Origin: Dehalococcoidia bacterium
GTDB taxonomy: Bacteria > Chloroflexota > Dehalococcoidia > GIF9 > AB-539-J10
DNA length: 61,097 nucleotides
Direction: 5' to 3'
Assembly (NCBI GenBank): GCA_030611085.1
Contig: JAUWQI010000005.1
Coordinates: 1 to 61,097 of the forward strand
Shown: piece by piece, positions 1-61,097 of the stretch
Position numbering within the stretch: the first letter of the stretch is position 1
Layout: the number at the start of each line of letters is the position of its first letter
The notes under the pieces: generated by a model
What the model was told of the DNA's origin: nothing
The model's input: the letters and a program-made list of their open reading frames with translations, nothing else
Database searches by the model: none
Position numbers and translations under genes: made by a program

Positions 1-1
1 T

Positions 2-253
2 CCTGAGACACCGTATCAGAGATTGATGGAATCAGCTCAGATTCCGGAGGAAGTTAAAGAAGAACTCAAAGGCATATACCTCAGCCTAAATCCAGCCCAA
101 CTCAAGAGGAATATAGATGCCAAATTAGCCAAGCTGTGCAATGCATATGAGGAGAAAAGAGGAACCCAGCAGGTTAACCCATACAAAAAGTTAGTACCTC
201 ATACGGTAAGATATTATATGATGCAACAACCTTCAGTTGGGTTACCTACTTAA
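2..253 (+). CDS. 3' end of an ORF entering from upstream of the window; possibly the C-terminal tail of a transposase/integrase-type protein
   Basis: The frame is open from nt 2 (PETPYQRLMESAQ...LNPAQLKRNIDAKLAKL...) to TAA at 251-253. The listed 23..253 ORF is only its first in-window Met. The functional guess rests only on resemblance of the tail to DDE transposase tails and on the transposase gene at the other window edge. Confidence 0.3.
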   Translation, partial: PETPYQRLMESAQIPEEVKEELKGIYLSLNPAQLKRNIDAKLAKLCNAYEEKRGTQQVNPYKKLVPHTVRYYMMQQPSVGLPT

Positions 254-940
254 ATGATTTGACACGGGCAATATTCGCCAACCATTACGCTCAGCCAATT
301 GGCGTAAATCCTTATCAGGATAGGTCGCTACCGGATTACCTACTAGCTTTAATAAAGGGGCATCGAAAATGCTATCGGCATAAGCAAAACTTGAGGAAAG
401 GTCTATCTCCAATCCGTTTCGGTTAATAAACTCTTTAATCAACTCAGTTTTATTCTCTCCAAAACACAACGGCTTAACAGCCCTGCCAGTATATTTGCCT
501 TCAATTACTTCAAGTTCTGTACCAATTACATTTAATACGCCTAATTTTTGTCCAATAACTCCCAAGAATCCGCTAAAGGTGGCAGAGACAATCATCACTA
601 TATGCTCACTTTGTTTATGTTGATGCAAAATATCGACGACATCACTACGCAATGATTTAGAGATACAATTATCGGTGACCCAATGAAAGACCTCCAGTGC
701 CTCTTCCCTGCTTTCCCTTTTAAAAATGCCCCCTAAATCCTCCATCCACTTCACCCAACATTTCTCCCTGCTATATAGCTTACACTCACTTAACAACCAC
801 AAAACTGAATGCGTAGCCCAAAATGCCAATATCCAGGCTCTCTTCCTTTTATGTGTGAAATAGTATTTAAGAAAGCCTTCCCAAATATGCCCAGAGGATA
901 AGGTGCCATCCAGGTCAAAAAGAGCCACGATGTTATTCAT
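242..940 (-). CDS. HAD-superfamily hydrolase, subfamily IB-like
   Basis: 232 aa. Motif I is LFDLDGTL, motif II is VSATF, and the motif III acidic pair is YADSIFDAPLL. Its start overlaps the polX stop by 8 nt. Confidence 0.7.
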   Translation of the reverse strand: MNNIVALFDLDGTLSSGHIWEGFLKYYFTHKRKRAWILAFWATHSVLWLLSECKLYSREKCWVKWMEDLGGIFKRESREEALEVFHWVTDNCISKSLRSDVVDILHQHKQSEHIVMIVSATFSGFLGVIGQKLGVLNVIGTELEVIEGKYTGRAVKPLCFGENKTELIKEFINRNGLEIDLSSSFAYADSIFDAPLLKLVGNPVATYPDKDLRQLAERNGWRILPVSNHLSR

Positions 941-2663
941 CTACTCCTATATTTAAAAAGGACGTTACTTCTCCCAAAGGCAGGGTATTTAATATATTCC
1001 GAGGCTCACACCAGGCTCGCCGAGCCACGCCAACTCCAAATCTCATAAAGCCCAGATGGGCGGTGCTGTGAGAATCAGTTTCGATAGCAAGCTTTACCCC
1101 CAGGTCTCTAGCACGGAAGGCGTGGATGTCGTTTAAATCAAGCCGACTGGGCTGAGCATTGATTTCTAAAACCTTATTATACTTAGCTGCTGCTAGGAGA
1201 ATGGCTTCCATATCTATGGCTACAGGCTCACGCTCACCTAAAAGGCGGCAAGTGGGGTGAGCTATTATATCAACATCAGGATTCTCTATAGCGCTCAACA
1301 CCCTTTTGGTCATTTTCTCCTCGCTTTGATGCATGGCCGAATGCACGGCGGCAATGACTATATCCAGGTCAGATAGGATTTCCTGGGGCAAATCCAAGCT
1401 GCCATCAGCTCGAATATCAACCTCAATACCTGTAAATACATGAATGCCACCTATATGCTCATTAAGAGCCCTAATCTCAGCAATCTGCTCCCTTAGCCTC
1501 TCCACATCAAGCCCATGAGCGATACCTCGTCCACCAGAATGGTCGGTGATTGCTATATACTGGTAGCCTAAATCCCTGGCAGCTAGAGCCATCTCCTCGA
1601 TGGAGTTGTGTCCATCACTCCAATCTGTGTGCATATGGAGGTCTCCTTTTATATCAGCTAATCCTACAAGCCTGGGCAAAGTTCCTTCTTCAGCTCTTTC
1701 CACCTCACCCTGGGCTTCCCTGAGCTCTGGTGGAATATATTGAAGTCCCAACCGATGGTAAAATTCTTCTTCAACGGCAAATTTCTCTAGCTTCTCCGTA
1801 GCTATAGTGGTTATTCCATATTCGCTCAATTTCAACCCCTGCCTACGCCCTCTCTCCCTCAGGGAGATATTATGCTGCTTGCTCCCGGTAAAATACTGCA
1901 GCAAAGAGCCAAAAGAATCGTGCTCTACTATGCGTAAATCAACTTGCAATCCTCCAGTCACAATGCCACTCGCCTTAGTCGGCCCTTGCGCTAACATCTG
2001 CCCTACACGAGGCAAAGCAACAAAGGCATCTATAACCTCTTTAGGATTATCGGCAGTGCCCATAAGGTCAATATCGCCCAGTGTTTCCCTGAAGCGACGC
2101 AAGCTCCCAGCATAAGTCATATTCCTCACTCCGGGAACAGAGCGAAGGGAACCGAGTATTTCCTCCACAATGGGCAAAGCTTCCCCAATAGGGATACGCT
2201 GGTCTTTGCGGCGCAAAGCTTGAATCTGCTGCAGGATATTATCAGCAGTCTTATCGCCAAGGCGGGAAAGCTTAGCTACCTGCCCATCGTGGATTGCTTG
2301 CTCTAAGGCATCCACTGAGCTTATTCCCAATTCGCCAGAAAGCCTATTAGCCGTCTTAGGACCGATTCCAGGTATTGCCAAAAGATTTGTTATCCCTTCA
2401 GGGAATTCAGCCTTCAGGTTCTCATAATATCCCAGCTTACCAGTAGTCACCAACTCGGTAGTCTTTTTAGCTATTGCCTCACCCACGCCGGGGATATTCC
2501 TCAAATCCTCCCCCTCATCGAGCATAATCTTTATTTCCTTGGGATAATGCTCAATAGCCCGAACCACCTTCTGGTAGGCACGAATCTTAAAGACATTCTC
2601 CCCTTTAAGCTCCAAAAGGTCGGCAATGTCTTGAAATACCTTGGCAATAGCTATATTCTTCAT
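933..2663 (-). CDS. polX: DNA polymerase X family protein with C-terminal PHP phosphoesterase domain
   Basis: 576 aa. Helix-hairpin-helix IPGIGPKTANRL, pol-beta nucleotidyltransferase motif GSLRRFRETLGDIDLM, and PHP motif GDLHMHTDWSDGH. Confidence 0.9.
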   Translation of the reverse strand: MKNIAIAKVFQDIADLLELKGENVFKIRAYQKVVRAIEHYPKEIKIMLDEGEDLRNIPGVGEAIAKKTTELVTTGKLGYYENLKAEFPEGITNLLAIPGIGPKTANRLSGELGISSVDALEQAIHDGQVAKLSRLGDKTADNILQQIQALRRKDQRIPIGEALPIVEEILGSLRSVPGVRNMTYAGSLRRFRETLGDIDLMGTADNPKEVIDAFVALPRVGQMLAQGPTKASGIVTGGLQVDLRIVEHDSFGSLLQYFTGSKQHNISLRERGRRQGLKLSEYGITTIATEKLEKFAVEEEFYHRLGLQYIPPELREAQGEVERAEEGTLPRLVGLADIKGDLHMHTDWSDGHNSIEEMALAARDLGYQYIAITDHSGGRGIAHGLDVERLREQIAEIRALNEHIGGIHVFTGIEVDIRADGSLDLPQEILSDLDIVIAAVHSAMHQSEEKMTKRVLSAIENPDVDIIAHPTCRLLGEREPVAIDMEAILLAAAKYNKVLEINAQPSRLDLNDIHAFRARDLGVKLAIETDSHSTAHLGFMRFGVGVARRAWCEPRNILNTLPLGEVTSFLNIGVDE

Positions 2664-2734
2664 TGGCTTTGACTACCAAAGAGAAGAGTTTCTCAAAAGT
2701 TAATTATAATATCCTGCAAGAATAGCTGCACTAT

Positions 2735-2895
2735 ATCATTGCGAGGAGCAAGATTCCTCGCTTGTCGTTACGAGGCTGGTCCTGAACGAAGTGAAGGAAC
2801 TCAGCCGAATCAATCTCAAAATAAGCTCGGAACAAGCTCCACAATCTCAAAGCAGGATAGCAAAGATTACTTCACTTCGCTTATAGCTGACAGGA
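2735..2895. repeat. Pile of dispersed hairpin repeats (TGTCATT...AATCTC family and relatives)
   Basis: tcattGCGAGGAgcaagatTCCTCGC hairpin at 2736-2761; ctgaacgaagtgaaggaa (also at 19905-19925 in reverse); direct repeat caatctcaaa at 2811-2820 and 2842-2851; reversed family-A copy gattacttcacttcgcttatagctgaca at 2866-2893. Confidence 0.8.
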
Positions 2896-2907
2896 AAAAA
2901 TTGGCAA

Positions 2908-3141
2908 TCAGCTATTAATTTGATTATAAGCTTTAATCCTTCCCCTTATCCACTCCCAATCAGGCTCGCCATGCTCAAAGAAAGACTTAAAGTTACTCTT
3001 CAGCCACTCGTAGTAATCATCCTCGACATACTGGCAAAAAGCTTCCACAAGCTGTTCCTTGGAAATGCCCTTGGGAATCTTTAGCTCTATATCCTCAAAT
3101 TCGCAATCAAGAAATTCTTCAACTACATCTCTATCAAGCAT
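2908..3141 (-). CDS. Small acidic protein of unknown function, last gene of the 4-gene cassette
   Basis: 77 aa, rich in D/E and W (EPDWEWIRGRIKAY). Its ATG overlaps the methyltransferase stop (ATGCTTGA, 3134-3141), with GGAGA 8 nt upstream. No recognisable motif. Confidence 0.55.
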   Translation of the reverse strand: MLDRDVVEEFLDCEFEDIELKIPKGISKEQLVEAFCQYVEDDYYEWLKSNFKSFFEHGEPDWEWIRGRIKAYNQINS

Positions 3142-4060
3142 CTTTTGTCTCCGAAGACTTATAATTTTCCTTTGATTCTAACAATTGAACTTGCGAAACC
3201 TCTTTCTTCTTCCCTTGAGCATATATATGTTTTCCTGCTTTTGGAGAGAAGAGCTCGCTTACCTTCGCCCTTTTCCCTATTCTACCTGCTGGGAGAGGAA
3301 ACTCCTGAAGCATACAAGCAGTTTTTAGTCTTTGCTCGGCTATCTCACAATATTTTGGCGATATATCAATATGGATAAAATGCCGTCCTGTTTTTTGAGC
3401 TACTACTGCTACAGTCCCAGTCCCACCAAACATGTCGAGCACTGTATTGCCCTCATATGTATAAAACTTGATGAGGCGATAGATAAGTTCCTCTGGAAAG
3501 GGTGTAGGATGTCCATGACGCTGAGATTCCGGAGGGATGTACCAAAAACCATCAGAGAACCTCATAAACTCATCGGCAGTGATATCAGCCTCTTTAGAAT
3601 CGCTGGCTAGAGTCCACGAATCTTTGGAAAAAACTAGTACATATTCCCACGAAGGCACGATGTGAGGATTTGCTGGACTTTTCCAGCTACCCCACGCTGT
3701 TCGTCGCCTCATTGTTTGCTTGTACCAAATTATCTCTGTACGCATAATCATGCCCATATCTCGTAGCTGGTTTGAGAAGTCATGGTGAATTGGTCGAAAA
3801 TCTTTAATACTTGTTGGAGCAATATTTAGAGCAAAGCGTCCACCTTTCACAAGAATGCGCTTTACCTCAACCCAAACTTTCCTCATCCAGTTTAAATAGT
3901 CAACATAAGCTAAATTATCATTGTGATTCTCATAACTTATCCCTACATTATAAGGAGGAGATGTTACTATAAGATGAATGCTATTGCCAGGTATCGCCTT
4001 CATTACTTCTAGACAATCACCACATATGATCCTATCGATAAATACCTCAGTCTCCTTCAT
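3134..4060 (-). CDS. Beta-class DNA methyltransferase (N4-cytosine or N6-adenine; the SPPY motif favours m4C)
   Basis: Motif IV is VTSPPYNV near the N-terminus and motif I is DMFGGTGTVAVVA near the C-terminus, which is the beta order. The ATG at 4060 is preceded by GGAGG; the ORF track starts at TTG 4078. Lys-rich ~65-aa tail. Confidence 0.85.
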   Translation of the reverse strand: MKETEVFIDRIICGDCLEVMKAIPGNSIHLIVTSPPYNVGISYENHNDNLAYVDYLNWMRKVWVEVKRILVKGGRFALNIAPTSIKDFRPIHHDFSNQLRDMGMIMRTEIIWYKQTMRRRTAWGSWKSPANPHIVPSWEYVLVFSKDSWTLASDSKEADITADEFMRFSDGFWYIPPESQRHGHPTPFPEELIYRLIKFYTYEGNTVLDMFGGTGTVAVVAQKTGRHFIHIDISPKYCEIAEQRLKTACMLQEFPLPAGRIGKRAKVSELFSPKAGKHIYAQGKKKEVSQVQLLESKENYKSSETKDA

Positions 4061-5123
4061 TAACACCTCCCCGACCAACTACTTGATTAAAAGTGGCATT
4101 TCTTCCATTCGCAGATGGTTGATACTCAAGAAGAATCAATGAACCATTAACACCTTGCCTATTCCGCTCTCTTGAATACTCTATAACATGTTCATCGAAT
4201 GCCCTTCCAACCAAACATCCAACAATGATGTCTGAGTTTACGTCCACTAAATCCTTCTGATTGAACAGGTCCATATAATAGAGAACTTGAGAAAGACTTT
4301 TAGTATCACATTTGCCTGTTTTCACCTCAAGAGTAATGTAGGTTGATGTTCCTTCAATTCTATTTATGCAGAGAATATCAATAGATTTTCTTGTAGTTTG
4401 AGCTATAAAGACCTCATTCATAAAGTCCGTTATATCTCCAAAGATATCTAAAAGATACGGATCCCTTTGGGCAAGTTTATACATTAACAAAGCTTTAATA
4501 GAGTTTTCATATCTCCCAATGTCCCCTATTTCACGGTGAAGAGGAAGCACACTGGTGGATGGCTCCAACAAATTGAATCCTACTTTTTCCTGTCTTCGGC
4601 GTTGCCGATAATCCCGATGTAATAACCTAATGATCTCATTAGCCTCATCTTCTCCTACCTTTCTAATACTCCTTGCTTCTATATTTACCTCATTCTCAAG
4701 AGTCGCAAGTGACCATATTCTTCGGCTTTCAATTAACTCATAAAAATCCGTTACTTCGATGTTTGCATCATAATCACATAAATACCTATATTCCGGATAC
4801 GGGCTAAACAAAAAACGATAAGGAAACACCTCAAACCTATCTCCCCAAATTATTGATTTATCATAGAATGGATCGCTTCTTACGATATAAACACCATGCA
4901 CACTGCTAGGTTTATCTCGCCCCAATACATGAAAAAACACCACATCCCCCGCCTTCATCCCAATGAGGTCTCTAATTATCGAATACTTTGTTTTTGAGTC
5001 AAACTCCTGATAAGAACCTTGCCTTACCCTCCCGATTTTGTTCCCGTATATCCCCATAGTTAAGGTAGTTTCCCAATCCCTATCAGATATTGAACAGATA
5101 AATGCACCCACTATATCACCCAA
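4047..5123 (-). CDS. Fusion protein: N-terminal PUA/EVE-like domain + C-terminal PD-(D/E)xK nuclease-like domain
   Basis: 358 aa. The N-terminal part carries MKAGDVVFFHV...VHGVYIVRSDPFYD, an EVE/PUA-like signature. The C-terminal part carries SIDILCINRIEGTSTYITLEVKTGK...QVLYYMD, a D...E-x-K core as in NucS/restriction folds. The start is TTG 5123 or GTG 5111. It overlaps both neighbours. Confidence 0.6.
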   Translation of the reverse strand: MGDIVGAFICSISDRDWETTLTMGIYGNKIGRVRQGSYQEFDSKTKYSIIRDLIGMKAGDVVFFHVLGRDKPSSVHGVYIVRSDPFYDKSIIWGDRFEVFPYRFLFSPYPEYRYLCDYDANIEVTDFYELIESRRIWSLATLENEVNIEARSIRKVGEDEANEIIRLLHRDYRQRRRQEKVGFNLLEPSTSVLPLHREIGDIGRYENSIKALLMYKLAQRDPYLLDIFGDITDFMNEVFIAQTTRKSIDILCINRIEGTSTYITLEVKTGKCDTKSLSQVLYYMDLFNQKDLVDVNSDIIVGCLVGRAFDEHVIEYSRERNRQGVNGSLILLEYQPSANGRNATFNQVVGRGGVNEGD

Positions 5124-5526
5124 AAGTGTAAAGCCGCATAGGCTTCCTTTTCTGCAAACTATTATAGCTATCTATAAAAGTTAACACATCTTGGGAAAAA
5201 GCTTTGGCTACCAAGACCGGATCAACGCCCATATAATTGCCATTGGCGTATTTTTTAGTTATTTCCTCTAATTTCCTGCGGAATTCTTCCACGGAATCAA
5301 TATTGCAAACACCTTCAATACATTTTACCAAGCAATAGCCAGCACTTTTATCCCTACTCTCTAAATCTAGAAACCCCTTATTAAACAAGATAAGCTTTCG
5401 GGTATCATCTCTCTCAATAATAGTCAGCATACCATTTATTTTCTTTTCAAAAATACTTAATGAATAAGGATCCCTACAAATCGAATCATACGGATGTCCA
5501 ATAAATATTTTCTCAATCATGACCAT
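5116..5526 (-). CDS. Hypothetical protein, first gene of the 4-gene cassette
   Basis: 136 aa. The ATG at 5526 has GGAGG 8 nt upstream, and the stop overlaps the next gene's start. No recognisable motif; Cys cluster CLVKCIEGVC. Confidence 0.5.
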   Translation of the reverse strand: MVMIEKIFIGHPYDSICRDPYSLSIFEKKINGMLTIIERDDTRKLILFNKGFLDLESRDKSAGYCLVKCIEGVCNIDSVEEFRRKLEEITKKYANGNYMGVDPVLVAKAFSQDVLTFIDSYNSLQKRKPMRLYTFG

Positions 5527-5668
5527 GTCTTATGCCTCCACAAATACAAGAATGTGGACCGATTCATTATTCTACCCACCCCCTCTAACAATCATACCCA
5601 TTTTACCAATAAGCAACAAAAAAACTCTACCCTCCGCAACAATACCCATATCTCTTGTCGAGCCTCCA

Positions 5669-5932
5669 TCAATCCCAAATCTCATCCTCGGCAAAACCTT
5701 CCTCTAACCCCATTTCATCAGCTTCTTCCTCCGTATGCGTGGCGAAAGTTTCTTTTTGACTTAGGGAGTCTTTCAGACATACGAAGGAACGGGAAATGAG
5801 TCTCCTTACCTCGGAGCCGCATTGGGGGCATCTTTTAAGAGGCTCGTCATTCATTCCCTGCCTTATCTCGAATCTATCTCTACAAAGCTCACAATGAGTT
5901 TTGCCTATAGCTCTGTATTCATAAATTGGCAT
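5669..5932 (-). CDS. FmdB-family zinc-ribbon protein
   Basis: MPIYEYRA...HCELCRDRF...CPQCGSE (CxxC...CxxC). The start is placed at Met-20 of the listed ORF, with AGAGG upstream. Acidic tail. Confidence 0.75.
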   Translation of the reverse strand: MPIYEYRAIGKTHCELCRDRFEIRQGMNDEPLKRCPQCGSEVRRLISRSFVCLKDSLSQKETFATHTEEEADEMGLEEGFAEDEIWD

Positions 5933-5974
5933 TGGATTTACCTCTTTTAGATTGTTTCGCTTCTCCTTCACAGA

Positions 5975-6066
5975 GTTTACCCTGAGCACTGCGAGATTCT
6001 TCGCTCCGCTCAGAATGACAAGGAGTGAAGGGCTCGGGGGCTTCGGCTCACTGCAATGACAAGCAT
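5975..6066. repeat. Two reversed hairpin-repeat copies (TGTCATT family)
   Basis: The reverse complement reads cttgtcattctgagcggagcgaagaatctcgcagtgctcagggt and gcttgtcattgcagtgagccgaagccc. The second matches 19692-19720. Confidence 0.8.
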
Positions 6067-6076
6067 AAAAACATTT

Positions 6077-8665
6077 TTACCTTCCGCAGCAATATTTATA
6101 TTTCTTTCCTGAGCCACAGGGGCAAGGGTCGTTGCGACCGACTTTCTTGCCTGCCACTACCGACATCTTTTTGCGTGGAGGTTCTCTAGTAATGCCAACA
6201 TGGTAAATGCTGTGGACAACATCATGCTGGATGCCAGCCAGAAGAGCATCAAAGAGGACACCCCCCTCCTTTTTATAAACCATCAGAGGGTCTTGCTGCG
6301 CAGCAGCTCGCAGTCCTATTCCCTGGCGCATGTGCTCTATGGCAGTGAGATGTTCTTTCCAGAACAAATCAATAACTCGGAGCATCACCAGACGCTCCAC
6401 CATGCGCATATTGTCAGGGCCTATTTCCTGCTCCCGTTGGTTATAAAGCTCAGTAGCATAGTCATCCAGCCTCCCCACGATTTGCTTGCTATTAAGCTCT
6501 GAAAAACCATCGCTTCTGAATTGAGGTGGCAAGGGGAAAATAGTGGAAACATCCTCAAGTAAACCAGGTGAGTCTAACTCGCCCAGATTACGGTCAAAAT
6601 GGATATCAACTAAGCTTTGGATTTCGTCCTGAATCATAGATAATATATTTGTCTTAAGGTCAGCTCCGCTTAGAATTTTTTTCCTTTCACTATAAATCAC
6701 TTCTCGGTGCTTGTTGACAACATCATCGTATTCCACAAGATGCTTACGAATATCAAAGTGGTATCCCTCTGTCTGCACCTGGGCATTCTTTATCGCTTTG
6801 GTAACCATAGGATGCTCGATAGGGGTATTCTCATCCATTCCTGCCCACTGCATAAGCCCCTTAACACGGTCGCCACCAAAACGGCGGACAACTTCGTCTT
6901 CTAAGGAGGCATAAAAACGAGAGCTGCCGGGGTCACCTTGTCTTCCCACTCTGCCACGAAGCTGGTTATCAATACGCCTGGCTTCGTGGTGTTCAGTGCC
7001 AATAATATGGAGCCCGCCGAGCTTAACTACTTTATTATGTTCCGCAAGCCATTCTTCGCCATTACGCCCCTCAGGATTGCCACCAAGGATAATATCCACA
7101 CCACGCCCCGCCATGTGCGTAGCCACAGTCACCGCTCCCAAACGTCCTGCCTGGGCAATAATGCCTGCCTCCTTTTCATGGTTCTTGGCATTTAGCACCT
7201 CATGAGGTACGCCTTTCCTCTTTAAGAGGTCGCTTAATTCCTCCGATTTCTCAATGGAAGTTGTGCCTATAAGGACTGGCCTTTCCTGACTATGTAGTTG
7301 CTCAATTTCCCTGGCTACAGCAGTAAACTTGGCTTTCTCATCCTTATAAATCTGGTCAGGATGCTCAGCGCGAACTAATGGCTTGTTCGTGGGTATAATC
7401 ACCACTTCCAATTTATAAATCTTGTGAAACTCCTCAGCTTCAGTAGTGGCAGTTCCAGTCATGCCTGCCAATTTCTGATACAGGCGGAAATAGTTCTGGA
7501 AGGTGATGGTAGCTAAAGTAACAGATTCCCGTTGTATCTTCACCCTCTCCTTAGCCTCAATAGCCTGATGCAGCCCCTCAGAGTACCTCCGACCAAACAT
7601 CAATCTACCCGTGAACTCATCCACAATAATGACTTGTCCATCCTTAACCACATAGTCTCGGTCTCTCTTAAATAAGGCATGAGCCTTAAGGGCGCTCTCA
7701 AAATAGCCGACGAGAGGATAGTTAGCAACGTCATCATAAAGGCTCACACCCTTAAGTAACCCTGCGCTTTTAAGCGTTCCCTCCATCTTAGCAATACCAG
7801 CTTCCGTAGGTTTGACTGTACGTTCTCGCTCAGCAATTTCGTAATCTTCATCTTTGGCAAAGCGAGAGACTAACTGGGCGAAAGTGTAATACTTTTGGGT
7901 TGCTTCCTCAGCAGCTCCGCTGATAATAAGTGGGGTGCGGGCTTCATCAATAAGAATATTATCAACTTCATCAACGATGGCATAATCAAGCGGCCGCTGG
8001 ACACATTGAGACAAATCCACAACCATATTGTCTCTGAGATAATCAAAGCCAAACTCATTATTGGTGCCGTAGGTAATATCTGCTTCATAAGCCTGACGGC
8101 GAGTTACAGGGCGAAGGAAATTCCATTTTTTATCTTCCGACTCATAGTTGGGGTCATAAATATAGGAAGGGGCAGGGTTATCAGGAGTCTGCTGAGCATT
8201 GATACAGGCAACGCCTATACCCAGAGCATAGTAGATAGAACCCATCCAATGACAATCGCGCTTTGCTAGATAATCGTTAACAGTGACCAAATGGCAACCT
8301 TGTCCCGTGAGAGCATTAAGATAAAGAGGCAAGGTAGCCACCAGAGTTTTCCCCTCACCAGTTGCCATCTCAGCTATCTTACCCTGATGAAGGATAATGC
8401 CTCCCATCAACTGAACATCAAAGTGTCTTTGCCCTATAGTTCGCTTAGCCGCTTCCCTAACAGCAGCATACGCCTCAGGCAAGAGTTCATCTAAACCTGC
8501 ACCATCCTTTAACCTCGCCTTGAACTCATCGGTTTTAGCTCGAAGCTCAGCATCAGTGAGCTTCTCGAACTCAGTCTCCAATGAATTTATGTGGTCGACT
8601 AAAGGCTGAGTGTGCTTCAGCTCTTTCTCATTAGAATCAATCAGCCCACTAAGCCACTTAAACAT
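6077..8665 (-). CDS. secA: Preprotein translocase ATPase SecA
   Basis: 862 aa. Walker A is [14 protein letters not shown], and the C-terminal zinc motif is [14 protein letters not shown]. Confidence 0.97.
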
Positions 8666-8670
8666 TGTTT

Positions 8671-9609
8671 TTACTCGAACATAGCCCCCACAGATAACCC
8701 GGTATGAATGCGGTGGATGGCTTCGCCAAGAAGTGAAGCTATGGATAAAACAGTAATTTTGTCCAATTTTTTGCTGCCATTAACAGGTATCGTATCGATA
8801 ACCACGACTTCTTTCACTGGACTGGATGTTATCCTCTGGATAGCTGGACCTGAGAAAACAGGATGAGTACAACAAGCATAAACCTCAGTAGCGCCATGCT
8901 CTATCAAGGTGTTTACCACACCATTCAAAGAGCCAGCGGTATCGATTTCGTCATCAACAGTCAGTGCACACATCCCCTGAACTTCACCAATGATATTGAG
9001 GGTTTCAGTAGCATCAATATTTCCCAATCGTCTCTTTTCAATAATAGCCAAAGAGGCTCCCAGGTTAGCAGCTACATCACGGGCTCGCTTGGAAATGCCA
9101 ATATCAGTAGCTACCACCACTAAATTATCCAGAGCTTTTTCCTTAAAGTATTGGCAAAGAATAGACAAGGCAGTGAGTTCATCAACGGGTATATTGAAAA
9201 AGCCCTGAATTTGAGCAGCATGAAGGTCCACAGTGAGCAGCCTATTAGCCCCAGCGGTAGTAATCAAGTCAGCTATCAAGCGAGCGGTGATAGGCACTCG
9301 CGGCTGGTCTTTCTTATCAGTGCGACCATAGCCATAATAAGGAACAACAGCGGTGATTCGCCCCGCTGAAGCTCGCTTAAAAGCATCAATCATGATGAGA
9401 AGTTCAATCAAGCTTTTGTTAACTGGAGAGCAAATGGGCTGAATAACAAAAATATCTCGTTCGCGAACATTTTCCAGGATGCGGACAAAGATATTCTCAT
9501 TACTAAATTCAAAGATCTCGGCTCCGCCCAATGGTATACCCAAATAATCGCATACAGACTTCGCTAAAGCGGGATGGGCATTGCCAGTAAACACTCTTAA
9601 TTCATCCAT
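8671..9609 (-). CDS. prs: Ribose-phosphate pyrophosphokinase
   Basis: 312 aa, with [16 protein letters not shown] and PRPP loop [11 protein letters not shown]. Confidence 0.92.
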
Positions 9610-9696
9610 CAGTTACCTCCCTTCGCTCTTGAGGCTGTTTAGTTTTGATTCCTCGTTCAGTTTCAGGCAAGTTAGGGATGTTTCACTCCCAAATTA

Positions 9697-9824
9697 AATC
9701 CTAAACTCTAAACAAATTCAAATACCAAAACTTTTTTTCTTTTGAATTTTGGTCATTAGTGCTTTGGTTTTGTTTAGGATTCCGTATTTAGCATTTAGTA
9801 TTTCTAGTCAATTGGGCAACTACA
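9697..9824. repeat. Palindromic ~85-bp element (ctaaactctaaac family) followed by a half GTAG-hairpin element
   Basis: The left arm aatcctaaactctaaacaaa...ccaaaac pairs with the right arm gctttggttttgtttaggatt (9697-9782). tttagtatttc is shared with 20709-20720 and 29781-29798. caattgggcaactaca at 9809-9824 is a reversed half element. Confidence 0.75.
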
Positions 9825-9913
9825 TTTTCAAACGACCTCACCCCATTGCTAACTTGATTATAACACGAAATCACCTCTGTTTCTTGAAGGGAGAAATTTA
9901 AAGGAGGCATTAT

Positions 9914-11158
9914 TTAGCTTGCTTTTCCTATTTCAGGTGCCTTAAAAGCGAAGCTACAAGCTGCGGCTATAAAAGCCATCGCTGCTCCTATCACGATGGC
10001 TATATCATAGCTTCCCATAGTATCAGAAACATAGCCACCCAGTACTGAGCCAATTGCCCCACCGATACCAGAAGCTAGCATAATCATTCCATAGATGGTG
10101 CCGTGGTATTTTGTGCCAAACCAATCGGCAGTTATCGCAGGAAACAAAGGAACCCAGCTCCCATAGCCAAAGCCAAAGATAACTGAAAAAAGGTAAAATT
10201 GCCATGGCTGTCTTGCTTTAAGTAGCCACAACATCATCACAGCCAACAAAAGGCAAGCAATAAGGAAAGACGCCTTTCTGCCAATCTTATCTGAGGCACT
10301 GCCCATAACTATTCTGCCCAGAACACTAGCTCCCCCCACAAAGCCTAGGATAGTAGCAGCAACCATCGGCGTAATATCAACATCAGTGGCATACGCTTTT
10401 AAATGAACCATTACCAGCTGGACTGTAAAAACAAGGAGGGCACACACTACAAATAAAAGCCAAAATGCCTTTGTTTTAATTGCTTGCTTAGGTGTGAAAT
10501 CAATCATGAATGATAAACTATTATGTTTGCTTCCCTCCACTATCTCCTTTACGCCATCAGGAAGGAGTCCTTTCTCCGAAGGATTAAGCCTCATCAATCG
10601 AGAAATAGGAAGACCTATGACTAAAAGGATACCTGCAATGACTAAATAAGAGGTGCGCCAATCAAATCTAGAGATAAGAAATTGAGCAAAAGGCGCTAAG
10701 GCTAGTGTCCCTATTCCTATCCCAGCCACAGTGATTCCCAATGCCGTCCCTCTCCTTACCGTAAACCAACGAGATACCGTGGAGGTCACGGGCACGAAAC
10801 AAAAACCATTTCCAGTGCCGATTATAACCCCGTAAAACATATAAAGCTCCCAAGGGGCTTTTATAATGGACATCAAAGCATAACCTGCGCTTAAGGCAAT
10901 GATGGAGATGGCAAGTGCGAGCCGGGGCCCGTATTTGTCATTTAGCCTACCGGCTAACAAGTAAGTGATGCTGTGCCAGAACATAAATAAAGCATATGCT
11001 CCCGAGACCATAGTTCTGGTCCAATCTAAATCTCGGCATAGCTCGGTGAGAAAGACGCCGTAGGAATATTGGAAGCCCCACGCCAAAGACAAAATTACGA
11101 AGCCAGCGGCTACTATTACCCATCCGTAGAAAATCCCCGCTCTTGGTTTACTAGTCAT
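9914..11158 (-). CDS. MFS transporter (oxalate/formate-antiporter-like)
   Basis: 414 aa, about 12 hydrophobic segments, MFS motif A GRLNDKYGPR. Confidence 0.75.
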   Translation of the reverse strand: MTSKPRAGIFYGWVIVAAGFVILSLAWGFQYSYGVFLTELCRDLDWTRTMVSGAYALFMFWHSITYLLAGRLNDKYGPRLALAISIIALSAGYALMSIIKAPWELYMFYGVIIGTGNGFCFVPVTSTVSRWFTVRRGTALGITVAGIGIGTLALAPFAQFLISRFDWRTSYLVIAGILLVIGLPISRLMRLNPSEKGLLPDGVKEIVEGSKHNSLSFMIDFTPKQAIKTKAFWLLFVVCALLVFTVQLVMVHLKAYATDVDITPMVAATILGFVGGASVLGRIVMGSASDKIGRKASFLIACLLLAVMMLWLLKARQPWQFYLFSVIFGFGYGSWVPLFPAITADWFGTKYHGTIYGMIMLASGIGGAIGSVLGGYVSDTMGSYDIAIVIGAAMAFIAAACSFAFKAPEIGKAS

Positions 11159-11239
11159 CCTTTGTACAGAGCCAATTTAACTGAGTTGCCATATTAAATT
11201 AACAAGCAGCAAGATAGACTATCTCGGAAAAACAAGTGC

Positions 11240-12496
11240 CTAGGCTATCCCCGGGACTGGGAAACGCTGGCACGTTTCCCTTACTTCTTGGCAAGTTCGC
11301 TCTTGAATATGCTCATCAGCGAGGGAAGAAAGCACTTGAAAAATAAGAGAGGCGGTATGCTTCATCTCTTCAACACCAAAGCCCCTCGTGGTTAGCGCCG
11401 GTGTACCCAATCTAATGCCACTAGTAACGCGTGGTGGCTTAGGGTCAAAGGGAATAGTATTCCTATTTACCAGTATGCCCGCCGCTTCTAGGGCTTCTTC
11501 AGCCTCTCTACCGCTTATCCCCAGAGGGGAAAGGTCAACGAGAACAAGATGGTTGTCCGTACCACCAGAAACAATGCGCATGCCATATCTTTGAAGCTCA
11601 GAGGCTAAAATGCGAGCATTTTCTAGCACAGACTTTTGGTAATTGATAAACTCAGGCTGCATAGCCTCAAAAAAGCATACTGCCTTAGCAGCAATAACAT
11701 GCATCGCGGGGCCGCCCTGCATTCCAGGGAAAACCGCAGCATCAATGGCTCGGGCCAGTTCATTATCACACAAAATAAAGCCGCCTCGTGGGCCTCGCAG
11801 CGTCTTTTGCGTAGTGGAAGTAACTACCTGAGCATAAGATACAGGAGAGGGGTGAAGTCCAGCAGCTATTATCCCCGCTATATGAGCCATATCAGCCAGT
11901 AGCTTAGCACCTACCCTGTCAGCTATATAACGAAATCTTTCAAAATCAATAATGCGGGGATAAGCACTCGCCCCAGCCACAATAAGTTTAGGTTTATGCT
12001 CCAAAGCCAGTTTTTCTATTTCATCATAGTCAAACATCTCTGTTTTAGCATTGACTCCGTAAGGAACAAACTTATACCACTTCCCCGAGAAATTAACCTT
12101 GGACCCATGAGTAAGATGCCCACCATGGCTCAGGCTCATACCCATAACAGTGTCGCCATGCTCCAATAGAACTGAATAAACTGCCATGTTGGCTTGACTG
12201 CCACTATGAGGCTGGACATTGGCATGTTCAGCTCGGAATAGTTTTCTAACTCTCTCAATAGCTAAATTTTCAACTTCATCTACATGAACACAACCACCAT
12301 AATAACGACGTCCTGGGTATCCTTCAGCATATTTATCAGTCATGAGGCAGCCTTGAGCCTCAAGCACTGCCTTATCAGCATGATTCTCCGAGGCAATGAG
12401 ATTTATAGTGTTTGACTGTCTTTCCGCTTCTAACTCCAAAATTTGAGCTACTTTGCTATCACGCTGTGCCAGCAAAGACATCTTCGTTGCTTTCAT
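11240..12496 (-). CDS. glyA: Serine hydroxymethyltransferase
   Basis: 418 aa, with SHGGHLTHG and the PLP-lysine motif [12 protein letters not shown]. Confidence 0.95.
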
Positions 12497-12587
12497 TTTT
12501 GTGCATAATACTACTTAATTTCCTTATCAGTCAACAAAAAAGCCTGTGCCCTATTACTAACAGCCCCCTTGCTTCTGTTGCTGTCCA

Positions 12588-12810
12588 GTGAAAATGTCAC
12601 CCCCTACCTAAATGCACTTTAAAAGGTCTGCGCCAAGGATGGTTCGGGCCACGAGCTTCATTCCTCGCCCTGAGCACTGGAGCCTCTAGCGGGGCTGGTT
12701 TGGTAGCCAGGCAGTCTTCCTGGTAATATACCGCCAAACTGCCATCCAGCTTCTCATGCACCTCTCATAGGGTGACATTTTCGCTTAACAGTTAAGGGGT
12801 GACAAAATCG
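12588..12810. other. ~200-nt element closed by a 15-17-bp terminal inverted repeat; a structured RNA or MITE-like element
   Basis: gaaaatgtcaccccctac (12589-12606) is complementary to tagggtgacattttc (12769-12783). Inner complementary pairs are ggatgg/ccatcc and ggcagt/actgcc. There is a partial third copy, ggggtgacaaaatc, at 12796-12809. Confidence 0.45.
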
Positions 12811-12899
12811 TATAACATCAACATCAAACATAATTTTTCTTGACGGAAACTAATAAATAGGATAGGCTATAGGTTCAAATTTAGGGAGGGAAAGGCAAA

Positions 12900-13262
12900 T
12901 TGCAGTGCCGCGGCATCAGAGGTGCCATCACAGTTCCAGTAAATGATAAGCAGAGCATCATAGTTGCAGCTAAAGAACTGCTCGGGGAAATGGTGCAAGC
13001 TAATGGAATTGAAATTGATGATATAGCTACTATACTTTTCACTACCACCCCAGACCTAAATGCCGAGTTCCCTGCAGTAGCAACGCGAGAGTTAGGATGG
13101 TCTCAGCAGCTCGCTTTGCTTTGCGGACATGAAATGAATGTCCCTGATAGCCTAGCTCGGTGTTTGAGAATTTTGATGCTTGTAAATACTGAAAAAGCGG
13201 CTGAGGAAATTACGCATGTTTATTTAGGAGAAGCTAAAAAGTTAAAGCACGTGGAATTTTAG
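12900..13262 (+). CDS. aroH: Chorismate mutase, AroH class
   Basis: 120 aa, TTG start with GGAGGG upstream. N-terminal CRGIRGAITV signature. Confidence 0.8.
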   Translation: MQCRGIRGAITVPVNDKQSIIVAAKELLGEMVQANGIEIDDIATILFTTTPDLNAEFPAVATRELGWSQQLALLCGHEMNVPDSLARCLRILMLVNTEKAAEEITHVYLGEAKKLKHVEF

Positions 13263-13275
13263 ATAGAGGCAAGAC

Positions 13276-14331
13276 ATGATTGTAGTTATGAAAGTCGGCT
13301 ACAGCCGAGATGAAATTGACGGAGTTATTAAACGAATCGAAGGGTCAGGACTAAAGTCACATGTGTCACAAGGCATTGGCCATACTATTATTGGTGTGCT
13401 GGGGCAAACCTTTCCTGAGCTTCACGACACCCTGGAATTGCTCCCCGGAGTAGAACAGGTTGTACCTATTAGCAAGCCCTATAAACTTGCCAGTCGAGAG
13501 TTCCACCCTCAAGACACCATAGTTAAGGTAAATGGCGTTACCATCGGTGGCGATGAAATAGTTATCATGGCCGGACCTTGTGCAGTAGAAAGCGAGGACC
13601 AACTCTTGGCCACAGCTCAAGCAGTCAAAGCATCTGGTGCCAATGTGTTACGAGGCGGTGCCTTCAAACCACGCACTTCACCCTACCAATTCCGTGGATT
13701 GGGAGAAAGAGGACTTAGAATACTAGCAGAGGTGGGAAAGGAAACTGGAATGCCCACCATCACAGAGGTGATGGCGCCAAATGATGTTGAGTTGGTAGCT
13801 GAATATGCCGACATACTCCAGATTGGAGCTCGAAACATGCAGAACTTTATTTTGCTTGATGAGGTGGGAAAATTAAAAAAACCAGTGCTGCTTAAACGAG
13901 GTTTGTCATCCACTATTCAAGAATGGTTATTGGCCGCTGAGTATATTCTGGCTCAGGGGAATGAGCAACTTGTCCTCTGTGAACGAGGTATCAGAACCTT
14001 CGAAACCTATACTCGTAATACTATGGACATTAGTGCTATCCCGGCCATCAAAAAAGTTAGCCATTTGCCCATTATCGCTGACCCCAGTCACGCCACAGGT
14101 AAATGGTATTTGGTAGCTCCTTTGGCACTGGCTGCAGTAGCTGCTGGAGCCAATGGATTGATAATAGAAGTCCACCCCAATCCCGACCAAGCACTTGCTG
14201 ATGGTCCTCAATCACTCACCTTTGATAACTTCCGACGCCTTATGGCTCAATTAACGCCTGTAGCTCAAGCTATGAATAAAAAATTAGCTGTCTCGGGTAC
14301 AAAGGCGGGGATAAACCCCGCCACTACGTAG
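13276..14331 (+). CDS. aroF: 3-deoxy-7-phosphoheptulonate (DAHP) synthase, type I-beta with N-terminal regulatory domain
   Basis: 351 aa, with [20 protein letters not shown] and [11 protein letters not shown]. The last ~10 codons (KAGINPATT) lie in a repeat hairpin. Confidence 0.88.
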
Positions 14332-14400
14332 GGTTGGGGCTTGTCCCCGACCCCTGAAGGTAATGATAAGGGATTGCTTCGCTCGTTGCTAACATTACGA
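14304..14400. repeat. Three adjacent hairpin repeats
   Basis: ggcggggataaaccccgccactac (reversed GTAG-type hairpin, 14304-14327); gggttggggcttgtccccgaccc hairpin (14331-14353); reversed TGTCATT-family copy gggattgcttcgctcgttgctaacattac (14371-14399). Confidence 0.75.
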
Positions 14401-14401
14401 T

Positions 14402-15340
14402 ATGAAAGTTGAGCAAGAATTAGCTAACGCAGCTCCCCAAAGGGAAACACTCCTTACCATTGGTGTTTTCGATGGTGTTCACGCAGGGCATCGTTACCTA
14501 TTAGAAAATTTGAAGCGGCGAGCACAGGAGAAAAAATTGCTTAGCGGAGTAGTTACTTTTGACCCTCATCCCCAATCAGTGCTACATCCACAACGAGTTG
14601 TCAGCCATCAGCTATTAGCCATCAGTTTAAAGGATAGGGTTAAGTTCCTTCAAGAACTAGGTATAGCTCCTGTCGTGGTGTTATCTTTCACTTCAGAGCT
14701 GTCTCAATTAAGTGCACGGGAGTTTGTCTCCCTACTGGTAAAACATCTCAGAATGCGTGGCCTTATAATTGGCCCTGACTTCGTTTTAGGACAAGGACGA
14801 GAGGGCAATGCCAAATTGCTTTGCGCATTAGGGGAGGAAATGGGGTTCAGCGTAGAAACCGTAGCCCCCTTTACCATCGACGGTGAACTAGTAAGTAGCA
14901 CTCTTATCCGTCAAGCCCTAGCTCAAGGCAACATGGCAAAGGTGGAAAAGTTAATGGGGCACCATTTCTACCTTGTAGGCAAAGTTACCACTGCAGATAA
15001 ACGTGGTAGGACTTTAGGGTTTCCCACTGCCAACTTAGATATAAAACCACAGCAAGCATTACCAGGCAATGGTGTCTATGCCACTATCGTTCAGGTAAAT
15101 GACAAGCGATTCCCTTCAGCAACCAATATTGGCACTCGCCCCACCTTTGGGAATGGCAAAAATTGGGTGGAAACTCACCTGCTAAATTACGAGGATGATT
15201 TATATGGTAAAGAGATTAGGGTAGAATTTGTGCAGAGATTAAGAGATGAGCGGGGTTTTGCCTCCTCTGAAAAGCTAGCTTCACAAATCGGAAAAGATGT
15301 TCAAGAAGCAGAAGCAATTTTATCTAGAGAATTGAAATGA
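14402..15340 (+). CDS. ribF: Bifunctional riboflavin kinase / FAD synthetase
   Basis: 312 aa, with GVFDGVHAGHRYL and GFPTANL. ATGA overlap with tyrS. Confidence 0.92.
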   Translation: MKVEQELANAAPQRETLLTIGVFDGVHAGHRYLLENLKRRAQEKKLLSGVVTFDPHPQSVLHPQRVVSHQLLAISLKDRVKFLQELGIAPVVVLSFTSELSQLSAREFVSLLVKHLRMRGLIIGPDFVLGQGREGNAKLLCALGEEMGFSVETVAPFTIDGELVSSTLIRQALAQGNMAKVEKLMGHHFYLVGKVTTADKRGRTLGFPTANLDIKPQQALPGNGVYATIVQVNDKRFPSATNIGTRPTFGNGKNWVETHLLNYEDDLYGKEIRVEFVQRLRDERGFASSEKLASQIGKDVQEAEAILSRELK

Positions 15341-16548
15341 TTGATTCTAGATTTAACTTTATACCAAAACGAGGAATGGCTGAAATCATAAGTGAGCCAG
15401 AGTTGGCAAAGCTATTGAAGTCGGGAAGGACTTTGAACTTAAAGCAGGGCTTTGACCCCAGCGCCCCTGACATCCACCTAGGGCACGTAGTCGGTTTGAG
15501 GAAGTTGCGCCAATTTCAAGAGCTAGGGCATAAAGTCACCCTTATAGTCGGTGATTGGACGGCAAGAATTGGCGACCCGAGCGGTCAATCAGCCACCCGC
15601 CCTATGCTCTCCCCCAAAGAGGTGGAAACTAATGCTCAAACTTACCTGAAACAATTCTTTAAGGTGGTGGACAAGACCAAAACAGAGGTAAGGTGGCAAA
15701 GCGAATGGTTTGATAAATTCACCTTAGATGAGGTAATTAAACTCACTAGCAGATTTACTATAGCACAACTTTTAGCCAGGGAAGATTTCAACAAAAGGTA
15801 CAACTCGGGCAATCCTATTTCCCTAGCCGAAATGCTCTATCCTCTGCTCCAAGCTTATGATTCGGTGGTAATTCAAGCCGATGTTGAATTTGGCGGCACT
15901 GACCAGAAATTTAATTGCCTTTTAGGCAGAGAGCTACAGCAGATTATGGGGCAAGCTCCTCAACAAGTTTTCCTCGTTCCTCTCCTCGTTGGCACCGATG
16001 GCAGCCAGAAAATGAGCAAGAGCTTGGGTAATCAAATAGGCATTGATGAGCCTCCCAGGGAAATATACGGCAAAGCGATGTCCCTTCCCGACTCTTTACT
16101 CCTGGATTATTTCGAGTTGGTGACCGATGTCCCAGATGAAGAAATTGCTGAGTTCAGAGAGCAATTGAGTGCTCACTCGCTTAATCCCATGAACCTTAAG
16201 AAAAGACTAGCTTGGGAGATTGTGCAGCAATTTTATGGTAGCCAAAGAGCCGATGAAGCGCAAGAATACTTTGCCAAAGTATTTCAAAGAAAAGAGGTAC
16301 CAGAGGAAATTCTAGGTTTTGTTTTTGATACTAAGTACATTGGAGATGAGCTATACCAGATCAACATTGCTCCAACTTTAGTTAAAGAGGGACTGGTTAA
16401 GAGTAATAGTGAACTAAAGCGCCTGATTGCTCAGGAAGCAATCGAGCTAGATGGTTGTAAGATAAGCAGTAATAATATTACTGCTCACCAGGGCAGCATT
16501 CTTAAGATAGGAAAACGCTGCTTTGTTAAAATAGCTGTCAGTTGTTAG
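15337..16548 (+). CDS. tyrS: Tyrosyl-tRNA synthetase
   Basis: 403 aa. The HIGH-type motif is DIHLGH, KMSKS is present, and there is a C-terminal S4-like domain. Confidence 0.95.
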   Translation: MIDSRFNFIPKRGMAEIISEPELAKLLKSGRTLNLKQGFDPSAPDIHLGHVVGLRKLRQFQELGHKVTLIVGDWTARIGDPSGQSATRPMLSPKEVETNAQTYLKQFFKVVDKTKTEVRWQSEWFDKFTLDEVIKLTSRFTIAQLLAREDFNKRYNSGNPISLAEMLYPLLQAYDSVVIQADVEFGGTDQKFNCLLGRELQQIMGQAPQQVFLVPLLVGTDGSQKMSKSLGNQIGIDEPPREIYGKAMSLPDSLLLDYFELVTDVPDEEIAEFREQLSAHSLNPMNLKKRLAWEIVQQFYGSQRADEAQEYFAKVFQRKEVPEEILGFVFDTKYIGDELYQINIAPTLVKEGLVKSNSELKRLIAQEAIELDGCKISSNNITAHQGSILKIGKRCFVKIAVSC

Positions 16549-16574
16549 CTGATAGCTCTCATAAGGAGGCGAAA

Positions 16575-17654
16575 ATGCAACTACGTATTCCAGGGCCAAC
16601 ACCTTGTCCCCCACAAGCTCTCCAAGCTATGACAATGCAAATGATAAACCATAGAGGCGAGGAATTCAGCGAAATCCTCAACTCAATAACGGGGAAACTA
16701 AAACAGGTATTCCAAACCAAAGGAGACATTCTCCTCCTTACAGCTTCAGGAACTGGCGGCTTGGAGGCAGCCATTGTAAACACCTTGTCGCCCGGCGATA
16801 AAGTGTTGGCTGTCTCCATTGGAGTCTTCGGCGACCGCTTTGCTGATATTGCGGAACAATACGGGGCTGAAGTAAACCGCCTTAATTTTGAATGGGGAAA
16901 ACCGGCTGACCCTGAAGTAATAGGCAAAGCATTAAGAAGCGATGGTGCTATTAAAGCTGTGCTGGTAACCCATAATGAAACATCCACGGGGGTAACTAAC
17001 AGCCTTGGCAAAATAAGCACTATAGTTAAGGAATTTGATAAGCTCCTTCTAGTTGATGCTGTTTCAAGCCTCGGCTGCATCAATTTACCTGTAGATAATT
17101 GGAATTGTGATGTGGTTATAACCGGTTCTCAAAAAGGATGGATGGTTCCACCTGGACTGACAATGGTCAGCATGAACGAAAAGGCATGGCAAGCTTATGC
17201 CCATGCCAAAATGCCAAGATTCTATTGGGATTTTGGCAAAGCCAGAGATTATCTCCAAAAAGGACAAACCCCCTGGACACCGGCTATCTCTACCTGCTAT
17301 GCCATGGATGCTACCTTAGATTTAATGCTAGACGAGGGATTGCCTAATATATTCGCTCGGCATGCCAGAGTGGCCCAACAGGTTAGAGACGGAATAAAAT
17401 CATTGGGATTAGCCCTTTTCCCTCAAGAAGATTATGCTTCTAACACGGTGACGGCAGTAAATGCCTCTGATAAAATTGATGTGCCTAAATTAATCCAGTT
17501 GCTTCGAGATGAATATGATGTGGTTATTGCTGGAGGGCAGAGAAAGCTAGCGGGGAAAATCTTTCGTATCGGCCACCTGGGCTGGGTTAATGATAATGAT
17601 GCTAAGATAGTATTGAAAGCGTTAACCGAGGCTTTGCCAAGAGTTAGAAAATGA
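16575..17654 (+). CDS. Class-V aminotransferase (phosphoserine / serine-glyoxylate aminotransferase type)
   Basis: MQLRIPGPTP start with AGGAGG upstream, at Met-12 of the listed ORF. The PLP lysine lies in TGSQKGWMVPPGL. Adjacent to serA. Confidence 0.82.
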   Translation: MQLRIPGPTPCPPQALQAMTMQMINHRGEEFSEILNSITGKLKQVFQTKGDILLLTASGTGGLEAAIVNTLSPGDKVLAVSIGVFGDRFADIAEQYGAEVNRLNFEWGKPADPEVIGKALRSDGAIKAVLVTHNETSTGVTNSLGKISTIVKEFDKLLLVDAVSSLGCINLPVDNWNCDVVITGSQKGWMVPPGLTMVSMNEKAWQAYAHAKMPRFYWDFGKARDYLQKGQTPWTPAISTCYAMDATLDLMLDEGLPNIFARHARVAQQVRDGIKSLGLALFPQEDYASNTVTAVNASDKIDVPKLIQLLRDEYDVVIAGGQRKLAGKIFRIGHLGWVNDNDAKIVLKALTEALPRVRK

Positions 17655-17663
17655 GGTTAAAAG

Positions 17664-19229
17664 ATGATGAAAGTATTAGTTGCTGACTCCATTGCCAAAG
17701 AAGGAGTAGAGTTCCTTCGCCAATATGCAGAAGTCACTGTTAAAACAGGGTTAACGCCTGAGGAATTGAAAAACGAAGTTGGCGACTATGATGCTCTGAT
17801 TGTGCGCAGCAAGGCTCAAGTACCAGCGGATATCATTGAATCTGGAAAGAAACTCAAAGTAATCGGACGAGCGGGAGTAGGTACGGACAATATTGATATT
17901 GATGCCGCTACTAGAAAAGGCATAGTAGTAGTTAATGCCCCTGCAGGCAACACCGTGTCCGCTGCAGAGCACACTATCGCTCTCATGCTTGCACTGGCAC
18001 GCAATATACCCCAAGCCAACAGTCAGCTTAAATCAGGTAAATGGCAAAAGGAACAACTAGTTGGCACTGAATTAAGAAACAAAACTTTGGGCATTATCGG
18101 CATAGGTAATGTAGGCTCTGAAATAGCCAAACGTGCTCAAGCCTTCGAAATGCGCGTTATCGCCCACGACCCTTTTGTTTCTACAGATTACGCGCGGCAT
18201 CTCAAAGTAGCCTTGGTCTCCCTGGACCAACTTTTTAGAGAAGCTGACTTCATCACTCTCCACGTGCCGTTAACCCAAGCTACTAAGAAATTAATTGGCG
18301 CTAAAGAGTTAGCTAAAATGAAGCCAACAGCCCGAATTATCAATTGTGCCCGAGGTGGATTGATTGACGAAAAAGCATTGCTCTCGGCAATTAAACAGGG
18401 CAAAATAGCAGGTGCCGCCTTCGATGTCTTTAGCCAGGAGCCGGTGACGGATAGTCCCCTATTCAAAGAGGACAGGATAATCGTTACCCCCCACCTGGGA
18501 GCCTCTACAATTGAAGCTCAGACTAAAGTTGCCAAAGACATAGCTGAGCAAGTTCTGACCGTGCTCCAAGGACAATTCAGTAAGTATGCCATTAATGCTC
18601 CTCGCATTTCCCCCGAGCTAATACCATTCATAGATGCAGCTTCGACCATCGGCAGCCTTGGTAGCCAATTAATGGAGGGCCAAATAAGTTCCCTGCATAT
18701 TAAGTATTGTGGCGAAGTTAGCAATTATGACTGCGACCCTCTCAAGACGGCGATTGTTAGCGGTCTATTACAACAAGCAAGTGAGGAAAGAATCAATCTG
18801 GTTAATGTCGGGTTTATTGCTGCTCAACGTGGCTTGAAAATCACCGAAGAAAAAGAGACCGCCTGCCAAAATTACTCCAACTTGCTTACCCTAGCGGTCA
18901 ATACAAATGTGGGAACTACTACTATCTCAGGCACAGTCAGAGATAGCTTAAACCATATCGTTCAGGTTAACGACTTCTGGATGGATATTATGCCCACGGG
19001 AGGTTACTTCCTTTTTTGCAATCATCTCGACCAGCCTGGGCTTGTCGGTGCCATTGGTGGCATAGCTGGCAAAGTTGCTATTAACATCAGTTCTATGCAT
19101 TTATCTCGACTTAAGCTCCGCGGACAGGCACTTATGATTCTGGCCCTGGATGAACCTCTAGCTGAAGAGCAACTACAGGAAATATTGGCAATCTCTGGCA
19201 TTTACACGGCAAAAATAGTAAAGCTGTAA
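17664..19229 (+). CDS. serA: D-3-phosphoglycerate dehydrogenase
   Basis: 521 aa. NAD fold GIIGIGNVGSEIAKR, then ARGGLIDE, and a C-terminal ACT-like region. Confidence 0.92.
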   Translation: MMKVLVADSIAKEGVEFLRQYAEVTVKTGLTPEELKNEVGDYDALIVRSKAQVPADIIESGKKLKVIGRAGVGTDNIDIDAATRKGIVVVNAPAGNTVSAAEHTIALMLALARNIPQANSQLKSGKWQKEQLVGTELRNKTLGIIGIGNVGSEIAKRAQAFEMRVIAHDPFVSTDYARHLKVALVSLDQLFREADFITLHVPLTQATKKLIGAKELAKMKPTARIINCARGGLIDEKALLSAIKQGKIAGAAFDVFSQEPVTDSPLFKEDRIIVTPHLGASTIEAQTKVAKDIAEQVLTVLQGQFSKYAINAPRISPELIPFIDAASTIGSLGSQLMEGQISSLHIKYCGEVSNYDCDPLKTAIVSGLLQQASEERINLVNVGFIAAQRGLKITEEKETACQNYSNLLTLAVNTNVGTTTISGTVRDSLNHIVQVNDFWMDIMPTGGYFLFCNHLDQPGLVGAIGGIAGKVAINISSMHLSRLKLRGQALMILALDEPLAEEQLQEILAISGIYTAKIVKL

Positions 19230-19241
19230 ATCGCTCTAAAC

Positions 19242-19258
19242 CTCCTTCTTGGAAGGAG
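19242..19258. terminator. Hairpin between convergent serA and the DUF1015 gene
   Basis: ctccttc-ttg-gaaggag, a perfect 7-bp stem with no U-tract. Confidence 0.3.
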
Positions 19259-19270
19259 AGGCTAGGTGGG

Positions 19271-20641
19271 TTAATCCAGGGGGTTGATGACTAATCCAGC
19301 GGGGTCTTTAGGATAAAAGTAGGTTGATTTGCGTGGCAACTTGTCTTTTGCATTAACAACAGCCTTTACTATCTTTGGCTGTGGGGGAGTCAATAAGAAG
19401 GCTAATTGATATTTACTCTCTTTTATTTGCTGGTAGGCTTCATTTACATTCATGGTATAAGCAATGTCTCCGCTATTCTGCGCCAGCCCTAGCATCTTGT
19501 CTAGAATAATATGATTAAGAAGACTAACGCTAAACTGTCTATAAGCTTGAGAACGATTACCAGGTATCATAGTCTCAATGGAAGCATCTTGACGTTGTTT
19601 TAGCACTACCAGAAATTGAGCCTCTAAGCCTAAAATTCCTAAAGTTGCCTCACCAATCATTTTGGAGATTGCTTCGCTTTCCCTTCGCTTCGCTCTGGGC
19701 TTCGGCTCACCGCAATGACTAAAGAAGTCCCCAGTTAATGGAACAAAATCCAGGGTAAAGAAGTTTCCAAGCTGGCTTTCTAGCTTAGCCAAAGTAGAGG
19801 GTGCTATGCCACGCGCTAATCTATGGAGAGGAAGAATAACTAATCCAGGGTCGGAAAAATTAACCAATTCCATCATTGTATAATCGTAAGCTTCGTTCCG
19901 AGATTCTTCACTTCGTTCAGAATGATAGCTATGTCTTTCCTGCTGATAAGCTAGTGCCGTTTCGTATCTATGATGGCCGTCAGCCATATAAAGAGGTTGA
20001 GCGACTAAGGACTGACTTATTTGATGAATGAGGCTAGTATCGGTTATTGCCCAGATAATATGTCTTTCGTCACCCTCACCCTGTTCCTCTTTCATCAAGG
20101 AGGAGGGAACTGACATCTCGATTATGGGCTTAACTTGAGATGCCTCAGCTAACAATGGGGCAATTTTTTGTTCAGGATCCTGATATAGGGAAAACACTGG
20201 GCTGAAATTAGCTCGACAAGCGCGCATCAACTGTAAGCGGTCACCTTTAGCTTTAGAGTATGTTTCTTCGTGAGGATATATGCCGGTACCCCATGGTTCT
20301 AGCTTAACCCGAGCTATCAGCCCACGCCGCTTCCTTTCTTCCCCTAAGTAAGTAAAATAATGATCGTGTAAGTAAAAGGCGGGACAATCATCAATCTGAA
20401 GAATTCCTTGTTTTAGCCATTGTTGAAAGGTAATAGAAGCGCGGCTGTATTTGCTATTTGAGTCATTATCTCCGACTTGCCTTGGCGGCAATTCCAAGTG
20501 AATAGCATTGTAATCACTCATTTCGCAGTGAAAATTTTGCTGCTCAGGAGTGATAACATCATACGGAGGGCTGATGACTGCAGCTAAATCCCCAATAATC
20601 CCTTGATTGTAGCGTATGCCGCGAAATGGACAAATTTCCAT
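19271..20641 (-). CDS. DUF1015-family protein
   Basis: 456 aa. The N-terminal ISPPYDVITPEQQ is typical of the family. It carries two in-frame repeat insertions. Confidence 0.7.
   Translation of the reverse strand: MEICPFRGIRYNQGIIGDLAAVISPPYDVITPEQQNFHCEMSDYNAIHLELPPRQVGDNDSNSKYSRASITFQQWLKQGILQIDDCPAFYLHDHYFTYLGEERKRRGLIARVKLEPWGTGIYPHEETYSKAKGDRLQLMRACRANFSPVFSLYQDPEQKIAPLLAEASQVKPIIEMSVPSSLMKEEQGEGDERHIIWAITDTSLIHQISQSLVAQPLYMADGHHRYETALAYQQERHSYHSERSEESRNEAYDYTMMELVNFSDPGLVILPLHRLARGIAPSTLAKLESQLGNFFTLDFVPLTGDFFSHCGEPKPRAKRRESEAISKMIGEATLGILGLEAQFLVVLKQRQDASIETMIPGNRSQAYRQFSVSLLNHIILDKMLGLAQNSGDIAYTMNVNEAYQQIKESKYQLAFLLTPPQPKIVKAVVNAKDKLPRKSTYFYPKDPAGLVINPLD
19665..19720. repeat. TGTCATT-family repeat (reversed) inside the DUF1015 CDS
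   Basis: The reverse complement reads gtcattgcggtgagccgaagccc...gcgaagcaatctc and encodes HCGEPKPRAKRRESEAISK. Confidence 0.8.
19890..19929. repeat. TGTCATT-family repeat (reversed) inside the DUF1015 CDS
   Basis: The reverse complement reads gctatcattctgaacgaagtgaagaatctcggaacgaagc and encodes SYHSERSEESRNEA. Confidence 0.8.
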
Positions 20642-20647
20642 TCAACT

Positions 20648-20720
20648 TAAACTCTAAACAAACTCAAAATCCAAAACCCCAAACGTTTAGGGTTTAGATA
20701 GTAATGCCTAGTATTTAGAC
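20648..20720. repeat. ctaaactctaaac-family palindromic element overlapping the purL stop
   Basis: taaactctaaacaaa...aaacgtttagggtttag arms plus the shared tail tagtatttagac. Confidence 0.75.
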
Positions 20721-23003
20721 TTTAAGGCCATTACGCCAGGCTCTTTCTGCCCGGCCTAAAGGTAAATCGATATAAGCTTTCGGTTGATGGCTATCAGCTA
20801 TCAATAAGCGTTTGCCCCCAACTTTGCCCAGCCAAGTTAATGGCACTCTCCACCTTCTAGCTATTCGGTTCAATTTGGCTATCGACTTAGGTGATACTGA
20901 TACTATAACCGATGGGTGGGGCTCTCCAAAAAAAACAGAGTCCAATCTTCCCACTATTCTCCAATCCTCTCCTCTAAAGCCAACGTTACCTGTAATGCAA
21001 CTTTCGGCGATGGCTACTGCCAGCCCGCCCTCGGAACAATCATGAGCTGCTTTGACAAATCCTTGCCTTATGGCCTCCAGCAGTAGCTTCTGTACTCTCC
21101 TTTCCAAATCTAAGTCAATGGTAGGTCTACCTTTTACCAAGCCATGCACTAACTCCAAATATTCGCTACCGCCAAGACCATCTTCATTAGTCTCGAGCCT
21201 TGAGTCACTGGCCTCTAGCCCCTTGGACTCTTGACTCCTAACTCCCGACCGTCGTTTTAAGGAAAAGGGACCGCCGAGCAGAAATACCAAATCTCCTTCA
21301 TCTTTAAAAGACATGGTGCAATATCTGTGGATGTCATTCACAATTCCCACCATACCTATAACTGGAGTGGGATAGATAGCTTCACCTTTAGTTTCATTAT
21401 AAAGGCTAACATTGCCACTTATAACAGGGATTTGCATTTCTCGACAAGCTCGCGCCATACCTTTAATACATTCCTTTAATTGATAATAAACATCGTTTTT
21501 TTCGGGATTGCCAAAATTAAGGCAATCGGTAATGGCTAAAGGCTCAGCTCCACTACAAACCAAATTCCGAGCGGCCTCGGCCACAGCGAGCACCCCACCC
21601 AAGAAAGGATCAAGGTAGCAATATCGCCCATTGCCATCAGTGGTCAATGAAATACCCTTCTTAGTTCCTTTAATGCGTAAAACGGCAGCATCGCTGCCGG
21701 GAAAAACCACGGTATTATTCATCACTTGATGGTCATATTGGCGATAGACTCGTTCCTTGCTGGCAATATTGGGAGAAGCCAATAAACGAAGCAAAGTAGA
21801 ATTACATTGCCTCGGTTTAACATCGGGAACAGTGCTGGCGTCAAAGGATTGGAGTTCACTCAGCCAACTTGGCTTTTTAGCTCGCAGACGATAAAAAGGT
21901 GGGGAAACCAATAAATTCACTGGGGTTTGAGCCACAATTTTCTCCCCCTCTTTAACTATAGCCAAATCGCTATCAGTAACCTGCCCAATAATATCAGAGC
22001 GAAGTTCCCACTTATCAAGCAAGCCTTCTACCTTATCTTCATAGCCCTTCTTCACAATCACCAACATTCTCTCCTGTGATTCTGAGAGCATTACTTCATA
22101 AGGAGTCATGTTCTCTTCACGACGAGGCACTTTATTCACATCTATTTCCATGCCACCCCCACCTCTAGCTATAGATTCCATAACAGCGCTGGTTAACCCC
22201 GCAGCTCCTAAGTCCTGCATGCCTACAATCCAATCAGTCTGAGCCAGTTCGAGACACGCCTCTATAAGCAACTTCTCCAAAAAGGGATTGCCCACTTGAA
22301 CTGTTGGTCTTAACTCTTGCTCATCCTCGAAAGTGCGCGAAGCCAGGCCAGAAGCGCCATGAATTCCATCACGTCCGGTATCGGCTCCCACTAGCATTAA
22401 CAGATTACCGGCACCGCTTGCTTTAGCACTGACCAGTTTATCTTTCTCGGCAATGCCTAAACATAAGCCATTGACCAACGGATTAGCTGAGTAACAATCG
22501 GCAAAAAATACCTCGCCACCAACATCAGGTATCCCCAAGCAATTTCCATAAGCACCAATGCCACCAACGACCCCGTTAAATAAATAGCGATTATGGGATT
22601 CGGTTAGAGTCCCAAAGCGAAGCGAGTTAAGCAAGGCTATTGGGCGAGCGCCCATAGTGAAGATATCTCGCACAATACCACCCACTCCAGTGGCTGCACC
22701 CTGATAGGGCTCAATTGCTGAGGGGTGGTTATGAGATTCCATTTTCATCACCACCACCTGCCCATCTCCAATATCTATTACCCCAGCATTCTCCTCTCCC
22801 GGACTAACCAAGACATGCTTTCCCTTGGAGGGCAGGAGTTTGAGCAAAGGCTTGGAATGTTTATAGCCACAGTGCTCACTCCATAAAGAACCAAACATCC
22901 CCAACTCGACCTCGGTAGGCTCACGCCCTAACTGCTGGACGATAAGCTCATACTCCCTTTCGTTTAAAGCAACCTTATCCAGAATTTCTTTAGAGACAGC
23001 CAA
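20715..23003 (-). CDS. purL: Phosphoribosylformylglycinamidine synthase subunit PurL
   Basis: 762 aa, with [23 protein letters not shown]. Overlaps purQ by 14 nt. Confidence 0.95.
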
Positions 23004-23676
23004 TAATCGACTCCCAAATTAGATTACCATCCTCGCTGCCCAGAAGTGGCTCGCAAGCTCGCTCAGGGTGAGGCATCATGCCCAAAACATTACCCTCTTT
23101 GTTAACAACCCCTGCAATATTATGTAAAGAACCATTGGGATTAGCATCCTCGCTTATCTCGCCTGAGAGAGTAGAATAGCGAAAAACAACCTGACGATTG
23201 GCTTCTAATTCTTCCAGAGTAAGCTCATCAGCGTAGTAATTGCCTTCATAATGGGAGATGGGAATCCTTAATACTTGCTTTTTGTCACACTTAGAACTGA
23301 AGGAGGAATGATTATTCTCCACGCTGAGATTGACCCACTGGCATCGATATTGCAGATGACTGCTAGGCAATAACACCCCAGGTAGAAGCCCAGCTTCACA
23401 CAAAATCTGAAAACCATTACAGATACCGATAACCAATCCCCCATCATGAGCAAATTGTTCCACTGCTGACATGATTGGAGAGAAACGAGCTATAGCCCCT
23501 ACCCGAAGGTAATCACCGTAAGAGAAGCCTCCTGGAAGAACGATACAATCGTAGCCAGATAATTGAGTTTCCTTATGCCAAATATAGTCAGCTCCTTGCC
23601 CTAGGATATCGTGAAGAGCGTAGTAACAATCCTGGTCGCTCCAAGTGCCGGGAAAGACAATAATTCCGAATTTCAT
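22990..23676 (-). CDS. purQ: Phosphoribosylformylglycinamidine synthase glutaminase subunit PurQ
   Basis: 228 aa, with GGFSYGDYL, the catalytic Cys in ICNGFQIL, and MPHPER. Confidence 0.95.
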
Positions 23677-23740
23677 ACGAGCAAAGAAAAATGGCTAGGG
23701 ACACCATTTTACCACCAGCACACTTTAAATAACTGCACTA

Positions 23741-23769
23741 TGTCATTGCGAGCAAAGCGAAGCAATCTA
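23741..23769. repeat. TGTCATT-family repeat
   Basis: tgtcattgcgagcaaagcgaagcaatcta, nearly identical to 29680-29708 and 51592-51620. Confidence 0.85.
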
Positions 23770-23776
23770 TGCTACT

Positions 23777-24250
23777 CTACTTTGAGCTTGCTTCGTCGTT
23801 ATGCTCCACGCTAAGCAATTGCAAAACTATATCGCTGACTTCTTTTCCAGCAGCTTTGCCCTTAAGCTGAGGCATGAGTTGCGACATAACTTTACCCTTG
23901 TCTTTTATTCCGCTGGCTTCCGCTGCATCAATTACCTGGCGTGCTGCAACTATAATCTCTTCCCGATTCATCTGCTTGGGAAGATACTGCATAAGAATAT
24001 CCAACTCTGCTTCTTCCTGTGCCAAAAGGTCATTGCGATTCCCTTGCTTAAAGGCCTCAATACTCTCCTTGTGCTGTTTTACTTCCCTAGCAATAACATC
24101 GAGAGTTTTATTATCATCCAAAGGCTTTTGCTGGGCAATCTCAGCATTCTTTATCTCAGATAGCAGTAACCTCAATACAGAAACTTGTGTTCCTTCTCGC
24201 TGTTTAAGCGCCTCTTTGAGAGTTTCCCTTATCTTATCTTTCAGCGTCAT
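23777..24250 (-). CDS. yqeY: GatB/YqeY-domain protein
   Basis: 157 aa. Overall YqeY-like pattern (LKEALKQRE...VLRLLLSEIKNAEI) and the conserved rpsU-yqeY gene order. Confidence 0.75.
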   Translation of the reverse strand: MTLKDKIRETLKEALKQREGTQVSVLRLLLSEIKNAEIAQQKPLDDNKTLDVIAREVKQHKESIEAFKQGNRNDLLAQEEAELDILMQYLPKQMNREEIIVAARQVIDAAEASGIKDKGKVMSQLMPQLKGKAAGKEVSDIVLQLLSVEHNDEASSK

Positions 24251-24255
24251 CCCAG

Positions 24256-24432
24256 CTATCTGGCGCTTTTTCGCCTCTTCACTGCTTCTTTTTTCTTTCG
24301 CTCTTCACTAGGTTTCTGGTAGAACTTACGACGGCGAACCTCAGCTAAAATACGCTCTTGCTGCACTTGCTTATTAAATCTGCGCAGCAAGCTCTCAAAA
24401 CCTTCGCCTGAATTAAGCTTCACCCCAGTCAT
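24256..24432 (-). CDS. rpsU: 30S ribosomal protein S21 (missing from the ORF track because it is under 60 aa)
   Basis: My translation of the minus strand gives MTGVKLNSGEGFESLLRRFNKQVQQERILAEVRRRKFYQKPSEERKKKEAVKRRKSAR (58 aa), with TAG at 24256-24258. Confidence 0.85.
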   Translation of the reverse strand: MTGVKLNSGEGFESLLRRFNKQVQQERILAEVRRRKFYQKPSEERKKKEAVKRRKSAR

Positions 24433-24566
24433 ATTTAAGACAGGATATTCTATCTCCTACACCCCAGCTATGTCAATTTTGTGTGTGGCCAAAGGTAACA
24501 TATAGATTACAGAAATGCTTATCAATGTCTGGTATACTATCACTTGCCATAATCTAGGGAGGCAAG

Positions 24567-26300
24567 TTGAATATTATCAGAATTGGAATGGCTCAAATCA
24601 ACTCCACTGTGGGTGACTTGAGTGGCAATACCAAGAAGATAATTCAGTCTATTGATGAGGCAAAGTCGCTCGGAGTTGACCTGTTAACTTTCCCCGAATT
24701 AGCCATAACAGGCTATCCCCCTGAGGATTTGTTGCTCAAGCCGCAGTTTATCCAGCAAAATAAGGAAAGGCTTAACGAGGTAGTCGAGCATGCCTCAAAC
24801 ATAGCAGTAGTAGTAGGCTTCGTTGATAGCGATAGCGATATATACAACGCTGCTGCTGTAATCTACGACAATAAATTGGTAGGGGTCTATCACAAGTTCT
24901 ACCTACCCAACTATGGTGTGTTCGATGAAAATAGATATTTCCAAGCGGGAACGGAATGTCCTGTATTCATCATTTATGGCGTCTGCATAGGCGTAACCAT
25001 CTGTGAAGATATGTGGTATGAAACTGGGCCAGCAACGGTTCAATCTTATGCTGGGGCTAGACTATTAGTTAATATAAGTGCCTCTCCGTATCATGCAGGT
25101 AAAGGAGATTCTAGAGAAAGGATGCTTGCCACTAGAGCTAGCGATAATGTAGCCATTGTTGCCCATAATAATTTGGTTGGTGGGCAAGATGAGCTAGTTT
25201 TTGATGGCAATAGCCTAATTATTAACGAGAAGGGAGAACTTATCGCTCGAGGGAAGCAGTTTGAGGAGGAACTCATAGTGACTGATTTGGATGTGGAATC
25301 GGTATTCCGCTCCCAGTTGCATGACCCACGACGGAGGAAAGAGGCACCATGGGTTAAGAAGGAACAAGAACAGGCTGCCAAGATAGAAGTCTCAAGGGAA
25401 TATCTCTCAACTGCCAAGCCTGCCTTGCCACCAAGGCAAATTGAAAAGCTGGATGAACTTGCTGAGATATACCAAGCCCTTGTCCTTGGCACTAGAGATT
25501 ATGTGCGAAAAAATGGCTTCAAGAAGGTGGTTATTGGTTTATCTGGTGGTATTGACTCATCCCTGGTAGCTACCATAGCAGTGGATGGATTGGGAGCTGA
25601 CAATGTTGTAGGTGTTGCTATGCCTTCTCGTTATTCATCGCCTGGTAGCAAATCAGATGCTGAGCTATTAGCAAAGAATCTAGGGATAGATCTCAAGGTA
25701 ATACCTATTGAGAAAGCATTCAGTTCATACCTGGAAACGCTAGCAGAGCCTTTCAAAGATACCCAACCTGATGTGGCCGAGGAGAACATTCAAGCGCGTA
25801 TCAGAGGGAATATCCTCTTTGCCCTATCCAATAAGTTTGGCTGGTTAGTGCTTGCCTGTAGCAATAAAAGCGAGACGGCTACGGGCTATACTACACTTTA
25901 TGGAGATATGTCTGGAGGATTTATTCCACTCAAGGATGTGCCTAAAACAACGGTTTTTGAATTAGCCGAATACAAGAATTGCCAGGCAGGGTGGGAGGTG
26001 ATTCCGTCAAGCATTTTAACCAAAATGCCATCAGCTGAGCTAAAACCAGACCAGAAAGATACAGATACTCTGCCATCATATGAGGTGTTAGACCCTATTT
26101 TGAAGGCGTATGTGGAGGAAGATGCATCAATTGACCAAATCGTGGCTATGGGCTTTGGCCGTGAGATAGTCACGAGAGCAGCTCGATTGGTAGACAGAAA
26201 CGAATACAAACGCCGCCAAGCTGCCCCAGGCATAAAGATAACCCCGAGAAACTTTGGCAGGGATAGAAGATTGCCCATCACGAACAGATTTAGAGAGTAA
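24567..26300 (+). CDS. nadE: Glutamine-dependent NAD+ synthetase
   Basis: 577 aa, TTG start after GGGAGG. The CN-hydrolase domain carries FPELAITGYPPEDL and ICEDMWY. The PP-loop is GLSGGIDSS. Confidence 0.92.
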   Translation: MNIIRIGMAQINSTVGDLSGNTKKIIQSIDEAKSLGVDLLTFPELAITGYPPEDLLLKPQFIQQNKERLNEVVEHASNIAVVVGFVDSDSDIYNAAAVIYDNKLVGVYHKFYLPNYGVFDENRYFQAGTECPVFIIYGVCIGVTICEDMWYETGPATVQSYAGARLLVNISASPYHAGKGDSRERMLATRASDNVAIVAHNNLVGGQDELVFDGNSLIINEKGELIARGKQFEEELIVTDLDVESVFRSQLHDPRRRKEAPWVKKEQEQAAKIEVSREYLSTAKPALPPRQIEKLDELAEIYQALVLGTRDYVRKNGFKKVVIGLSGGIDSSLVATIAVDGLGADNVVGVAMPSRYSSPGSKSDAELLAKNLGIDLKVIPIEKAFSSYLETLAEPFKDTQPDVAEENIQARIRGNILFALSNKFGWLVLACSNKSETATGYTTLYGDMSGGFIPLKDVPKTTVFELAEYKNCQAGWEVIPSSILTKMPSAELKPDQKDTDTLPSYEVLDPILKAYVEEDASIDQIVAMGFGREIVTRAARLVDRNEYKRRQAAPGIKITPRNFGRDRRLPITNRFRE

Positions 26301-26320
26301 AGGGATAATTTCAGTAATCG

Positions 26321-26341
26321 CAGTTGCCCAATTTATTGGGC
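26321..26341. repeat. GTAG-type (REP-like) hairpin, variant head GCAG
   Basis: cagttGCCCAAtttaTTGGGC, 21 nt after the nadE stop. Confidence 0.7.
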
Positions 26342-26456
26342 TTAAAGCAAAGAAAATGAGAAAAATAGGCGGCATTCTACCGGGAGTGGGCTTAGGAAGC
26401 GCAGAGTTCAGACTGCCATTTATTATTAATTACTAAACACCCTCCTTTCTCCTTCC

Positions 26457-26485
26457 TTGACAAAATGTTTTCATGCTAATACAAT
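26457..26485 (+). promoter_or_regulatory. Sigma70-type promoter for the ferredoxin-hisH... operon
   Basis: TTGACA (26457-26462), a 17-nt spacer, then TACAAT (26480-26485), about 48 nt upstream of the ATG at 26534. Confidence 0.55.
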
Positions 26486-26533
26486 ACGGTAAACGGCTAC
26501 CGACGGCTATACTAAAAATGAGGGGCGCTTAGA

Positions 26534-26983
26534 ATGAAAAGAATATATGTTAAGGAGGAAGCTTGCATTGGCTGTGGTCTCTGTCAGGTTTATTGCCAAA
26601 CAGAACACTCCCAATCCAAGGATATAATCAAAGCTTTTAAGAAAGAGTCTCCTCGACCTTTGCCGCGTGTTTGGGTGGAGGCAAGAGAGAATGTTTCCTT
26701 TGCTATTCAATGCCGCCAATGTAGCGAACCCTGGTGCGTTTATTCCTGCCTTACAGGCGCAATGCACAATGACCCCGTGAGCGGATTGATTACTGTTGAT
26801 GCAGAGAGGTGCATTGGCTGTTGGACTTGCATAGTAGCTTGCCCTTATGGAGCGCTAACAAAAGATACAAGCAATAATACTGTTGTTAAGTGCGACCTTT
26901 GCCCCGGAAGGGATATTCCTGCCTGTGTGGCTAATTGCCCCAACGAAGCGCTTGTACTGAGTGAAGACGGCGAAAAAGGATGA
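26534..26983 (+). CDS. 2x[4Fe-4S] ferredoxin-domain protein
   Basis: 149 aa, with CIGCGLCQVYC and CIGCWTCIVACP plus extra Cys motifs. Confidence 0.8.
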   Translation: MKRIYVKEEACIGCGLCQVYCQTEHSQSKDIIKAFKKESPRPLPRVWVEARENVSFAIQCRQCSEPWCVYSCLTGAMHNDPVSGLITVDAERCIGCWTCIVACPYGALTKDTSNNTVVKCDLCPGRDIPACVANCPNEALVLSEDGEKG

Positions 26984-26984
26984 T

Positions 26985-27608
26985 ATGAATAAGATGATTG
27001 CTATAATTGATTATGGTGCCGGGAATTTACGCAGTGTTACTAATGCCATTAAGAAACTAGGTTACCAAGCAAAGGTAACAAGCAATCCTGGAGATGTAAT
27101 TGACGCCGCAGCGGTTATTCTCCCCGGCGTTGGCGCTGCAGGAGATACCATAGATAGCTTGGAGAAATTAGGTATGATTAAGGTTATTCAGCAGCTGATT
27201 CAGCAGGAGCAACCGCTTTTTGCCATTTGCGTAGGATTGCAAATACTGTTTTCCGGAACTGAAGAAGGGGGCTGGCATGAATGTTTGGGGATGATTCCTG
27301 GAACTGTAAAAAAACTGCCTTCAGGGCTTAAGATTCCTCATATGGGTTGGAACCAAGTGAAACAGAGAATCACCCACCCTCTTTTTGACGGTATACCTGA
27401 TGAAACAAACTTTTATTTTGTTCATAGCTATTATGCTGAGCTTGATGATATGTCAGTTGTAGCCGGCACGACAGATTACGGTGTGCCTATATGCAGCGTG
27501 GCGATTAAGGATAGTCTAGTGGCAACCCAATTTCACCCCGAGAAAAGTGGTGAGTTTGGATTAAGGATGTATTCCAACTTTTTGAAGATGGCTTTAAGTG
27601 GGAGGTAA
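26985..27608 (+). CDS. hisH: Imidazole glycerol phosphate synthase glutaminase subunit HisH
   Basis: IIDYGAGNLRSV, the catalytic Cys in FAICVGLQIL, and QFHPEKSG. The start is taken at ATG 26985, just after the ferredoxin stop. Confidence 0.9.
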   Translation: MNKMIAIIDYGAGNLRSVTNAIKKLGYQAKVTSNPGDVIDAAAVILPGVGAAGDTIDSLEKLGMIKVIQQLIQQEQPLFAICVGLQILFSGTEEGGWHECLGMIPGTVKKLPSGLKIPHMGWNQVKQRITHPLFDGIPDETNFYFVHSYYAELDDMSVVAGTTDYGVPICSVAIKDSLVATQFHPEKSGEFGLRMYSNFLKMALSGR

Positions 27609-27620
27609 CTGCCCACCCAG

Positions 27621-27697
27621 TGTCATTCTGAGGGAGCAACGCGACCGAAGAATCTCAGAGACCCTTCCCTTTCGTTTCACTCAGGGTCAGGGTGACA
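27621..27697 (+). repeat. Full-length long-hairpin repeat (TGTCATTCTGAG...CTCAGGGTGACA type)
   Basis: tgtcattctgagggagcaacgcgaccgaagaatctc...ctcagggtcagggtgaca. The termini pair with two G-U wobbles on the + strand only. Confidence 0.85.
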
Positions 27698-27736
27698 TAA
27701 AGGGTGCTTGAACAGCCAGGTGGGAGACAAACATAA

Positions 27737-29038
27737 ATGAGAACTAAATACTTGATTATAGGAAACTCGGCTGGTGGCATCGGAGCCGCTGAAGCGATAC
27801 GAGAAGCAGATGAGGAAAACATCTTGACCATCATTTCCGACGAATCTTACCCTGTCTATTCACGTCCTCTTATCTCAAAGTATTTAACTAAAGAATGTAC
27901 TCTTGATAAGATGTTATACCGCCCCGCTGATTTCTATGCCCAGAACAACATTGTTTTTCTTCCAGACAGGAGAGTGACACACTTGGAACCGAGCCATCGG
28001 ACTGCTCAATTTGAAGATGGTGAACATATTATTTGGGAGAAGCTTTTGCTTGCCGTAGGAGGGACCCCCATTGTTCCTAAAATAGGAGGAAGGGAAAGGA
28101 AGGGCGTTTTTACCTTCACTACCTTGAATGACGCCAAAGCAGTTGACAAGTTTTTAGAAAACGGCGTTAAAAAAGCGGTAGTCATTGGTGGTGGGTTGAT
28201 TGGGATTAGTGCTACCGAAGCTCTAGTGAAACGCGGGATTGAAGTTAAAATAATAGAGATGAAAGAGCGGGTTTTAAATACCATCATTGATGAACAGGCA
28301 TCCTTGATGGCTGAAGAGGCACTTAAGCAAGCTGAGGTTAAAATTATTACCGGCCATACCGTGGCTGAGATTAGCGGGAGCGATGCACTAGAGAGTGTCA
28401 TATTAGATAATGAAGAGGAAATACCTTGCGACTTAGTGGTGATAGCTATCGGGGTATCTCCACGCACTGAGCTCGCTTTAGATGCTGGAATAAAAATAAA
28501 CCGAGGTATAGTGGTAGACTGCCATATGGCTACTAGCCATCCAGATATTTATTCTTGTGGAGATGCGGCCGAAGCTTACGACTTCGTGTATGAGGAAAAC
28601 AGACTCACTCCCATCTGGCCCAATGCTTATGTTGGAGGCAGGGTTGCTGGCTATAACATGGCTGGTATTGACAAAGAATACCCCGGTGGTACAGCTATGA
28701 ACTCGCTCAATTATTTTGGAATTGACATTGCCTCTGCTGGCATAACAACACTGCCTAATAGCAATAACTATGAAGTCATTAGCAAGCAAGATGGCAGCAT
28801 ATACCAAAAAGTTGTATTAAAAGACGACTTCATAGTGGGAATGATATTTGTAGGAAACATTGAAAAATCAGGCATAGTTTTTGGCTTGATGAGGGATAAA
28901 GTTAATGTGGGAAGCTTCAAGCAATCACTTTTGGCAGATGATTTTGGCCTGGCATTTCTTCCTCGGAAACTATGGCAAGAGCGATTGGAAACTCCGCCAG
29001 AGCTTGCGTATTCAAACAGGCGGCATTGGTCAAACTGA
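27737..29038 (+). CDS. FAD/NAD(P)-dependent pyridine-nucleotide oxidoreductase
   Basis: 433 aa, with LIIGNSAGGIGAAEAI, VVIGGGLIGISATEAL and YSCGDAAE. Confidence 0.78.
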   Translation: MRTKYLIIGNSAGGIGAAEAIREADEENILTIISDESYPVYSRPLISKYLTKECTLDKMLYRPADFYAQNNIVFLPDRRVTHLEPSHRTAQFEDGEHIIWEKLLLAVGGTPIVPKIGGRERKGVFTFTTLNDAKAVDKFLENGVKKAVVIGGGLIGISATEALVKRGIEVKIIEMKERVLNTIIDEQASLMAEEALKQAEVKIITGHTVAEISGSDALESVILDNEEEIPCDLVVIAIGVSPRTELALDAGIKINRGIVVDCHMATSHPDIYSCGDAAEAYDFVYEENRLTPIWPNAYVGGRVAGYNMAGIDKEYPGGTAMNSLNYFGIDIASAGITTLPNSNNYEVISKQDGSIYQKVVLKDDFIVGMIFVGNIEKSGIVFGLMRDKVNVGSFKQSLLADDFGLAFLPRKLWQERLETPPELAYSNRRHWSN

Positions 29039-29053
29039 GGAAATCTTTACTGT

Positions 29054-29075
29054 GTAGTTGCCTGATTTATCAGGC
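29054..29075. repeat. GTAG-type (REP-like) hairpin
   Basis: GTAGTTGCCTGAtttaTCAGGC, just upstream of pdxT. Confidence 0.75.
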
Positions 29076-29086
29076 TTGTAGCAAAA

Positions 29087-29722
29087 ATGAATACCAGAAA
29101 GAAGATTGGTGTCCTTGCTTTGCAAGGTGCTTTTACTGAACATATCGCTAGCTTACAAAAACTAGGGGTAGAGGCAGCAGCTATACGTCTGCCCCAAGCC
29201 CTTGAAAGCTTAGACGGACTTATCATCCCTGGAGGAGAATCTACCACTATTGGGCGGTTGATGTTGCCCTATGGTTTTGTGAAAGCGTTAAGGATATTAA
29301 GCCAAGATGGTTTTCCCATGTTTGGAACTTGTGCTGGCATGATTTTGCTTTCCAAAGGTGCCCTTGATTTAGATGTAGAAACCATTGGAGCTATGGATAT
29401 AAAGGTGAGGCGCAACGCTTTTGGCAGACAGGTCGATAGTTTTGAGACACTCTTGCCAGTGCCAGCTTTGGGTGAAGTTCCTTTTCCCGCTGTATTTATC
29501 AGGGCGCCTGTTATCGTAGAGACAGGACCTGGGGTGGAAATTCTAGCTAGCCTTCCTGATGGCGCTCCTGTTGCTGCCAGGCAAGGAAATTTGCTGGTTT
29601 CAGCTTTTCATCCTGAGCTGACTTCAGACTTGAGGTTCCATGCTTATTTTCTAGACATCGTTTCTGCTTATGCTCCCAATGTCATTGCGAGCGAAGCGAA
29701 GCAATCTGAGCTGGGTACCTAG
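29087..29722 (+). CDS. pdxT: Pyridoxal 5'-phosphate synthase glutaminase subunit PdxT
   Basis: 211 aa, with GVLALQGAF, the catalytic Cys in GTCAGMILL, and AFHPELT. The C-terminal ~15 aa (NVIASEAKQSELGT) are encoded by a repeat. Confidence 0.9.
   Translation: MNTRKKIGVLALQGAFTEHIASLQKLGVEAAAIRLPQALESLDGLIIPGGESTTIGRLMLPYGFVKALRILSQDGFPMFGTCAGMILLSKGALDLDVETIGAMDIKVRRNAFGRQVDSFETLLPVPALGEVPFPAVFIRAPVIVETGPGVEILASLPDGAPVAARQGNLLVSAFHPELTSDLRFHAYFLDIVSAYAPNVIASEAKQSELGT
29680..29708. repeat. TGTCATT-family repeat forming the pdxT 3' end
   Basis: tgtcattgcgagcgaagcgaagcaatctg. Confidence 0.85.
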
Positions 29723-29748
29723 TTTCACAAAACTAGTAGTGCTCCGTT

Positions 29749-29798
29749 AAATTTGTTTAGAGTTTAGAGATTAGTATTTAGAATTTCCCGTTAGTGGA
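29749..29798. repeat. ctaaactctaaac-family element (reversed)
   Basis: aaatttgtttagagtttagagattagtatttagaatttc. Confidence 0.7.
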
Positions 29799-29808
29799 GG
29801 GGCGAATA

Positions 29809-30951
29809 ATGAGAGAATTAAACAACATAAACAACTTCTATCATGATGATAAGGTAATAGACGCTTGCTCCCTATTTGGAATGATGGATACCTCGGGAAA
29901 GCAGTTCTCAGGTGAGGGTGTAGTGAGGGCTATCGCCAACATGCATATTCGGGGTAATGGATTGGGTGGTGGATTTGCTGTTTATGGATTATATCCTGAA
30001 TATGCTGAGTTTTATGCCTTCCATATAATGTACTTGAGCCATGAGGGACAAGCACAAGTGGAAGCTTTCCTCAAGCAGAGATTTTATGTAATTCATGTTG
30101 AAGAAGTGCCTACCAAGCCAACTCCAGCTATATCAAATCCGCCTCTAGTATGGCGTTATTTCCTTGAAGTAAAGACTGAGGAAACTAAAGGGCAATCACT
30201 GGACGACTATGTAGTAGAGAAGGTCATAGAGATTAACACTAAGGTCAAGGATGCTTTTGTTTTCTCCAGTGGCAAAAACATGGCAGTGTTCAAAGGTGTA
30301 GGTTACCCTGAAGAGATAGCAGAATATTTCTGCTTAGATGAATATACGGGCTACCTGTGGACAGCCCATGGCAGGTTCCCCACTAACACTCCTGGTTGGT
30401 GGGGTGGAGCACATCCTTTTGATATCTTGGATTGGACGGTAGTTCACAATGGTGAGATCTCTTCTTATGGGATAAATCGGCGCTACCTGGAGCAATTTGG
30501 CTATCAATGCACTATGCAGACTGACACTGAGGTCGTGGCTTATGCAGTTGACCTCCTAATGCGGAAACATGGTCTCCCTATAGAAATAGTAGCCGACATA
30601 ATGGCTCCTCCCCTTTGGGAACAAATTGAGCGTATGCCATCTAAGGAGCAGAATATTTGCCGCACTCTACGCCAGGTGTATGGCAGTTTACTTCTTAACG
30701 GGCCTTTTACCGTAATCATCGCTCACCAGGGAGAGATGATTGGGCTTACCGACAGAATAAGGTTACGCCCTCTCACTGTAGGGATAAAAGGGTCAGTGCT
30801 TTACCTTTCTTCTGAGGAGTCAGCTATTCGGCTCATCTGCCCAGACCTTGATAGAACTTGGATACCCGTGGGAGGTGAACCCGTAGTAGGAAGTCTGGAA
30901 AAGCCCCTTATACCTCAGGAAGTGGCTATCGCAGGAGGAGATGGCATCTGA
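29809..30951 (+). CDS. Class-II (Ntn) glutamine amidotransferase, glutamate-synthase domain-1-like subunit
   Basis: [19 protein letters not shown] and [14 protein letters not shown] 29809 is preceded by GGAGGGG; the ORF track starts at GTG 29794. The stop overlaps the hisF start (ATCTGATG). Confidence 0.78.
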
Positions 30952-31718
30952 TGTTGACTAAGAGAATCATTCCTTGCCTTGATGTGACCCAAGGACGAGT
31001 AGTCAAGGGGACGAGCTTCACGCAACTGCGTGATGCTGGCGACCCTGTGGAACTAGCTGCTTTCTACTATAACGAGGGCGCTGATGAGCTTATCTTCTTG
31101 GACATTGGTGCTACACCCGAAGGACGAGACACGATGGTAGATGTAGTCGAGCGTGTATCCGAGCAGGTCTTCATTCCACTCACTGTTGGTGGGGGATTGC
31201 GGGGCATTGGTGACATGCGGCACATGCTCAAAGCAGGAGCTGACAAGGTATCCATTAACACTGCCGCTGTGCAAAATCCCAGACTTATTGCTGAAGGAGC
31301 ACAAAAATTTGGCAGTCAATGCATTGTAGTAGCTATCGATGCTAAGAGGGTAAATGGTACAGGTAAGCCTAAATGGGAGGTCTGCACCTATGGTGGGCGA
31401 AAGCCAACAGGTATTGATGCTGTTGAATGGGCTAAACAGGCTGTTGCACTTGGTGCTGGAGAATTCATGCTTACTAGCTGGGATGCCGATGGACAGAAGG
31501 CTGGCTACGACTTGGAATTGACCCGCACTATCAGCGAGGCGGTGTCAGTGCCGGTCATCGCTAGTGGCGGTGCCGGCAATTTGGAGCATCTCTATGAAGC
31601 TCTGGTTATAGGCAAGGCTGATGCTGTCCTCGCCGCAAGTATCTTTCACTACCGTATTTACTCTATTAGACAAGTAAAAGACTACCTAGCTGAAAAAGGG
31701 ATTCCTATAAGAAAATGA
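30951..31718 (+). CDS. hisF: Imidazole glycerol phosphate synthase cyclase subunit HisF
   Basis: 255 aa, with [16 protein letters not shown] and [14 protein letters not shown] overlap with the next gene. Confidence 0.95.
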
Positions 31719-33220
31719 AAACATATTTACCGTCAAGGTTTATCATAGAACGAGACCCATCTCGGTGCATTCAATGCAAAGTGTGTGTTAACCAGTGCAC
31801 CTTTGATGTGCATTACTATGATGCTGAAGACGATGAAGTAAGAAGCCACGAGGAGAACTGTGTTGGTTGCCACCGCTGCGTGATATTCTGCCCTACCAAT
31901 GCTTTGACTGTGAGAAGAAATCCGCTGGACTATCGAGAAAATTACAACTGGCGTCCTGAGGTTATTGAAGACATCATCAAGCAGTCTGAAACTGGCGGTG
32001 TGCTTCTTACAGGAATGGGCAACGACAAAGGTTATCCCATTTACTGGGACCACTTGCTTCTTAATGCCAGCCAGGTAACTAACCCCTCGATTGACCCACT
32101 CCGTGAGCCCATGGAGCTAACTACCTATTTGGGGCAGAAACCTGACAGGGTAGAGATTGAACCTAGCTCGCTGAGTCTTAAAACGCAGCTTGCCCCCCAA
32201 GTCAAGCTTGATACTCCCATAATGTTCGCTGCTATGTCTTATGGTGCTGTGAGCATTAATGTGCATAAATCCTTGGCTAGAGCTGCTGCTGGAGCGGGAA
32301 CTTTGTGGAATACAGGCGAAGGAGGGCTTCACCCCGAATTGTATAAATATGGAAACAACACCGTTGCTCAAGTAGCTTCAGGACGATTTGGCGTTCATCC
32401 CGAATATCTTGATGTAGCCAGAGTGATTGAAATTAAGATTGGGCAAGGTGCTAAGCCCGGTATTGGAGGACATCTTCCCGGAGAGAAAGTAAGCGCTGAG
32501 GTATCAGCAACCCGGATGATTCCTGAGGGGACAGATGCTCTATCCCCAGCCCCACAGCATGACATTTACTCTATTGAGGATCTGGCACAGCTTGTCTATG
32601 CACTGAAAGAGGCAACAAACTATACCAAGCCAATAGCAGTGAAGATAGCTGCTGTTCACAACTCAGCGGCCATCGCTAGTGGCATGGTGCGGGCAGGAGC
32701 CGATATTATAGTTCTCGATGGGCTACGTGGAGGCACTGGCGCTACACCTAAGATTATTCGTGATAATGTGGGAATTCCTATCGAGTTAGCCCTTGCCTCA
32801 GTGGATACTCGTTTGAGGCAGGAAGGCATCCGTAACCAAGCCTCTATTGTAATCTCCGGAGGAATTAGAAACAGTGGTGATGTGGCTAAAGCGATTGCTT
32901 TGGGTGCCGACGCTGTCTATATTGGAACTGCAGCTCTTGTTGCTCTCGGTTGCACTTTATGTCAGCAATGCCATACTGGCAAATGCGCCTGGGGTATTTG
33001 CACTTCCAATCCGGCATTGACTAAGAGGGTTAACCCCGACATCGGGGCTAGACGGTTGACTAACCTCCTTCGTGGTTGGAGTCTTGAACTTAAAGATATA
33101 CTGGGAGGTATGGGCATAAATGCTATTGAGAGCCTTCGTGGCAATCGCCTTCAACTAAGAGGCATTGGACTTACTGATACCGAGTTGGAAATTCTAGGAG
33201 TAAAGATGGCGGGGAGCTAG
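31715..33220 (+). CDS. Glutamate synthase FMN/Fe-S (domain-2-like) subunit with N-terminal 2x[4Fe-4S] ferredoxin module
   Basis: 501 aa, with [40 protein letters not shown] and [27 protein letters not shown]. Confidence 0.88.
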
Positions 33221-33276
33221 AGATGACAGCTTAATTAGTCCTCTCCCTTGAAGGGAGAGGACTAAGGTGAGGGTGC

Positions 33277-34029
33277 ATGAAAAATAATCAAGTGGTAAAG
33301 ATAGATGCTAGTGGCATTTTCTATAGAGAGCTCAATGCCAAGCTGCGGGAAGTAGTATCGGATGGAGTTCAAAAAATTGAGCTATGCAATATCTATGGGC
33401 AGAGATATATCGGCACAGACCTGGATAAGCCGGTGGAAATTGAAATATTTGGCACTCCTGGCAATGATTTAGGTGCCTTCATGGATGGTCCCAAGATTAC
33501 TGTCCACGGCAACGCCCAGGATGGTTGCGGCAATACCATGAATAATGGGGAGATAATCGTTCATGGTCATGCTGGAGACATCACCGGTTTATCAGCCAGG
33601 GGAGGCAAGATATTCATTAGAGATAATGTTGGCTATCGGGCTGGCATCCACATGAAGGAGTATCAAGACAGGAAGCCCGTAGTGGTTATCGGAGGCACTG
33701 CCCAGGACTTCTTAGGCGAGTATATGGCTGGAGGAGTTCTCATTCTGCTGGGGCTAAACCTGAAGAAAGGCGAATGTCATAAAGCTAACTTTATCGGAAC
33801 TGGAATGCATAGCGGCGTCATTTATATGAGGGGAAATGTTCAGGATTTCCAACTCGGCAAGGAGGTGGGTGTTGCTGAACTTGATGAAAAGGATGGTTTG
33901 GTTTTAAAGGAACTCGTGAGCGAGTTTGCTTCTCATTTTGGTTACGCTGCAGAGGAAATATTAAAACACAAGTTTGCTAAATTGTTCCCTCTCCACCTCC
34001 GTCCCTACGGCAGGCTTTATGCTTATTAG
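33277..34029 (+). CDS. GXGXG-motif protein (glutamate synthase domain-3-like subunit)
   Basis: 250 aa. Repeated glycine motifs VHGNAQDGCGNTMNNGEIIVHGHAGD...ARGGKIFIRDNVG. Confidence 0.82.
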   Translation: MKNNQVVKIDASGIFYRELNAKLREVVSDGVQKIELCNIYGQRYIGTDLDKPVEIEIFGTPGNDLGAFMDGPKITVHGNAQDGCGNTMNNGEIIVHGHAGDITGLSARGGKIFIRDNVGYRAGIHMKEYQDRKPVVVIGGTAQDFLGEYMAGGVLILLGLNLKKGECHKANFIGTGMHSGVIYMRGNVQDFQLGKEVGVAELDEKDGLVLKELVSEFASHFGYAAEEILKHKFAKLFPLHLRPYGRLYAY

Positions 34030-34054
34030 ACCTAAGGTAAGCCGTTCACCCAAA

Positions 34055-34119
34055 TGTCATTCTGAGGGAGCGTAGCGACCGAAGAATCTCTGAGACCCTT
34101 CGCTTCGCTCAGGGTGACA
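34055..34119 (+). repeat. Full-length long-hairpin repeat (TGTCATTCTGAG...CTCAGGGTGACA type)
   Basis: tgtcattctgagggagcgtagcgaccgaagaatctctgagacccttcgcttcgctcagggtgaca. A 12-bp outer helix and a ~10-bp inner helix. Confidence 0.85.
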
Positions 34120-34160
34120 TAGAAAGTGGAGGGACAGTTACGATTTAAGGGGATACAGCC

Positions 34161-34826
34161 TTGGCAAAAATATTTATCATAGCCAACGAAGGCGAACAGA
34201 TAAAGAAACTGCGTTCGGAACTTGCTCAGAGAAGTTTTACTTGTTCCGTCATCCCCTATAGTGAGAAGGCAGCCGAATATATTGCAGAGCAATCTCCAAG
34301 TGCAGTGCTCGTGGATATGGGAGGTTCGTCAGTTGGTTCAGAACTATGGGGTTTACCCCAAAAAATCAAGGAAGAGAGATATATACCTGTTATTGCCATT
34401 ATCTCAAGAGGGATGCTTGATAGCATCGACTCTAGCCTTAGCATAGATGATTTTGTTGTTACACCTTGGGAAACGACTGAGGTAGCAGCGAGGATAAAGC
34501 GAATCTTAAGGCAAACAAACAACTCAAACGAGATAATTAAAAGTGGCGACTTAGTTATAGATGTAGATAGGTGCCAGGTATCAGTCGGTGGCAGCCTAGT
34601 TACTTTAGCCTTCAGAGAATACCAGTTACTTAAATTTCTAGCAAGTAATCAAGGGAGGGTCTTCACTCGTGAGACTCTGCTCGATAAGGTTTGGGGTTGG
34701 GACTACTATGGTGGTGACAGAACTGTTGATGTCCATATCAGGAGATTAAGAAGCAAAATAGAGGATAGAAACCATTCATTCATTGAGACTATAAGGAATA
34801 TAGGATATAGATTCAAGGAGATGTAA
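34161..34826 (+). CDS. OmpR-family winged-helix regulator with degenerate (pseudo-)receiver domain; orphan, GlnR-like
   Basis: 221 aa, TTG start. The C-terminal trans_reg_C domain carries LAFREYQLLKFLASNQGRVFTRETLLDKVWG...VDVHIRRLRSKIE. In the receiver, the acidic pair is replaced (IIANEGE) and the conserved Lys is replaced (DDFVVTPW). No histidine kinase lies nearby. Confidence 0.8.
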   Translation: MAKIFIIANEGEQIKKLRSELAQRSFTCSVIPYSEKAAEYIAEQSPSAVLVDMGGSSVGSELWGLPQKIKEERYIPVIAIISRGMLDSIDSSLSIDDFVVTPWETTEVAARIKRILRQTNNSNEIIKSGDLVIDVDRCQVSVGGSLVTLAFREYQLLKFLASNQGRVFTRETLLDKVWGWDYYGGDRTVDVHIRRLRSKIEDRNHSFIETIRNIGYRFKEM

Positions 34827-34830
34827 GTCT

Positions 34831-36238
34831 ATGTGCGGAATTATCACGATTTATGGGAACAATGCTAGCCATTGGGAATCTGATTTAAATGCTATGTTAG
34901 ACAAGTTATCTCACCGCGGTCCAGATGACCAAGGTACATATGTGGATAGCAACATCGCAATGGGGCAAACAAGGCTTTCGATAATGGATGTCGCTGGAGG
35001 CAAGCAGCCCATATTCAGTGAGGATGGGCGAAAGTGCATTGTATGCAACGGTGAGATTTATAACTATCCCGTTCTAAAAGATGAGCTTCGACAACATCGC
35101 TTCTGCACCAATAGCGATACTGAGGTAATTATTCACCTATTTGAAGAAGAAGGAGAGGGGTCGGTCTCCAGATTAGATGGAATGTTTGCCTTTATCCTCT
35201 ACGATGGAGAAAACATACTTGTTGCCAGGGACCCACTGGGTATAAAACCCCTCTATTATGGATGGAAAGATGGCTGTCTCTTTTTCGCCTCGGAGTTTAA
35301 GGTGCTGGACGGGGTGGTAGATAGAGTTCAGGAATTCCCTTCAGGGTACTACTATTCCTCAAAGAACGGTTTGGTTCAATACTATTTCCTTCCCGAAGTT
35401 ACTGATTGGGAAGATGATGTACACGAGATCACTGACCGGCTGCATGAAATACTGAGTAAAGCAGTGCAAAAGCGCTGGAGGTCTGATGTGCCGCTGGGTT
35501 GCTTTTTGAGCGGCGGTATTGATAGTAGCCTGATATCCGCTGTATCGAAGCAGCACTTTGACCATCTGGATACCTTCTCTGTCGGACTAGAAGGAGCCGC
35601 TATTGACCTTGAATATGCGAGAAAGGCATCTGCCTTTCTGGGAACTGAGCATCATGAATATATCTATACCAAAGATGAAGCATTGGAAGCATTGCCAGAT
35701 GTGATTTATCACCTGGAATCCTTCGACCCTGCTCTAGTAAGAAGTGCAATTCCTTGTTATTTTGTATCAAGACTCGCTAGCGATTATGTAAAGGTAATAC
35801 TTACCGGGGAAGGAGCAGATGAGGTCTTTGCCGGCTACCACTACATTAAACGATTAAAAAATACGGAGGCGGTTCAAGATGAAACCGTCCGGATTCTTAC
35901 TGGTTTACACAATATGAATCTTCAAAGAGTAGATCGTGCCACTATGGCACACTCCATAGAGGGAAGAGTGCCGTTCCTCGATATAGATTTTGTGGAGACC
36001 TAAGATAGAGTTTGCTGCTGGCTGTGGCTCGGAACGACTGATTACAAATCTTGCCGAGGATGAAATCTCAGACGCTGAATTTGAGAAAGAGAAAGAACTG
36101 CATAAGGATGCCAAGATTTTATCCAAGGAGGAACTCTACTACTTCAGGATATTCAGGAGCTTTTTCAACACCGATGGTGAGATTGAAGCTATCGGTAGAT
36201 GGAAGGGCGGTTTTGCTTCAGAAGGCGCTGAGCTATAA
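34831..36238 (+). pseudogene. asnB: Asparagine synthase (glutamine-hydrolysing), interrupted by an internal deletion and frameshift at about 35990-36003
   Basis: MCGI N-terminal nucleophile and PP-loop FLSGGIDSS. Frame 1 ends at ...RVPFLDIDFVET*. Frame 2 continues (L)WRPKIEFAAGCGS...SKEELYYFRIFRSFF, matching the usual AsnB C-terminus. About 35 aa normally lying between these blocks are absent. Confidence 0.7.
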
Positions 36239-36322
36239 GCCAATCACATTTTTGCCCTTTCAGGGCAAATACAATGAACTAATTTATAATAAAATTCTTA
36301 TTTTGACCTTTGGTCAAACTTT

Positions 36323-36360
36323 GTAACACAAATTTAACCTGTTCGTAATATTCTGGAAAC
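36323..36360 (+). promoter_or_regulatory. Four pentamer boxes at 11-bp phasing upstream of amt: a candidate operator for the OmpR/GlnR-like regulator
   Basis: GTAAC-acaaat-TTAAC-ctgttc-GTAAT-attctg-GAAAC, with exact n6 spacers counted from the sequence. It lies ~145 nt upstream of the amt ATG. Confidence 0.5.
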
Positions 36361-36503
36361 ATTTGGCTATTACTATTCTCCTTAAATAAAGCAAAGGCAA
36401 GCTGTGACTAAGGATATATATCTAATTCTGAAGTTGTGGGCAGCGTTGTCGCCCAGAATATCAAGAGACATGTCCAGCCATCACCAGCCGAAGGAGGATA
36501 GCC

Positions 36504-37901
36504 ATGTTTACCAGAGAAAAAATAATGCGGATTGTAATAAGAGGAGGGTTAACCCTAGGTCTGGTCTACCTCGTGTGGTTAGCGTGGACAGCGACAAGCG
36601 GCATAGTTCTAGCTGCTGACCCCACTGGGATAGGAGGAACGGCAGACTCCGCCGTAGATTATATTTGGATATTAATCTGTGCCTTCATGGTGATGTTTAT
36701 GCAGCCAGGCTTTGCCATGCTGGAAGCGGGGTTTTGCCGCGCCAAGAATGTCACCAACCTGATGACCAAAAACTTGATGGATTATGCCATTGGCTCGCTT
36801 GCCTTTTTTCTCGTAGGCTACGCCATAATGATGGGAGGTGATTGGCACGGTCTTTGGGGCACAGAAGGCTGGTTTATGCTCGGTGATTACTACGATGTGG
36901 ATAAATACCTCAATATGTTCTGGATGTTAGTTTTTTGCGCCACCGCAGCTACCATCGTCTCTGGCGCTGTCGCCGAAAGGATGAAGTTTAAGGCTTACAT
37001 CGCTTACAGCATCATAATAAGCGTCATTATTTATCCCATCTATGGTCACTGGGTATGGGGAGGAGGCTGGCTCTCCGCATTACCTTTCGGAATGGGCGCT
37101 CTGGACTTCGCTGGCTCGGGAGTGGTTCATGCTATCGGTGGCTTTGTCGGCTTGGCTGGAGCTATGGTTCTTGGTCCCAGATTCGGCAAATATGATAAGG
37201 ACGGAAAGCCGCGAGCAATCCCAGGCCATAGTATAGCGCTGGCTACCCTGGGGGTTTTTATCCTGTGGTTTGGCTGGTTTGGCTTTAACCCCGGCAGCAC
37301 CTGTGACGCACACCATTTGAGAATAGCGGTCATTGCCGTCAACACCAACTTAGCAGCCGCTGCTGCTGCAATGACAGCATTGCTCATAGCCAAGTGGAAG
37401 ACGAAGAAATGGGATACAGGTATGGCTTTGAATGGTGCGGTAGCAGGACTTGTAGCCATCACCGCTCCATGCGCCTGGGTGGAAGGATGGGCAGCCATTG
37501 TAATCGGTCTTATTGCTGGAGCGTTGATGTATGCCAGTGTCAAGTTCCTTGAATCTAAGGGAATAGACGACCCCGTAGGTGCAATAAGCGTTCATGGTAC
37601 CTGCGGGCTATGGGGCTTGCTCAGCATTGGTTTCTTTGCTGATGGGACATACGGCAATTACGCCACTGAAGCACCATTTGCCACTGGATTATTTTATGGT
37701 GGAGGTGGTGGACAATTGCTTGCCCAGTTTATCAGCATAGTAGTGGTCTTCGCCTGGGCATTTGGTATAGGGTATCTAATGTTTAAGCTAATGGACAATG
37801 CTTTTGGCATTCGTGTGTCTCCCGAAGTGGAGCTTCAAGGGTTGGATATTCCTGAGCATGGCACGCCAGCCTACCCCGACTTTGTTACCACCCGAAGGTA
37901 G
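36504..37901 (+). CDS. amt: Ammonium transporter
   Basis: 465 aa, AGGAGG RBS. About 11 TM segments, with AVAERMKF and DFAGSGVVH. Confidence 0.95.
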   Translation: MFTREKIMRIVIRGGLTLGLVYLVWLAWTATSGIVLAADPTGIGGTADSAVDYIWILICAFMVMFMQPGFAMLEAGFCRAKNVTNLMTKNLMDYAIGSLAFFLVGYAIMMGGDWHGLWGTEGWFMLGDYYDVDKYLNMFWMLVFCATAATIVSGAVAERMKFKAYIAYSIIISVIIYPIYGHWVWGGGWLSALPFGMGALDFAGSGVVHAIGGFVGLAGAMVLGPRFGKYDKDGKPRAIPGHSIALATLGVFILWFGWFGFNPGSTCDAHHLRIAVIAVNTNLAAAAAAMTALLIAKWKTKKWDTGMALNGAVAGLVAITAPCAWVEGWAAIVIGLIAGALMYASVKFLESKGIDDPVGAISVHGTCGLWGLLSIGFFADGTYGNYATEAPFATGLFYGGGGGQLLAQFISIVVVFAWAFGIGYLMFKLMDNAFGIRVSPEVELQGLDIPEHGTPAYPDFVTTRR

Positions 37902-37905
37902 GAAA

Positions 37906-37931
37906 GTCATTGCGAGGAATGAAGCAATCTC
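37906..37931. repeat. TGTCATT-family repeat between amt and glnB
   Basis: gtcattgcgaggaatgaagcaatctc. Confidence 0.8.
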
Positions 37932-37955
37932 AATAAGATAAGGGGGTGTGAAAAA

Positions 37956-38297
37956 ATGAAAAAGATAGAAGCCATAATCAGAGTAGAGAAATTTGACGAG
38001 GTGAAGGAGGCTTTAAAGAAACTGGAGAGTTACCCGGGAATGACAAAGACGCCTGTAGAGGGTCACGGGAAACAGAAAGGGCTGAAACAACAATTTCGGG
38101 GCACGACATTTGAGGTGGAGTTTCCCCAGAAGATCAAGCTAGAAGTAGTGGCTCAAGACGATAAGGTAGAGGAGATAGTGAATGCCATTATAGCTAACGC
38201 CAAGACTGGTGAGGTCGGCGATGGCAAGATTTTCATCTATCCCGTGGAAAGTATCATTCGAGTGAGAACAGGAGAGCGAGATGGAGATGCTTTATAG
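37956..38297 (+). CDS. glnB: PII nitrogen regulatory protein (GlnB/GlnK)
   Basis: 113 aa, with MKKIEAIIR...GHGKQKG...GDGKIFIYPVE. The T-loop has Phe where Tyr51 is usual. Confidence 0.9.
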   Translation: MKKIEAIIRVEKFDEVKEALKKLESYPGMTKTPVEGHGKQKGLKQQFRGTTFEVEFPQKIKLEVVAQDDKVEEIVNAIIANAKTGEVGDGKIFIYPVESIIRVRTGERDGDAL

Positions 38298-38397
38298 AAA
38301 GCAATATTACCTGCTGCGACATTATCTAGATTACCTAATCAGGTTCTGTGACGGCATGGTATAACAGGTGGTATATCAAAAAACAAAAGGAGGGAAT

Positions 38398-38502
38398 ATG
38401 AAGCCAGAAGAGATTTTGAAGTTTGCCAAGGAGAACAATATTGAAATTGTGGATTTGGAATTCAATGATTTGCACGAATTACGACAGCATTTCTTCAGTT
38501 GA
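38398..38502 (+). pseudogene. 34-codon ORF resembling the N-terminus of a glutamine synthetase (remnant or upstream ORF)
   Basis: MKPEEILKFAKENNIEIVDLEFNDLHELRQHFFS*, with AGGAGGG RBS. Compare the GS-I N-termini ...VKFVDLRFTD..G...H. Confidence 0.35.
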
Positions 38503-38562
38503 TTTTAGTTTCAATTTGTGGTTTGATAGCATCAAAAATATTTTAAGGAGAAGGATAACTAA

Positions 38563-39906
38563 ATGAATATTAAAGATAGAGCCGAAGCCAAGGAATATGT
38601 TCTCAAGACAGCTAAGGAGCAGGATGTCAAATTTATAAGGTTATGGTTTACCGACATCTTAGGTTTCCTTAAGAGCTTTGCTATCACCTTTGGAGAGTTG
38701 GAAACAGCTTTAGAATCGGGAATGGGGTTTGATGGCTCATCCATTGAGGGCTTTGCCCGCATTGATGAGAGTGACATGGTAGCTTTGCCTGACCCCACCA
38801 CATTTCAAATTCTCCCCTGGCGTCCGAGGGAGCATCAAGGTGTAGCCAGAATGTTCTGCGATATCTATTGGCCTGGGGGTCAACCCTTTGAAGGCGACCC
38901 TAGATATGTACTGAAAAGAAACTTGAAAAGAGCTGCAGATATGGGCTATACCTTCTATACCGGCCCTGAGCTGGAATATTTCTATTTTCGAGATTCAGAG
39001 ACAACACAGTTTTTAGACCGAGGAGGCTACTTCGATTCAACTCCCCCCGATATAGCAACCGATTTGAGACGAGAGACAATTCTCATCCTTGAAGAGATGG
39101 GTATCGGTGTAGAATATAGCCATCATGAAGTTGCCCCTAGCCAGCATGAGATAGACTTACATTATACCGATGCTTTAACTATGGCTGATAATGTAATGAC
39201 CTATCGATTGACAGTCAAACAGGTGGCTCAACAACACGGCGTTTATGCCACTTTTATGCCCAAGCCCGTATCTAACATAAATGGCAGTGGGATGCATGTC
39301 CACATGTCATTGTTTAAAGGTGATAGAAATGCCTTCTTTGATAAGAATGCCTCTCATCATCTATCCAGGATGGCTGAACATTTTGCCGCTGGCTTACTAA
39401 AACATGCACCTGAAATCACCTCCGTCACCAACCAATGGGTGAATTCCTATAAACGACTTCTTCCAGGCTATGAAGCACCAGTGTATATCAGTTGGGCAAG
39501 GAGAAATCGGGCTGACTTAATCAGGATACCTGAATATCAGCCGGGGAAAGAGAACGCTACCAGGATTGAATTTAGGTCTCCTGATCCTGCTTGCAACCCT
39601 TACCTGACTTTTAGCGTTCTACTGGCTGCTGGATTGGAGGGAATTGAGAAAGAATATGACCCACCAGCACCTGTGGAGAAGAATGTTTTTGAGATGACCG
39701 AGCAAGAGCGACAAAAAGAGGGCATAGGTACGCTTCCTGGTAGTTTGTATGAAGCTATAAAACTCACTGAGAATAGCGAATTGGTGAGGGAAGCTCTAGG
39801 GGAACATGTATTTAATACCTTTATCCAGAATAAAAAAATGGATTGGGACCGCTACCGCAGTCAAGTAACTGACTACGAGCTCAGAGAATATTTGCCTATT
39901 CTGTGA
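38563..39906 (+). CDS. glnA: Glutamine synthetase type I
   Basis: 447 aa, with FDGSSIEGF and NGSGMHVHMSLF. Confidence 0.95.
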   Translation: MNIKDRAEAKEYVLKTAKEQDVKFIRLWFTDILGFLKSFAITFGELETALESGMGFDGSSIEGFARIDESDMVALPDPTTFQILPWRPREHQGVARMFCDIYWPGGQPFEGDPRYVLKRNLKRAADMGYTFYTGPELEYFYFRDSETTQFLDRGGYFDSTPPDIATDLRRETILILEEMGIGVEYSHHEVAPSQHEIDLHYTDALTMADNVMTYRLTVKQVAQQHGVYATFMPKPVSNINGSGMHVHMSLFKGDRNAFFDKNASHHLSRMAEHFAAGLLKHAPEITSVTNQWVNSYKRLLPGYEAPVYISWARRNRADLIRIPEYQPGKENATRIEFRSPDPACNPYLTFSVLLAAGLEGIEKEYDPPAPVEKNVFEMTEQERQKEGIGTLPGSLYEAIKLTENSELVREALGEHVFNTFIQNKKMDWDRYRSQVTDYELREYLPIL

Positions 39907-39956
39907 GTCGATTTTGGATTTAGGTCTAAAAGGGGTTATAATACCAATCACGCGAG

Positions 39957-40298
39957 ATGCATGAGCTGGGGGTAACCCAAAGCATTGTTAATATTGTTTT
40001 AGATAAGGCCAAAGAGGCTCAAGCTAGCAAGATTGTTCAAATTAATTTAGTTGCTGGTGAATTAGCAGGTTTTGTGCCAGAGTGTATCCAATTCTATTTT
40101 GATATCCTCAGTAAAGATACTATCGCCCAGGAGGCGAGTCTCATTTTTATCCCAGCACCAGCCCAACTACGCTGCCGAAATTGCTCCACCTCTTTTCACC
40201 TTCAGAATACCTTGTGGTCTTGTCCTAAGTGCGACAGCCAGAGCGTGGAAATAATCGGAGGGCGAGAGCTGTATGTAGAAAGTATGGAGGTGGAATGA
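39957..40298 (+). CDS. hypA: Hydrogenase nickel-insertion protein HypA
   Basis: 113 aa, with MHELGVTQSIV and zinc motif CRNC...CPKC. Confidence 0.9.
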   Translation: MHELGVTQSIVNIVLDKAKEAQASKIVQINLVAGELAGFVPECIQFYFDILSKDTIAQEASLIFIPAPAQLRCRNCSTSFHLQNTLWSCPKCDSQSVEIIGGRELYVESMEVE

Positions 40299-40966
40299 GG
40301 AAAATAGAAGTTGTGCAAAATATTCTTGGGGCTAATGACTCTATAGCGGCTCAAAATCAGCGGTTACTGGATGAGCATAGAATCTTCGCTCTTAACATTA
40401 TGTCATCTCCAGGTGCGGGCAAGACTAGCCTTATTCTACAGACCATAGCTAAGTTGAGGAGTAAGCTAAGTATAGCCGTTATCGAAGGCGATGTTGCTTC
40501 CACGATTGATGCTGAAAAAATAAAAGGCCATGCCGCAGCAGTGGTTCAGATAAATACGCAGAACATGCCTGAAAGTTGCTCTCTGATTGCCAATATGATA
40601 GACCGCGCACTTAAAAGTTTGCCTTTGGAAGATATAAATTTGCTTTTGATTGAGAATGTGGGCAACCTCATCTGCCCTTCTGAGTTTGCCTTGGGGGAAC
40701 ACAAAAGAGTAGTGATTTCTAGCTTGCCTGAAGGGGATGATAAACCTATTAAATACCCTATGATATTCGCCGATGCTGATGCGGTGGTGATAAATAAGAT
40801 GGATTTTCTCCCATATGTTGATTTTGACATTGCTGCCTTTCGCCATGCCGTTGAAGGTCTAAATCCAAAAGTCAAATTCTTTGAGGTTTCTTGCAAAACC
40901 GGCATTGGAATAGAAGGTTGGTGCTCCTGGTTGCTAACAGAGACGCAGCTTAACCCACATAAATAA
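40295..40966 (+). CDS. hypB: Hydrogenase maturation GTPase HypB
   Basis: ATGA overlap with hypA. P-loop SSPGAGKTSL and ENVGNLICP. No His-rich N-terminus. Confidence 0.9.
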   Translation: MRKIEVVQNILGANDSIAAQNQRLLDEHRIFALNIMSSPGAGKTSLILQTIAKLRSKLSIAVIEGDVASTIDAEKIKGHAAAVVQINTQNMPESCSLIANMIDRALKSLPLEDINLLLIENVGNLICPSEFALGEHKRVVISSLPEGDDKPIKYPMIFADADAVVINKMDFLPYVDFDIAAFRHAVEGLNPKVKFFEVSCKTGIGIEGWCSWLLTETQLNPHK

Positions 40967-40991
40967 TTACTTTGAGAACGCTATATATCCA

Positions 40992-41021
40992 TGGACAACG
41001 AAGGACATTGAGTAATATAAT
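40992..41021 (+). promoter_or_regulatory. Sigma70-type promoter for the hydrogenase operon
   Basis: TGGACA (40992-40997), an 18-nt spacer, then TATAAT (41016-41021), about 120 nt upstream of the small-subunit ATG. Confidence 0.45.
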
Positions 41022-41140
41022 GAGCATTCAAAGCACTCCACATGATGCATCTCATCTCAAAGTGATGTCTTTCTACCCCAGTGTAGAGATAGAGGGAATC
41101 TCAGTGATTAAATATCCCAAGAAAGAAAGGAGGTAAAAAC

Positions 41141-42118
41141 ATGGCTAAACCTAAAGTTGCCTTTTACTGGTGTGCTTCGTGTGGGGGATGTGAAGAGACA
41201 GTTGTTGACCTTGCTGAGGATATTCTGATAGTGGCGGACGCCGTGGATATAGTCTTCTGGCCTGTGGCTTTGGATTTTAAAAAGAAGGATGTTGCAGCTC
41301 TGTCTGATGGCAGCATAGCGGTGAGCTTTATAAATGGCGCTATAAGAACAGGAGAGCATGAGGAGATGGTTAAGCTATTACGAAGAAAATCTGGGCTTGT
41401 AGTGGCCTTCGGCTCTTGTGCTCACATGGGTGGGATACCGGGACTGGGAAACTTCTGGACGAGAGATGCGATTTTCCAGAGAGTTTACAAAGAAGTCCCA
41501 ACTGTAGAAAATCCTGAGGGAATTACCCCACAGGTGAAAACACAAGTCGAAGTTGGCGAGCTTACGCTGCCAGAATTTTATGATACCGTAAAGACTTTAG
41601 ACCAGACTATACCAGTAGATTACTACCTTCCCGGATGTCCTCCCCCGCCAGATTTAATAATGCAGGCGGTAAATGCCATTCTCAAAGGTGAACTCCCAGA
41701 GAAAGGAGCGGTGCTTGCCCCCGATAAAGCCTTGTGTGATACATGCCCGAGGGCAGAAACGAAACCAGAGAAGATATCAATAAAGGAAATAAAGAGGCCT
41801 CATGAAGTGGAACTCGACCTTGAGAAATGTTTTCTCGCGCAAGGTGTAATTTGTCTTGGTCCTGCCACCCGCTCGGGGTGTGGTGAAAGATGCATTAGAG
41901 CCAATATGCCATGCCGAGGATGTTTTGGGCCCACAAGCGGGGTTGAAGACCACGGGGCAAAGGGACTTTCCATGATTGCCTCCCTTCTAGGGCTAGAAGA
42001 AGAGGAAAGGATGACTGAGGAAGATGTTAAAAAGTTAGTCGACGGGGTTGTTGACCCGGCAGGGACATTCTATAGATTTAGCTTGCCCGCTTCTCTGCTC
42101 AGAAGAAAGAGAGTATAA
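41141..42118 (+). CDS. [NiFe] hydrogenase small subunit, group 3 type (no Tat signal)
   Basis: 325 aa, with MAKPKVAFYWCASCGGCEETV, GSCAHMGGIPG and LPGCPPPPD, plus distal Cys clusters. Confidence 0.88.
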   Translation: MAKPKVAFYWCASCGGCEETVVDLAEDILIVADAVDIVFWPVALDFKKKDVAALSDGSIAVSFINGAIRTGEHEEMVKLLRRKSGLVVAFGSCAHMGGIPGLGNFWTRDAIFQRVYKEVPTVENPEGITPQVKTQVEVGELTLPEFYDTVKTLDQTIPVDYYLPGCPPPPDLIMQAVNAILKGELPEKGAVLAPDKALCDTCPRAETKPEKISIKEIKRPHEVELDLEKCFLAQGVICLGPATRSGCGERCIRANMPCRGCFGPTSGVEDHGAKGLSMIASLLGLEEEERMTEEDVKKLVDGVVDPAGTFYRFSLPASLLRRKRV

Positions 42119-42135
42119 GGTATAGGAGGGTAAAG

Positions 42136-43596
42136 ATGAGAAAAATAACGATAGACCCTATAACCAGGCTCGAGGGACATGGAAAGATAGAGATATTTCT
42201 TGATGAAGAAGGAGAGGTTAACAGAGCTTATTTTCAGATTCCTGAGCTTCGGGGATTTGAGAAGTTCTGCGAGGGAAGACCCGCAGAGGAGATGCCAAGA
42301 ATAACCCCGAGAATCTGCGGTGTGTGCCCTACTGCTCATCATCTATGCGCGACCAAAGCTCTTGATGACCTCTTTAAAGTCGAGCCAACCCCAACAGCAA
42401 AGAAGATAAGGGAACTTATGAATTGTGCTTTCCAAGCGGAAGACCACATATTCCACTTCTTCTTTCTCGGTGGACCCGACTTTGTTATTGGTCCAGAAGC
42501 TCCTGCTGCCGAAAGGAATATCTTGGGAATTGTTGCCAAGCTTGGGAAAGAAACAGGGTTGAAGGTTATAGAGGTAAGGAAAAGGCTGCGAGAAGTTATA
42601 GAAATGATAGGGGGAAAGGCAATCCACCCTGTCTGTGGTTTGCCTGGAGGTGTATCAAAGCCTGTAACTGAGGAAGAAAGGAAGAGATTTATTGAGACCG
42701 CCGAATATTCGGTGGAATTTTCCAGATGGGCTCTTGAGCTATTTGATAACACAGTGCTCAAAAATAAGGAATATCTCGACCTTGTCACTGGGGATATTTA
42801 TAAGCATAGGACATACTACATGGGGATGGTGGATGAAAATAATAAGTTAAACTTTTACGATGGTGATTTGAGGGTTGTTGACCCGAATGGCAAAGAGCTT
42901 GTCAAATTCAAAGGCCGCGATTATCTTGACCATATTAGGGAACATGTTGAGCCCTGGACTTATGTAAGGTTTTCTTATCTTAAGGATGTGGGCTGGAAGG
43001 GATTTGTTGATGGAGAGGAAAGCGGTGTTTTCAGAGTAAATAGCTTGCCTCGACTAAATGTTGCCGATGGAATGGCGACACCCCTCGCCCAAGAAGCTTA
43101 TGAGAAGATGTATGCAGCATTAGGCGGGAAGCCAGTCCATAATACCTTGGCTTTTCATTGGGCTCGGCTCATTGAGACACTTTATGCCTCCGAAAGAATG
43201 CTTGAGCTCGCCCGTGACCCTGAACTTACCTCACCCAATATAAGAAACATCCCTACAGAAACTCCAAAGGAGGGCGTGGGAGTGATAGAAGCACCAAGAG
43301 GTACACTTTTCCACCACTATAAAACCGATGAAAAAGGAATTATTACGGAAGCTAATCTGATTGTTGCCACACAGAATAATTCCGCCTGTATGTGCATGGA
43401 TATTGAGAAGGCAGCCAAATCACTTATACACAAAGGAAATGTTCCTGAAGGGATTCTCAACATGGTTGAGATGGCGTTTAGAGCCTACGACCCGTGCCAT
43501 GGCTGTGCTACCCATTCCCTTCCTGGAAGAGTGGCTCTTGAAGTGGATGTCCATGACTTCCGGGGAGATATAGTAAAGAAATTGAAAACAGAATAA
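42136..43596 (+). CDS. [NiFe] hydrogenase large subunit, group 3 type
   Basis: 486 aa. N-terminal ligand motif RICGVCPTAHH and C-terminal DPCHGCATHS, followed by a cleavable extension. Confidence 0.95.
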   Translation: MRKITIDPITRLEGHGKIEIFLDEEGEVNRAYFQIPELRGFEKFCEGRPAEEMPRITPRICGVCPTAHHLCATKALDDLFKVEPTPTAKKIRELMNCAFQAEDHIFHFFFLGGPDFVIGPEAPAAERNILGIVAKLGKETGLKVIEVRKRLREVIEMIGGKAIHPVCGLPGGVSKPVTEEERKRFIETAEYSVEFSRWALELFDNTVLKNKEYLDLVTGDIYKHRTYYMGMVDENNKLNFYDGDLRVVDPNGKELVKFKGRDYLDHIREHVEPWTYVRFSYLKDVGWKGFVDGEESGVFRVNSLPRLNVADGMATPLAQEAYEKMYAALGGKPVHNTLAFHWARLIETLYASERMLELARDPELTSPNIRNIPTETPKEGVGVIEAPRGTLFHHYKTDEKGIITEANLIVATQNNSACMCMDIEKAAKSLIHKGNVPEGILNMVEMAFRAYDPCHGCATHSLPGRVALEVDVHDFRGDIVKKLKTE

Positions 43597-43615
43597 CTAG
43601 GAAAGGAGGAAAAGA

Positions 43616-45409
43616 ATGGCTGGTTATGCTCAAGTTGAGGAAGTAGTTAATGAAACCACAGGGAAAATATATCAGGCTCCCTGTCAGATGGCTTGTCCCC
43701 TTAAAATGGATACCCAACGCTCTCATGCTATGATTGCCCTTCTTCCTTCAGACATCCGAGAGGCAAAGGAACAGATGAGGAAGATAGGCGATGAAGTTTA
43801 TGAGAAAAACCCTTTGTTTCCAATATGTGCCTACATCTGTGGGAAATTCTGTGAGACAGAATGCAATTATAAAGATGAGGCTGGAGCAGTAAGAAGAAGA
43901 ATGCTCTTGCGGTTTCTCAGCGAGCATTATCTCCCACATCTGGGAGGTAAACCTCCTTTTGCCCCTCCCTCTTCTAAGGGGAAGGTTGCCATAGTTGGAG
44001 GTGGACCTGGGGGTTTAATGTGTGCTTACGCGCTGAGCGAAAAGGGTTACCAGGTTACCATCTTTGAACAGAAATCTGAGTTGGGAGGTGCTCTGAGATA
44101 CATTCCTCGATATCGTCTTCCCAAAGAAGTAATAGATACCACTTCGAATAATTTGCTAAGGATTGCCAATGTAAAAGTTGAATTCGGGGTGAAAATAGGT
44201 GGTGAAGGGAAGACCTTGGATAACCTTAAAAGCGAGGGCTACCAGGCTATATTTATCGCTACAGGCACCATCCTTCCCAGACCCCTCACCATTGGAAGGG
44301 ATTTAGTGCCAGGAGCAGACCTAGGGGGAGTTGAATATGGCTTGAACCTTCTTTCTGATGTATCGCAAGATAAAGTTTCTCCACAGCTATATCAGGGTAA
44401 GAAGGTGGTAGTTGTAGGAGGTGGCAATGTAGCCTTTGATGTGGCAAGGACTGCCCGAAGGCTCGGCGGAGATGTCTCCGTTGTCTGCCTTGAGTGTGAG
44501 GATAAATCGTCTAAGGATGGAATCCCAGCCGATGTAGAGGAAATAGAGGGGGGAAGTGAAGAGGGAATAAGGATGGTTTACTCTCGAGGCGTCCAGGAGA
44601 TAATGGGAAAGAGTGGGAAATTTGAGAAACTAAAGTGTCCACTTTGTACTCAGGTTTGGGCTGAGAATGGAATGTTTAGTCCTGAGTTTAATTTTGACGA
44701 TGTAATATATCTTGAGGGCGATGTTTTGCTGATTACTATAGGGCAGATGTGGGAAAGAGCAATTTTCCAGCAAGAAGGCCTATTGAACGATAAGGGAAGG
44801 CTTGATGTCGATCAGTCTACCCTCATGAGCAATCTTAAAGAGGGGGTTTTCATCGGGGGAGATTTAAAGCGGATAGGTTTTGCTGTGGATGCGATGAGAG
44901 ATGGCATGGTAGCAGCGGAGTCCATAGAGCGGTATCTTAGTGGTGCAGATTTGAGAGCGGGGAGAGAGAAGGAATACGAAAGTGCACCTATCCCAAAGCT
45001 TTTGGACTATAAAACACAGCCCCAGCTTAAATGGGTGCCGGCAGAAGAAAGATTAAACTTCGAACTCTTTGAGAAGGGATTCACTCTTGAGGAAGCCAGA
45101 GGAGAGGCCATGAGATGTCTTTACTGTGGCCCGTGCAAGAGTTGCAAAGGATGCGTGGCATTAGAACTTCAGCCTGAGATACCAGAAATCGAAGTTAATA
45201 AGGATTTATGCAGCGGATGTGGTATCTGCGTTGCCGTATGTCCTTATGATGCCGCTAAACTAGAGAAATCCGAGGAAGGGCTAGTATCAGTTACAGATGA
45301 CCTTAAGTGTAAGCGGTGTGGAGCATGTGTCGCTGCTTGTCCTGCTGAAGCAAGAGCTATCAAGGATAAGTTCCTGGAAACTGTAGCTACTGCCCTTGGA
45401 ACATTATAA
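43616..45409 (+). CDS. GltD/NfnB-like FAD-NAD(P) oxidoreductase with extra C-terminal 2x[4Fe-4S] domain
   Basis: 597 aa, with VAIVGGGPGGLMCAYAL...LGGALRYIPRYRLPKEV, VVVVGGGNVAFDVAR, CSGCGICVAVCPYDA and CKRCGACVAACPAEA. Confidence 0.8.
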   Translation: MAGYAQVEEVVNETTGKIYQAPCQMACPLKMDTQRSHAMIALLPSDIREAKEQMRKIGDEVYEKNPLFPICAYICGKFCETECNYKDEAGAVRRRMLLRFLSEHYLPHLGGKPPFAPPSSKGKVAIVGGGPGGLMCAYALSEKGYQVTIFEQKSELGGALRYIPRYRLPKEVIDTTSNNLLRIANVKVEFGVKIGGEGKTLDNLKSEGYQAIFIATGTILPRPLTIGRDLVPGADLGGVEYGLNLLSDVSQDKVSPQLYQGKKVVVVGGGNVAFDVARTARRLGGDVSVVCLECEDKSSKDGIPADVEEIEGGSEEGIRMVYSRGVQEIMGKSGKFEKLKCPLCTQVWAENGMFSPEFNFDDVIYLEGDVLLITIGQMWERAIFQQEGLLNDKGRLDVDQSTLMSNLKEGVFIGGDLKRIGFAVDAMRDGMVAAESIERYLSGADLRAGREKEYESAPIPKLLDYKTQPQLKWVPAEERLNFELFEKGFTLEEARGEAMRCLYCGPCKSCKGCVALELQPEIPEIEVNKDLCSGCGICVAVCPYDAAKLEKSEEGLVSVTDDLKCKRCGACVAACPAEARAIKDKFLETVATALGTL

Positions 45410-45416
45410 ATGTAAA

Positions 45417-45866
45417 ATGAAGACGCTCATTTTAGGAATCGGGAATACTATCCTGACTGATGACGGGGTCGGAATAAGAGTCGCTCAAAAGATTAAGGAG
45501 AAAAAACCAGATTTAGAAGTAATAGAGGCGAGCGAGACTGGGGTTGCGCTCCTCGACTATGTAGTGGGCTATGATAAGCTCATTATCATCGATTCCATAA
45601 AAACTGGCAACGGGGAACCAGGAGAGCTTTATAAGCTTAATCTGAAAGACTTACGGGCCAGCACGAATTTATTCTCCTCTCATGGCATAGATATTGCTAC
45701 CGCATTTGAGCTTGGACAAGGTTTAGGCTATGAAATGCCCAAGCATATCAGCATATATGGAGTGGAAACAAAGAATACAATGACACTTGGTGAGAGATGC
45801 ACCGAAGAAATAGAGGAAAAACTGCTATCTATTGTAAAGCAAATTATGGAGGAGGAAAAACTATGA
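45417..45866 (+). CDS. Hydrogenase maturation endopeptidase (HycI/HoxW/FrhD type)
   Basis: MKTLILGIGNTILTDDGVGIRV. The start is taken at Met-8 of the listed ORF. Confidence 0.85.
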   Translation: MKTLILGIGNTILTDDGVGIRVAQKIKEKKPDLEVIEASETGVALLDYVVGYDKLIIIDSIKTGNGEPGELYKLNLKDLRASTNLFSSHGIDIATAFELGQGLGYEMPKHISIYGVETKNTMTLGERCTEEIEEKLLSIVKQIMEEEKL

Positions 45867-46252
45867 ATGAATTTGAACCTAAGGTTGTAGTTTTCCGTTG
45901 TAACTGGTGTTCGCGAGATGGAGAGACTTCAAAAATGGAGAGCGCGGCTAACACCAAACTAATCCGAACTATGTGCTCAAGCAGGGTAGACCCATCCTTC
46001 GTTCTAAAAGCCTTCGCTAGCGGAGCTGATGGTGTGATGATAATGGGGTGCCATCCAGGAGATTGCCACTATCTTTCCGGTAATTATAAAACCATGCGGA
46101 GGGTGATGCTGCTTAAGAATATGCTTTCACAATTTGGGATAGAGCCGGAAAGACTAAAACTAGAATGGGTTGCCCCATCCGAGGAAACCAAATTCCCAGA
46201 AGTGGTGGGAAACTTCACGAGTAAAGTAAAGGAACTAGGCCCAATCCGCTAA
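45863..46252 (+). CDS. mvhD: MvhD-like hydrogenase iron-sulfur subunit
   Basis: MNEFEPKVVVFRCNWCS...MCSSRVDP...GCHPGDCHY. ATGA overlap with the protease gene. Confidence 0.8.
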   Translation: MNEFEPKVVVFRCNWCSRDGETSKMESAANTKLIRTMCSSRVDPSFVLKAFASGADGVMIMGCHPGDCHYLSGNYKTMRRVMLLKNMLSQFGIEPERLKLEWVAPSEETKFPEVVGNFTSKVKELGPIR

Positions 46253-46265
46253 TCCCCCTCACCCA

Positions 46266-48800
46266 ATGTTACTAAAGACTTTGCGGCTAGCTCGTCTCAG
46301 TGTCCGTGGCATTGTTCAAGGAGTCGGTTTCAGACCTTTTGTTTATGGGTTAGCCACCAAACATAATTTGAAAGGATGGGTATGTAATACTTCTGCGGAT
46401 GTCAAAATTGAGATAGAGGGAGAGACAGAGGCTATTGAGCAGTTTTATTTGGAGCTTAAAACAAAAGCCCCGCCTCTAGCTCATATTGAAGATACAACTA
46501 TCAACTACTATCCCCCCACTGGTTATAAAAACTTTGAAATTCGCCATAGCATCGCTGAGGAGGGAAAATACCAGCTTATCTCTCCAGATATTGCTACCTG
46601 CCAAGCTTGCTTAAGCGAACTGCTAAATCCCAATGACCGGCGTTATCGCTACCCCTTTACCAATTGCACCAACTGCGGGCCTCGCTTTACTATAATCGAG
46701 GATATGCCTTACGACCGCCCTAAAACCACTATGCGCTCCTTCCAGATGTGTCCGCAATGCCAGGCAGAGTATGATGATCCACTAGACCGCCGCTTTCATG
46801 CTCAGCCAAATGCCTGCCCTAAATGTGGCCCTCATGTTGAGTTGGTTGATAACCAGGGCAGGGATATCACTGCAGCAAGCCAACGCCTTGAGCCCTTCAC
46901 CTCTTGTCATTCCGAGAGAGCCCTTCGCTCCCCATGTCATTCTGAGTGTAGCGAAGAGTCTCATTCCGATGCTATAGCCTGTGCCAGCCAGCTCCTGAAA
47001 GAGGGGAAAATCGTTGCTATTAAGGGCTTGGGGGGATTCCTTTTAGCCTGTGATGCTACCAGCGCAAGTGTAGTTAAAGCCTTACGGGAAAGGAAAAAGC
47101 GCTCCTCTAAGCCATTTGCCATAATGGTAGCCGACATTGAGGAAGCTAAAAAGCATTGCTATGTCTCTCCTGAGGAAGAGAAATTGCTTACCTCTCCCCA
47201 AAGCCCTGTTGTGCTTATGAGGTGGAAGGAAGGCTCGTCTGTATCTCCAGAGGTGGCTCCAAACTTAGCCTATCTCGGAGTTATGCTCCCATATACGCCT
47301 TTACATCACATTCTACTCCGAGATACTCAATTGCCTTTGGTGATGACCAGCGGCAATCTCAGCGAAGAACCTATTGCCAGGGATAATGATGAAGCCCTGA
47401 GAAGGCTTTCAGGAATTGCCGATTATTTCCTAATTCACAATCGGGATATATATTCTCGCTATGATGACAGTGTGGCTATAGTGGAAAGAGGAGTCAGCCA
47501 GCTTGTAAGACGAGCTCGCAGTTACGCTCCTTATCCCATTACTCTGCCTTTTAAAACTAAACAGGTGCTTGGCTGCGGCGCTGAAATGAAAAATACTTTC
47601 TGTCTGACTAGAGATAATTATGCCTTCTTATCACAGCACATTGGCGACATGGAAAATATGGAGACCTTGGAGCACTTTGATAACACCATCTCCCTTTATA
47701 AAAGGCTGTTTCGCATTGAGCCTGAAATTATCGCTTACGACCTTCACCCTGATTATCTTGCCACCAAATATGCCCAGGAGCTAGGTAACTCTAATGGCAT
47801 CAAGCTTATTCCCGTTCAGCATCATCATGCCCATATTGTTAGCTGCATGGCTGACAACGAACTTAACTCTCCGGTTATCGGTGTCGTTTTTGATGGCACA
47901 GGAATGGGTATGGATGGGCATATTTGGGGAGGGGAATTCCTCGTAGCGGACTACCTCAGTTGTAAAAGATTGGGGCATTTGGAATACCTGCCTTTGCCTG
48001 GAGGGGATGCTGCGACAAAAAGACCCTATCGCATTGCCATTGCTTATATTCTCAGCTTATTAGGAGAAGATGCCTTAAATACCGTCATTGCGGCCAATTG
48101 CCAACTGCCAACTGCCAACTCTTATGTCATTGCGAGCGCAGCGAAGCAATCTCAATCAACTTTTATGCAACAAGTTAGTGAAGTCGAAATGGAAATTATC
48201 AAGCGCCAAATAGCAAGAGAGCTAAACTCGCCACTGACCTCAAGCATGGGGCGCCTGTTTGATGCTATATCAGCACTAATAGGAATAAGAGGTGAAATAG
48301 ATTGTGAAGGACAGGCGGCCGTAGAGCTGGAAATGGCTGCCTATAAGGACTGCCCCGGGGCCTTCGCTTTCTGTCATTCTGAGGGAGGGAAGCGACCGAA
48401 GAATCTCACCCCAGATAAACTCCTCAAAGAAACGGACGATAAAGAAAGCTACCCATATAGCATAACCGAGGATAAAGGAATAAGAATTATAGGCTTGGGC
48501 AGCTTATTCTCAGCCATAATCGAAGACTTAAAGCGGGGCATATCTCAAGGAGAAATATCAGTTAAATTTCACGACACCATAGCTCAAATGACCAATGCTA
48601 TGTGCCAACTGATAGCCAGTGAAACTAATATCAACCAAGTAGCCTTAAGTGGTGGCGTATTCCAAAACCGATTGCTATTAAGAAAGACAGTTAGCTTACT
48701 GGAAAACAGTGGCTTCCAGGTGTTTACCCACCAACAGGTACCTTGCAATGATGGCGGCATATCTTTAGGACAAGCAGTTATCGCCAATTTTGCTAAGTAA
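46266..48800 (+). CDS. hypF: Carbamoyltransferase HypF (with three in-frame repeat insertions)
   Basis: 844 aa. Acylphosphatase-like VRGIVQGVGFRPFVY, zinc fingers CTNCGPRFTII/CPQCQAEY/CPKCGP, YrdC-like KGLGGFLLACDA, and Kae1-like FDGTGMGMDGHIWGGE. Confidence 0.95.
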   Translation: MLLKTLRLARLSVRGIVQGVGFRPFVYGLATKHNLKGWVCNTSADVKIEIEGETEAIEQFYLELKTKAPPLAHIEDTTINYYPPTGYKNFEIRHSIAEEGKYQLISPDIATCQACLSELLNPNDRRYRYPFTNCTNCGPRFTIIEDMPYDRPKTTMRSFQMCPQCQAEYDDPLDRRFHAQPNACPKCGPHVELVDNQGRDITAASQRLEPFTSCHSERALRSPCHSECSEESHSDAIACASQLLKEGKIVAIKGLGGFLLACDATSASVVKALRERKKRSSKPFAIMVADIEEAKKHCYVSPEEEKLLTSPQSPVVLMRWKEGSSVSPEVAPNLAYLGVMLPYTPLHHILLRDTQLPLVMTSGNLSEEPIARDNDEALRRLSGIADYFLIHNRDIYSRYDDSVAIVERGVSQLVRRARSYAPYPITLPFKTKQVLGCGAEMKNTFCLTRDNYAFLSQHIGDMENMETLEHFDNTISLYKRLFRIEPEIIAYDLHPDYLATKYAQELGNSNGIKLIPVQHHHAHIVSCMADNELNSPVIGVVFDGTGMGMDGHIWGGEFLVADYLSCKRLGHLEYLPLPGGDAATKRPYRIAIAYILSLLGEDALNTVIAANCQLPTANSYVIASAAKQSQSTFMQQVSEVEMEIIKRQIARELNSPLTSSMGRLFDAISALIGIRGEIDCEGQAAVELEMAAYKDCPGAFAFCHSEGGKRPKNLTPDKLLKETDDKESYPYSITEDKGIRIIGLGSLFSAIIEDLKRGISQGEISVKFHDTIAQMTNAMCQLIASETNINQVALSGGVFQNRLLLRKTVSLLENSGFQVFTHQQVPCNDGGISLGQAVIANFAK
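46890..46968. repeat. Tandem TGTCATT-family half-elements inside hypF
   Basis: ...cttgtcattccgagagagcccttcgctccccatgtcattctgagtgtagcgaagagtctc... encodes SCHSERALRSPCHSECSEESH. Confidence 0.85.
48084..48153. repeat. Composite repeat inside hypF: half element + 4 heptamers + full TGTCATT element
   Basis: gtcattgcgg; then gccaatt/gccaact/gccaact/gccaact at 48093-48120; then tgtcattgcgagcgcagcgaagcaatctc at 48125-48153. It encodes VIAANCQLPTANSYVIASAAKQSQ. Confidence 0.85.
48361..48407. repeat. 5' half of the long-hairpin repeat inside hypF
   Basis: ccttcgctttctgtcattctgagggagggaagcgaccgaagaatctc encodes FAFCHSEGGKRPKNL. Confidence 0.85.
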
Positions 48801-48827
48801 AATCCAACTTCCCTCTCGACCTATTTT

Positions 48828-48884
48828 TGTAGTAGTTGCCTGATTTACCAGGCTCCTTATTGCCCAACGAATTGGGCAACTACA
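48828..48884. repeat. Inverted doublet of GTAG-type hairpins (REPIN-like)
   Basis: GTAGTTGCCTGAtttaCCAGGC ... TTGCCCAAcgaaTTGGGCAACTAC. The outer gtagttgcc/ggcaactac arms are complementary. Confidence 0.8.
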
Positions 48885-48909
48885 CTTCTAATCAGCCCCC
48901 GAGCCACAG

Positions 48910-49018
48910 GTGAAGAATCTCTGAGATTCTTCACTCCTCTTCGCTCCGTTCAGAATGACAAGAGAGACCCTTTCCCTTCAGTTCCTTCCTGTCATCAGGA
49001 CTCAGGGGCAGGCGACAC
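48910..49018. repeat. Perfect 12-bp-arm palindrome plus reversed long-hairpin repeat parts
   Basis: gtgaagaatctc-t-gagattcttcac (48910-48934); cgttcagaatgaca (reversed TGTCATTCTGA); ctcaggggcaggcgaca, matching the 3' end of the copy at 27680-27697. Confidence 0.8.
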
Positions 49019-49083
49019 CTCACCTCCCTTACTGTAGCTTCGGTTTGTATTACAGGGAAACTTGGGCTAAAATGCCCTAAGTT

Positions 49084-49311
49084 ATGTGTTTAGCAATACC
49101 AGTTAGGGTTGTCTCTATAGAAGGTGATGAAGCAGAGGCGGAGATTGCTGGGGTGAAACGACGAGTCAGCATCGCACTCACTCCAGAGGTACAGGTGGGG
49201 AACTATGTACTGCTTCACACTGGCTATGCCATAGGCGTTATAGATGAAGCTGAAGCCAAAGAAACTTTAAGGCTGTTTGAAGAGATAGCAAGTCTCAGTA
49301 TGACTACCTAG
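49084..49311 (+). CDS. hypC: Hydrogenase assembly chaperone HypC
   Basis: 75 aa. N-terminal MCLAIPVRV. Confidence 0.9.
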   Translation: MCLAIPVRVVSIEGDEAEAEIAGVKRRVSIALTPEVQVGNYVLLHTGYAIGVIDEAEAKETLRLFEEIASLSMTT

Positions 49312-49356
49312 TAACTATATTGAGCGAGACACGAACTAATGAGGATGTTTAAAAAT

Positions 49357-49406
49357 GTAGTTGCCCAATTTATTGGGCGACTGTGCCTGATAAATCAGGC
49401 AACTAC
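49357..49406. repeat. Inverted doublet of GTAG-type hairpins (REPIN-like)
   Basis: GTAGTTGCCCAAtttaTTGGGC-gactgt-GCCTGAtaaaTCAGGCAACTAC. Confidence 0.85.
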
Positions 49407-49498
49407 AAAAATCTGGAGGTGAAGGGTTTCTAAAATGCCCAAAAATGAACGGAAAATCAAAATTAAACAGCCTCACTAATGCAAAAGTGGGGATAAAT

Positions 49499-50677
49499 AT
49501 GAGAAAAAGACTATGCTACCTAGCAAGCATCACGGTAATATTCAGCTTGCTTCTAGTCAGTGTAGTCGGTTGTGCTCCAAAGCCAGCAGAGTTCGAGGTA
49601 GTATCCCTGGATGTCACGCCATCGGAGATGACAGTGGGGGAAACCGCTACCATCAAAGCTCAGGTCGAGAACAGCGGTGGTAGCGAGGATATCTATACCG
49701 CAATACTGACTGTCGATGGAGTGAAGGTAGGGGAAAAGGATGTGACCGTGGCAGCCGGAGCTACAATGGCAGTAACCTTCTTCCTAGTAAAAGACACCCC
49801 CGGCAGTTACCAAATTAGCATTGGAGGGCTGAGTTCAACTCTCACGGTAGAAAAAACTGCTAAGATAGAAATAAGTTTCAATCCCAATCCGGTACCCTGC
49901 AAAGATGGACATTGGTATTGGAGAGTAATCTTGACTGAAGTGAATGGCATCGGGGTTAAACTTAACAAACTGACTACAGAAATATACCAAAGTAAGCGTT
50001 TGCTTGGTACGCGGGATTACGATAGTTCTATGATCCAAGAATGGCTTGATTCAGCTTACCTTCCAGCTTCCTCTTCTGCAGATTTTGGAGCTAGTTTCCC
50101 TTGTCAGGCGATAACTCACGAAATAGTTACTGTCACCGGCACAGATGACAATGGTCACGAAATTACAGCTACGGGCAGGGTGGATTTTCTTCCACAGGTA
50201 GAGTTAAAGTATGATGATGGCAAGCCAGAAGGGAGATGGGCCATTGGTGGGCCTGGATGGGGTTATCTCGTTCAATTCTCGCCGCCATCTAGGCCATTCA
50301 CGATAAACAAGATTAAGATATTTGGCAATCTTTATGGTACAGGGTATGAAAAGCGAACATTTACAATTCAGGTTTGGGATAAGGATTTAAAGGAAATATA
50401 TAGTGTCTCATATCCACACACTAAAATTGGTCTGAGCCCGGGATGGGTAGAAATAGAGATTCCTGACCTCATTGTTGATGATAATTTCTATATTCAAGTC
50501 TGCACATACACACCTGAAGAAGGTGGTATCCAGATATTCTATGATTCAAACGTCAAGAACAAGCACTCTGAAGTGACGAAGAACTGGACAATAGCAGACT
50601 GGTATTTGCGAATCTCGAAGGAAAAAGTCAACTGGATGATAAGGGTACTAGGCACCATCACAGTGCCAGCAGATTAA
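49499..50677 (+). CDS. Predicted lipoprotein with CARDB-like Ig-fold domain and uncharacterised C-terminal domains
   Basis: MRKRLCYLASITVIFSLLLVSVVGC is a signal peptide with a lipobox Cys. VVSLDVTPSEMTVGETATIKAQVENSGG...YTAILTVDG is the CARDB-like pattern. The start is taken at Met-19 of the listed ORF. Confidence 0.55.
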   Translation: MRKRLCYLASITVIFSLLLVSVVGCAPKPAEFEVVSLDVTPSEMTVGETATIKAQVENSGGSEDIYTAILTVDGVKVGEKDVTVAAGATMAVTFFLVKDTPGSYQISIGGLSSTLTVEKTAKIEISFNPNPVPCKDGHWYWRVILTEVNGIGVKLNKLTTEIYQSKRLLGTRDYDSSMIQEWLDSAYLPASSSADFGASFPCQAITHEIVTVTGTDDNGHEITATGRVDFLPQVELKYDDGKPEGRWAIGGPGWGYLVQFSPPSRPFTINKIKIFGNLYGTGYEKRTFTIQVWDKDLKEIYSVSYPHTKIGLSPGWVEIEIPDLIVDDNFYIQVCTYTPEEGGIQIFYDSNVKNKHSEVTKNWTIADWYLRISKEKVNWMIRVLGTITVPAD

Positions 50678-50684
50678 AGTCTCA

Positions 50685-51794
50685 GTGAAATTCATTGATG
50701 AGTATCAAAATAGCGAGCTAGCCACAAAACTAGCGCAAAGAATTGCTGACCGTTCCACCAAGCCAATCAGGTTAATGGAATTCTGTGGTGGGCACACTCA
50801 TGCCATAATGAGGTATGGAATCCGCCAGCTAGTGCCCAAAACAGTGGAGATGAGGTCGGGGCCGGGCTGTCCCGTATGCGTCACAGCAACCAGCGATTTG
50901 GATAAGGCTATTGCGATAGCTCATTTGCCCGGTGTTATCATCACTACTTTCGGGGATATAATAAGGGTCCCTGGCAGCTACTCTAGCTTACAGCAGGCAA
51001 AGGCTGAAGGAGCCGATATACGAGTTGTCTATTCCATTATGGATGCTGTGGAAATAGCCAAAGCTAACCCCAGGAAATCAGTCATTTTCATCGGCATCGG
51101 TTTTGAGACCACGGCACCAACCATAGCTGCCTCTATAATTAAGGCAAAGAAGGAGGAAGTAGAGAATTTCTATGTCCTTTCCCTGCTCAAGTTAACCCCA
51201 CCAGTGATGAAGACGCTGCTAGATTTGGGCGAGGTGAAGCTAGACGGCATTGTTGGCCCAGGACATGTCAGCGTTATAATTGGCTCTTACCCCTATGAAT
51301 TTATCCCCAGGAATTATGGGGTCGCCTGCGTTATCTCAGGCTTTGAGCCATTGGATATCCTGTTATGTATAGACAAGCTAGTGGAGCAAGTTGAAAGTGG
51401 CAAGCCACAGGTGGAGATAGCCTACCGTCGTGGAGTAAAGCCCCAAGGCAATAAGAAAGCTCTGGAGTCGATGAATGAGGTTTTTGAAATTGATGGTGCT
51501 GACTGGCGAGGAATTGGCATTGTGCCTCAAAGTGGCCTGAAGATTAACCAAAAATACCAGCATTTTGATGCCGACAAAGCCTTCCCCGACTTGTCATTGC
51601 GAGCGAAGCGAAGCAATCTCGAAAAGGAGCCCAGGGGATGTCGCTGCGGAGATATACTGCGTGGTGTAGCCACACCGCTTGAGTGTAAGCTTTTTGGCAA
51701 GGTTTGCACTCCAGAAAAGCCTGTAGGTCCTTGCATGGTCTCCAGTGAAGGTGCCTGTGCTGCCTATTATCAGTATGGAGCAAGCTATGAATGA
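50685..51794 (+). CDS. hypD: Hydrogenase maturation protein HypD (with one in-frame repeat insertion)
   Basis: 369 aa, GTG start, with GPGCPVCV, GFETTAP, CRCGDILRG and CMVSSEGACAAYY. Confidence 0.95.
   Translation: MKFIDEYQNSELATKLAQRIADRSTKPIRLMEFCGGHTHAIMRYGIRQLVPKTVEMRSGPGCPVCVTATSDLDKAIAIAHLPGVIITTFGDIIRVPGSYSSLQQAKAEGADIRVVYSIMDAVEIAKANPRKSVIFIGIGFETTAPTIAASIIKAKKEEVENFYVLSLLKLTPPVMKTLLDLGEVKLDGIVGPGHVSVIIGSYPYEFIPRNYGVACVISGFEPLDILLCIDKLVEQVESGKPQVEIAYRRGVKPQGNKKALESMNEVFEIDGADWRGIGIVPQSGLKINQKYQHFDADKAFPDLSLRAKRSNLEKEPRGCRCGDILRGVATPLECKLFGKVCTPEKPVGPCMVSSEGACAAYYQYGASYE
51592..51620. repeat. TGTCATT-family repeat inside hypD
   Basis: tgtcattgcgagcgaagcgaagcaatctc encodes LSLRAKRSNLE. 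Confidence 0.88.
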
Positions 51795-52791
51795 TACCAT
51801 CCTTTTAGCTCATGGCAGTGGTGGCAAATTAAGCCACGAACTGGTGGAGAAGAGATTTCTCCCCTTCCTGACTAATCCTATGTTAAATAAATTGGATGAC
51901 TCAGCTATTTTCGAAGCCAATGGGCGTTTGGCCTTTACTACCGATAGCTATGTAGTCAATCCTATTTTCTTTCCCGGTGGAGATATAGGCAAGTTGGCAA
52001 TTTGTGGTACAGTTAACGATTTATCTATGAGCGGTGCCAAACCTCTATATTTAAGCCTATCTGCGATTATAGAGGAGGGCTTCTCCCTAAAAGAACTTGA
52101 ACGCGTAGTGCAGTCAATAGAGGCAGTGGCTAAAGAAGCTGAGGTAAGTATAATCACTGGAGATACCAAGGTAGTGAATCACGGACAGGCTGATAAGTTA
52201 TTTATCAATACCTCTGGAATTGGCATTATTCCTGCTGAGGTTGATATCTCCGGAGCTAACGCCAAAGACGGAGACAAAATCATTCTGAGTGGCACTATCG
52301 GCGACCACGGCATAGCCATAATGAGTCAGCGTGAGGGACTGAGGTTTTCTGTGCCTGTGGAAAGCGATTGCGCTCCACTGAATAAACTTGTGGCTCAAAT
52401 GCTGGAAGCCTCACTGAAAATCCATTGCCTCCGTGACCCTACTAGAGGCGGACTGGCTACCACGCTTAATGAATTTGCTGAGCAATCTAAAGTGGGCATT
52501 GTGATACAGGAGGATAAGATACCGATAGAAGAAGGAGTTAAGGCAGCCTGTGAGCTTTTGGGCTTCGACCCTATTTATGTCGCCAATGAGGGTAAATTGG
52601 TAGCCATAGTTGAGCCAAACGATGCTGATAAAATTCTGGCTCAAATGAAGCAAAATACCTGTGGAAAAGATGCTGCTATCATTGGGGAGGTAATCAGTGA
52701 GCATCCTGGAAGGGTAATCATGAAAACAAAGCTAGGTCCTTCTCGGATTGTTGATATGCTCTCAGGAGAGCTACTACCGAGGATATGTTGA
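51787..52791 (+). CDS. hypE: Hydrogenase maturation protein HypE
   Basis: MNDTILLAHGSGGKLSHELV..., TDSYVVNPIFFPGGDIG, and C-terminal PRIC. It overlaps hypD by 8 nt. Confidence 0.95.
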   Translation: MNDTILLAHGSGGKLSHELVEKRFLPFLTNPMLNKLDDSAIFEANGRLAFTTDSYVVNPIFFPGGDIGKLAICGTVNDLSMSGAKPLYLSLSAIIEEGFSLKELERVVQSIEAVAKEAEVSIITGDTKVVNHGQADKLFINTSGIGIIPAEVDISGANAKDGDKIILSGTIGDHGIAIMSQREGLRFSVPVESDCAPLNKLVAQMLEASLKIHCLRDPTRGGLATTLNEFAEQSKVGIVIQEDKIPIEEGVKAACELLGFDPIYVANEGKLVAIVEPNDADKILAQMKQNTCGKDAAIIGEVISEHPGRVIMKTKLGPSRIVDMLSGELLPRIC

Positions 52792-52807
52792 CCATAAAGG
52801 AAGAAGA

Positions 52808-53167
52808 GTGACCTCTATTGGCATTGATATCATAGAAATAGAGCGTATCGAATCAGCCCTAAAGCGGTGGGAGGGACGCTTCTTAAATCGAATTTACACC
52901 GAAGCCGAACTTAAAATATGCGAAGGTAGGATTTCATCCTTAGCTGCTCGATTTGCTGCCAAAGAAGCAGTGATGAAAGTTCTCGGCACTGGCGCTAAAG
53001 GCATTGGCTGGCAGGAAATTGAAATTCTGACTGACAATACCGGCAAACCATTGGTGAATCTTTATGGTCGGGCTAAGAATAAAGCCGCAGAGTTAAATCT
53101 GAAAGAATTCTCTGTCAGCCTCTCCGATACCAGGCAATACGCCGTGGCTGCGGCTATAGGTTCTTGA
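52808..53167 (+). CDS. acpS: Holo-ACP synthase (4'-phosphopantetheinyl transferase)
   Basis: (V)TSIGIDIIEIERI...FAAKEAVMKVLGTG. A GTG start at 52808 follows AAGGAAG; the start is uncertain. Confidence 0.8.
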   Translation: MTSIGIDIIEIERIESALKRWEGRFLNRIYTEAELKICEGRISSLAARFAAKEAVMKVLGTGAKGIGWQEIEILTDNTGKPLVNLYGRAKNKAAELNLKEFSVSLSDTRQYAVAAAIGS

Positions 53168-53329
53168 GTACAATGGCAAAGTATGAAACTAGTTCAGATA
53201 GGCGGTGGACACTTCAGGAAGCAGCGGCAAAGCATTTTGAAGAGGCTCTAAACCCACAAGCACTGAAGATATTAGTTAACCCTGAAGGGGCATGCTCAGA
53301 AGTTTGCTAGCAAAATGTTTGCAAAAGAA

Positions 53330-53354
53330 ACAACCTCTCGAAGAGAGAGGTTGT
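53330..53354 (+). terminator. Strong hairpin downstream of acpS; possible terminator or island boundary
   Basis: acaacctctc-gaaga-gagaggttgt, a 10-bp perfect stem with no U-tract. Confidence 0.35.
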
Positions 53355-53419
53355 CGGGCCAGGGCTACTCACCCTAGCGTTGTTATTCATATGATAATAA
53401 GACTATCAATATTTGTCAA

Positions 53420-54052
53420 ATGAACTCGGCGGACACCTATACGGAACGTGTAATCGCCTATGTCGATGGCTTTAATCTTTATTTTGGACTAAAATCCAAA
53501 GGTTGGCATCGATACTATTGATTGAATATCCAACTGCTGGCTCAGAACCTATTAAAACCAAACCAAAGTTTGCTTCTCACAAAGTATTTCACCGCGAGGA
53601 TCTCAAGTCCGCCGGATAAACAGAGGCGACAATCAACTTTTATTGAGGCTCTTGAAACTCTCAATGATTTTCAAATTTTCTATGGCAAGTATCAACTCAA
53701 TCCTCGCCAGTGTTCTCACTGTGGCTTTCAAGATGAAGTGCCTCATGAGAAAATGACAGATGTTAACATTGCCGTCGAAATTCTCAAAGATGCCTATCAA
53801 GATAAATTCGATGTTGCTTTACTTATCTCGGCGGATAGTGATTTAGTCCCCTCAATCAAAACAGTGAGAGAGTTATTTCCCAACAAACGAGTAGTCATTG
53901 CATCTCCTCCAGCTCGCTACTCCGTTGACTTAGTAAATTCCGCTAATAGGAGCTTCGTTATCAGCCGCAGGAATATTGCCAAAAGTCTTCTCCCTGAAGA
54001 GATAAAGAAAAAAGATGGCTATATTCTACGGTGCCCACTTTCATGGAGATAA
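53420..54052 (+). pseudogene. NYN-domain (LabA-like) ribonuclease-family gene interrupted by an in-frame TGA at 53519-53521
   Basis: MNSADTYTERVIAYVDGFNLYFGLKSKGWHRYY-TGA-LNIQLLAQNLL...YFTARI...EKMTDVNIA...SADSDLVP. The stop sits where this family normally has Trp (TGG). Confidence 0.72.
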
Positions 54053-54212
54053 ATGAGAGGGAACGCAGCATTTTCAAGCATAGTGGGCTATCAGTGGATA
54101 TTGGTGGTGTAGTTGGGTTCAAGTGAGCTCACCTACTGATTGGAGGGGCTAGTTGAGGTGAATCATGATTTTTGCCAGGTTTCCTTATTTGGAGAGAGCC
54201 TTCAAGATTCTC

Positions 54213-56780
54213 TTAGCTTGCCGCTAGAGCATGCCGATAAATTTGCTCAAAGGTGGTGGCTGTTGTAGAGCGAAACACCTCCTCAGTAACTTTTATGTAA
54301 CGCCAAAGAATGCTTGTCAGAGCGCCGGCATCTTGACACCACTTCTTAGCTCGGGCGTCCTTCTGAGCTACATCAATATCCTCTCGTCCCTTAGTTTCCA
54401 CAATGAACATTTCCCCGGCAATGCTTCTTACTATGAAATCAGGCCAATAGGAATGCCAGCCTCCTCGTGTGTCAAGATACTCGATGGAGAAAGGCGTGTT
54501 TTGGGTTAATTTAGCGAAGGCGTCAATATCTTGTGCTCCTTCGAGAAAAGAGGCAAACTCTGCCTCAAAGCGGTTATCACAGGCTACCAGGTTAAAGACT
54601 GTCTTTCGCGCCCGCGTGACTTCCCTTGACCAAAGGAAGGCGGGAGTTGTCTCACCAACTTTCAATGGTGGTGCTGTCACTCTCACCGGCTGGGGCTTGA
54701 TAACCAAGTTATTGATTGCTTGGCTGAATATATCGAGGAGAACTTGGCGGACATCAGACTCGTTCAAACGCCGCAGCACTCGTCTCTGGCTTAAGTCAAC
54801 TTCCTTACCAAATATCACCCTCTCAAGATATGCCTGGATTTTGGGGGCAAGCTCGGCAAACTTACCTCCCGTTCTGAGGTGAACCTGCTCCAGGATCTGA
54901 TTAGTAAAGTATGCTACCACTGCTCCCGGTTCCTCAGGAACAGGCAAATCCCAGTATCGGTCTATGACCTTCTCCGCGGTCAAGGCGTCAAAACCCTCAT
55001 AATGGGTGATGTCGGTTGGCAGCTCATCTCCCAAGGGAACTGTCCTCCGAGGAAGCTTGAAAGGATCAATATCGGCAAGGGAAACAGACAACCGACTTAA
55101 AGCTGGAGAAAGCTGAGGAATGGAGAGGTCATATTCGCTCTTTTCAGGATCAGGGAGAATAGTGCGGATATCAACGTGGTCTTTGCCAATATGCGTTTCG
55201 CCAAAGGTAACCCCTTCATTTTCTAGCTCTCGGACAACATCCTCAAATGCCTTATTGCCAATGACATCTACGTTCTCGATATACCCCGAAGAGGGACCCT
55301 CCATAAGCCTGAGGCCCCGACCAATGGTTTGTTCGGGCAGGATGTCCGCCTTGGCGCTGTAGGGTCGAAGGCCAACGATAACGGTAACATTCTTCACATC
55401 CCAACCCTCTCGCAACATCAACACACTGACGATGGCAGAATAAGGATTGTCACGACTATCCACCTCACGGGCAGCCTGGCGCAACTGGTTAAGCAGCTTT
55501 TTATTAGTCGTAGTCTCGATAATTTCACCCTTGGCATTGGTGTGGATTTCCAACACCTTACCACTCAGGTCGGGGAGGGTTTCCAGATATTCAGCAATCT
55601 GGTGAGCAGCCGTGGTATTCTCGCCCATGACAAACAACACTGGCTTTCGCCTACTGTCTTTAAGAGAATCCTGGTATTCCTTCCAACGAGCTATCCCAGC
55701 GTCAATCCAAGGGCGATATCGCACATCAGCTTTATCGGAGGCTACTTCCTGCCCCTTTTCTATCCTCCCAATAATGGGGCGCTTTACGATGTCGGCCTCA
55801 ATAGCCTCAGCCACAGGATAGTCAACTATAGTCCAGGGGAAGAGAACGCCATTCTCATCCCTCGGAGTAGCAGAGAAGTCAAGTTGTGCTGCCAAACCAG
55901 CCTTTCCTCTGCCCTTAAGCTCCCCATCCAAACGGTCTATGATTTGATACCACACCAAGTCCTCACCATGAACATGGTGGCGGACATGATGCCCCTCATC
56001 ATTGAGCACCATCAAGTCGAGGTGCTTGATGATGCGGTCGATAAGTTCCTCACTGCTTACCTCAATTTTCCTCTTCGGGCTAGTGCCGACAATCGCCTTC
56101 ACCGGGTTGATTTCCTCCTGTTTCTCTCGTTGATAGAGACGCTGAATATTAGTCAGATAGAGCGTCCCCGCAGTAGTAGCAGCGACAGCCTCATCCCGCA
56201 AGATAACCTGCATATCCCACTCGGATAGCCACTCTGGTGGTATAAGAGGGTCATCGCGGAATATCTTGCCGTTCTCAAAGTCCCGTTTCAACCGCTCGAA
56301 GACGATGACATTAGGGGCAATAAGGAGAAAGTTTTTCGCCAGCGGTGAGTTTGCCTCCTTTATGGCGTGAAAGTAAGACCAGACTATCGCCAGGCTCATC
56401 ACCTTTGTTTTACCCGAACCAGTAGCCATTTTAAAGGTGTAGCGGGGCCAGCGGTCAACACGAGGGTCAACAGCAATTGGCTTATCGGGAGCAGCGAAGT
56501 CCTGCGCTAGTTTATAGAGGTTTCGTGCTTGAACAACTTCATAGCAGTAGATAAGAGTCTCAATAGCCTCCCTCTGGCAGAAGTAGTAACTGAAGGGCTT
56601 GCTGTCAGGCGATTTATGGTCTTCAAAAAACCAGTAGGTTAAGAGCCTTCTGGTGGTATTGGAGATGCCAGGATAATCTTGGTTTCGCCAATCAGTTATC
56701 GCCTCACGCAGCTTAAGCACCAGAGAGACTTGACTCTCCTGCCGACTTGTAGGTATGGCATAAGCATTGAGCAGTTTCAT
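54213..56780 (-). CDS. res: Type III restriction enzyme Res subunit (SF2 helicase + C-terminal PD-(D/E)xK nuclease)
   Basis: 855 aa. Walker A is KMATGSGKTKV, motif II is LNDEGHHV, and the C-terminal nuclease motif is YWPDFIV...FIVETKG. Confidence 0.85.
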   Translation of the reverse strand: MKLLNAYAIPTSRQESQVSLVLKLREAITDWRNQDYPGISNTTRRLLTYWFFEDHKSPDSKPFSYYFCQREAIETLIYCYEVVQARNLYKLAQDFAAPDKPIAVDPRVDRWPRYTFKMATGSGKTKVMSLAIVWSYFHAIKEANSPLAKNFLLIAPNVIVFERLKRDFENGKIFRDDPLIPPEWLSEWDMQVILRDEAVAATTAGTLYLTNIQRLYQREKQEEINPVKAIVGTSPKRKIEVSSEELIDRIIKHLDLMVLNDEGHHVRHHVHGEDLVWYQIIDRLDGELKGRGKAGLAAQLDFSATPRDENGVLFPWTIVDYPVAEAIEADIVKRPIIGRIEKGQEVASDKADVRYRPWIDAGIARWKEYQDSLKDSRRKPVLFVMGENTTAAHQIAEYLETLPDLSGKVLEIHTNAKGEIIETTTNKKLLNQLRQAAREVDSRDNPYSAIVSVLMLREGWDVKNVTVIVGLRPYSAKADILPEQTIGRGLRLMEGPSSGYIENVDVIGNKAFEDVVRELENEGVTFGETHIGKDHVDIRTILPDPEKSEYDLSIPQLSPALSRLSVSLADIDPFKLPRRTVPLGDELPTDITHYEGFDALTAEKVIDRYWDLPVPEEPGAVVAYFTNQILEQVHLRTGGKFAELAPKIQAYLERVIFGKEVDLSQRRVLRRLNESDVRQVLLDIFSQAINNLVIKPQPVRVTAPPLKVGETTPAFLWSREVTRARKTVFNLVACDNRFEAEFASFLEGAQDIDAFAKLTQNTPFSIEYLDTRGGWHSYWPDFIVRSIAGEMFIVETKGREDIDVAQKDARAKKWCQDAGALTSILWRYIKVTEEVFRSTTATTFEQIYRHALAAS

Positions 56781-56880
56781 AGCACTCCCCCAACAAGCTT
56801 GGTTACCAATATGTTACAAAATTTGACAAATGTCACAATAAATGTTATATAATAAGTAATTCGAGTCATCGAAGGTGGAT

Positions 56881-56929
56881 AACCCGTAAGGGTTAGCGTG
56901 CAAATGTCGGGGCTTCCCCGACTTTTGCA
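56881..56929 (-). terminator. Two consecutive hairpins immediately after the DUF3800 gene stop
   Basis: aaccc-gtaa-gggtt (56881-56894) and gcaaatgtcggg-gcttc-cccgacttttgc (56900-56928, one mismatch). No U-tract. Confidence 0.35.
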
Positions 56930-56930
56930 T

Positions 56931-57692
56931 TTAATCGAAAAGTTTTTGGCCATACAGATTATATTTACCTCGAAACATCTTTGCTAACCGCGTTCCAAAT
57001 GATGGTGGTGATGGAGGTATCCTGCCCTGTGAGCTCAAGATGTAAAGCTTTGACGGGTGAGCTAGCAAATCAGCTAATTGAAGCCCAGCGATATTCTGGC
57101 TTTTATATTTTACCTTGAGTTCTTTGCTAGAAAGGATCTTTTGGAACTCCTGCGTTGGAATATAATAAGTGCCGTGCTCCCAGACATATTGGTAGGCTTC
57201 TTTCAATGCTAGATCTTCCTTTCCTCCTCTGCCCTCCGCTAAAACATCTCCCTTTGCATGGTTGTATCTGAGATAACCACGGTAACGCTCCAATAAGAAA
57301 GCTAAACATAAGTGGTATGGATGGATTGCTGCATCGCCATAGCGGTCCCTATGCGCTTTTTTATCGATGACCGCAGTAAATAACTCGAATTGAGAGGTTC
57401 GCATGAACTCCATGAAATCCTTTTCCCAAGCGGCATTGCAGTCAGTGTTATCTAGCACACCGAAGGCATGGCGGCGGTTAATAATGTCTTCCCGATGTAG
57501 TATGACAGGTTCATCAGGATTATGAGGAAAATGTGATTGTTTTAAAGCTTCCAGTTGCGGCTGAAATTTAAGGCGATAGTAATCAGACTCGATAGCAATG
57601 CCAGTCAACCCAAGATAGCGACGATTAATGTCCTCTAAGTTCTTATAGGTATGGTCGCCAGACTCATCAATATACAGCCGGTAACGCTTCAT
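56931..57692 (-). CDS. DUF3800-like protein
   Basis: 253 aa. N-terminal YRLYIDESGDH and C-terminal GLQLADLLAHP, as I recall for DUF3800. It starts 18 nt after the mod stop, with AAGAAGGA as RBS. Confidence 0.55.
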   Translation of the reverse strand: MKRYRLYIDESGDHTYKNLEDINRRYLGLTGIAIESDYYRLKFQPQLEALKQSHFPHNPDEPVILHREDIINRRHAFGVLDNTDCNAAWEKDFMEFMRTSQFELFTAVIDKKAHRDRYGDAAIHPYHLCLAFLLERYRGYLRYNHAKGDVLAEGRGGKEDLALKEAYQYVWEHGTYYIPTQEFQKILSSKELKVKYKSQNIAGLQLADLLAHPSKLYILSSQGRIPPSPPSFGTRLAKMFRGKYNLYGQKLFD

Positions 57693-57710
57693 TGTCCTTC
57701 TTTTTGAGCT

Positions 57711-59633
57711 TCACCCAATTACAATCTCCACTACTTTTGTGATGTCGTTGCCAAAGATGTCCACTACCTTGACCAGCACCTTGTAGGAGCCTGGGTTTTG
57801 GTAAGTATGTGGGTCGCTCTCAGTCTTCAGGCTAGGGTGCCTCCGAGTGCGGTATGATTGCCACTGATTGTGGAAGGTATCTTCCTTAAAGTCCCAGTCC
57901 ACCGCCCAGTAGTCAATCCAGTCCGACCATTTTTTAACCTTACCCTTGAGGTCATCGGGGACAAGCTCTGGATTGGGGATAAAGAAGTTCCTGAGCCGAA
58001 CCTGGGCTGTTCTGCCCTCTTTAACTATCTCGGTCTCCAGGTGAGCCAGCTCATAGAAGTGGACATCCCCCGCCTCCACCGCCCTTCTATCCATCACCTC
58101 ACGGGGAATCTGTAAAAGCCGCAAATCAACGCCTTCCCTTCTGGCATCTGATTCATAGACATCGTGGAGCCCCATCTCCCATTCCCAGCCCAGCACATCC
58201 AGAGCGTTGAATCTGTTAGCTGAGCACTCTTTCAAGGCATCAGCAATCTCGGAGTGGGTAACCGGGGCATCGGAAGCTCCCACATGAACCATCCTTCCCC
58301 CTTTCCTGCCGTGGAGGTGAGAAAACTGGTTGACCACCGGCTGGGCGCGGTAAAGCTCAACGATAAAGGCTAAATACTCAAAGACTGCCTTCCTATCATC
58401 CTTTTCGCCGCCGTTTATCACATTCACCTGCCAGTAACGGCGCTCATATTTGCCAAGATTCAGGATTTCAAAGGGCTTGCAATCGGGAATATCTAGCAGG
58501 CGCTTCCTGGTAGTATGGATAGCAAACCTCCCTAAATCACAGCCAATCCAGCGGCGCGGTTTGTCTTTATAATAAATTGAGCGGTTTCCTTCTTTTTTTA
58601 CCCTTAGACCCTCTGCTGCAGCCAAAGTAGCTCCACTACCCATGAAAAAATCTGCTACCAAATCTCCTTCATTGGTTGATGCATCTACGATCCGTCCAAC
58701 AAGCTCAACAGGCTTTTGGGTATCATAACCAGTTTGTTCTTGTGAATGTTCGACCACAAAGGGTATCTCCCATACATCGTGCATTTGAACACCCTTAGTA
58801 GGTTCACTGGTGCGTTGAGTTATCATTCTTCCGCTTTCATCTAAAACATTTATGCGCCTCGTATCTCCGTGTACCGCTTGAGTAGAACTAGCCAATGATT
58901 GGAATAATTGATTAAACTTATAGTTTTGAGTTTTTGAATAGAACAAAATCACATCATGCATCCTTTGAAAATTATTGGATGCCGCGGTCCATCGCTTATA
59001 CCACCAGACAATCTCATTTCTAAAATTATCTCTCCCAAAAATCTCGTCCATTAACAGCTTCACATAGTGCCCCACATGCCAATCAAGATGGACATAGATA
59101 GAGCCATTATCCGCTAAGAGGTCTCGCATCAGCACCAATCGCTCATACATCATCTGAAGGTAGGAATCGGTGCTCCTGCCCCAGGTATCGTTATAGGCTT
59201 TCTGCTCAATAATGGAGGGCTGCTTTGCCACCTCCTCATCCCCCACCTTTACCCTAAAGCTGAAATCATCGCCGGTATCAAAGGGCGGGTCAATATAGAT
59301 GAGGTTGATTTTGCCTTTCATCGGCTTCAAGCCAACGGTGGGGTCGCCCTCAATGAGGGATGCCAGCACATACTTATTATCGCCCCAGACGAGTTTGTTG
59401 CGCCACGAGGGTCGCTCCACCTCGCCCTCAAAGAGGGGCAAGGGAGGCAATCCAGCGAGGAGAGGTTCTCTTTCGCGAGTAGCCCGGGATTGATTGATGG
59501 TCTCAATTACCTGGAAAGGCAAGGCAATTCGCTCTATCGGTCGGAGGTTACCTGCATCATCGTATTTGCCCTCCCAGACAAGCTCAGTCCTTCTGGCGTT
59601 AGCTCTCAGCTTTTGGTTTGGAAGTTCTGCCAT
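57711..59633 (-). CDS. mod: Type III-like DNA methyltransferase Mod (beta class, N6-adenine type) with PKD-like C-terminal domain
   Basis: 640 aa. Motif IV is LIYIDPPFDTGDDF, followed about 230 aa later by motif I DFFMGSGATLAAAEG. The C-terminus is VDWDFKED...HTYQNPGSYKVLVKVVDIFGND. Confidence 0.85.
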   Translation of the reverse strand: MAELPNQKLRANARRTELVWEGKYDDAGNLRPIERIALPFQVIETINQSRATREREPLLAGLPPLPLFEGEVERPSWRNKLVWGDNKYVLASLIEGDPTVGLKPMKGKINLIYIDPPFDTGDDFSFRVKVGDEEVAKQPSIIEQKAYNDTWGRSTDSYLQMMYERLVLMRDLLADNGSIYVHLDWHVGHYVKLLMDEIFGRDNFRNEIVWWYKRWTAASNNFQRMHDVILFYSKTQNYKFNQLFQSLASSTQAVHGDTRRINVLDESGRMITQRTSEPTKGVQMHDVWEIPFVVEHSQEQTGYDTQKPVELVGRIVDASTNEGDLVADFFMGSGATLAAAEGLRVKKEGNRSIYYKDKPRRWIGCDLGRFAIHTTRKRLLDIPDCKPFEILNLGKYERRYWQVNVINGGEKDDRKAVFEYLAFIVELYRAQPVVNQFSHLHGRKGGRMVHVGASDAPVTHSEIADALKECSANRFNALDVLGWEWEMGLHDVYESDARREGVDLRLLQIPREVMDRRAVEAGDVHFYELAHLETEIVKEGRTAQVRLRNFFIPNPELVPDDLKGKVKKWSDWIDYWAVDWDFKEDTFHNQWQSYRTRRHPSLKTESDPHTYQNPGSYKVLVKVVDIFGNDITKVVEIVIG

Positions 59634-59733
59634 AGTCTTTCCCCTTTGCCATTAGTATAGCAGATTAAATATCCTGGGAAGAAGATAGGTTGAAACCGAC
59701 TTTAATGAAGTAAAAGTCTTCTGGGAACACACT

Positions 59734-59940
59734 CTAGCTATTTGCTTCCTTAAGTAGCCATGCAACGGATACTTTAAGGGCTTTAGCTAGGGCAACTACT
59801 TCAAAATCAAACACTGGGCGAGTCCCTTGCTCAATTTTGGAGATGGTTGATTGGTCGACTTTAAGGTCTAATACCTGCAACCTTGCTACCAGGTCTTTTT
59901 GAGTTATAGGCGGCTTTGCTTGCTTCCTTGCCTGTCGAAC
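59734..59940 (-). pseudogene. XRE-type HTH ORF without a canonical start codon (controller-protein-like; possibly degraded)
   Basis: My translation gives ...VRQARKQAKPPITQKDLVARLQVLDLKVDQSTISKIEQGTRPVFDFEVVALAKALKVSVAWLLKEANS*, with TAG at 59734-59736. Upstream in frame there is no ATG, GTG or TTG back to a TAA. Confidence 0.4.
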
Positions 59941-59951
59941 ACAAAAGAAGG

Positions 59952-60215
59952 TTACTTCCTGCGAGGCAGGAAAAGGGAGACGATGTATAGGATAGCTCCA
60001 AGTGAGAAGATTACAACACCCTCTAACATGAATTTAGAGCTGGCTACTAGGGCCATTCCTGCACACATAGCTCCAAAGCCTACACCGCCAATCTGCTGGT
60101 ATGAAATAGTCTTCCTAAGGCGCGTAACTGACTGGTGGATCTCCATAACCTTCTCCTTAGTTTCTGTAAGCTCACTCTGGATCACTTCTAGCTGGCTCTT
60201 TTCAGATTCATCCAT
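59952..60215 (-). CDS. Small membrane protein (N-terminal charged helix + two TM helices)
   Basis: MDESEKSQLEVIQSELTETKEKVMEIHQ... followed by GGVGFGAMCAGMALVASS and GVVIFSLGAILYIVSLFL. The ATG at 60215 has GGAGGTGA 8 nt upstream. Confidence 0.45.
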   Translation of the reverse strand: MDESEKSQLEVIQSELTETKEKVMEIHQSVTRLRKTISYQQIGGVGFGAMCAGMALVASSKFMLEGVVIFSLGAILYIVSLFLPRRK

Positions 60216-60243
60216 AGCCTCACCTCCTACATACCACATGATA

Positions 60244-60465
60244 CTATTTTTGCTCACCAAATAAAAATAGCTGTGGCAAAGAAACTTCTAGAGCTTCTGC
60301 TATTGCTGCAATATTCTTCAGCGCTGGATTACGTTCTCCCCTTTCAATGCTACCGAGGTATGTGCGATGCACGCCAGCCTTGAACGCCAGTTCCTCTTGG
60401 GATAAACCCCTCGCTAGTCGTAACTCTCGAACTGTTTGGCCAAATTGCTTCTGTATCATACTCAT
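60244..60465 (-). CDS. XRE-family helix-turn-helix transcriptional regulator
   Basis: 73 aa, with VRELRLARGLSQEELAFKAGVHRTYLGSIERGERNPALKNIAAIAEAL. Confidence 0.82.
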   Translation of the reverse strand: MSMIQKQFGQTVRELRLARGLSQEELAFKAGVHRTYLGSIERGERNPALKNIAAIAEALEVSLPQLFLFGEQK

Positions 60466-60535
60466 TTAATGTGCTTGCTAAAAGGGATAGCGCATTGTTC
60501 AGTTAAAAATCCGACAGTCCATATAAAATATGGAT

Positions 60536-61097
60536 ATGTTAAATGAGACACTCGTCACTTTATGCGGGGAACTATATGAACAAGGATTACCCAAGTCACA
60601 CATTGCCGAGAAGTTAGGAAAGAACCGGGAAACAATTCATATCTGGATTAGAGAGATAGAACAATACGGACTCATTGGGTTTCTCGACAGATACCGGCAG
60701 GCGAAGAAAGGCGAGAGAGCGAAAAGGAAGGCTAACCCGATAGTCAAAAGATGGATTTGGGAAATACGTGAAAGGGAATATGGTTGTTGCGGACAAAAGA
60801 TTCAGTATTTCCTTAACTTAGAGCATAACATTCACCTCTCTGTCCCCAAAATCAACGAGATACTAGCCGAGAAGTATGTTATCCATCCTAAGTGGCAGAA
60901 AAACAAGGTAAGGGGTGCCGTACCAAAGGCATCAATGCCGAGAGAAGTGATACAGAAGGATACCATCGACTTTGGCGAGCTCTATGCCTTTACTGCGATA
61001 GATATTTTTACCAGAGAAGCCGATATCCTCATTGCTACTGAGTTGACGGCTGATTTTGGATGTCAGTTCTTATACCAAAGTATGAGACGGCGGTTCG
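60536..61097 (+). mobile_element. 5' part of a DDE/integrase-type transposase gene (IS481/IS3-like), truncated by the window end
   Basis: My translation gives MLNETLVTLCGELYEQGLPKSHIAEKLGKNRETIHIWIREIEQYGLIGFLDRYRQ... (HTH), then ...VIQKDTIDFGELYAFTAIDIFTREADIL (start of the catalytic core). The palindrome tccatat-aaa-atatgga (60518-60534) abuts the ATG. Confidence 0.7.

Follow-up and report, generated by a model that had tools for sequence, protein, structure and literature searches.

A Mvh-type [NiFe] hydrogenase operon of Dehalococcoidia that encodes a GltD/NfnA-like flavoprotein in place of HdrABC

The operon at positions 41141-48800 of the window (viz. the whole 61,097-nucleotide stretch of DNA, from an uncultured member of Dehalococcoidia, that was analysed) encodes a soluble, group 3c-like (Mvh-type) [NiFe] hydrogenase, in which the genes for the MvhG-like small subunit, the MvhA-like large subunit and the adaptor protein MvhD are accompanied by that for a 597-aa iron-sulfur flavoprotein rather than by those for HdrABC. 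Judging from the sequences, and with a confidence only somewhat better than even, the product of this operon is most likely a linear, non-bifurcating H2:NAD(P)+ oxidoreductase consisting of MvhA, MvhG, MvhD and the flavoprotein. Such an enzyme would function like the group 3b and 3d hydrogenases, on a group 3c chassis. The flavoprotein-linked hydrogenase is assembled from known parts, and no published characterisation of a flavoprotein-linked Mvh module was found in the literature.

Gene content of the operon and of the genome

The operon extends without large interruptions from the small-subunit gene through hypF, the intergenic gaps being 17, 19, 7 and 13 nt, with one ATGA overlap between the protease gene and mvhD; these genes, together with the hyp genes and the promoter-like site described below, are all on the plus strand. 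The small subunit (41141..42118; PF01058), whose N-terminus is MAKPKVAFYWCASCGGCEE, lacks a twin-arginine (Tat) signal and contains 13 Cys residues, enough for three [4Fe-4S] clusters, and its best matches are MvhG (5odc_E, 232 bits, full length) and VhuG (202 bits). In the large subunit (42136..43596), the L1 motif RICGVCPTAHH (residues 58-68) and the L2 motif DPCHGCATHS (residues 452-461) contain the four Cys ligands of the Ni-Fe site, and L2 is followed by a cleavable C-terminal tail of 25 residues, a dedicated protease gene being present in the operon. The best matches of this subunit are VhuA (413 bits), the NiFe-Bfu enzyme of A. mobile (7t2r_D, 402 bits) and MvhA (5odc_F, 400 bits), as against 324 bits for the group 3d enzyme 5xf9_D and about 108 bits for a group 3b enzyme. 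The scores for VhuA and VhuG are under their equivalog cut-offs (413 vs 800 and 202 vs 450, respectively), and the hydrogenase is classed as group 3c-like based on its closest similarity to MvhA/VhuA and MvhG/VhuG.

These two genes are followed by those for the flavoprotein (43616..45409), the [NiFe] maturation endopeptidase (45417..45866; TIGR00072, 109 bits; PF01750) and the [2Fe-2S] adaptor subunit MvhD (45863..46252; FlpD domain PF02662, 150 bits; 5odc_D, 144 bits), in which five of the six MvhD Cys residues are kept. The protease ORF is listed from 45396 and its true start is probably the ATG at 45417. For mvhD, listed from 45797, the likely start is at 45863, as indicated by homology (the 5odc_D alignment begins at residue 23 of the listed ORF), the Shine-Dalgarno sequence GGAGGAGG and the ATGA overlap with the protease stop codon. 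The final gene, hypF (46266..48800; carbamoyltransferase, TIGR00143, 825 bits), begins 13 nt 3' of mvhD, and a terminator-like hairpin lies beyond it at 48838-48853. Accessory maturation genes are found on both sides, viz. those for the nickel metallochaperone HypA (39957..40298; PF01155, 113 bits; TIGR00100, 98 bits, above its cut-off) and the nickel-insertion GTPase HypB (40229..40966; TIGR00073, 245 bits over residues 23-238) upstream, and hypD (50685-51794; PF01924, 499 bits) and hypE (51745-52791; AIRS/AIRS_C domains) downstream; the hypB ORF overlaps hypA and its true start is probably farther downstream. The best sigma-70-like match in the region (TGGACA-18-TATAAT, 40992..41021) is placed in the 174-nt gap 5' of the small-subunit gene and is a consensus match only (11/12), the number of promoter-like sites in this region being not above the shuffled expectation.

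All of the genes described in the original prediction were found, as were the Tat-less small subunit and the two large-subunit motifs, and its description of a Mvh-type chassis combined with a GltD/NfnB-superfamily flavoprotein and MvhD, but with neither Hdr nor the HoxFU/HyhBG diaphorases, is upheld. The absence of hdr genes that it noted for the window also holds for HdrA beyond it, as no HdrA was found in the 83%-complete source genome, where the best match (44 bits) covered the ferredoxin domain only. No CCG (HdrB/D) domain is present within the window and no HyhBG or HoxFU(E) diaphorase genes are present in the operon. No second MvhD was found in the genome (the operon MvhD has its sole FlpD domain), and no NuoF-type flavoprotein/diaphorase (Complex1_51K domain) was found in the genome or related loci. 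The genome, which is small and apparently that of a non-dehalogenating member of Dehalococcoidia, has a canonical NfnAB pair elsewhere (contig C6), and the only other hydrogenase found in it is a membrane-bound group 4 enzyme.

In comparison with the MvhADG-HdrABC and VhuADG-Hdr complexes of hydrogenotrophic methanogens (group 3c; PDB 5ODC, 9SW2), the large, small and MvhD subunits are clear homologues (400, 232 and 144 bits, respectively), and the C-terminal ferredoxin domain of the flavoprotein is like that of HdrA, with a fused MvhD following it in some relatives as in HdrA2. However, HdrA, HdrB and HdrC are lacking from the window operon, there is no heterodisulfide-type acceptor site, and a GltD-superfamily FAD/NAD(P) module takes the place of the bifurcating core, which in HdrA is thioredoxin-reductase-like.

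Conservation and ancestry of the module in Dehalococcoidia

Orthologues of the flavoprotein, which are well separated from its paralogues (>480 bits vs at most 367 bits), are present in 29 of the 401 sampled Dehalococcoidia genomes. MvhD adjoins the flavoprotein in 25 of these 29 genomes, and in 22 the same contig carries a large subunit no more than a few kb away, contig ends interrupting most of the other cases; the conserved four-gene architecture, for which the original prediction had proposed a check, is thus borne out. The genes occur in two different orders (viz. small subunit-large subunit-flavoprotein-protease-MvhD and flavoprotein-MvhD-small subunit-large subunit), due to which the association can be seen to outlast rearrangement. 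Further, two loci (L014 and L015) encode a flavoprotein with a fused MvhD domain, the arrangement being that of the HdrA-MvhD fusions. The subunits of the module have co-evolved, with the flavoprotein-linked large subunits forming a single clade (SH-aLRT 99) that is nested among the Hdr-linked Mvh enzymes and whose sister is a Hdr-linked clade from the same genomes.

The flavoprotein and its relatives

The flavoprotein (PRK12771, 325 bits) is made up of a Fer4_20 remnant, Rossmann folds for FAD and for NAD(P), and, at the C-terminus, a HdrA-type 2x[4Fe-4S] ferredoxin domain (residues 525-583), along with a CxxCxxCxxCxxC motif at residues 501-513. Its FAD and NAD(P) module is GltD/NfnA(Bfu)-like with a permuted topology, the RCxxC...CxxxCP segment that is N-terminal in NfnB being found here at residues 468-514. 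A family-specific Cys site is also present (C291, C294, C341 and C344), and all of the Cys motifs are conserved in the 32 orthologues that were aligned.

Over almost the whole 597 aa, the closest solved relatives are the Bfu-type NfnA/StnA proteins (9n5u_A, 191 bits; 8oh5_C; 9bov_A), and a Foldseek search with the predicted structure (one chain only, pLDDT 74.7) gave an E value of about 1e-39 over ~620 columns. The similarity to NfnL/NfnB is lower (about 140 bits; Foldseek TM about 0.73 on the target), and the GltD profiles TIGR01317 and TIGR01318 score 125 and 135 bits against cut-offs of 448 and 483. Its identification as a true GltD is rejected by these scores, far under the cut-offs, and by the lack of any co-localised Glu_synthase gene in the 29 other genomes; that as a bifurcating NfnB/NfnL is rejected by the permuted segment, the lack of a paired NfnA/NfnS, and the absence of the Glu ligand and of YRR. 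No PyrK-like gene is present in the window operon or in related operons. Both the sequence and the predicted fold thus place the flavoprotein nearest to the non-bifurcating NADPH-entry module of the Bfu-type NfnA/StnA, where the homologous FAD is a simple entry point for NADPH that ends a chain of clusters (PMC12018979).

The A subunit of Bfu-type NfnABC/StnABC (PDB 9N5U, 8OH5, 9BOV) shares with the flavoprotein the permuted topology (PCxxxCP N-terminal and EAxRCxxCG beyond the flavoprotein core), the presence of additional clusters following this core and, with the family consensus, the position of a Lys ligand (PMC12018979). However, the flavoprotein has neither the N-terminal [2Fe-2S] domain nor the formate-dehydrogenase-like C-terminal domain of these subunits, neither the operon nor the genome yielded a BfuBC (NuoF/NuoE-like) core, and the redox partner here would be a [NiFe] hydrogenase reached via MvhD. 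The NADH-dependent ferredoxin:NADP+ oxidoreductase NfnSL/NfnAB (PDB 4YLF, 5JCA) belongs to the same superfamily and shares the flavoprotein fold, but the window protein differs from it by the permuted N-terminal segment and the extra ferredoxin tail, and no NfnS/NfnA partner is encoded in its operon. In HdrL-MvhD of Desulfobacterium autotrophicum and in type III HdrA, which has a GltD insert, MvhD and Hdr-type ferredoxin domains are likewise combined with a GltD-like NAD(P)H module (PMC2702500, PMC12054007). A 910-aa HdrL-like protein, to which the flavoprotein shows about 31% identity, is encoded in a Hdr-Mvh operon of a relative from the same family; the flavoprotein differs from these proteins in lacking any HdrA flavin core and in being encoded inside the hydrogenase structural operon.

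Within the flavoprotein family the FAD motif, the dinucleotide motif GGGNVAFD and the remainder of the second Rossmann fold are invariant. The motif YRR, by which the 2'-phosphate of NADPH is recognised, is kept by every solved relative and every paralogue checked, whereas in all 32 orthologues the invariant sequence VCLECEDK stands in its place, with C344 also invariant and a (C/S)PxC motif nearby. The NAD(P) label given earlier to this protein needs qualifying, as the NADPH 2'-phosphate motif is missing, and due to this replacement the nucleotide used is uncertain, NADH being plausible. At position 98, where NfnB has Glu as a ligand of the FAD-proximal cluster, the family consensus is Lys (22 of the 32 orthologues) and the window protein has Leu.

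Proposed electron path, competing explanations and significance

In the mechanism that we favour, H2 would be split at the Ni-Fe site and the electrons would travel along the small subunit's three [4Fe-4S] clusters to the [2Fe-2S] cluster of MvhD. From MvhD they would enter the flavoprotein via its HdrA-type C-terminal ferredoxin domain, and then move through the CxxCxxCxxCxxC cluster and a further two clusters, those of the permuted GltD-type domain, to FAD, which would reduce NAD(P)+; this path would be reversible. A single linear wire of this kind, which terminates in a flavin that has a dinucleotide site, suggests a non-bifurcating H2:NAD(P)+ oxidoreductase. The net reaction proposed here, of H2 with NAD(P)+, is the same as that of groups 3b and 3d and of the GltD-linked [FeFe] hydrogenases of group A2, which is defined in HydDB by a GltD-type protein encoded beside the catalytic subunit (PMC5037454). 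However, the HyhBG and HoxFU diaphorases of groups 3b and 3d are unrelated to the flavoprotein, and the catalytic subunits here are of the 3c lineage. The family-consensus Lys ligand, which is typical of NfnA and differs from the Glu of the bifurcating NfnL, supports the linear path, while the replacement of YRR by VCLECEDK and the Leu of the window protein at the Lys-ligand position count against this interpretation.

It is possible, though we consider it rather unlikely, that the enzyme is instead a flavin-based bifurcating or confurcating hydrogenase, whose NfnB-like FAD couples H2, NAD(P)(H) and ferredoxin; in this rather unlikely event, the N-terminal clusters would form the branch to ferredoxin and the other branch would run via MvhD or the family-specific Cys site. 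In anoxic sediments, where H2 is typically very scarce, plain reduction of NAD(P)+ by H2 is thermodynamically marginal, which would favour a coupled mechanism. MvhD and the HdrA-type ferredoxin tail derive from a bifurcating system, and NfnL/NfnB, in which the homologous FAD is the site of bifurcation, are clearly related to the flavoprotein. The Arg of the (F/Y)RLP motif, which hydrogen-bonds FAD N5 in NfnL, is also invariant in the family as R167, but as the same Arg is found in non-bifurcating modules it is not discriminating (PMC12018979). Further, the NfnA/StnA modules, which are the closest full-length relatives, do not bifurcate, the Glu ligand seen in NfnL is missing, no NfnS-, HdrBC- or NuoF-like module for a third substrate is present in the operon (nor was one of the HdrA or NuoF type found in the genome), and every cluster fits on one linear wire. 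Due to the single wire and the lack of a third-substrate module, it will be incorrect to interpret the similarity to NfnB as evidence of bifurcation, and the hint of bifurcation drawn from it in the original prediction is weakened. The family-specific Cys site, which is invariant and beside the nucleotide pocket, could bind an extra metal centre and thereby provide a second electron path. On this basis the operon might represent an unrecognised bifurcating/confurcating class of [NiFe] hydrogenases, in which a NfnB-superfamily FAD replaces the HdrA centre and couples H2, NAD(H) and ferredoxin, while the site formed by VCLECEDK and (C/S)PxC binds an extra cluster serving as the second branch; this we regard as doubtful.

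It is improbable that the flavoprotein has given up pyridine nucleotides altogether, with its pocket binding a metal centre or other cofactor and the electrons from H2 passing to ferredoxin, a thiol/disulfide or another acceptor. The uniform change to VCLECEDK, which is not shared by the paralogues checked, is consistent with such a loss, and two stand-alone HdrD-like CCG proteins are encoded elsewhere in the genome. However, the invariance of GGGNVAFD and of the rest of the second Rossmann fold is unexpected for a dead site, and the two CCG proteins are encoded on contigs other than that of the operon, among unrelated genes. Very improbable is an ordinary Mvh hydrogenase serving a HdrABC in the unassembled 17% of the genome, with the flavoprotein as an unrelated neighbour. 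Although related Dehalococcoidia, including one from the same family, do carry HdrA-MvhD-MvhG-MvhA operons, the Hdr-linked hydrogenase of these relatives is a distinct paralogue that has a MvhD to itself, the window large subunit is placed in the tree inside the flavoprotein-linked clade and not in the Hdr-linked clades, and the flavoprotein gene begins 19 nt after the large-subunit gene and ends 7 nt before the protease gene.

A split archaeal-type glutamate synthase is located at 29794-34029, 7 kb upstream of the hydrogenase operon in a nitrogen-assimilation block (amtB, glnB, glnA, asnB), and it was confirmed that no GltD-type subunit accompanies it in the window, but the suggestion that the flavoprotein is this missing subunit, so that H2 would drive glutamate synthesis, is hardly credible and finds no support. 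The gene for the FMN domain of glutamate synthase was not found in 12 of the 29 other orthologue-bearing genomes (5 of the 19 high-quality ones) and in the remaining 17 is on another contig or >200 kb away, never near the hydrogenase, and glnA is found in none of about 37 related loci. The scores of 125-135 bits are far below the GltD cut-offs of 448-483, the FMN subunit has its own 2x[4Fe-4S] input domain, and the hydrogenase operon is set apart from the glutamate synthase genes by seven unrelated genes and a probable promoter.

Group 3c hydrogenases in genomes and metagenomes are usually read as heterodisulfide reductase-linked and bifurcating. Here, the 3c chassis, including the MvhD adaptor, was on one occasion re-wired to a flavoprotein of the pyridine-nucleotide type and then kept across many members of Dehalococcoidia, a class abundant in sediments and aquifers, and automatic annotations equating Mvh with Hdr-coupled bifurcation will misstate the hydrogen metabolism of these organisms. 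The replacement of the NADPH-binding motif by a Cys-rich sequence poses a concrete and testable biochemical question. Our favoured interpretation is that the enzyme is cytoplasmic and probably serves to keep the NAD(P)H pool in balance with H2, and if it is indeed a plain H2:NAD(P)H oxidoreductase, it would be a compact link of H2 to the nucleotide pool in bacteria whose genomes are very small.

The hydrogenase operon and its published relatives

The six genes between 41141 and 48800 on contig C5 of the host genome (1.16 Mb, 83%-complete) are all co-directional, with intergenic gaps of 17, 19, 7 and 13 nt and one gene pair overlapping by ATGA, and the nearest public relatives of the genes in the window are from uncultured Dehalococcoidia. 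Because a promoter/terminator scan yielded a number of sites not above that in shuffled sequence, the boundaries of this operon are based on gene spacing only. The first gene encodes the small subunit, which starts with MAKPKVAFYWCASCGGCEE, lacks a twin-arginine signal, contains Cys residues sufficient, from its sequence, for three [4Fe-4S] clusters, and has as its top matches MvhG (5odc_E, 232 bits) and VhuG. The large subunit carries the motifs RICGVCPTAHH and DPCHGCATHS followed by a 25-residue tail, and it scores 400 bits against MvhA (5odc_F) and 402 bits against the A. mobile NiFe-Bfu large subunit, versus lower scores against a group 3d enzyme (324 bits) and group 3b enzymes (about 108 bits). 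These genes are followed by those for a 597-aa flavoprotein (43616-45409), the maturation protease (trimmed start at 45417), the [2Fe-2S] adaptor subunit MvhD (trimmed start at 45863; 144 bits to 5odc_D) and, as the sixth gene, hypF. The genes hypA and hypB lie immediately upstream of the operon, and hypD and hypE a short distance downstream. The original prediction of a group-3 [NiFe] hydrogenase accompanied by a GltD/NfnB-like flavoprotein and MvhD was thus accurate in its gene content, the only correction being to the starts of the protease gene and mvhD.

In papers on Dehalococcoides and Dehalogenimonas, a cytoplasmic "Vhu" hydrogenase (VhuA/VhuG) is named, and no account of its partner or function is given in them (PMC6005880, PMC13390414, PMC8516407, PMC2930330). 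Chloroflexi genome papers mention "Mvh" and no more (PMC3971608, PMC5736913), and reviews on bifurcation present Mvh only with Hdr (PMC6085437, PMC5861303). The related ideas of HdrL-MvhD and type III HdrA have already been described (PMC2702500, PMC12054007). No published description or test of the combination of Mvh with the flavoprotein was found in our literature search.

Identity and cofactor sites of the flavoprotein

The designation GltD/NfnB-like holds in so far as the flavoprotein, judged by its sequence, is a member of the GltD/NfnB/DPD superfamily. However, it is neither a true GltD, for which it scores 125-135 bits against cut-offs of 448-483, nor NfnB, and among solved structures it is closest to the A subunits of the Bfu-type NfnABC/StnABC transhydrogenases (9n5u_A with 191 bits, then 8oh5_C and 9bov_A). 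The same relatives rank best by fold, when the AlphaFold2 model (pLDDT 74.7) is compared by Foldseek (E ~1e-39 over ~620 columns), and NfnL/NfnB (~140 bits), DPD and GltD (~102 bits) follow in that order at lower sequence scores. In alignments, the segment "nFe..G.T.EEA..EA.RCxxC", which is located at the start of NfnB, is permuted in the flavoprotein to residues 468-514, behind the flavoprotein core, and the N-terminus begins at PCxxxCP. This arrangement is shared with NfnA/StnA and is also found in other multi-cluster paralogues. Downstream of the permuted segment there is a CxxCxxCxxCxxC motif and then a 2x[4Fe-4S] ferredoxin domain, which most closely resembles the one at the C-terminus of HdrA.

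Alignment of 32 orthologues shows full or nearly full conservation of the FAD motif, the dinucleotide motif GGGNVAFD, the GGD motif, Cys 23, 27, 71, 75, 79 and 83 of the N-terminal domain, the permuted RCxxC (501, 504) with the succeeding Cys 507, 510 and 513, and the eight ferredoxin Cys. Where bifurcating NfnL has Glu and NfnA has Lys, 22 of the 32 orthologues carry Lys, and the window protein carries Leu. The Arg near flavin N5 was also considered as a discriminator of bifurcating from non-bifurcating FAD; it is conserved in both kinds and hence uninformative (PMC12018979). All of the solved relatives and paralogues aligned have the YRR(S/T) motif for the NADPH 2'-phosphate, whereas the flavoprotein family has in its place an invariant VCLECEDK (residues 290-297), which is absent from all of the paralogues checked. 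Due to this replacement, the nucleotide used by the flavoprotein may be NADH instead of NADPH. Alternatively, an extra metal centre may be bound in the nucleotide pocket; a (C/S)PxC motif, the second Cys of which is invariant, is found close to VCLECEDK at residues 341-344.

Possible route of electrons and other redox partners

The simplest reading, which we are inclined to prefer, is that the complex works as a reversible H2:NAD(P)+ oxidoreductase without bifurcation, built as one wire. Electrons would pass from the Ni-Fe site to the three clusters of the MvhG-like subunit, then to the [2Fe-2S] cluster of MvhD, from there into the ferredoxin tail and the next clusters of the flavoprotein, and finally through FAD to NAD(P)+. 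Bifurcation involving ferredoxin, which could be argued for from the thermodynamics at low H2 and from the extra Cys site in the flavoprotein, appears unlikely, as there is no gene for a third-substrate module and, in the nearest structural relatives, the homologous flavin is not a site of bifurcation. In NfnA, this FAD is a mere entry point for NADPH at the terminus of a linear cluster chain, and the bifurcating site of the complex is located elsewhere (PMC12018979).

The absence of hdr genes noted in the window was followed up in the 83%-complete genome, where a search for FlpD, CCG and HdrA proteins, covering the case of Hdr being encoded outside the window, revealed a single FlpD/MvhD domain, no HdrA (the top match, of 44 bits, being to a ferredoxin domain) and two HdrD-like CCG proteins, on contigs C24 and C25, with unrelated genes as neighbours. 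A Bfu or Hox diaphorase elsewhere in the genome was similarly rejected, as no NuoF-type domain was found in it. No [FeFe] hydrogenase was found in the genome, no reductive dehalogenase was detected by a genome search lacking a positive control, and a canonical NfnAB pair is present on contig C6. Apart from the enzyme in the window, the sole hydrogenase found in the genome is a membrane-bound group-4 (Ech/Mbh-like) [NiFe] enzyme on contig C13 (locus L086, 5518-10634, minus strand), with a 347-aa large subunit bearing RICGICSFTH and a C-terminal end of DPCIACTER, NuoB-, NuoH-, NuoL- and NuoI-like partners, and an adjoining FdhE-like gene.

H2-linked glutamate synthesis, which had also been proposed, is not borne out. 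The window does encode a split glutamate synthase without a GltD subunit, made up of a GATase (29794-30951), an FMN subunit (31715-33220) that has a 2x[4Fe-4S] domain of its own, and a GXGXG piece (33277-34029). However, among the other 29 genomes that carry the hydrogenase-linked flavoprotein, 12 yielded no Glu_synthase gene and the remaining 17 never have it near the hydrogenase, and glnA is absent from all of the related loci; the proximity of the two gene clusters in the window looks incidental. Within this archaeal-type glutamate synthase block (29794-34029), hisF (30951-31718) sits between the GATase and FMN pieces, and a PadH/NirB-like flavoprotein (27737-29038) and pdxT are found just upstream. 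At 34831-36326, an asparagine synthase ORF encodes 390 aa spanning only model positions 1-411 of 554 and is followed by two short overlapping ORFs; the sequence of this locus points to truncation of the gene or to a frameshift.

Conservation and descent of the gene set

When one genome per species was scanned for orthologues at >50% identity, about 37 loci with the flavoprotein were found, nearly all of which have MvhD and both hydrogenase subunits alongside, so that the four-gene architecture is conserved. It occurs in two gene orders, viz. small subunit-large subunit-flavoprotein-protease-MvhD (order A, as in the window) and flavoprotein-MvhD-small subunit-large subunit (order B). Among 401 sampled Dehalococcoidia genomes, where orthologues (>480 bits) are separated from paralogues (<=367 bits) by a clean gap, orthologues are present in 29 genomes besides the window's own, with MvhD adjacent in 25 and the large subunit within a few kb on the same contig in 22; the exceptions are mostly at contig ends. 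In two loci (L014 and L015) the flavoprotein and MvhD domains are fused. With regard to cultured Dehalococcoides mccartyi, the closest named records (L025 and L027) are from uncultured Dehalococcoidaceae. Many flavoprotein-bearing genomes also contain classical HdrA-MvhD-MvhG-MvhA operons.

In some order-A loci (L007, 5774-7420, and L009, 11938-13581), ~3 kb of extra genes separates the flavoprotein gene from that of the protease, and past mvhD lies another copy of the flavoprotein (67% identity). At three loci (L040, L041 and L151, the last in genome G212 of the window's own family) the flavoprotein orthologue adjoins hypF without neighbouring hydrogenase subunits or MvhD. As the only Mvh found in G212 is Hdr-linked and at a separate locus, the flavoprotein there would be either orphaned or served in trans. 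In L031, L034-L037 (~280-5800) and G253:C1:339481-340887, the order-B operon is directly preceded by another [NiFe] hydrogenase, of a more distant kind (RICGICPVSHH and DPCLSCSTH), with its own GltD-like protein, in which the YRR motif is kept; this may point to labour being divided between nucleotides.

In six Mvh-type large subunits of related Dehalococcoidia (L112, L116, L118, L119, L120 and L121, from genomes G118, G322, G310 and G285), the N-terminal motif (RICGV-U-PGAHH) has an in-frame TGA in place of its second Cys codon, the C-terminal motif remaining DPCxxC. Their sequences place these six in the Hdr-linked part of the large-subunit tree, with Hdr as their putative partner. MvhD genes with in-frame TGA are present in these genomes as well. 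As selenocysteine in the known [NiFeSe] hydrogenases is located in the C-terminal motif, the N-terminal position looks unusual.

In a tree of 46 large subunits, all from Dehalococcoidia, constructed by a quick maximum-likelihood search and rooted with a more distant hydrogenase type, all of the flavoprotein-linked large subunits of both gene orders group in a single clade (SH-aLRT 99). This clade is sister to an Hdr-linked one, and more Hdr-linked lineages lie outside both, the partner labels being verified for 5 of the 16 Hdr-type rows. This branching pattern fits a scenario in which the flavoprotein would have taken the place of Hdr once, with vertical co-evolution thereafter, and it argues for the joint working of the four proteins.

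Follow-up and report, generated by a model that had tools for sequence, protein, structure and literature searches.

The window analysed here, a 61,097-nt stretch of Dehalococcoidia DNA, carries hypF in the context of a complete hydrogenase and hyp cluster (Table 1). The encoded protein has the architecture of a single-chain HypF (acylphosphatase, two Zn-finger motifs, YrdC-like and Kae1-like domains), and Pfam returned the complete domain set, all above cut-offs: acylphosphatase, two zf-HYPF, YrdC-like, HypF_C and HypF_C_2. Three solved HypF structures align over its full length, the best PDB match having an E value of 8.5e-231. Compared with its relatives, hypF has a dN/dS of 0.058–0.066, indicating strong purifying selection, and the catalytic motifs do not vary across 120 relatives. 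A preliminary description of this DNA had named pseudogene decay as an outcome that would undercut its reading of the gene. Because the ORF is intact, dN/dS is about 0.06 and the cluster is complete, hypF is a functional gene and no pseudogene.

Table 1. Coordinates of hypF, its additional segments and the related repeat units in the window.
Feature	Position	Strand	Details
hypF CDS (carbamoyltransferase HypF)	46266-48800	+	intact ORF, 844 aa; ORF list, Pfam and PDB matches
hypF site 1 insert	46875-46964	+	aa 204-233; 90 nt, +30 aa
hypF site 2 insert	48084-48152	+	aa 607-629; 69 nt, +23 aa; Kae1-like C-terminal subdomain
Heptamer array (GCCAACT)x4, nested in site-2 unit	48093-48120	+	TRF: period 7, 4.0 copies, 95% matches
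hypF site 3 variable segment	48348-48443	+	aa 695-726; net +75 nt, +25 aa over insert-free orthologues
hypD in-frame unit TGTCATTGCGAGCGAAGCGAAGCAATCTC	51591-51620	+	CDS 50685-51794; aa 303-312, net +6 aa
pdxT C-terminal tail unit	29679-29708	+	CDS 29087-29722; protein ends ..NVIASEAKQSELGT*
DUF1015 ATTCT-type unit, in frame	19892-19933	-	CDS 19271-20641 (-); aa 237-250, read HSYHSERSEESRNE
DUF1015 second repeat-derived segment	19652-19723	-	aa 307-330 (FSHCGEPKPRAKRRESEAISKM); GCTTC-rich family D11 and TRF row
Intergenic composite	5965-6045	-	TIR-like CCCTTCAC..GTGAAGG, unit TGTCATTCTGAGCGGAGCGAAGAATCTC, decayed inverted half; families I4-I6
Intergenic dimer, two inverted units, tags outward	27616-27696	+	families D1, D6
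Intergenic dimer, ATTCT unit then inverted ACCCT unit	34050-34120	+	near-perfect palindrome of ~68 nt
Intergenic single ATTGC-type unit	23740-23769	+	family D2
Short intergenic unit (AGTCATTGCGAGGAATGAAGCAATCTC)	37905-37935	+	directly 3' of amt stop codon
Intergenic unit and hairpin	48900-48975	-	~100 nt downstream of hypF; families I17, D4, D6

Where does this HypF depart from others? Against the 120 relatives, it differs at three sites only, and each is occupied by an additional in-frame segment (90, 69 and 75 nt). At these positions, the three solved structures and the insert-free orthologues (~762 aa) have 0–7 residues. The phmmer alignments to 3vth, 4g9i and 3tsp are interrupted exactly there, between 3vth residues 196/200, 561/568 and 626/630 for sites 1, 2 and 3, respectively. 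The insert-free orthologue P0032 (762 aa) is 76% identical to the window’s HypF, and outgroup Dehalococcoidia orthologues likewise have the short form, being empty at all three sites. The preliminary description had reported three in-frame insertions that leave the reading frame unbroken, and had proposed alignment as a check; the 844-residue frame is indeed uninterrupted, the three peptides lie where they had been placed, and they match no conserved HypF residues. Those locations stand, but the boundaries have shifted to those in Table 1 after refinement against the insert-free orthologues and the 120 relatives.

AlphaFold2 models built with 35 and with 120 relatives were poor (mean pLDDT 49.5 and 56.6, respectively), and the inserts were therefore placed by residue-level alignment to the solved HypFs. 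The stretches with pLDDT <50 in these poor models (203–234, 607–659 and 696–725) coincide with them. Judging from the alignment gaps, the inserts probably occupy loop or linker positions: one is in an inter-domain linker, between the Zn-finger domain (to aa 193) and the YrdC-like domain (from aa 243), and two are in variable segments of the Kae1-like subdomain.

The repeat-like part of site 1 spans 46890–46964. It contains two tagged pieces, TGTCATTCCGAG at 46905 and TGTCATTCTGAG..GAGTCTC at 46935–46962, each with a GAGCCCTTCRC module on its 5' side. This site is empty in 89 of the 120 relatives, and the window’s insert is the longest found; sister locus L001 has an 18-nt TGTCATTCTAAGTGGAGCGAAGAGTCA form only. 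Site 2 comprises a 27-nt unit and a 42-nt nested piece. Its order is a 9-bp copy of the 5' end of the unit (GTCATTGCG, 48084–48092), a 33-nt piece bearing the heptamer array and then the complete unit (TGTCATTGCGAGCGCAGCGAAGCAATCTC, 48124–48152). A form that adds nine residues here (AVIASEAKQSQ) is common to many relatives, and only the window has the additional 42 nt. The four gccaact heptamers noted earlier were recovered by TRF; 1.28 Mb of related loci hold no other array with a period of 7. Site 3 is a whole composite, made of a CCTTCGC module, a unit (TGTCATTCTGAGGGAGGGAAGCGACCGAAGAATCTC, 48371–48406) and a decayed inverted half (CCCAGATAAACTCCTCAAAGAAAC), with repeat families D1 and I5. 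It aligns over ~85 nt with the intergenic composite at 5960–6050 (minus strand); because this match extends to ~48440, the site is wider than the 48361–48407 originally given.

All three segments had been attributed to a TGTCATT family. Tagged units are present at every site, and the window contains 14 copies of the tag motif (TGTCATTSYGAG) vs. 0.99 expected, a count that none of 100 shuffles reached. The heptamer array does not belong with them: it is a separate nested piece, outside the TGTC family. We also considered a derivation of this piece from the GTAG REP family, but the resemblance is loose (AATTG..CAACT) and the derivation is not claimed.

The units share a definite layout: after a TGTC or CGTC tag, with which all well-formed units begin, comes an outer stem of 5 bp, then a GA-rich internal loop and an inner hairpin that varies (2–8 bp, self-complementary), and finally the complementary arm and a C-rich tail. 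The outer-stem arms co-vary (ATTGC/GCAAT, ATTCT/AGAAT, ACCCT/AGGGT). A complementary 5-mer lies within 70 nt in 72 of 132 tag+GAG matches, compared with 7 in the control; by direct count, matched arms of the types ATTGC..GCAAT, ATTCT..AGAAT and ACCCT..AGGGT number 68, 11 and 2, and mixed arms only 1. A-T pairs occupy stem positions 1 and 2, with the rare ACCCT..AGGGT type retaining only the first. Units measure 28–63 nt and composites ~80–110 nt. Among the 28–29-nt units, five of the six reading frames are open in the ATTGC type and four of six in the ATTCT and ACCCT types. The 3-nt tail is CTC, CCC or CCG in Dehalococcoidia. An exact 27-mer of the window’s unit is also found in Bradyrhizobium, Afipia and many other phyla; it is followed by CAG in 19 of 131 copies from other phyla, so that the tail there reads CCA.

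In RNA folding, single in-gene units were no more stable than their shuffles (z from -1.2 to +1.0), and the only fold that stood out among those tested was that of the dimer at 34045–34125 (-30.8 kcal/mol, z = -3.9, with none of 200 shuffles as good). A search of the whole window against Rfam returned no family at gathering thresholds, the matches around hypF being at chance level (E = 0.27 and 0.74). In the literature, only unrelated primers matched the unit sequence, and we found no Dehalococcoidia-specific description of the repeat.

Copies of the same elements lie throughout the window. Two parts of site 1 (46932–46962 and 46890–46916) match 5993–6039 on the minus strand at 87–89%, within the composite that is the best intergenic match to both sites 1 and 3. 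Positions 48124–48157 of site 2 match 23740, 29679 and 51591, and positions 48367–48422 of site 3 match 27616 and 34050. In the dimer at 27616 the tagged ends pair in the RNA fold, and further inverted dimers occur in loci L030, L035, L038, L048, L051 and L060 of relatives. Units are mainly intergenic, single or as inverted dimers, often right after stop codons; in many loci they stand directly 3' of the hypF stop. Of 69 units in a sample weighted towards hypF and hypD, 26 are intragenic, and those in genes use several reading frames and both orientations.

Copies had been reported between genes and in hypD, pdxT and the DUF1015 gene, and all were found, with one amendment: the pdxT copy is not internal, but forms a C-terminal tail (aa 198–208 of 211) after the SNO domain, which ends at aa 191. 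The hypD unit is read as LSLRAKRSNL where most orthologues have SVSLKPPR in tblastn alignments; the same site holds the unit reversed (GLLRFARNDK) in L020, L059, L009, L002 and L001. At the first DUF1015 site, insert-free relatives read AKE-QSVTGKE and others carry VIASEAKQS-type inserts; at the second, the alignment shows C-QLPTDS in insert-free relatives and CHCEPSALFVIASEAKQSH in others. Given three sites in hypF, one in hypD, at least two in the DUF1015 gene and the pdxT tail, the original figure of at least 7 events in the 61 kb is justified.

A comparison of strains for presence and absence had also been suggested; here, presence and absence were compared across the relatives. The three hypF sites are indel hot spots among the 120 close relatives, with differing unit types, frames and nested copies. 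Of the 120, 105 have a filled site 2 and 104 a filled site 3, so that these two are clade-wide states, not fresh events in this genome. Site 3 holds an ATTCT-type unit in the window and an ATTGC-type composite in L001; site 1 is of the ATTCT type in the window and L001, and of the ATTGC type in L039 and L010. In L201, the closest relative, a decayed unit encloses a composite that has inverted ends of its own. A 48-nt insert is present in L020 and absent from L068, at a dS of 0.10. Some copies remain near consensus despite a flanking dS of 1.3–1.5. In the shared site-2 unit, third-codon-position identity over 10 codons is 0.72, vs. 0.61 in the flanks, a difference too weak for a claim of DNA-level constraint; with the unit barely above its flanks, vertical inheritance explains much of that copy’s pattern.

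From these data, we conclude that the three hypF segments are very probably copies of a palindromic, REP-like family, some single and others composite or nested, carried in frame at tolerated positions. Direct observation supplies the repeat identity, the in-frame placement, the absence from solved structures and outgroups and the co-varying arms. It also supplies the nesting, the presence or absence between close species and the purifying selection on hypF. That the inserts are translated, and that they are neutral, we infer rather than observe directly. The event is of a known kind (REP/RPE insertion), in a new lineage and at unusual density.

How might such a state arise? A unit landing in a coding region would survive only if its net length were a multiple of three, if the frame used held no stop codon and if the site were permissive. 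It would then presumably be translated as an additional loop peptide, e.g. CHSE.., VIASEAKQS or SLRAKRSNL. Once filled, a site would turn into an indel hot spot through nesting of copies or small palindromes, duplication or loss of parts and swapping of variants, and this would be why orthologues differ in unit type, frame and orientation at the same codons. By analogy with REPs, the units might be moved by an HUH/Y1 transposase specific for single-stranded hairpins, or by copies recombining with one another. A transposase domain was found in none of the window’s ORFs. Comparisons of filled and empty sites revealed no target-site duplication, and the sole flanking direct repeat (9 bp) is part of the nested heptamer piece. 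TGTC was considered as an IS200-like target tetranucleotide and rejected, as the empty sites have no TGTC at their junctions.

All of the variation could in principle descend from one ancient insertion per site in the ancestor of the clade, followed by divergence in place, slippage and deletion, with no repeated colonisation. The wide filling of sites 2 and 3 is consistent with this account, as is the nine-residue form of site 2, which extends across a large clade and has decayed in, e.g., L002, L006 and L009. We nonetheless consider it unlikely: stem types differ between the window and L001 at site 3 and two types occur at site 1, the hypD unit is found in both orientations, L201 has an entire composite, inverted ends included, nested in it, and presence/absence differences are seen at a dS of 0.10. 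A very unlikely account is that the inserts are selected functional additions, whether Cys/His peptides (CHSE..CHSEC) in an enzyme of metal-centre maturation or mRNA hairpins at domain boundaries that pause ribosomes. Site 1 does fall exactly at a domain boundary, most relatives have kept inserts, and some copies have stayed near consensus over the flanking divergence given above. Yet the peptides vary in frame and sequence among relatives, insert-free orthologues are common, all solved HypFs do without the inserts, the same units populate unrelated genes and intergenic regions, and single in-gene units fold like shuffles. A further reading makes the TGTC cassette, instead of tolerated junk, a sequence-constrained, pan-bacterial hairpin module that is repeatedly re-targeted or converted at the same codons, generating loop-length variation by nesting palindrome in palindrome. 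It draws on the identical 27-mer in many phyla, and under it the in-gene copies might act in mRNA (as domain-boundary sites of pausing or stability) or as Cys/His peptides of this metal-centre enzyme; we judge its chances to be slim.

Two other accounts were weighed. Metagenome assembly can create chimeric joins at repeats, and indeed contigs of the runs break at units, whose word depth of 1600–4700 compares with ~25 for the gene (~60–200x). Overlapping unitigs from four metagenome runs nevertheless follow the same path, one of them spanning 46784–48153 with zero differences; HypF continues in frame on both flanks of each insert; and inserts recur at the same codons in dozens of independent MAGs. 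An artefact is thus exceedingly improbable. Equally improbable is the notion that hypF, hypD and other genes are pseudogenes in decay, in which insertions are no longer resisted. Inserts in several genes of one window would fit it, but all the frames are open, Pfam matches run the full length, and the low dN/dS, the invariant catalytic motifs and the complete hydrogenase and hyp operon context all speak against it.

With the REP-like copies in hypF, the phenomenon of palindromic repeats colonising housekeeping genes in frame, for which Rickettsia is the best-known case, extends to free-living subsurface Dehalococcoidia. The behaviour of the inserts over time is unusually clear: the same codons are repeatedly hit or remodelled, units are nested in units, and loops lengthen and shorten by multiples of three in an enzyme under purifying selection. 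There are practical consequences as well. In MAGs, the predicted repeat peptides (e.g. VIASEAKQS, CHSERSEES, RLLRFARND) both inflate and confuse alignments, the placing of domain boundaries and gene calling, and metagenome assemblies break at the units. An identical core in many phyla, together with no known transposase, raises a question: what moves and maintains REPs of the CGTC/TGTC type?

Three known systems invite comparison. Fusions of MITEs and other small repeats with ORFs have been described in Enterobacteria, cyanobacteria, Streptococcus and others (Delihas 2011, PMC3184786; PMC10969869). There, as here, small non-autonomous repeats have fused with protein genes, either within them or at their 3' ends, and the composites of this study have inverted ends (CCCTTCRC..GYGAAGG). 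A MITE would be expected to combine terminal inverted repeats with a target-site duplication and a related autonomous IS; our units differ in showing no target-site duplication between filled and empty sites. The likeness to Rickettsia palindromic elements (RPE-1 and relatives; Ogata et al. 2000, as cited in PMC3184786 and PMC3733652) had been proposed at the outset. According to those accounts, RPEs too are in-frame palindromic repeats in conserved housekeeping genes whose protein is kept, in several genes per genome and sometimes with two inserts per gene. They are given as ~105–146 bp (PMC3184786) and belong to Rickettsia; our units measure 28–63 nt and our composites ~80–110 nt, and, as a further difference, several reading frames and both orientations are in use here.

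The RPE likeness is one of description, and it is closer than first proposed; the link is the assignment of RPE-4 and RPE-6 of Rickettsia conorii, along with Neisseria dRS3, to the CGTC-tagged REP superfamily by Di Nocera, De Gregorio and Rocco (2013; PMC3733652). The RPE-like reading is supported, though not as a Rickettsia specialty, because intragenic REPs are recorded in several phyla (PMC3733652). CGTC repeats were reported from 5 phyla, mostly Alphaproteobacteria, with Chloroflexi named for GTAG repeats only, and they have no dedicated transposase known, unlike the GTAG REPs with their RAYT (PMC3733652). The described CGTC families have 8–9-bp stems, 4–5-nt loops and the tail consensus CCA; in many repeats the tag is “changed to TGTC”, and a CCTC variant exists too (PMC3733652). 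Our units depart from them in that their constant stem has 5 bp and leads into the internal loop and changeable inner hairpin described above. A tail of 3 nt is present in ours too, reading CTC, CCC or CCG in Dehalococcoidia and CCA in the 19 copies from other phyla. The units share with those families the terminal tetranucleotide tag, the hairpin that starts from A-T pairs right after it, the inverted (HH) dimers and the mainly intergenic location near the 3' ends of ORFs, with a minority inside ORFs that encodes additional peptides, sometimes twice per gene. Stem geometry apart, the window’s unit resembles the CGTC-tagged REPs.

The preliminary description had proposed that dispersed repeats interrupt hypF in frame at three places (here sites 1, 2 and 3; residues 204–233, 607–629 and 695–726), an observation that was confirmed. 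Each of the three quoted peptides is encoded at its position in the translated ORF, and phmmer alignments of HypF to the solved structures 3vth, 4g9i and 3tsp are interrupted at all three sites; the breaks are flanked by 3vth residues 196/200, 561/568 and 626/630. Segment lengths were taken between conserved anchors in 80 species-representative loci. At site 1, the anchor interval spans 57 residues in the window vs. a basal 27 (about 70 loci are basal); the corresponding values are 75 vs. 50–52 at site 2 and 104 vs. 75–79 at site 3 (80 loci each). The net gains of 90, 69 and 75 nt, respectively, total 78 residues, and the protein of 844 residues thereby reduces to 761–762, as in 3vth and the insert-free orthologue P0032. 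Compared with 120 close relatives, the window protein has extra residues at sites 1–3 only, plus one residue at position 510.

Site 1 follows the zinc-finger domain and precedes the YrdC-like domain, and sites 2 and 3 fall within HypF_C_2, where 298 residues aligned to a 241-position profile. Two AlphaFold runs gave poor models overall (mean pLDDT 49.5 and 56.6), in which the stretches with pLDDT below 50 include residues 203–234, 607–659 and 696–725. A location of the inserts in loops or a linker is likely, albeit not proven.

A domain search found the full expected domain set in HypF, and the neighbourhood of the gene is a complete Mvh-type [NiFe]-hydrogenase and maturation cluster. Its core has a dN/dS of 0.058–0.066 against three relatives (dS 1.3–1.5), and 120 relatives show no variation at the catalytic and metal-binding residues. 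Its homologues and related loci assign the window to uncultured Dehalococcoidia; the window sequence is present in four cold-seep metagenome runs, and no RNA run was found to contain it. The CARDB-domain protein between hypF and hypD (to 50677) has a signal-like N-terminus. In L201, the locus of the closest relative, a HEPN/nucleotidyltransferase pair and hypC occupy this position in place of the CARDB gene; the spacer is thus variable. Elsewhere, the window carries a Type III restriction-modification-like set (ResIII helicase, DUF3800, N6/N4 methylase; 54213–59633) and another, solitary DNA methylase (3134–4078).

Positions of genes, HypF domains and intergenic repeat copies in the window
Feature	Position	Strand	Remark
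hypA	39957		
hypB	40229		
Hydrogenase small subunit	41141		
Hydrogenase large subunit	42136		
FAD/FeS subunit	43616		
Maturation protease	45396		
MvhD	45797		
hypF ORF	46266–48800	+	intact, 844 aa
Acylphosphatase domain of HypF	aa 10–92		
Two HypF zinc fingers			last residue aa 193
YrdC-like domain of HypF	aa 243–416		
HypF_C domain	aa 431–530		
HypF_C_2 domain	aa 539–836		
CARDB protein	49445		3' of hypF
hypD	50685		
hypE	51745		
Intergenic inverted dimer	27616–27696		tags outward
Intergenic inverted dimer	34050–34120		tags outward; fold z = −3.9
GTAG-tagged REP copies	26320, 29054, 48832, 49357	+	all intergenic
GTAG-tagged REP copies	49406, 48883, 9823	−	all intergenic

Repeat matches connect each segment with other parts of the window. 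Within site 1, 46932–46962 and 46890–46916 match 5993–6039 on the opposite strand (87–89%); 48124–48157 in site 2 matches 23740, 29679 and 51591, and 48367–48422 in site 3 matches 27616 and 34050. The segments first delineated are real, but site 3 is longer than had been described: in a multiple alignment, the intergenic composite 5960–6050 (−) aligns with it over approximately 85 nt. For the tag motif TGTCATTSYGAG, the window gave 14 matches vs. 0.99 expected, a count that 0 of 100 shuffles reached. Intergenic copies appear as single units, inverted dimers and composites with inverted ends (CCCTTCRC..GYGAAGG), and in many loci a unit sits directly 3' of the hypF stop codon. There is also a degenerate intergenic copy of a long 'GAGGAGCGAGATTCCTCGCTTAC..' form at 2734–2805; this form occupies hypF site 3 in the related loci L020, L059 and L010.

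In the window and the Dehalococcoidia loci, the unit comprises [C/T]GTC, a 5-nt arm, GA(G) and a variable inner hairpin (e.g., GCGAAGC, GCTGGCGAAGCCAGC or TCCCGATTTATCGGGA), followed by (C)GAA or GTG, the complementary arm and C(T/C)N. An exact complementary 5-mer was found at most 70 nt away in 72 of 132 tag+GAG matches, vs. 7 in a control stretch. The arms pair by type (ATTGC/GCAAT, 68; ATTCT/AGAAT, 11; ACCCT/AGGGT, 2; mixed, 1), and the inner stems are self-complementary despite their differing sequences. No Rfam family matches, and no ORF of the window has a transposase domain. These units are hugely abundant in the cold-seep community: their word depth in the source metagenomes is 1600–4700, vs. 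about 25 for the remainder of hypF (measured at 48051–48220 and 48306–48475 in runs X1–X4). Unitigs stop at the units, yet overlaps reproduce the window path.

How did the three sites come to be filled? On a neighbour-joining tree built on the insert-free HypF core, none of the three sites is filled in the outgroups (56–66% identity; among them a MAG labelled Dehalococcoides mccartyi), and inserts are patchy in the in-group. Of 120 relatives, 89 lack an insert at site 1, compared with 15 at site 2 and 16 at site 3. At the DNA level, the outer ends are constant and the interiors very different. The site-3 composite is of the ATTCT type in the window vs. the ATTGC type in the sister locus L001; at site 1, the window and L001 have an ATTCT unit, and L039 and L010 an ATTGC unit. 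A 48-nt site-3 insert is present in L020 and absent from L068, a pair with a core dS of only 0.10; L014/L040 form a similar pair (dS 0.48). In L201 (protein P0002), a whole ATTCT-type composite is nested in a decayed ATTGC unit at site 2. The differing unit types, the two presence/absence pairs and this nesting point to separate events at the sites.

Site 2 of the window consists of a shared 27-nt unit plus 42 nt, the latter being a 33-nt heptamer-array piece flanked by a 9-bp direct repeat, GTCATTGCG; Tandem Repeats Finder located (GCCAACT)x4 at 48093–48120. The assignment of this array to the TGTC family was not borne out, as no other such array occurs in 1.28 Mb of related DNA. The flanked piece (48084–48134) looks as it might after duplicative insertion or slippage within an older unit. 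The widely shared site-2 unit has a third-codon-position identity of 0.72, only slightly higher than the 0.61 of its flanks, in keeping with a unit that was inherited vertically and has decayed in some lineages. At site 1 of L030, L032 and L065 we observed a bare small palindrome, CCCCGATTCTATCGGGG, without the TGTC frame, which reads TPILSG and adds four residues. Many units have a palindrome of this type as their inner hairpin, suggesting that small palindromes may move or nest on their own.

Presumably, a copy within a gene would survive if its net length were a multiple of three, its frame open and its site tolerant. Five of six frames are open in the ATTGC unit (28–29 nt), and four of six in the ATTCT and ACCCT units (28 nt). 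Given the length condition and these counts, roughly a quarter of random copies in a permissive loop would pass, and a special mechanism would not be needed. Copies are read in each of the three forward frames and in at least one reverse frame, which argues for tolerance of the inserts rather than a selected peptide. A resident unit would attract further change (nesting, duplication, loss, exchange with other copies), from which hot spots at the sites would follow. In comparisons of filled and empty sites, the units were not accompanied by a target duplication, and TGTC was absent from the empty sites.

Other genes named in the preliminary description were also considered. As claimed, hypD carries a unit in frame (LSLRAKRSNL, net +6 residues); at this very site, five relatives have the opposite orientation (GLLRFARNDK), and most have neither. 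The DUF1015 gene indeed has repeat-derived segments at residues 237–250 and 307–330, both variable among relatives. A third kind of repeat-like peptide, SVPSSLMKEEQGEGDE, occurs at its residues ~176–192 (20066–20116, −), where relatives have SPLVGEGWGEG or LSLRAKRSNL and insert-free ones are about 12 residues shorter. A unit is present in pdxT, but it supplies the final residues beyond the SNO domain and is thus a 3'-end fusion, not an internal insertion.

The window also harbors a second, classical GTAG-tagged REP family, GTAGTTGCC(C/T)(A/G)ATTTAT(T/C)(G/A)GGC, whose hairpin arms show compensatory changes. The spacer that separates hypF from the CARDB gene contains two inverted pairs (48827–48897 and 49343–49411), and the copy at 48838–48853 has a terminator-like score.

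GTAG- and CGTC-tagged REPs were described by Di Nocera et al. 2013 (PMC3733652). In the CGTC group, which includes R. conorii RPE-4 and RPE-6 and Neisseria dRS3, the tag is frequently TGTC, the stem starts with A-T pairs, the tail is short, dimers are common and a dedicated transposase is not known (PMC3733652). Intragenic REPs in several phyla encode 7–80 residues, at times two per gene (PMC3733652), and more in-frame repeat fusions appear in reviews (PMC3184786, PMC10969869); our literature search found no description of the present family or its inserts in Dehalococcoidia. At least 120 DNA stretches from species-representative genomes of many phyla contain the exact 27-mer TGTCATTGCGAGCGNAGCGAAGCAATC, carriers including Bradyrhizobium, Afipia, Calothrix, Bacteroidota, Planctomycetota, Desulfobacterota and a candidate-phyla-radiation (CPR) lineage. 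Among the distant phyla (L081–L200) are also Alphaproteobacteria, Cyanobacteria, Spirochaetota, Nitrospirota and Bacillota, and an Anaerolineae contig (L121) has seven copies of the 27-mer core within 1 kb. Among the matches listed, 15 of 131 copies are located within ORFs of 200 residues or more, an upper bound for intragenic copies.

The Dehalococcoidia unit resembles CGTC REPs in its tag, A-T start, dimers and distribution, but it lacks their 8–9-bp stem and 4–5-nt loop. It also has a 3-nt tail, with the sequence CTC, CCC or CCG vs. the CCA consensus of those REPs. Given the stem and loop, we call it a TGTC-tagged REP-like variant rather than one of the CGTC REPs. The RPE-like interpretation was supported, although the boundaries and history of the inserts needed correction. 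The phenomenon is of a known kind and the lineage is new to it; the unit is a variant, and hot spots and nesting form a clear pattern.

Follow-up and report, generated by a model that had tools for sequence, protein, structure and literature searches.

The window, i.e., the whole 61,097-nt stretch of the Dehalococcoidia contig that was analyzed, carries on its minus strand, in the 5' to 3' direction, mod, a DUF3800 gene, a gap of 150 nt and res, and ORF calling returned the three genes as intact open reading frames. The mod gene (57711-59633, minus strand) encodes a protein of 640 aa, which was assigned from its ORF, motifs and profiles as a type III-like N6-adenine DNA methyltransferase of the beta class; IYIDPPFDTG precedes DFFMGSGATL in the translation, which is the motif order of that class. 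Mod matches PF01555 at 7e-44 in the Pfam scan and, over its full length, the PADLOC model MTase_III PDLC03633 at 9.5e-126. The res gene (54213-56780, minus strand) encodes a type III-like restriction subunit of 855 aa, assigned in the same manner, where an SF2 helicase is followed by a C-terminal PD-(D/E)xK-like nuclease and the motifs FKMATGSGKTKV, LNDEGHHV and YWPDFIV...IVETKG are found in the translation. Res matches PF04851 (3.2e-14, Pfam scan), PADLOC REase_III (7.9e-18) and PRK15483 (1.7e-4); its match to the NCBIfam BPTD_3080 family is partial, with 293 bits for a cut-off of 800, and the matches of its C-terminus to RE_endonuc and TnsA-like families in the family scan are both weak. The motifs on which the first-pass annotation had based a type III-like mod/res pair are all present in the translations, and the profiles agree with it. 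The mod-res operon at this locus is intact and type III-like.

The same annotation placed the operon in an island with an NYN pseudogene, XRE regulators and a transposase, which is what was observed. The NYN gene (53421-54052, plus strand), which lies in the island outside the DUF3800 cassette, encodes a HEC-09-type RNase matching PADLOC HEC-09 at 7.7e-68. It is inactivated by a single in-frame TGA after codon 33, and the orthologue at locus L185 has TGG (Trp) at this codon. The family scan located an XRE HTH gene at 60244-60465, and a transposase-like HTH ORF runs past the end of the window.

The DUF3800 gene (56931-57692, minus strand) is co-oriented with mod and encodes a protein of 253 aa. 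Its ATG lies 18 nt after the mod stop codon, and the intervening sequence, AGCTCAAAAAGAAGGACA, includes an AAGGA ribosome-binding site, so that both the spacing and the separate ribosome-binding site proposed earlier were found; the gene is probably co-transcribed with mod. The translation carries YIDESGDH and GLQLADLL and matches PF12686 (DUF3800) at 2.6e-12, with 48 bits for a cut-off of 21. Structure prediction and a fold search, which had been proposed as the way to the catalytic residues, gave an AlphaFold2 model with a pLDDT of 94.8, for which the best folds in the PDB were RNase HII (1EKE) and RNase HI, both as weak matches (E ~2e-3, TM 0.42-0.46); a phage DUF3800 protein matches the model with a TM of 0.84. 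Among 33 homologues, residues D9, E10, D149, Q205 and D208 do not vary, and D110 is nearly invariant. The protein is thus modeled as an RNase H-like fold with a conserved acidic D-E-D-D set and is predicted to be a nuclease. Neither PADLOC nor NCBIfam, both of which were scanned, has a model for it. The earlier view of DUF3800 as a family of no assigned function is partly outdated, because an RNase H-like fold and several roles have been published: DUF3800 is the RNase H2-like effector of retron type VII (PMC7736814) and an accessory protein of Cas12a2/a3 and type VI-F (PMC10910872, PMC12669027), and 11 ncRNA motifs are associated with it, to which the source assigned no function (PMC5737381).

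Exactly 150 nt separate the DUF3800 stop codon from the ATG of res. This region had been described as two hairpins and an AT-rich spacer; its length and hairpins were as described, but it is not a spacer. It is an sRNA gene on the opposite strand, complete from promoter to terminator and convergent to DUF3800, whose constant partner it is. The near-consensus sigma-70 promoter (56823-56853, plus strand), which was read from the sequence, has a -35 element TTGACA at 56823-56828, and its -10 element is either TATAAT at 56848-56853, with a spacer of 19 nt, or TATATA at 56846-56851, with a spacer of 17 nt. The promoter keeps its position at 64 loci, 35 of which score 10/12 or higher (2.6% for shuffles); in 56 of the 64, the end of the -10 element lies 19-24 nt upstream of AGGUGGA. 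The sRNA itself (56857-56930, plus strand), about 70 nt long, was delimited by a covariance model, covariation and the terminator, and consists, from 5' to 3', of UAAU, hairpin P3, AGGUGGA, hairpin P2 with a GNRA-type loop, GCGUG, the terminator hairpin P1 and a U-run. The plus-strand terminator hairpin (56906-56922) is followed by TTTT, and this Rho-independent 3' end lies directly against the stop codon of DUF3800.

Two further observations were made in this region. A weak promoter-like site directed toward res, at 56836-56808, overlaps the sRNA promoter. When the terminator hairpin is read in the DUF3800 sense, it is trailed by a poor U-run in the window and at loci L015 and L168.

The covariance model R1 has one match in the window, at 56849-56948 on the plus strand, with 79.3 bits and an E-value of 3.9e-32, and the minimum free energy of the sRNA is −33.4 kcal/mol (z = −4.4). 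In the alignment A4 of 63 sequences, 99.1% of the P2/P3 cells are paired, and double-sided changes amount to 127 cells as against 35 in shuffles; this covariation was reached by none of 500 shuffles, and in slid controls no more than 30-56% of the cells are paired. RNAalifold recovers P1 to P3, with compensatory changes in 18 of 20 pairs. When the sRNA is read on the plus strand, the alignment has about 28 G-U cells and about 3 A-C cells, and the wobbles fit that strand only; the G-U excess, the promoter and the U-run terminator together fix the transcribed strand. The single-stranded segments AGGUGGA and GCGUG are invariant across loci, and the 3' flank of DUF3800 is kept across unrelated genomic contexts. 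Neither the sRNA of the window nor that of 11 further loci gave a match in Rfam 15, and permissive E-values did not change this. Set against the Rfam 15 families, the sRNA appears to be a further class of DUF3800-associated RNA.

The convergent arrangement could also be read as a cis-acting one, in which the sRNA is an antisense RNA or insulator that tunes DUF3800 and res through pairing or promoter collision, and DUF3800 is an RNA-processing helper. The poor U-run makes read-through plausible, and a mod-DUF3800 read-through transcript would carry the full complement of the sRNA; the effect might be to delay restriction relative to methylation. The overlap between the res-ward site and the sRNA promoter also speaks for this reading. 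However, the same sRNA, invariant AGGUGGA and GCGUG included, accompanies DUF3800 regardless of the downstream gene, including genes that are oriented divergently (L004 and L005), and an orphan sRNA copy at L080, where no DUF3800 adjoins it, points to action in trans. An sRNA that acts mainly in cis is considered improbable.

The DUF3800+sRNA pair was found at about 80 loci in more than 15 phyla of bacteria and archaea, and R1 matches nearly all DUF3800 loci. Over 800 kb of Res-family loci, the sole strong match of R1 is at L168, which is also the sole carrier there of the window's DUF3800 clade. A recognized R-M neighbor is absent at about 90% of the 80 genome loci with the pair, many of which lie amid housekeeping genes, and the flanks of the DUF3800 loci hold 119 ORFs and 133 Pfam families. 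The closest stand-alone relatives (L001 and L007, 75-76% identity) are located between methionine-salvage genes. The settings of relatives with 56-76% identity vary: mtnA on one side and a purine/MTA phosphorylase gene on the other, a group of luciferase-like genes, or an adjacent integrase. The first of these settings is shared by Dehalococcoidales at 56-75% protein identity. Because most copies have no adjoining R-M genes, the pair stands as a unit of its own and does not represent a third R-M subunit.

The scatter of the cassette over contexts and phyla would also fit a mobile element, where DUF3800 is a transposase or homing nuclease and the 3' element a recognition end at the DNA or RNA level. 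The RNase H fold is common to DUF3800 and DDE transposases, the cassette boundaries lie near the ORF start and the sRNA promoter, and, besides the copy next to the integrase, distant relatives occur on temperate phages. Nevertheless, we regard a mobile element as quite improbable: the cassette flanks show neither terminal inverted repeats nor target-site duplications, the conserved element is present at one end only and in a single copy in the window, it is complete from promoter to terminator and shows G-U covariation of the RNA type, and the position kept in Dehalococcoidales suggests vertical inheritance.

The order mod-DUF3800-sRNA-res recurs at L015 (a Gammaproteobacteria MAG), L018 (Hydrothermarchaeota), L085, L168-170, L185-187 and L099, although the DUF3800 at L099 is a very distant relative of that in the window. 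The placement in the window is not a one-off, because the same order occurs in unrelated lineages. The cassettes of L022 and L008 abut type IIG enzymes, and that of L025 is flanked by an HKD-SNF2 helicase and a IIG-like methylase. In the neighbor-joining tree, every R-M-embedded DUF3800 copy has a stand-alone sister. Restriction-type operons have thus captured the pair independently and always in the same orientation: type III-like operons at least five times, and also type IIG and HKD-SNF2 plus methylase systems.

The first-pass annotation suggested a three-component defense system in which DUF3800 could be an additional effector, sensor or regulator; as a true three-component R-M-type system, this would make DUF3800 an obligatory extra for the Mod/Res complex in one of these roles. 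The position of the gene in the operon and the recurrence of the order speak for such a system, which is nevertheless very improbable. Among 80 loci from metagenomes whose Res relatives have 40-55% identity, none carries the window's DUF3800 clade and L099 alone has any DUF3800, and in the nearest insert-free relatives (62%) mod and res overlap. Furthermore, the pair persists where R-M genes are absent, and the divergence at L015 is mismatched, where Mod and Res are 27-29% identical to those of the window and DUF3800 is 52% identical. In our reading, the cassette does not belong to the restriction enzyme as a subunit. The association of DUF3800 with R-M and defense loci for which a neighborhood survey had been proposed was found in the recurrent order and in the defense-type cargo of the junction; most copies do not lie beside R-M genes.

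Co-oriented cargo is present between mod and res at 18 of about 75 Res-family loci (about one quarter), and includes OLD/ABC ATPases, SDH protease, HD, Schlafen, IrrE-HTH, PDDEXK_3 and a BrxC/D-like ATPase; the cargo other than DUF3800 is overwhelmingly of the defense type. Enrichment of the DUF3800+sRNA loci in defense islands appears modest, given how many of them lie away from recognized R-M genes and amid housekeeping genes. It is conceivable, though unlikely, that the pair is a neutral hitch-hiker, selfish or unrelated, in an insertion-tolerant junction that serves as a genomic sink, neither cooperating with restriction nor acting against viruses. Most copies are outside defense loci, the junction takes many unrelated genes, close Res relatives do without the insert, and the sink hypothesis was raised by Payne et al. 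themselves (10.1101/2024.01.29.577857). On the other hand, the same junction was used in at least five independent lineages, always with a co-oriented cassette, which also adjoins the type IIG and HKD-SNF2/methylase systems; the remaining cargo is of the defense type, and the literature ties DUF3800 to retrons and CRISPR effectors.

The reading that we prefer, with a probability of about 0.5, is that the cassette is an embedded toxin-antitoxin-like or abortive-infection module that provides second-line defense; its toxicity, RNA-protein binding and defense role are what we infer. The DUF3800 nuclease would be the effector, and an abundantly transcribed sRNA would bind and restrain it or be processed by it. 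In the alternative polarity, a harmful sRNA would be kept down by the nuclease. In Legionella Tn-seq, a strain-specific DUF3800 gene scored as essential, as did antitoxin genes (10.1101/2020.10.01.323287), which disfavors DUF3800 as the toxic partner, at least in the Legionella clade. Inside an R-M operon, the cassette may act both as a second line of defense and as an addiction element that stabilizes the operon, by analogy with PrrC inside EcoprrI and other embedded defense genes. We consider the DUF3800+sRNA pair a good candidate for a new defense or addiction module under RNA control.

The host operon resembles EcoP15I and EcoP1I in its beta-class Mod, in a Res composed of an SF2 helicase and a PD-(D/E)xK nuclease, and in the order of mod and res. 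However, its Res is only distantly related to theirs, and the cassette separates genes that abut in those systems. As in the type III toxin-antitoxin systems ToxIN, CptIN and TenpIN, a predicted nuclease is combined with a dedicated structured RNA in a horizontally spread, defense-associated unit, in which abundant RNA expression is presumed. In type III systems, the antitoxin consists of tandem repeats that precede a toxin of the ToxN/AbiQ fold and are encoded on its strand, whereas here the RNA is single-copy and convergent and the protein is RNase H-like. The single-copy, convergent RNA and the soluble protein of 253 aa, which is not a small peptide, set the cassette apart from every defined toxin-antitoxin type.

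The DUF3800-I to -XI RNA motifs (Weinberg et al. 2017, PMC5737381; Rfam RF02969, RF02968 and others) are likewise structured ncRNAs that adjoin DUF3800, often end in a Rho-independent terminator and can lie on the opposite strand (PMC5737381). The present sRNA differs in having no match in Rfam 15, and the analysis defines its promoter, its strand and its fixed tail-to-tail geometry. Retron type VII, in which a reverse transcriptase and DUF3800 are fused or separate (Mestre et al. 2020, PMC7736814), and the TPR-DUF3800 proteins of Cas12a2/a3 and type VI-F share the protein family, which there too is tied to a defense system centered on a structured ncRNA. In contrast, neither a reverse transcriptase nor msr/msd, a CRISPR array or a TPR domain is present at this locus, and its RNA is a simple terminator-ended sRNA.

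Finally, the arrangement conforms to the "guilt by embedding" of defense genes inside multi-gene defense systems described by Payne et al. (2024), with PrrC as the paradigm and the anticodon nuclease PrrC within the type I system EcoprrI as the classic case (10.1101/2024.01.29.577857). As with PrrC, a predicted nuclease gene is nested, co-oriented, between modification and restriction genes; as with embedded defense genes in general, independent lineages repeat the embedding and other defense-type cargo occupies the same junction. Unlike PrrC, the cargo is a DUF3800 gene with its own sRNA gene, for which PADLOC has no model, and this constant sRNA partner suggests that the R-M proteins do not silence DUF3800 in the way that EcoprrI silences PrrC. 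The host is a type III-like mod/res pair, whereas the systems treated by Payne et al. were Hma, BREX, DISARM and type I (10.1101/2024.01.29.577857).

On the minus strand of the window, three intact ORFs are found: mod at 57711-59633 (−), encoding a beta-class N6-adenine methyltransferase of 640 aa, the DUF3800 gene at 56931-57692 (−), encoding 253 aa, and res at 54213-56780 (−), encoding an SF2 helicase of 855 aa with a PD-(D/E)xK motif. The first-pass annotation had described a type III-like R-M operon with a DUF3800 gene between mod and res, and this observation is confirmed as a whole, including the quoted motifs and the exact gaps. The translation of Mod contains DPPF before FMGSG, which is the beta-class order of motif IV then motif I, and the protein matches PF01555 (7e-44) and, over its full length, the PADLOC type III methylase model MTase_III (9.5e-126). 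The translation of Res contains MATGSGKT, DEGH and PD...ETK, and the protein matches PF04851 (3.2e-14) and PADLOC REase_III (7.9e-18). The HMM matches of its C-terminal nuclease are weak and lie under the Pfam cut-offs (RE_endonuc, 20.6 bits vs 23.4), so that this domain is assigned from the motif and from PF19778-annotated homologues. Against the NCBIfam equivalog NF046055 (BPTD_3080), Res scores 293 bits over residues 12-339 only, compared with a cut-off of 800; judged by its sequence, it is a relative of the BPTD_3080 family and not a member, and our literature search for BPTD_3080 returned nothing. Type III R-M is further characterized by ATP-dependent cleavage, for which two inversely oriented unmethylated sites are required, and by hemimethylation by Mod. 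The two genes are normally adjacent, as had been claimed, and they overlap or abut in relatives of this Res family; in the window they lie on one strand 930 nt apart, because a cassette of the DUF3800 gene and a convergent sRNA gene is placed between them.

The product of the middle ORF carries YIDESGDH and GLQLADLL and matches PF12686 at 48.1 bits (gathering threshold 21), and its gene begins exactly 18 nt after mod with its own AAGGA ribosome-binding site. PADLOC and NCBIfam contain no model for this protein, and a sequence-profile search of the PDB gave no relatives of solved structure. Among 33 DUF3800 homologues, D9, E10, D149, Q205 and D208 are invariant and D110 is nearly invariant, where D9-E10 is the N-terminal DE motif and Q205..D208 the C-terminal QxxD motif. 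The AlphaFold2 model (pLDDT 94.8, pTM 0.91) was compared with the PDB using Foldseek, which placed RNase HII of M. jannaschii (1EKE) first and RNase HI next. The structural check suggested in the first-pass annotation gives RNase H-like top folds, although the fold matches are weak (E of at least 2e-3, TM 0.42-0.46); the conserved D9, E10, D110 and D149 are compatible with an RNase H fold. This match agrees with published statements, in which DUF3800 has an RNase H2-like fold and is the effector of retron type VII (PMC7736814). DUF3800 also accompanies Cas12a2/a3 and type VI-F effectors (PMC10910872, PMC12669027, 10.64898/2026.01.16.699850), and 11 ncRNA motifs of unknown role have been linked to it (PMC5737381).

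Two hairpins and a 150-nt AT-rich spacer had been noted before res; the 150-nt gap is exact, but the supposed spacer is a gene on the opposite strand. An alignment of the window with four homologous loci, whose contexts are unrelated, shows stronger nucleotide conservation in the 3' flank of the DUF3800 gene than in the coding sequence; the 5' flank showed no conservation in the alignment of homologous loci. The same 3' element follows nearly every DUF3800 copy among 80 genome loci obtained from a DUF3800 profile search, which include Chloroflexota, Planctomycetota, Acidobacteriota, Verrucomicrobiota, Bacillota, Patescibacteria, Methanosaeta, Hydrothermarchaeota and others. On the strand facing DUF3800, i.e., the opposite one, it consists of TTGACA-N16-19-TATAAT, 5'-UAAU, the hairpin P3, AGGUGGA, the hairpin P2, GCGUG, the hairpin P1 and a U-run, where the P2 loop is of the GNRA type, AGGUGGA is invariant, P1 is a GC-rich terminator hairpin and the U-run extends as far as the stop codon of DUF3800. 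In the window, the promoter (TTGACA at 56823-56828 and TATAAT at 56848-56853, both (+)) scores 12/12, the terminator scan places the terminator at 56906-56922 (+) followed by TTTT, and the 74-nt transcript folds at −33.4 kcal/mol (z −4.4).

In 63 distinct sRNA sequences, standard pairs occupy 99.1% of the cells of P2 and P3, compared with 30-56% in controls in which the alignment was slid. Changes on both sides of a pair occur in 127 cells vs 35 ± 5 in shuffles, where none of 500 shuffles equalled the observed value, and the three helices were recovered independently by RNAalifold. By our own count from the tables, the helices contain ~28 G-U cells vs ~3 A-C cells, which supports the strand of the sRNA, because the G-U pairs would become mismatches on the other strand. 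In 56 of 64 loci, 19-24 nt separate the end of the −10 element from AGGUGGA, and the promoter score reaches at least 10/12 in 35 of the 64, compared with 2.6% of shuffles.

Other interpretations of the element were considered and rejected. The hairpins are not a 3' UTR or terminator of the DUF3800 mRNA, since it is the opposite strand that agrees with the wobble pairs, with the consensus promoter upstream and with the U-run. A guide RNA would need a variable single-stranded segment, and there is none, UAAU, AGGUGGA and GCGUG being invariant across phyla. The AGGUGGA segment resembles a Shine-Dalgarno sequence, yet a small ORF is dismissed, as it is not followed by a start codon at suitable spacing and the segment after it shows the covariation of a helix. 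As for pairing with the DUF3800 coding region, the lone 12-nt match is same-sense on both RNAs and not complementary.

The covariance model R1, built from the sRNA alignment, gives a single match in the window (56849-56948, 79 bits, E 4e-32). In 800 kb of Res-family loci its sole strong match is L168 (one of the homologous loci L001-L187, gathered from genomes, metagenomes and viral contigs), which is the only locus there with this DUF3800 clade, and it matches almost all remaining DUF3800 loci; R1 therefore behaves specifically. Rfam contains DUF3800-I, DUF3800-IX and related families. No relevant Rfam 15 family was found when the window region was searched at E up to 10 and the window as a whole at the gathering score, or in L099 (a metagenome locus described below) and 12 viral loci; no DUF3800 family was found in 11 related loci at E up to 1. 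All these runs of the DUF3800 models were without a positive control. Only chance matches appeared, such as BSnc120 with 22.8 bits vs a threshold of 114. The sRNA appears to represent a new RNA class with fixed geometry, its distinctness being judged against the Rfam 15 models.

On long contigs, nearest relatives with 75% and 56% identity are flanked by mtnA and a phosphorylase gene, and further ones are found among luciferase-like genes (67%) and beside an integrase (60%). Dehalococcoidales MAGs (L001/L002/L007 and L006) have the cassette at one shared position, with mtnA (IF-2B family) on one side, a PNP_UDP_1 phosphorylase gene on the other and SAM-cycle genes nearby; the proteins are 56-75% identical, as would fit prolonged vertical inheritance within a housekeeping operon. 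For 62 cassettes, the 119 flanking ORFs were assigned to 133 Pfam families. Among 80 metagenome loci whose Res is a relative at 40-55% identity, none has this DUF3800 clade or the sRNA, and two Res relatives at 62% identity have overlapping mod and res. In the neighbourhood survey proposed by the first-pass annotation, an obligatory tie between DUF3800 and R-M did not hold, but a recurrent association did. Its proposal that DUF3800 is the third component of a true three-component R-M system is highly improbable: DUF3800 shows no sign of being a restriction-enzyme subunit, and most relatives have no R-M context. It is also improbable that the sRNA exerts cis-antisense control of res, next to which it lies in the window; the element itself is the one found after nearly every DUF3800 copy.

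In the Dehalococcoidia locus L080, an orphan sRNA copy lies between hisB and an MFS transporter gene at 1035-1136 (+), two tandem copies follow a DUF3800 gene at 8733-8853 (−) and 8897-8999 (−), and a second, divergent DUF3800 gene is found 5 kb away at 13528-14133. The P2 hairpin is duplicated in related Dehalococcoidia loci (L051, L059 and L082). Temperate phages and viral contigs also encode DUF3800 relatives (~30% identity), i.e., KY707339.1 (Pseudomonas phage JBD68), MK291442.1, OQ240256.1 and the IMG/VR loci L173-L184, and a phage DUF3800 matches the window model with a TM of 0.84. In L178-L182, weak R1 matches lie directly 3' of the phage DUF3800 on the opposite strand, which suggests that these viral loci share the gene-sRNA geometry.

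The co-oriented order mod-DUF3800-sRNA-res recurs in L185/186 (Res 98% identical, spacer identical), in L187 (DUF3800 91% identical), in L168-170 (Res 59% identical, on 13 contigs), and in L015 (a gammaproteobacterial MAG), L018 (a Hydrothermarchaeota archaeon) and L085. Mod and Res of L015 share 27-29% identity with those of the window, whereas DUF3800 shares 52%. Between mod and res of L099 (region 909-1791) lies a DUF3800 that is only remotely related to the window protein (~17% identity; Pfam 7.8e-9), and it is followed by its own convergent TTGACA-16-TACAAT promoter, an RNA with GAAGGUGAAAG and a terminator; R1 does not match this RNA, which may be another RNA class of the same geometry. 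Cassettes abut type IIG enzymes in L022 and L008, and in L025 the cassette lies co-oriented between an HKD-SNF2 helicase and a IIG-like methylase. Nested, co-oriented and recurrent placement, which defines embedding, is found in the window, L015, L018, L085, L099, L168-170, L185-187 and L025. In the NJ tree, every R-M-embedded DUF3800 copy has a stand-alone sister (window/L187 with L007, L168 with L006, L018 with L019, and L008 with L037), which indicates several independent captures or losses. DUF3800 is not obligatorily tied to R-M, and it is recurrently associated with it. It is possible, though unlikely, that the cassette is a neutral hitch-hiker in such operons. That it is a mobile element in its own right is distinctly improbable; terminal repeats and target duplications were looked for at the cassette, and only short chance repeats were seen.

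The mod|res junction also receives other genes. In ~18 of ~75 Res-family loci, mod and res are split by 0.6-4 kb of co-oriented genes, whose Pfam matches comprise OLD-family and ABC ATPases (AAA_15, AAA_21, TOPRIM), a BrxC/D-like ATPase, HD with HD_assoc_2, Schlafen AlbA_2, IrrE/M78-HTH, an SDH-type ClpP-like protease, PDDEXK_3, DUF1828, an extra methylase and DUF3800. Cargo-bearing examples among the metagenome loci L087-L166 are L096, L100, L102, L112, L118, L124, L130, L146, L147 and L157, and some inserted ORFs have no Pfam match, e.g., L112 5106-5873, L134 557-1339 and L143 4353-5090. Such nesting has been termed embedding by Payne et al. and reported for Hma, BREX, DISARM and type I systems (10.1101/2024.01.29.577857); here the pattern is present in a type III-like family.

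The surrounding island had been described as holding an NYN pseudogene, XRE regulators and a transposase, and a broken NYN gene, an XRE-family gene and a transposase-like ORF are seen in the window. A HEC-09-type NYN RNase gene beside res (53421-54052, (+)) is broken by one in-frame TGA after codon 33; L185, in which the island is nearly identical, has an intact orthologue with TGG (Trp) at this codon. A candidate second sRNA unit at 53325-53419 (−), divergent from the NYN gene and abutting its start codon, has the promoter TTGACA-17-TATCAT (11/12) and a ~60-nt transcript that contains a hairpin together with a strong terminator (−30.8 kcal/mol, z −6.5). An XRE-family HTH gene (73 aa) overlapping a 102-aa ORF lies at 59952-60465 (−), ~320 nt upstream of mod on the same strand; the 102-aa ORF has hydrophobic stretches and only a weak ThrE match (0.0062), and the XRE gene may encode a controller of the R-M operon similar to C proteins, or belong to a separate two-gene pair. 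The ORF at 60530-61097 (+), which has an HTH_23 N-terminus, a sequence typical of an IS transposase, and runs past the window end, supports the assignment of the R-M locus to a mobile island that is small and adjoins hypD, hypE and acpS.

The cassette has a fixed anatomy, its protein and sRNA are constantly paired, and it is autonomous and repeatedly embedded. The pair would act like a toxin-antitoxin or abortive-infection module, because the putative nuclease has a dedicated, strongly promoted structured RNA, because the pair is widely spread by horizontal transfer, and because prophages carry relatives at ~30% identity with weak R1 matches at the expected place. The orphan sRNA in L080 suggests action in trans, which also supports this reading. 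In the reading that we favour, the nuclease is the effector, which the sRNA inhibits or accompanies; this polarity is tentative, because in a Legionella Tn-seq study a DUF3800 gene was scored essential alongside antitoxin genes (10.1101/2020.10.01.323287). Within an R-M operon, the cassette would supply a second line of defence and stabilize the locus. More broadly, DUF3800 and its self-promoted convergent ~70-nt sRNA may form a hitherto unrecognized and very widespread two-component immunity or addiction class, spanning more than 15 bacterial and archaeal phyla and prophages, in which the sRNA gates the nuclease or the reverse and which R-M operons recruit as a backup; we give this tentative reading a probability of roughly 0.35. 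If it is true, it would provide a function for the DUF3800-associated RNA motifs.

Earlier publications had described embedded defence genes, an RNase H-like DUF3800 and its association with ncRNA. New are the definition of this sRNA class, including its promoter, strand and geometry, and the finding that it is strictly paired with a large DUF3800 clade found across phyla. Also new are the observations that type III-like and other restriction operons have captured the pair repeatedly and that the mod|res junction of this Res family is a cargo hotspot. DUF3800 and many structured RNAs have been known together since 2017, and to our knowledge no function has been proposed by anyone. An autonomous pair that restriction operons have incorporated again and again, at a junction where known defence genes otherwise accumulate, extends guilt-by-embedding to type III-like systems and provides a concrete, testable defence context. 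If the pair is an RNA-gated nuclease, it would represent a new toxin-antitoxin or abortive-infection architecture and might yield a compact RNA-binding nuclease as a tool.

Among known systems, retron type VII combines a reverse transcriptase and an msr/msd ncRNA with an adjoining or fused DUF3800; no reverse-transcriptase family was found among the island ORFs scanned, and no Rfam retron family matched. With respect to the DUF3800-I to -XI RNA motifs, the window RNA fits no Rfam family model, the comparison being made by Rfam models only. Type I toxin-antitoxin systems with convergent antisense RNA have a small hydrophobic toxin peptide and an antisense RNA that overlaps the toxin mRNA, whereas the cassette encodes a 253-aa protein with a confident mixed helix/strand model, which sets it apart from this type; the protein matched no membrane family, and any overlap between the sRNA and the DUF3800 mRNA is confined to the common terminator region. 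Type III toxin-antitoxin systems (ToxIN-like) have tandem RNA repeats upstream on the same strand and a ToxN/AbiQ endoribonuclease fold, whereas the cassette has a single convergent RNA copy and an RNase H-like predicted fold, and the two may have their logic alone in common.
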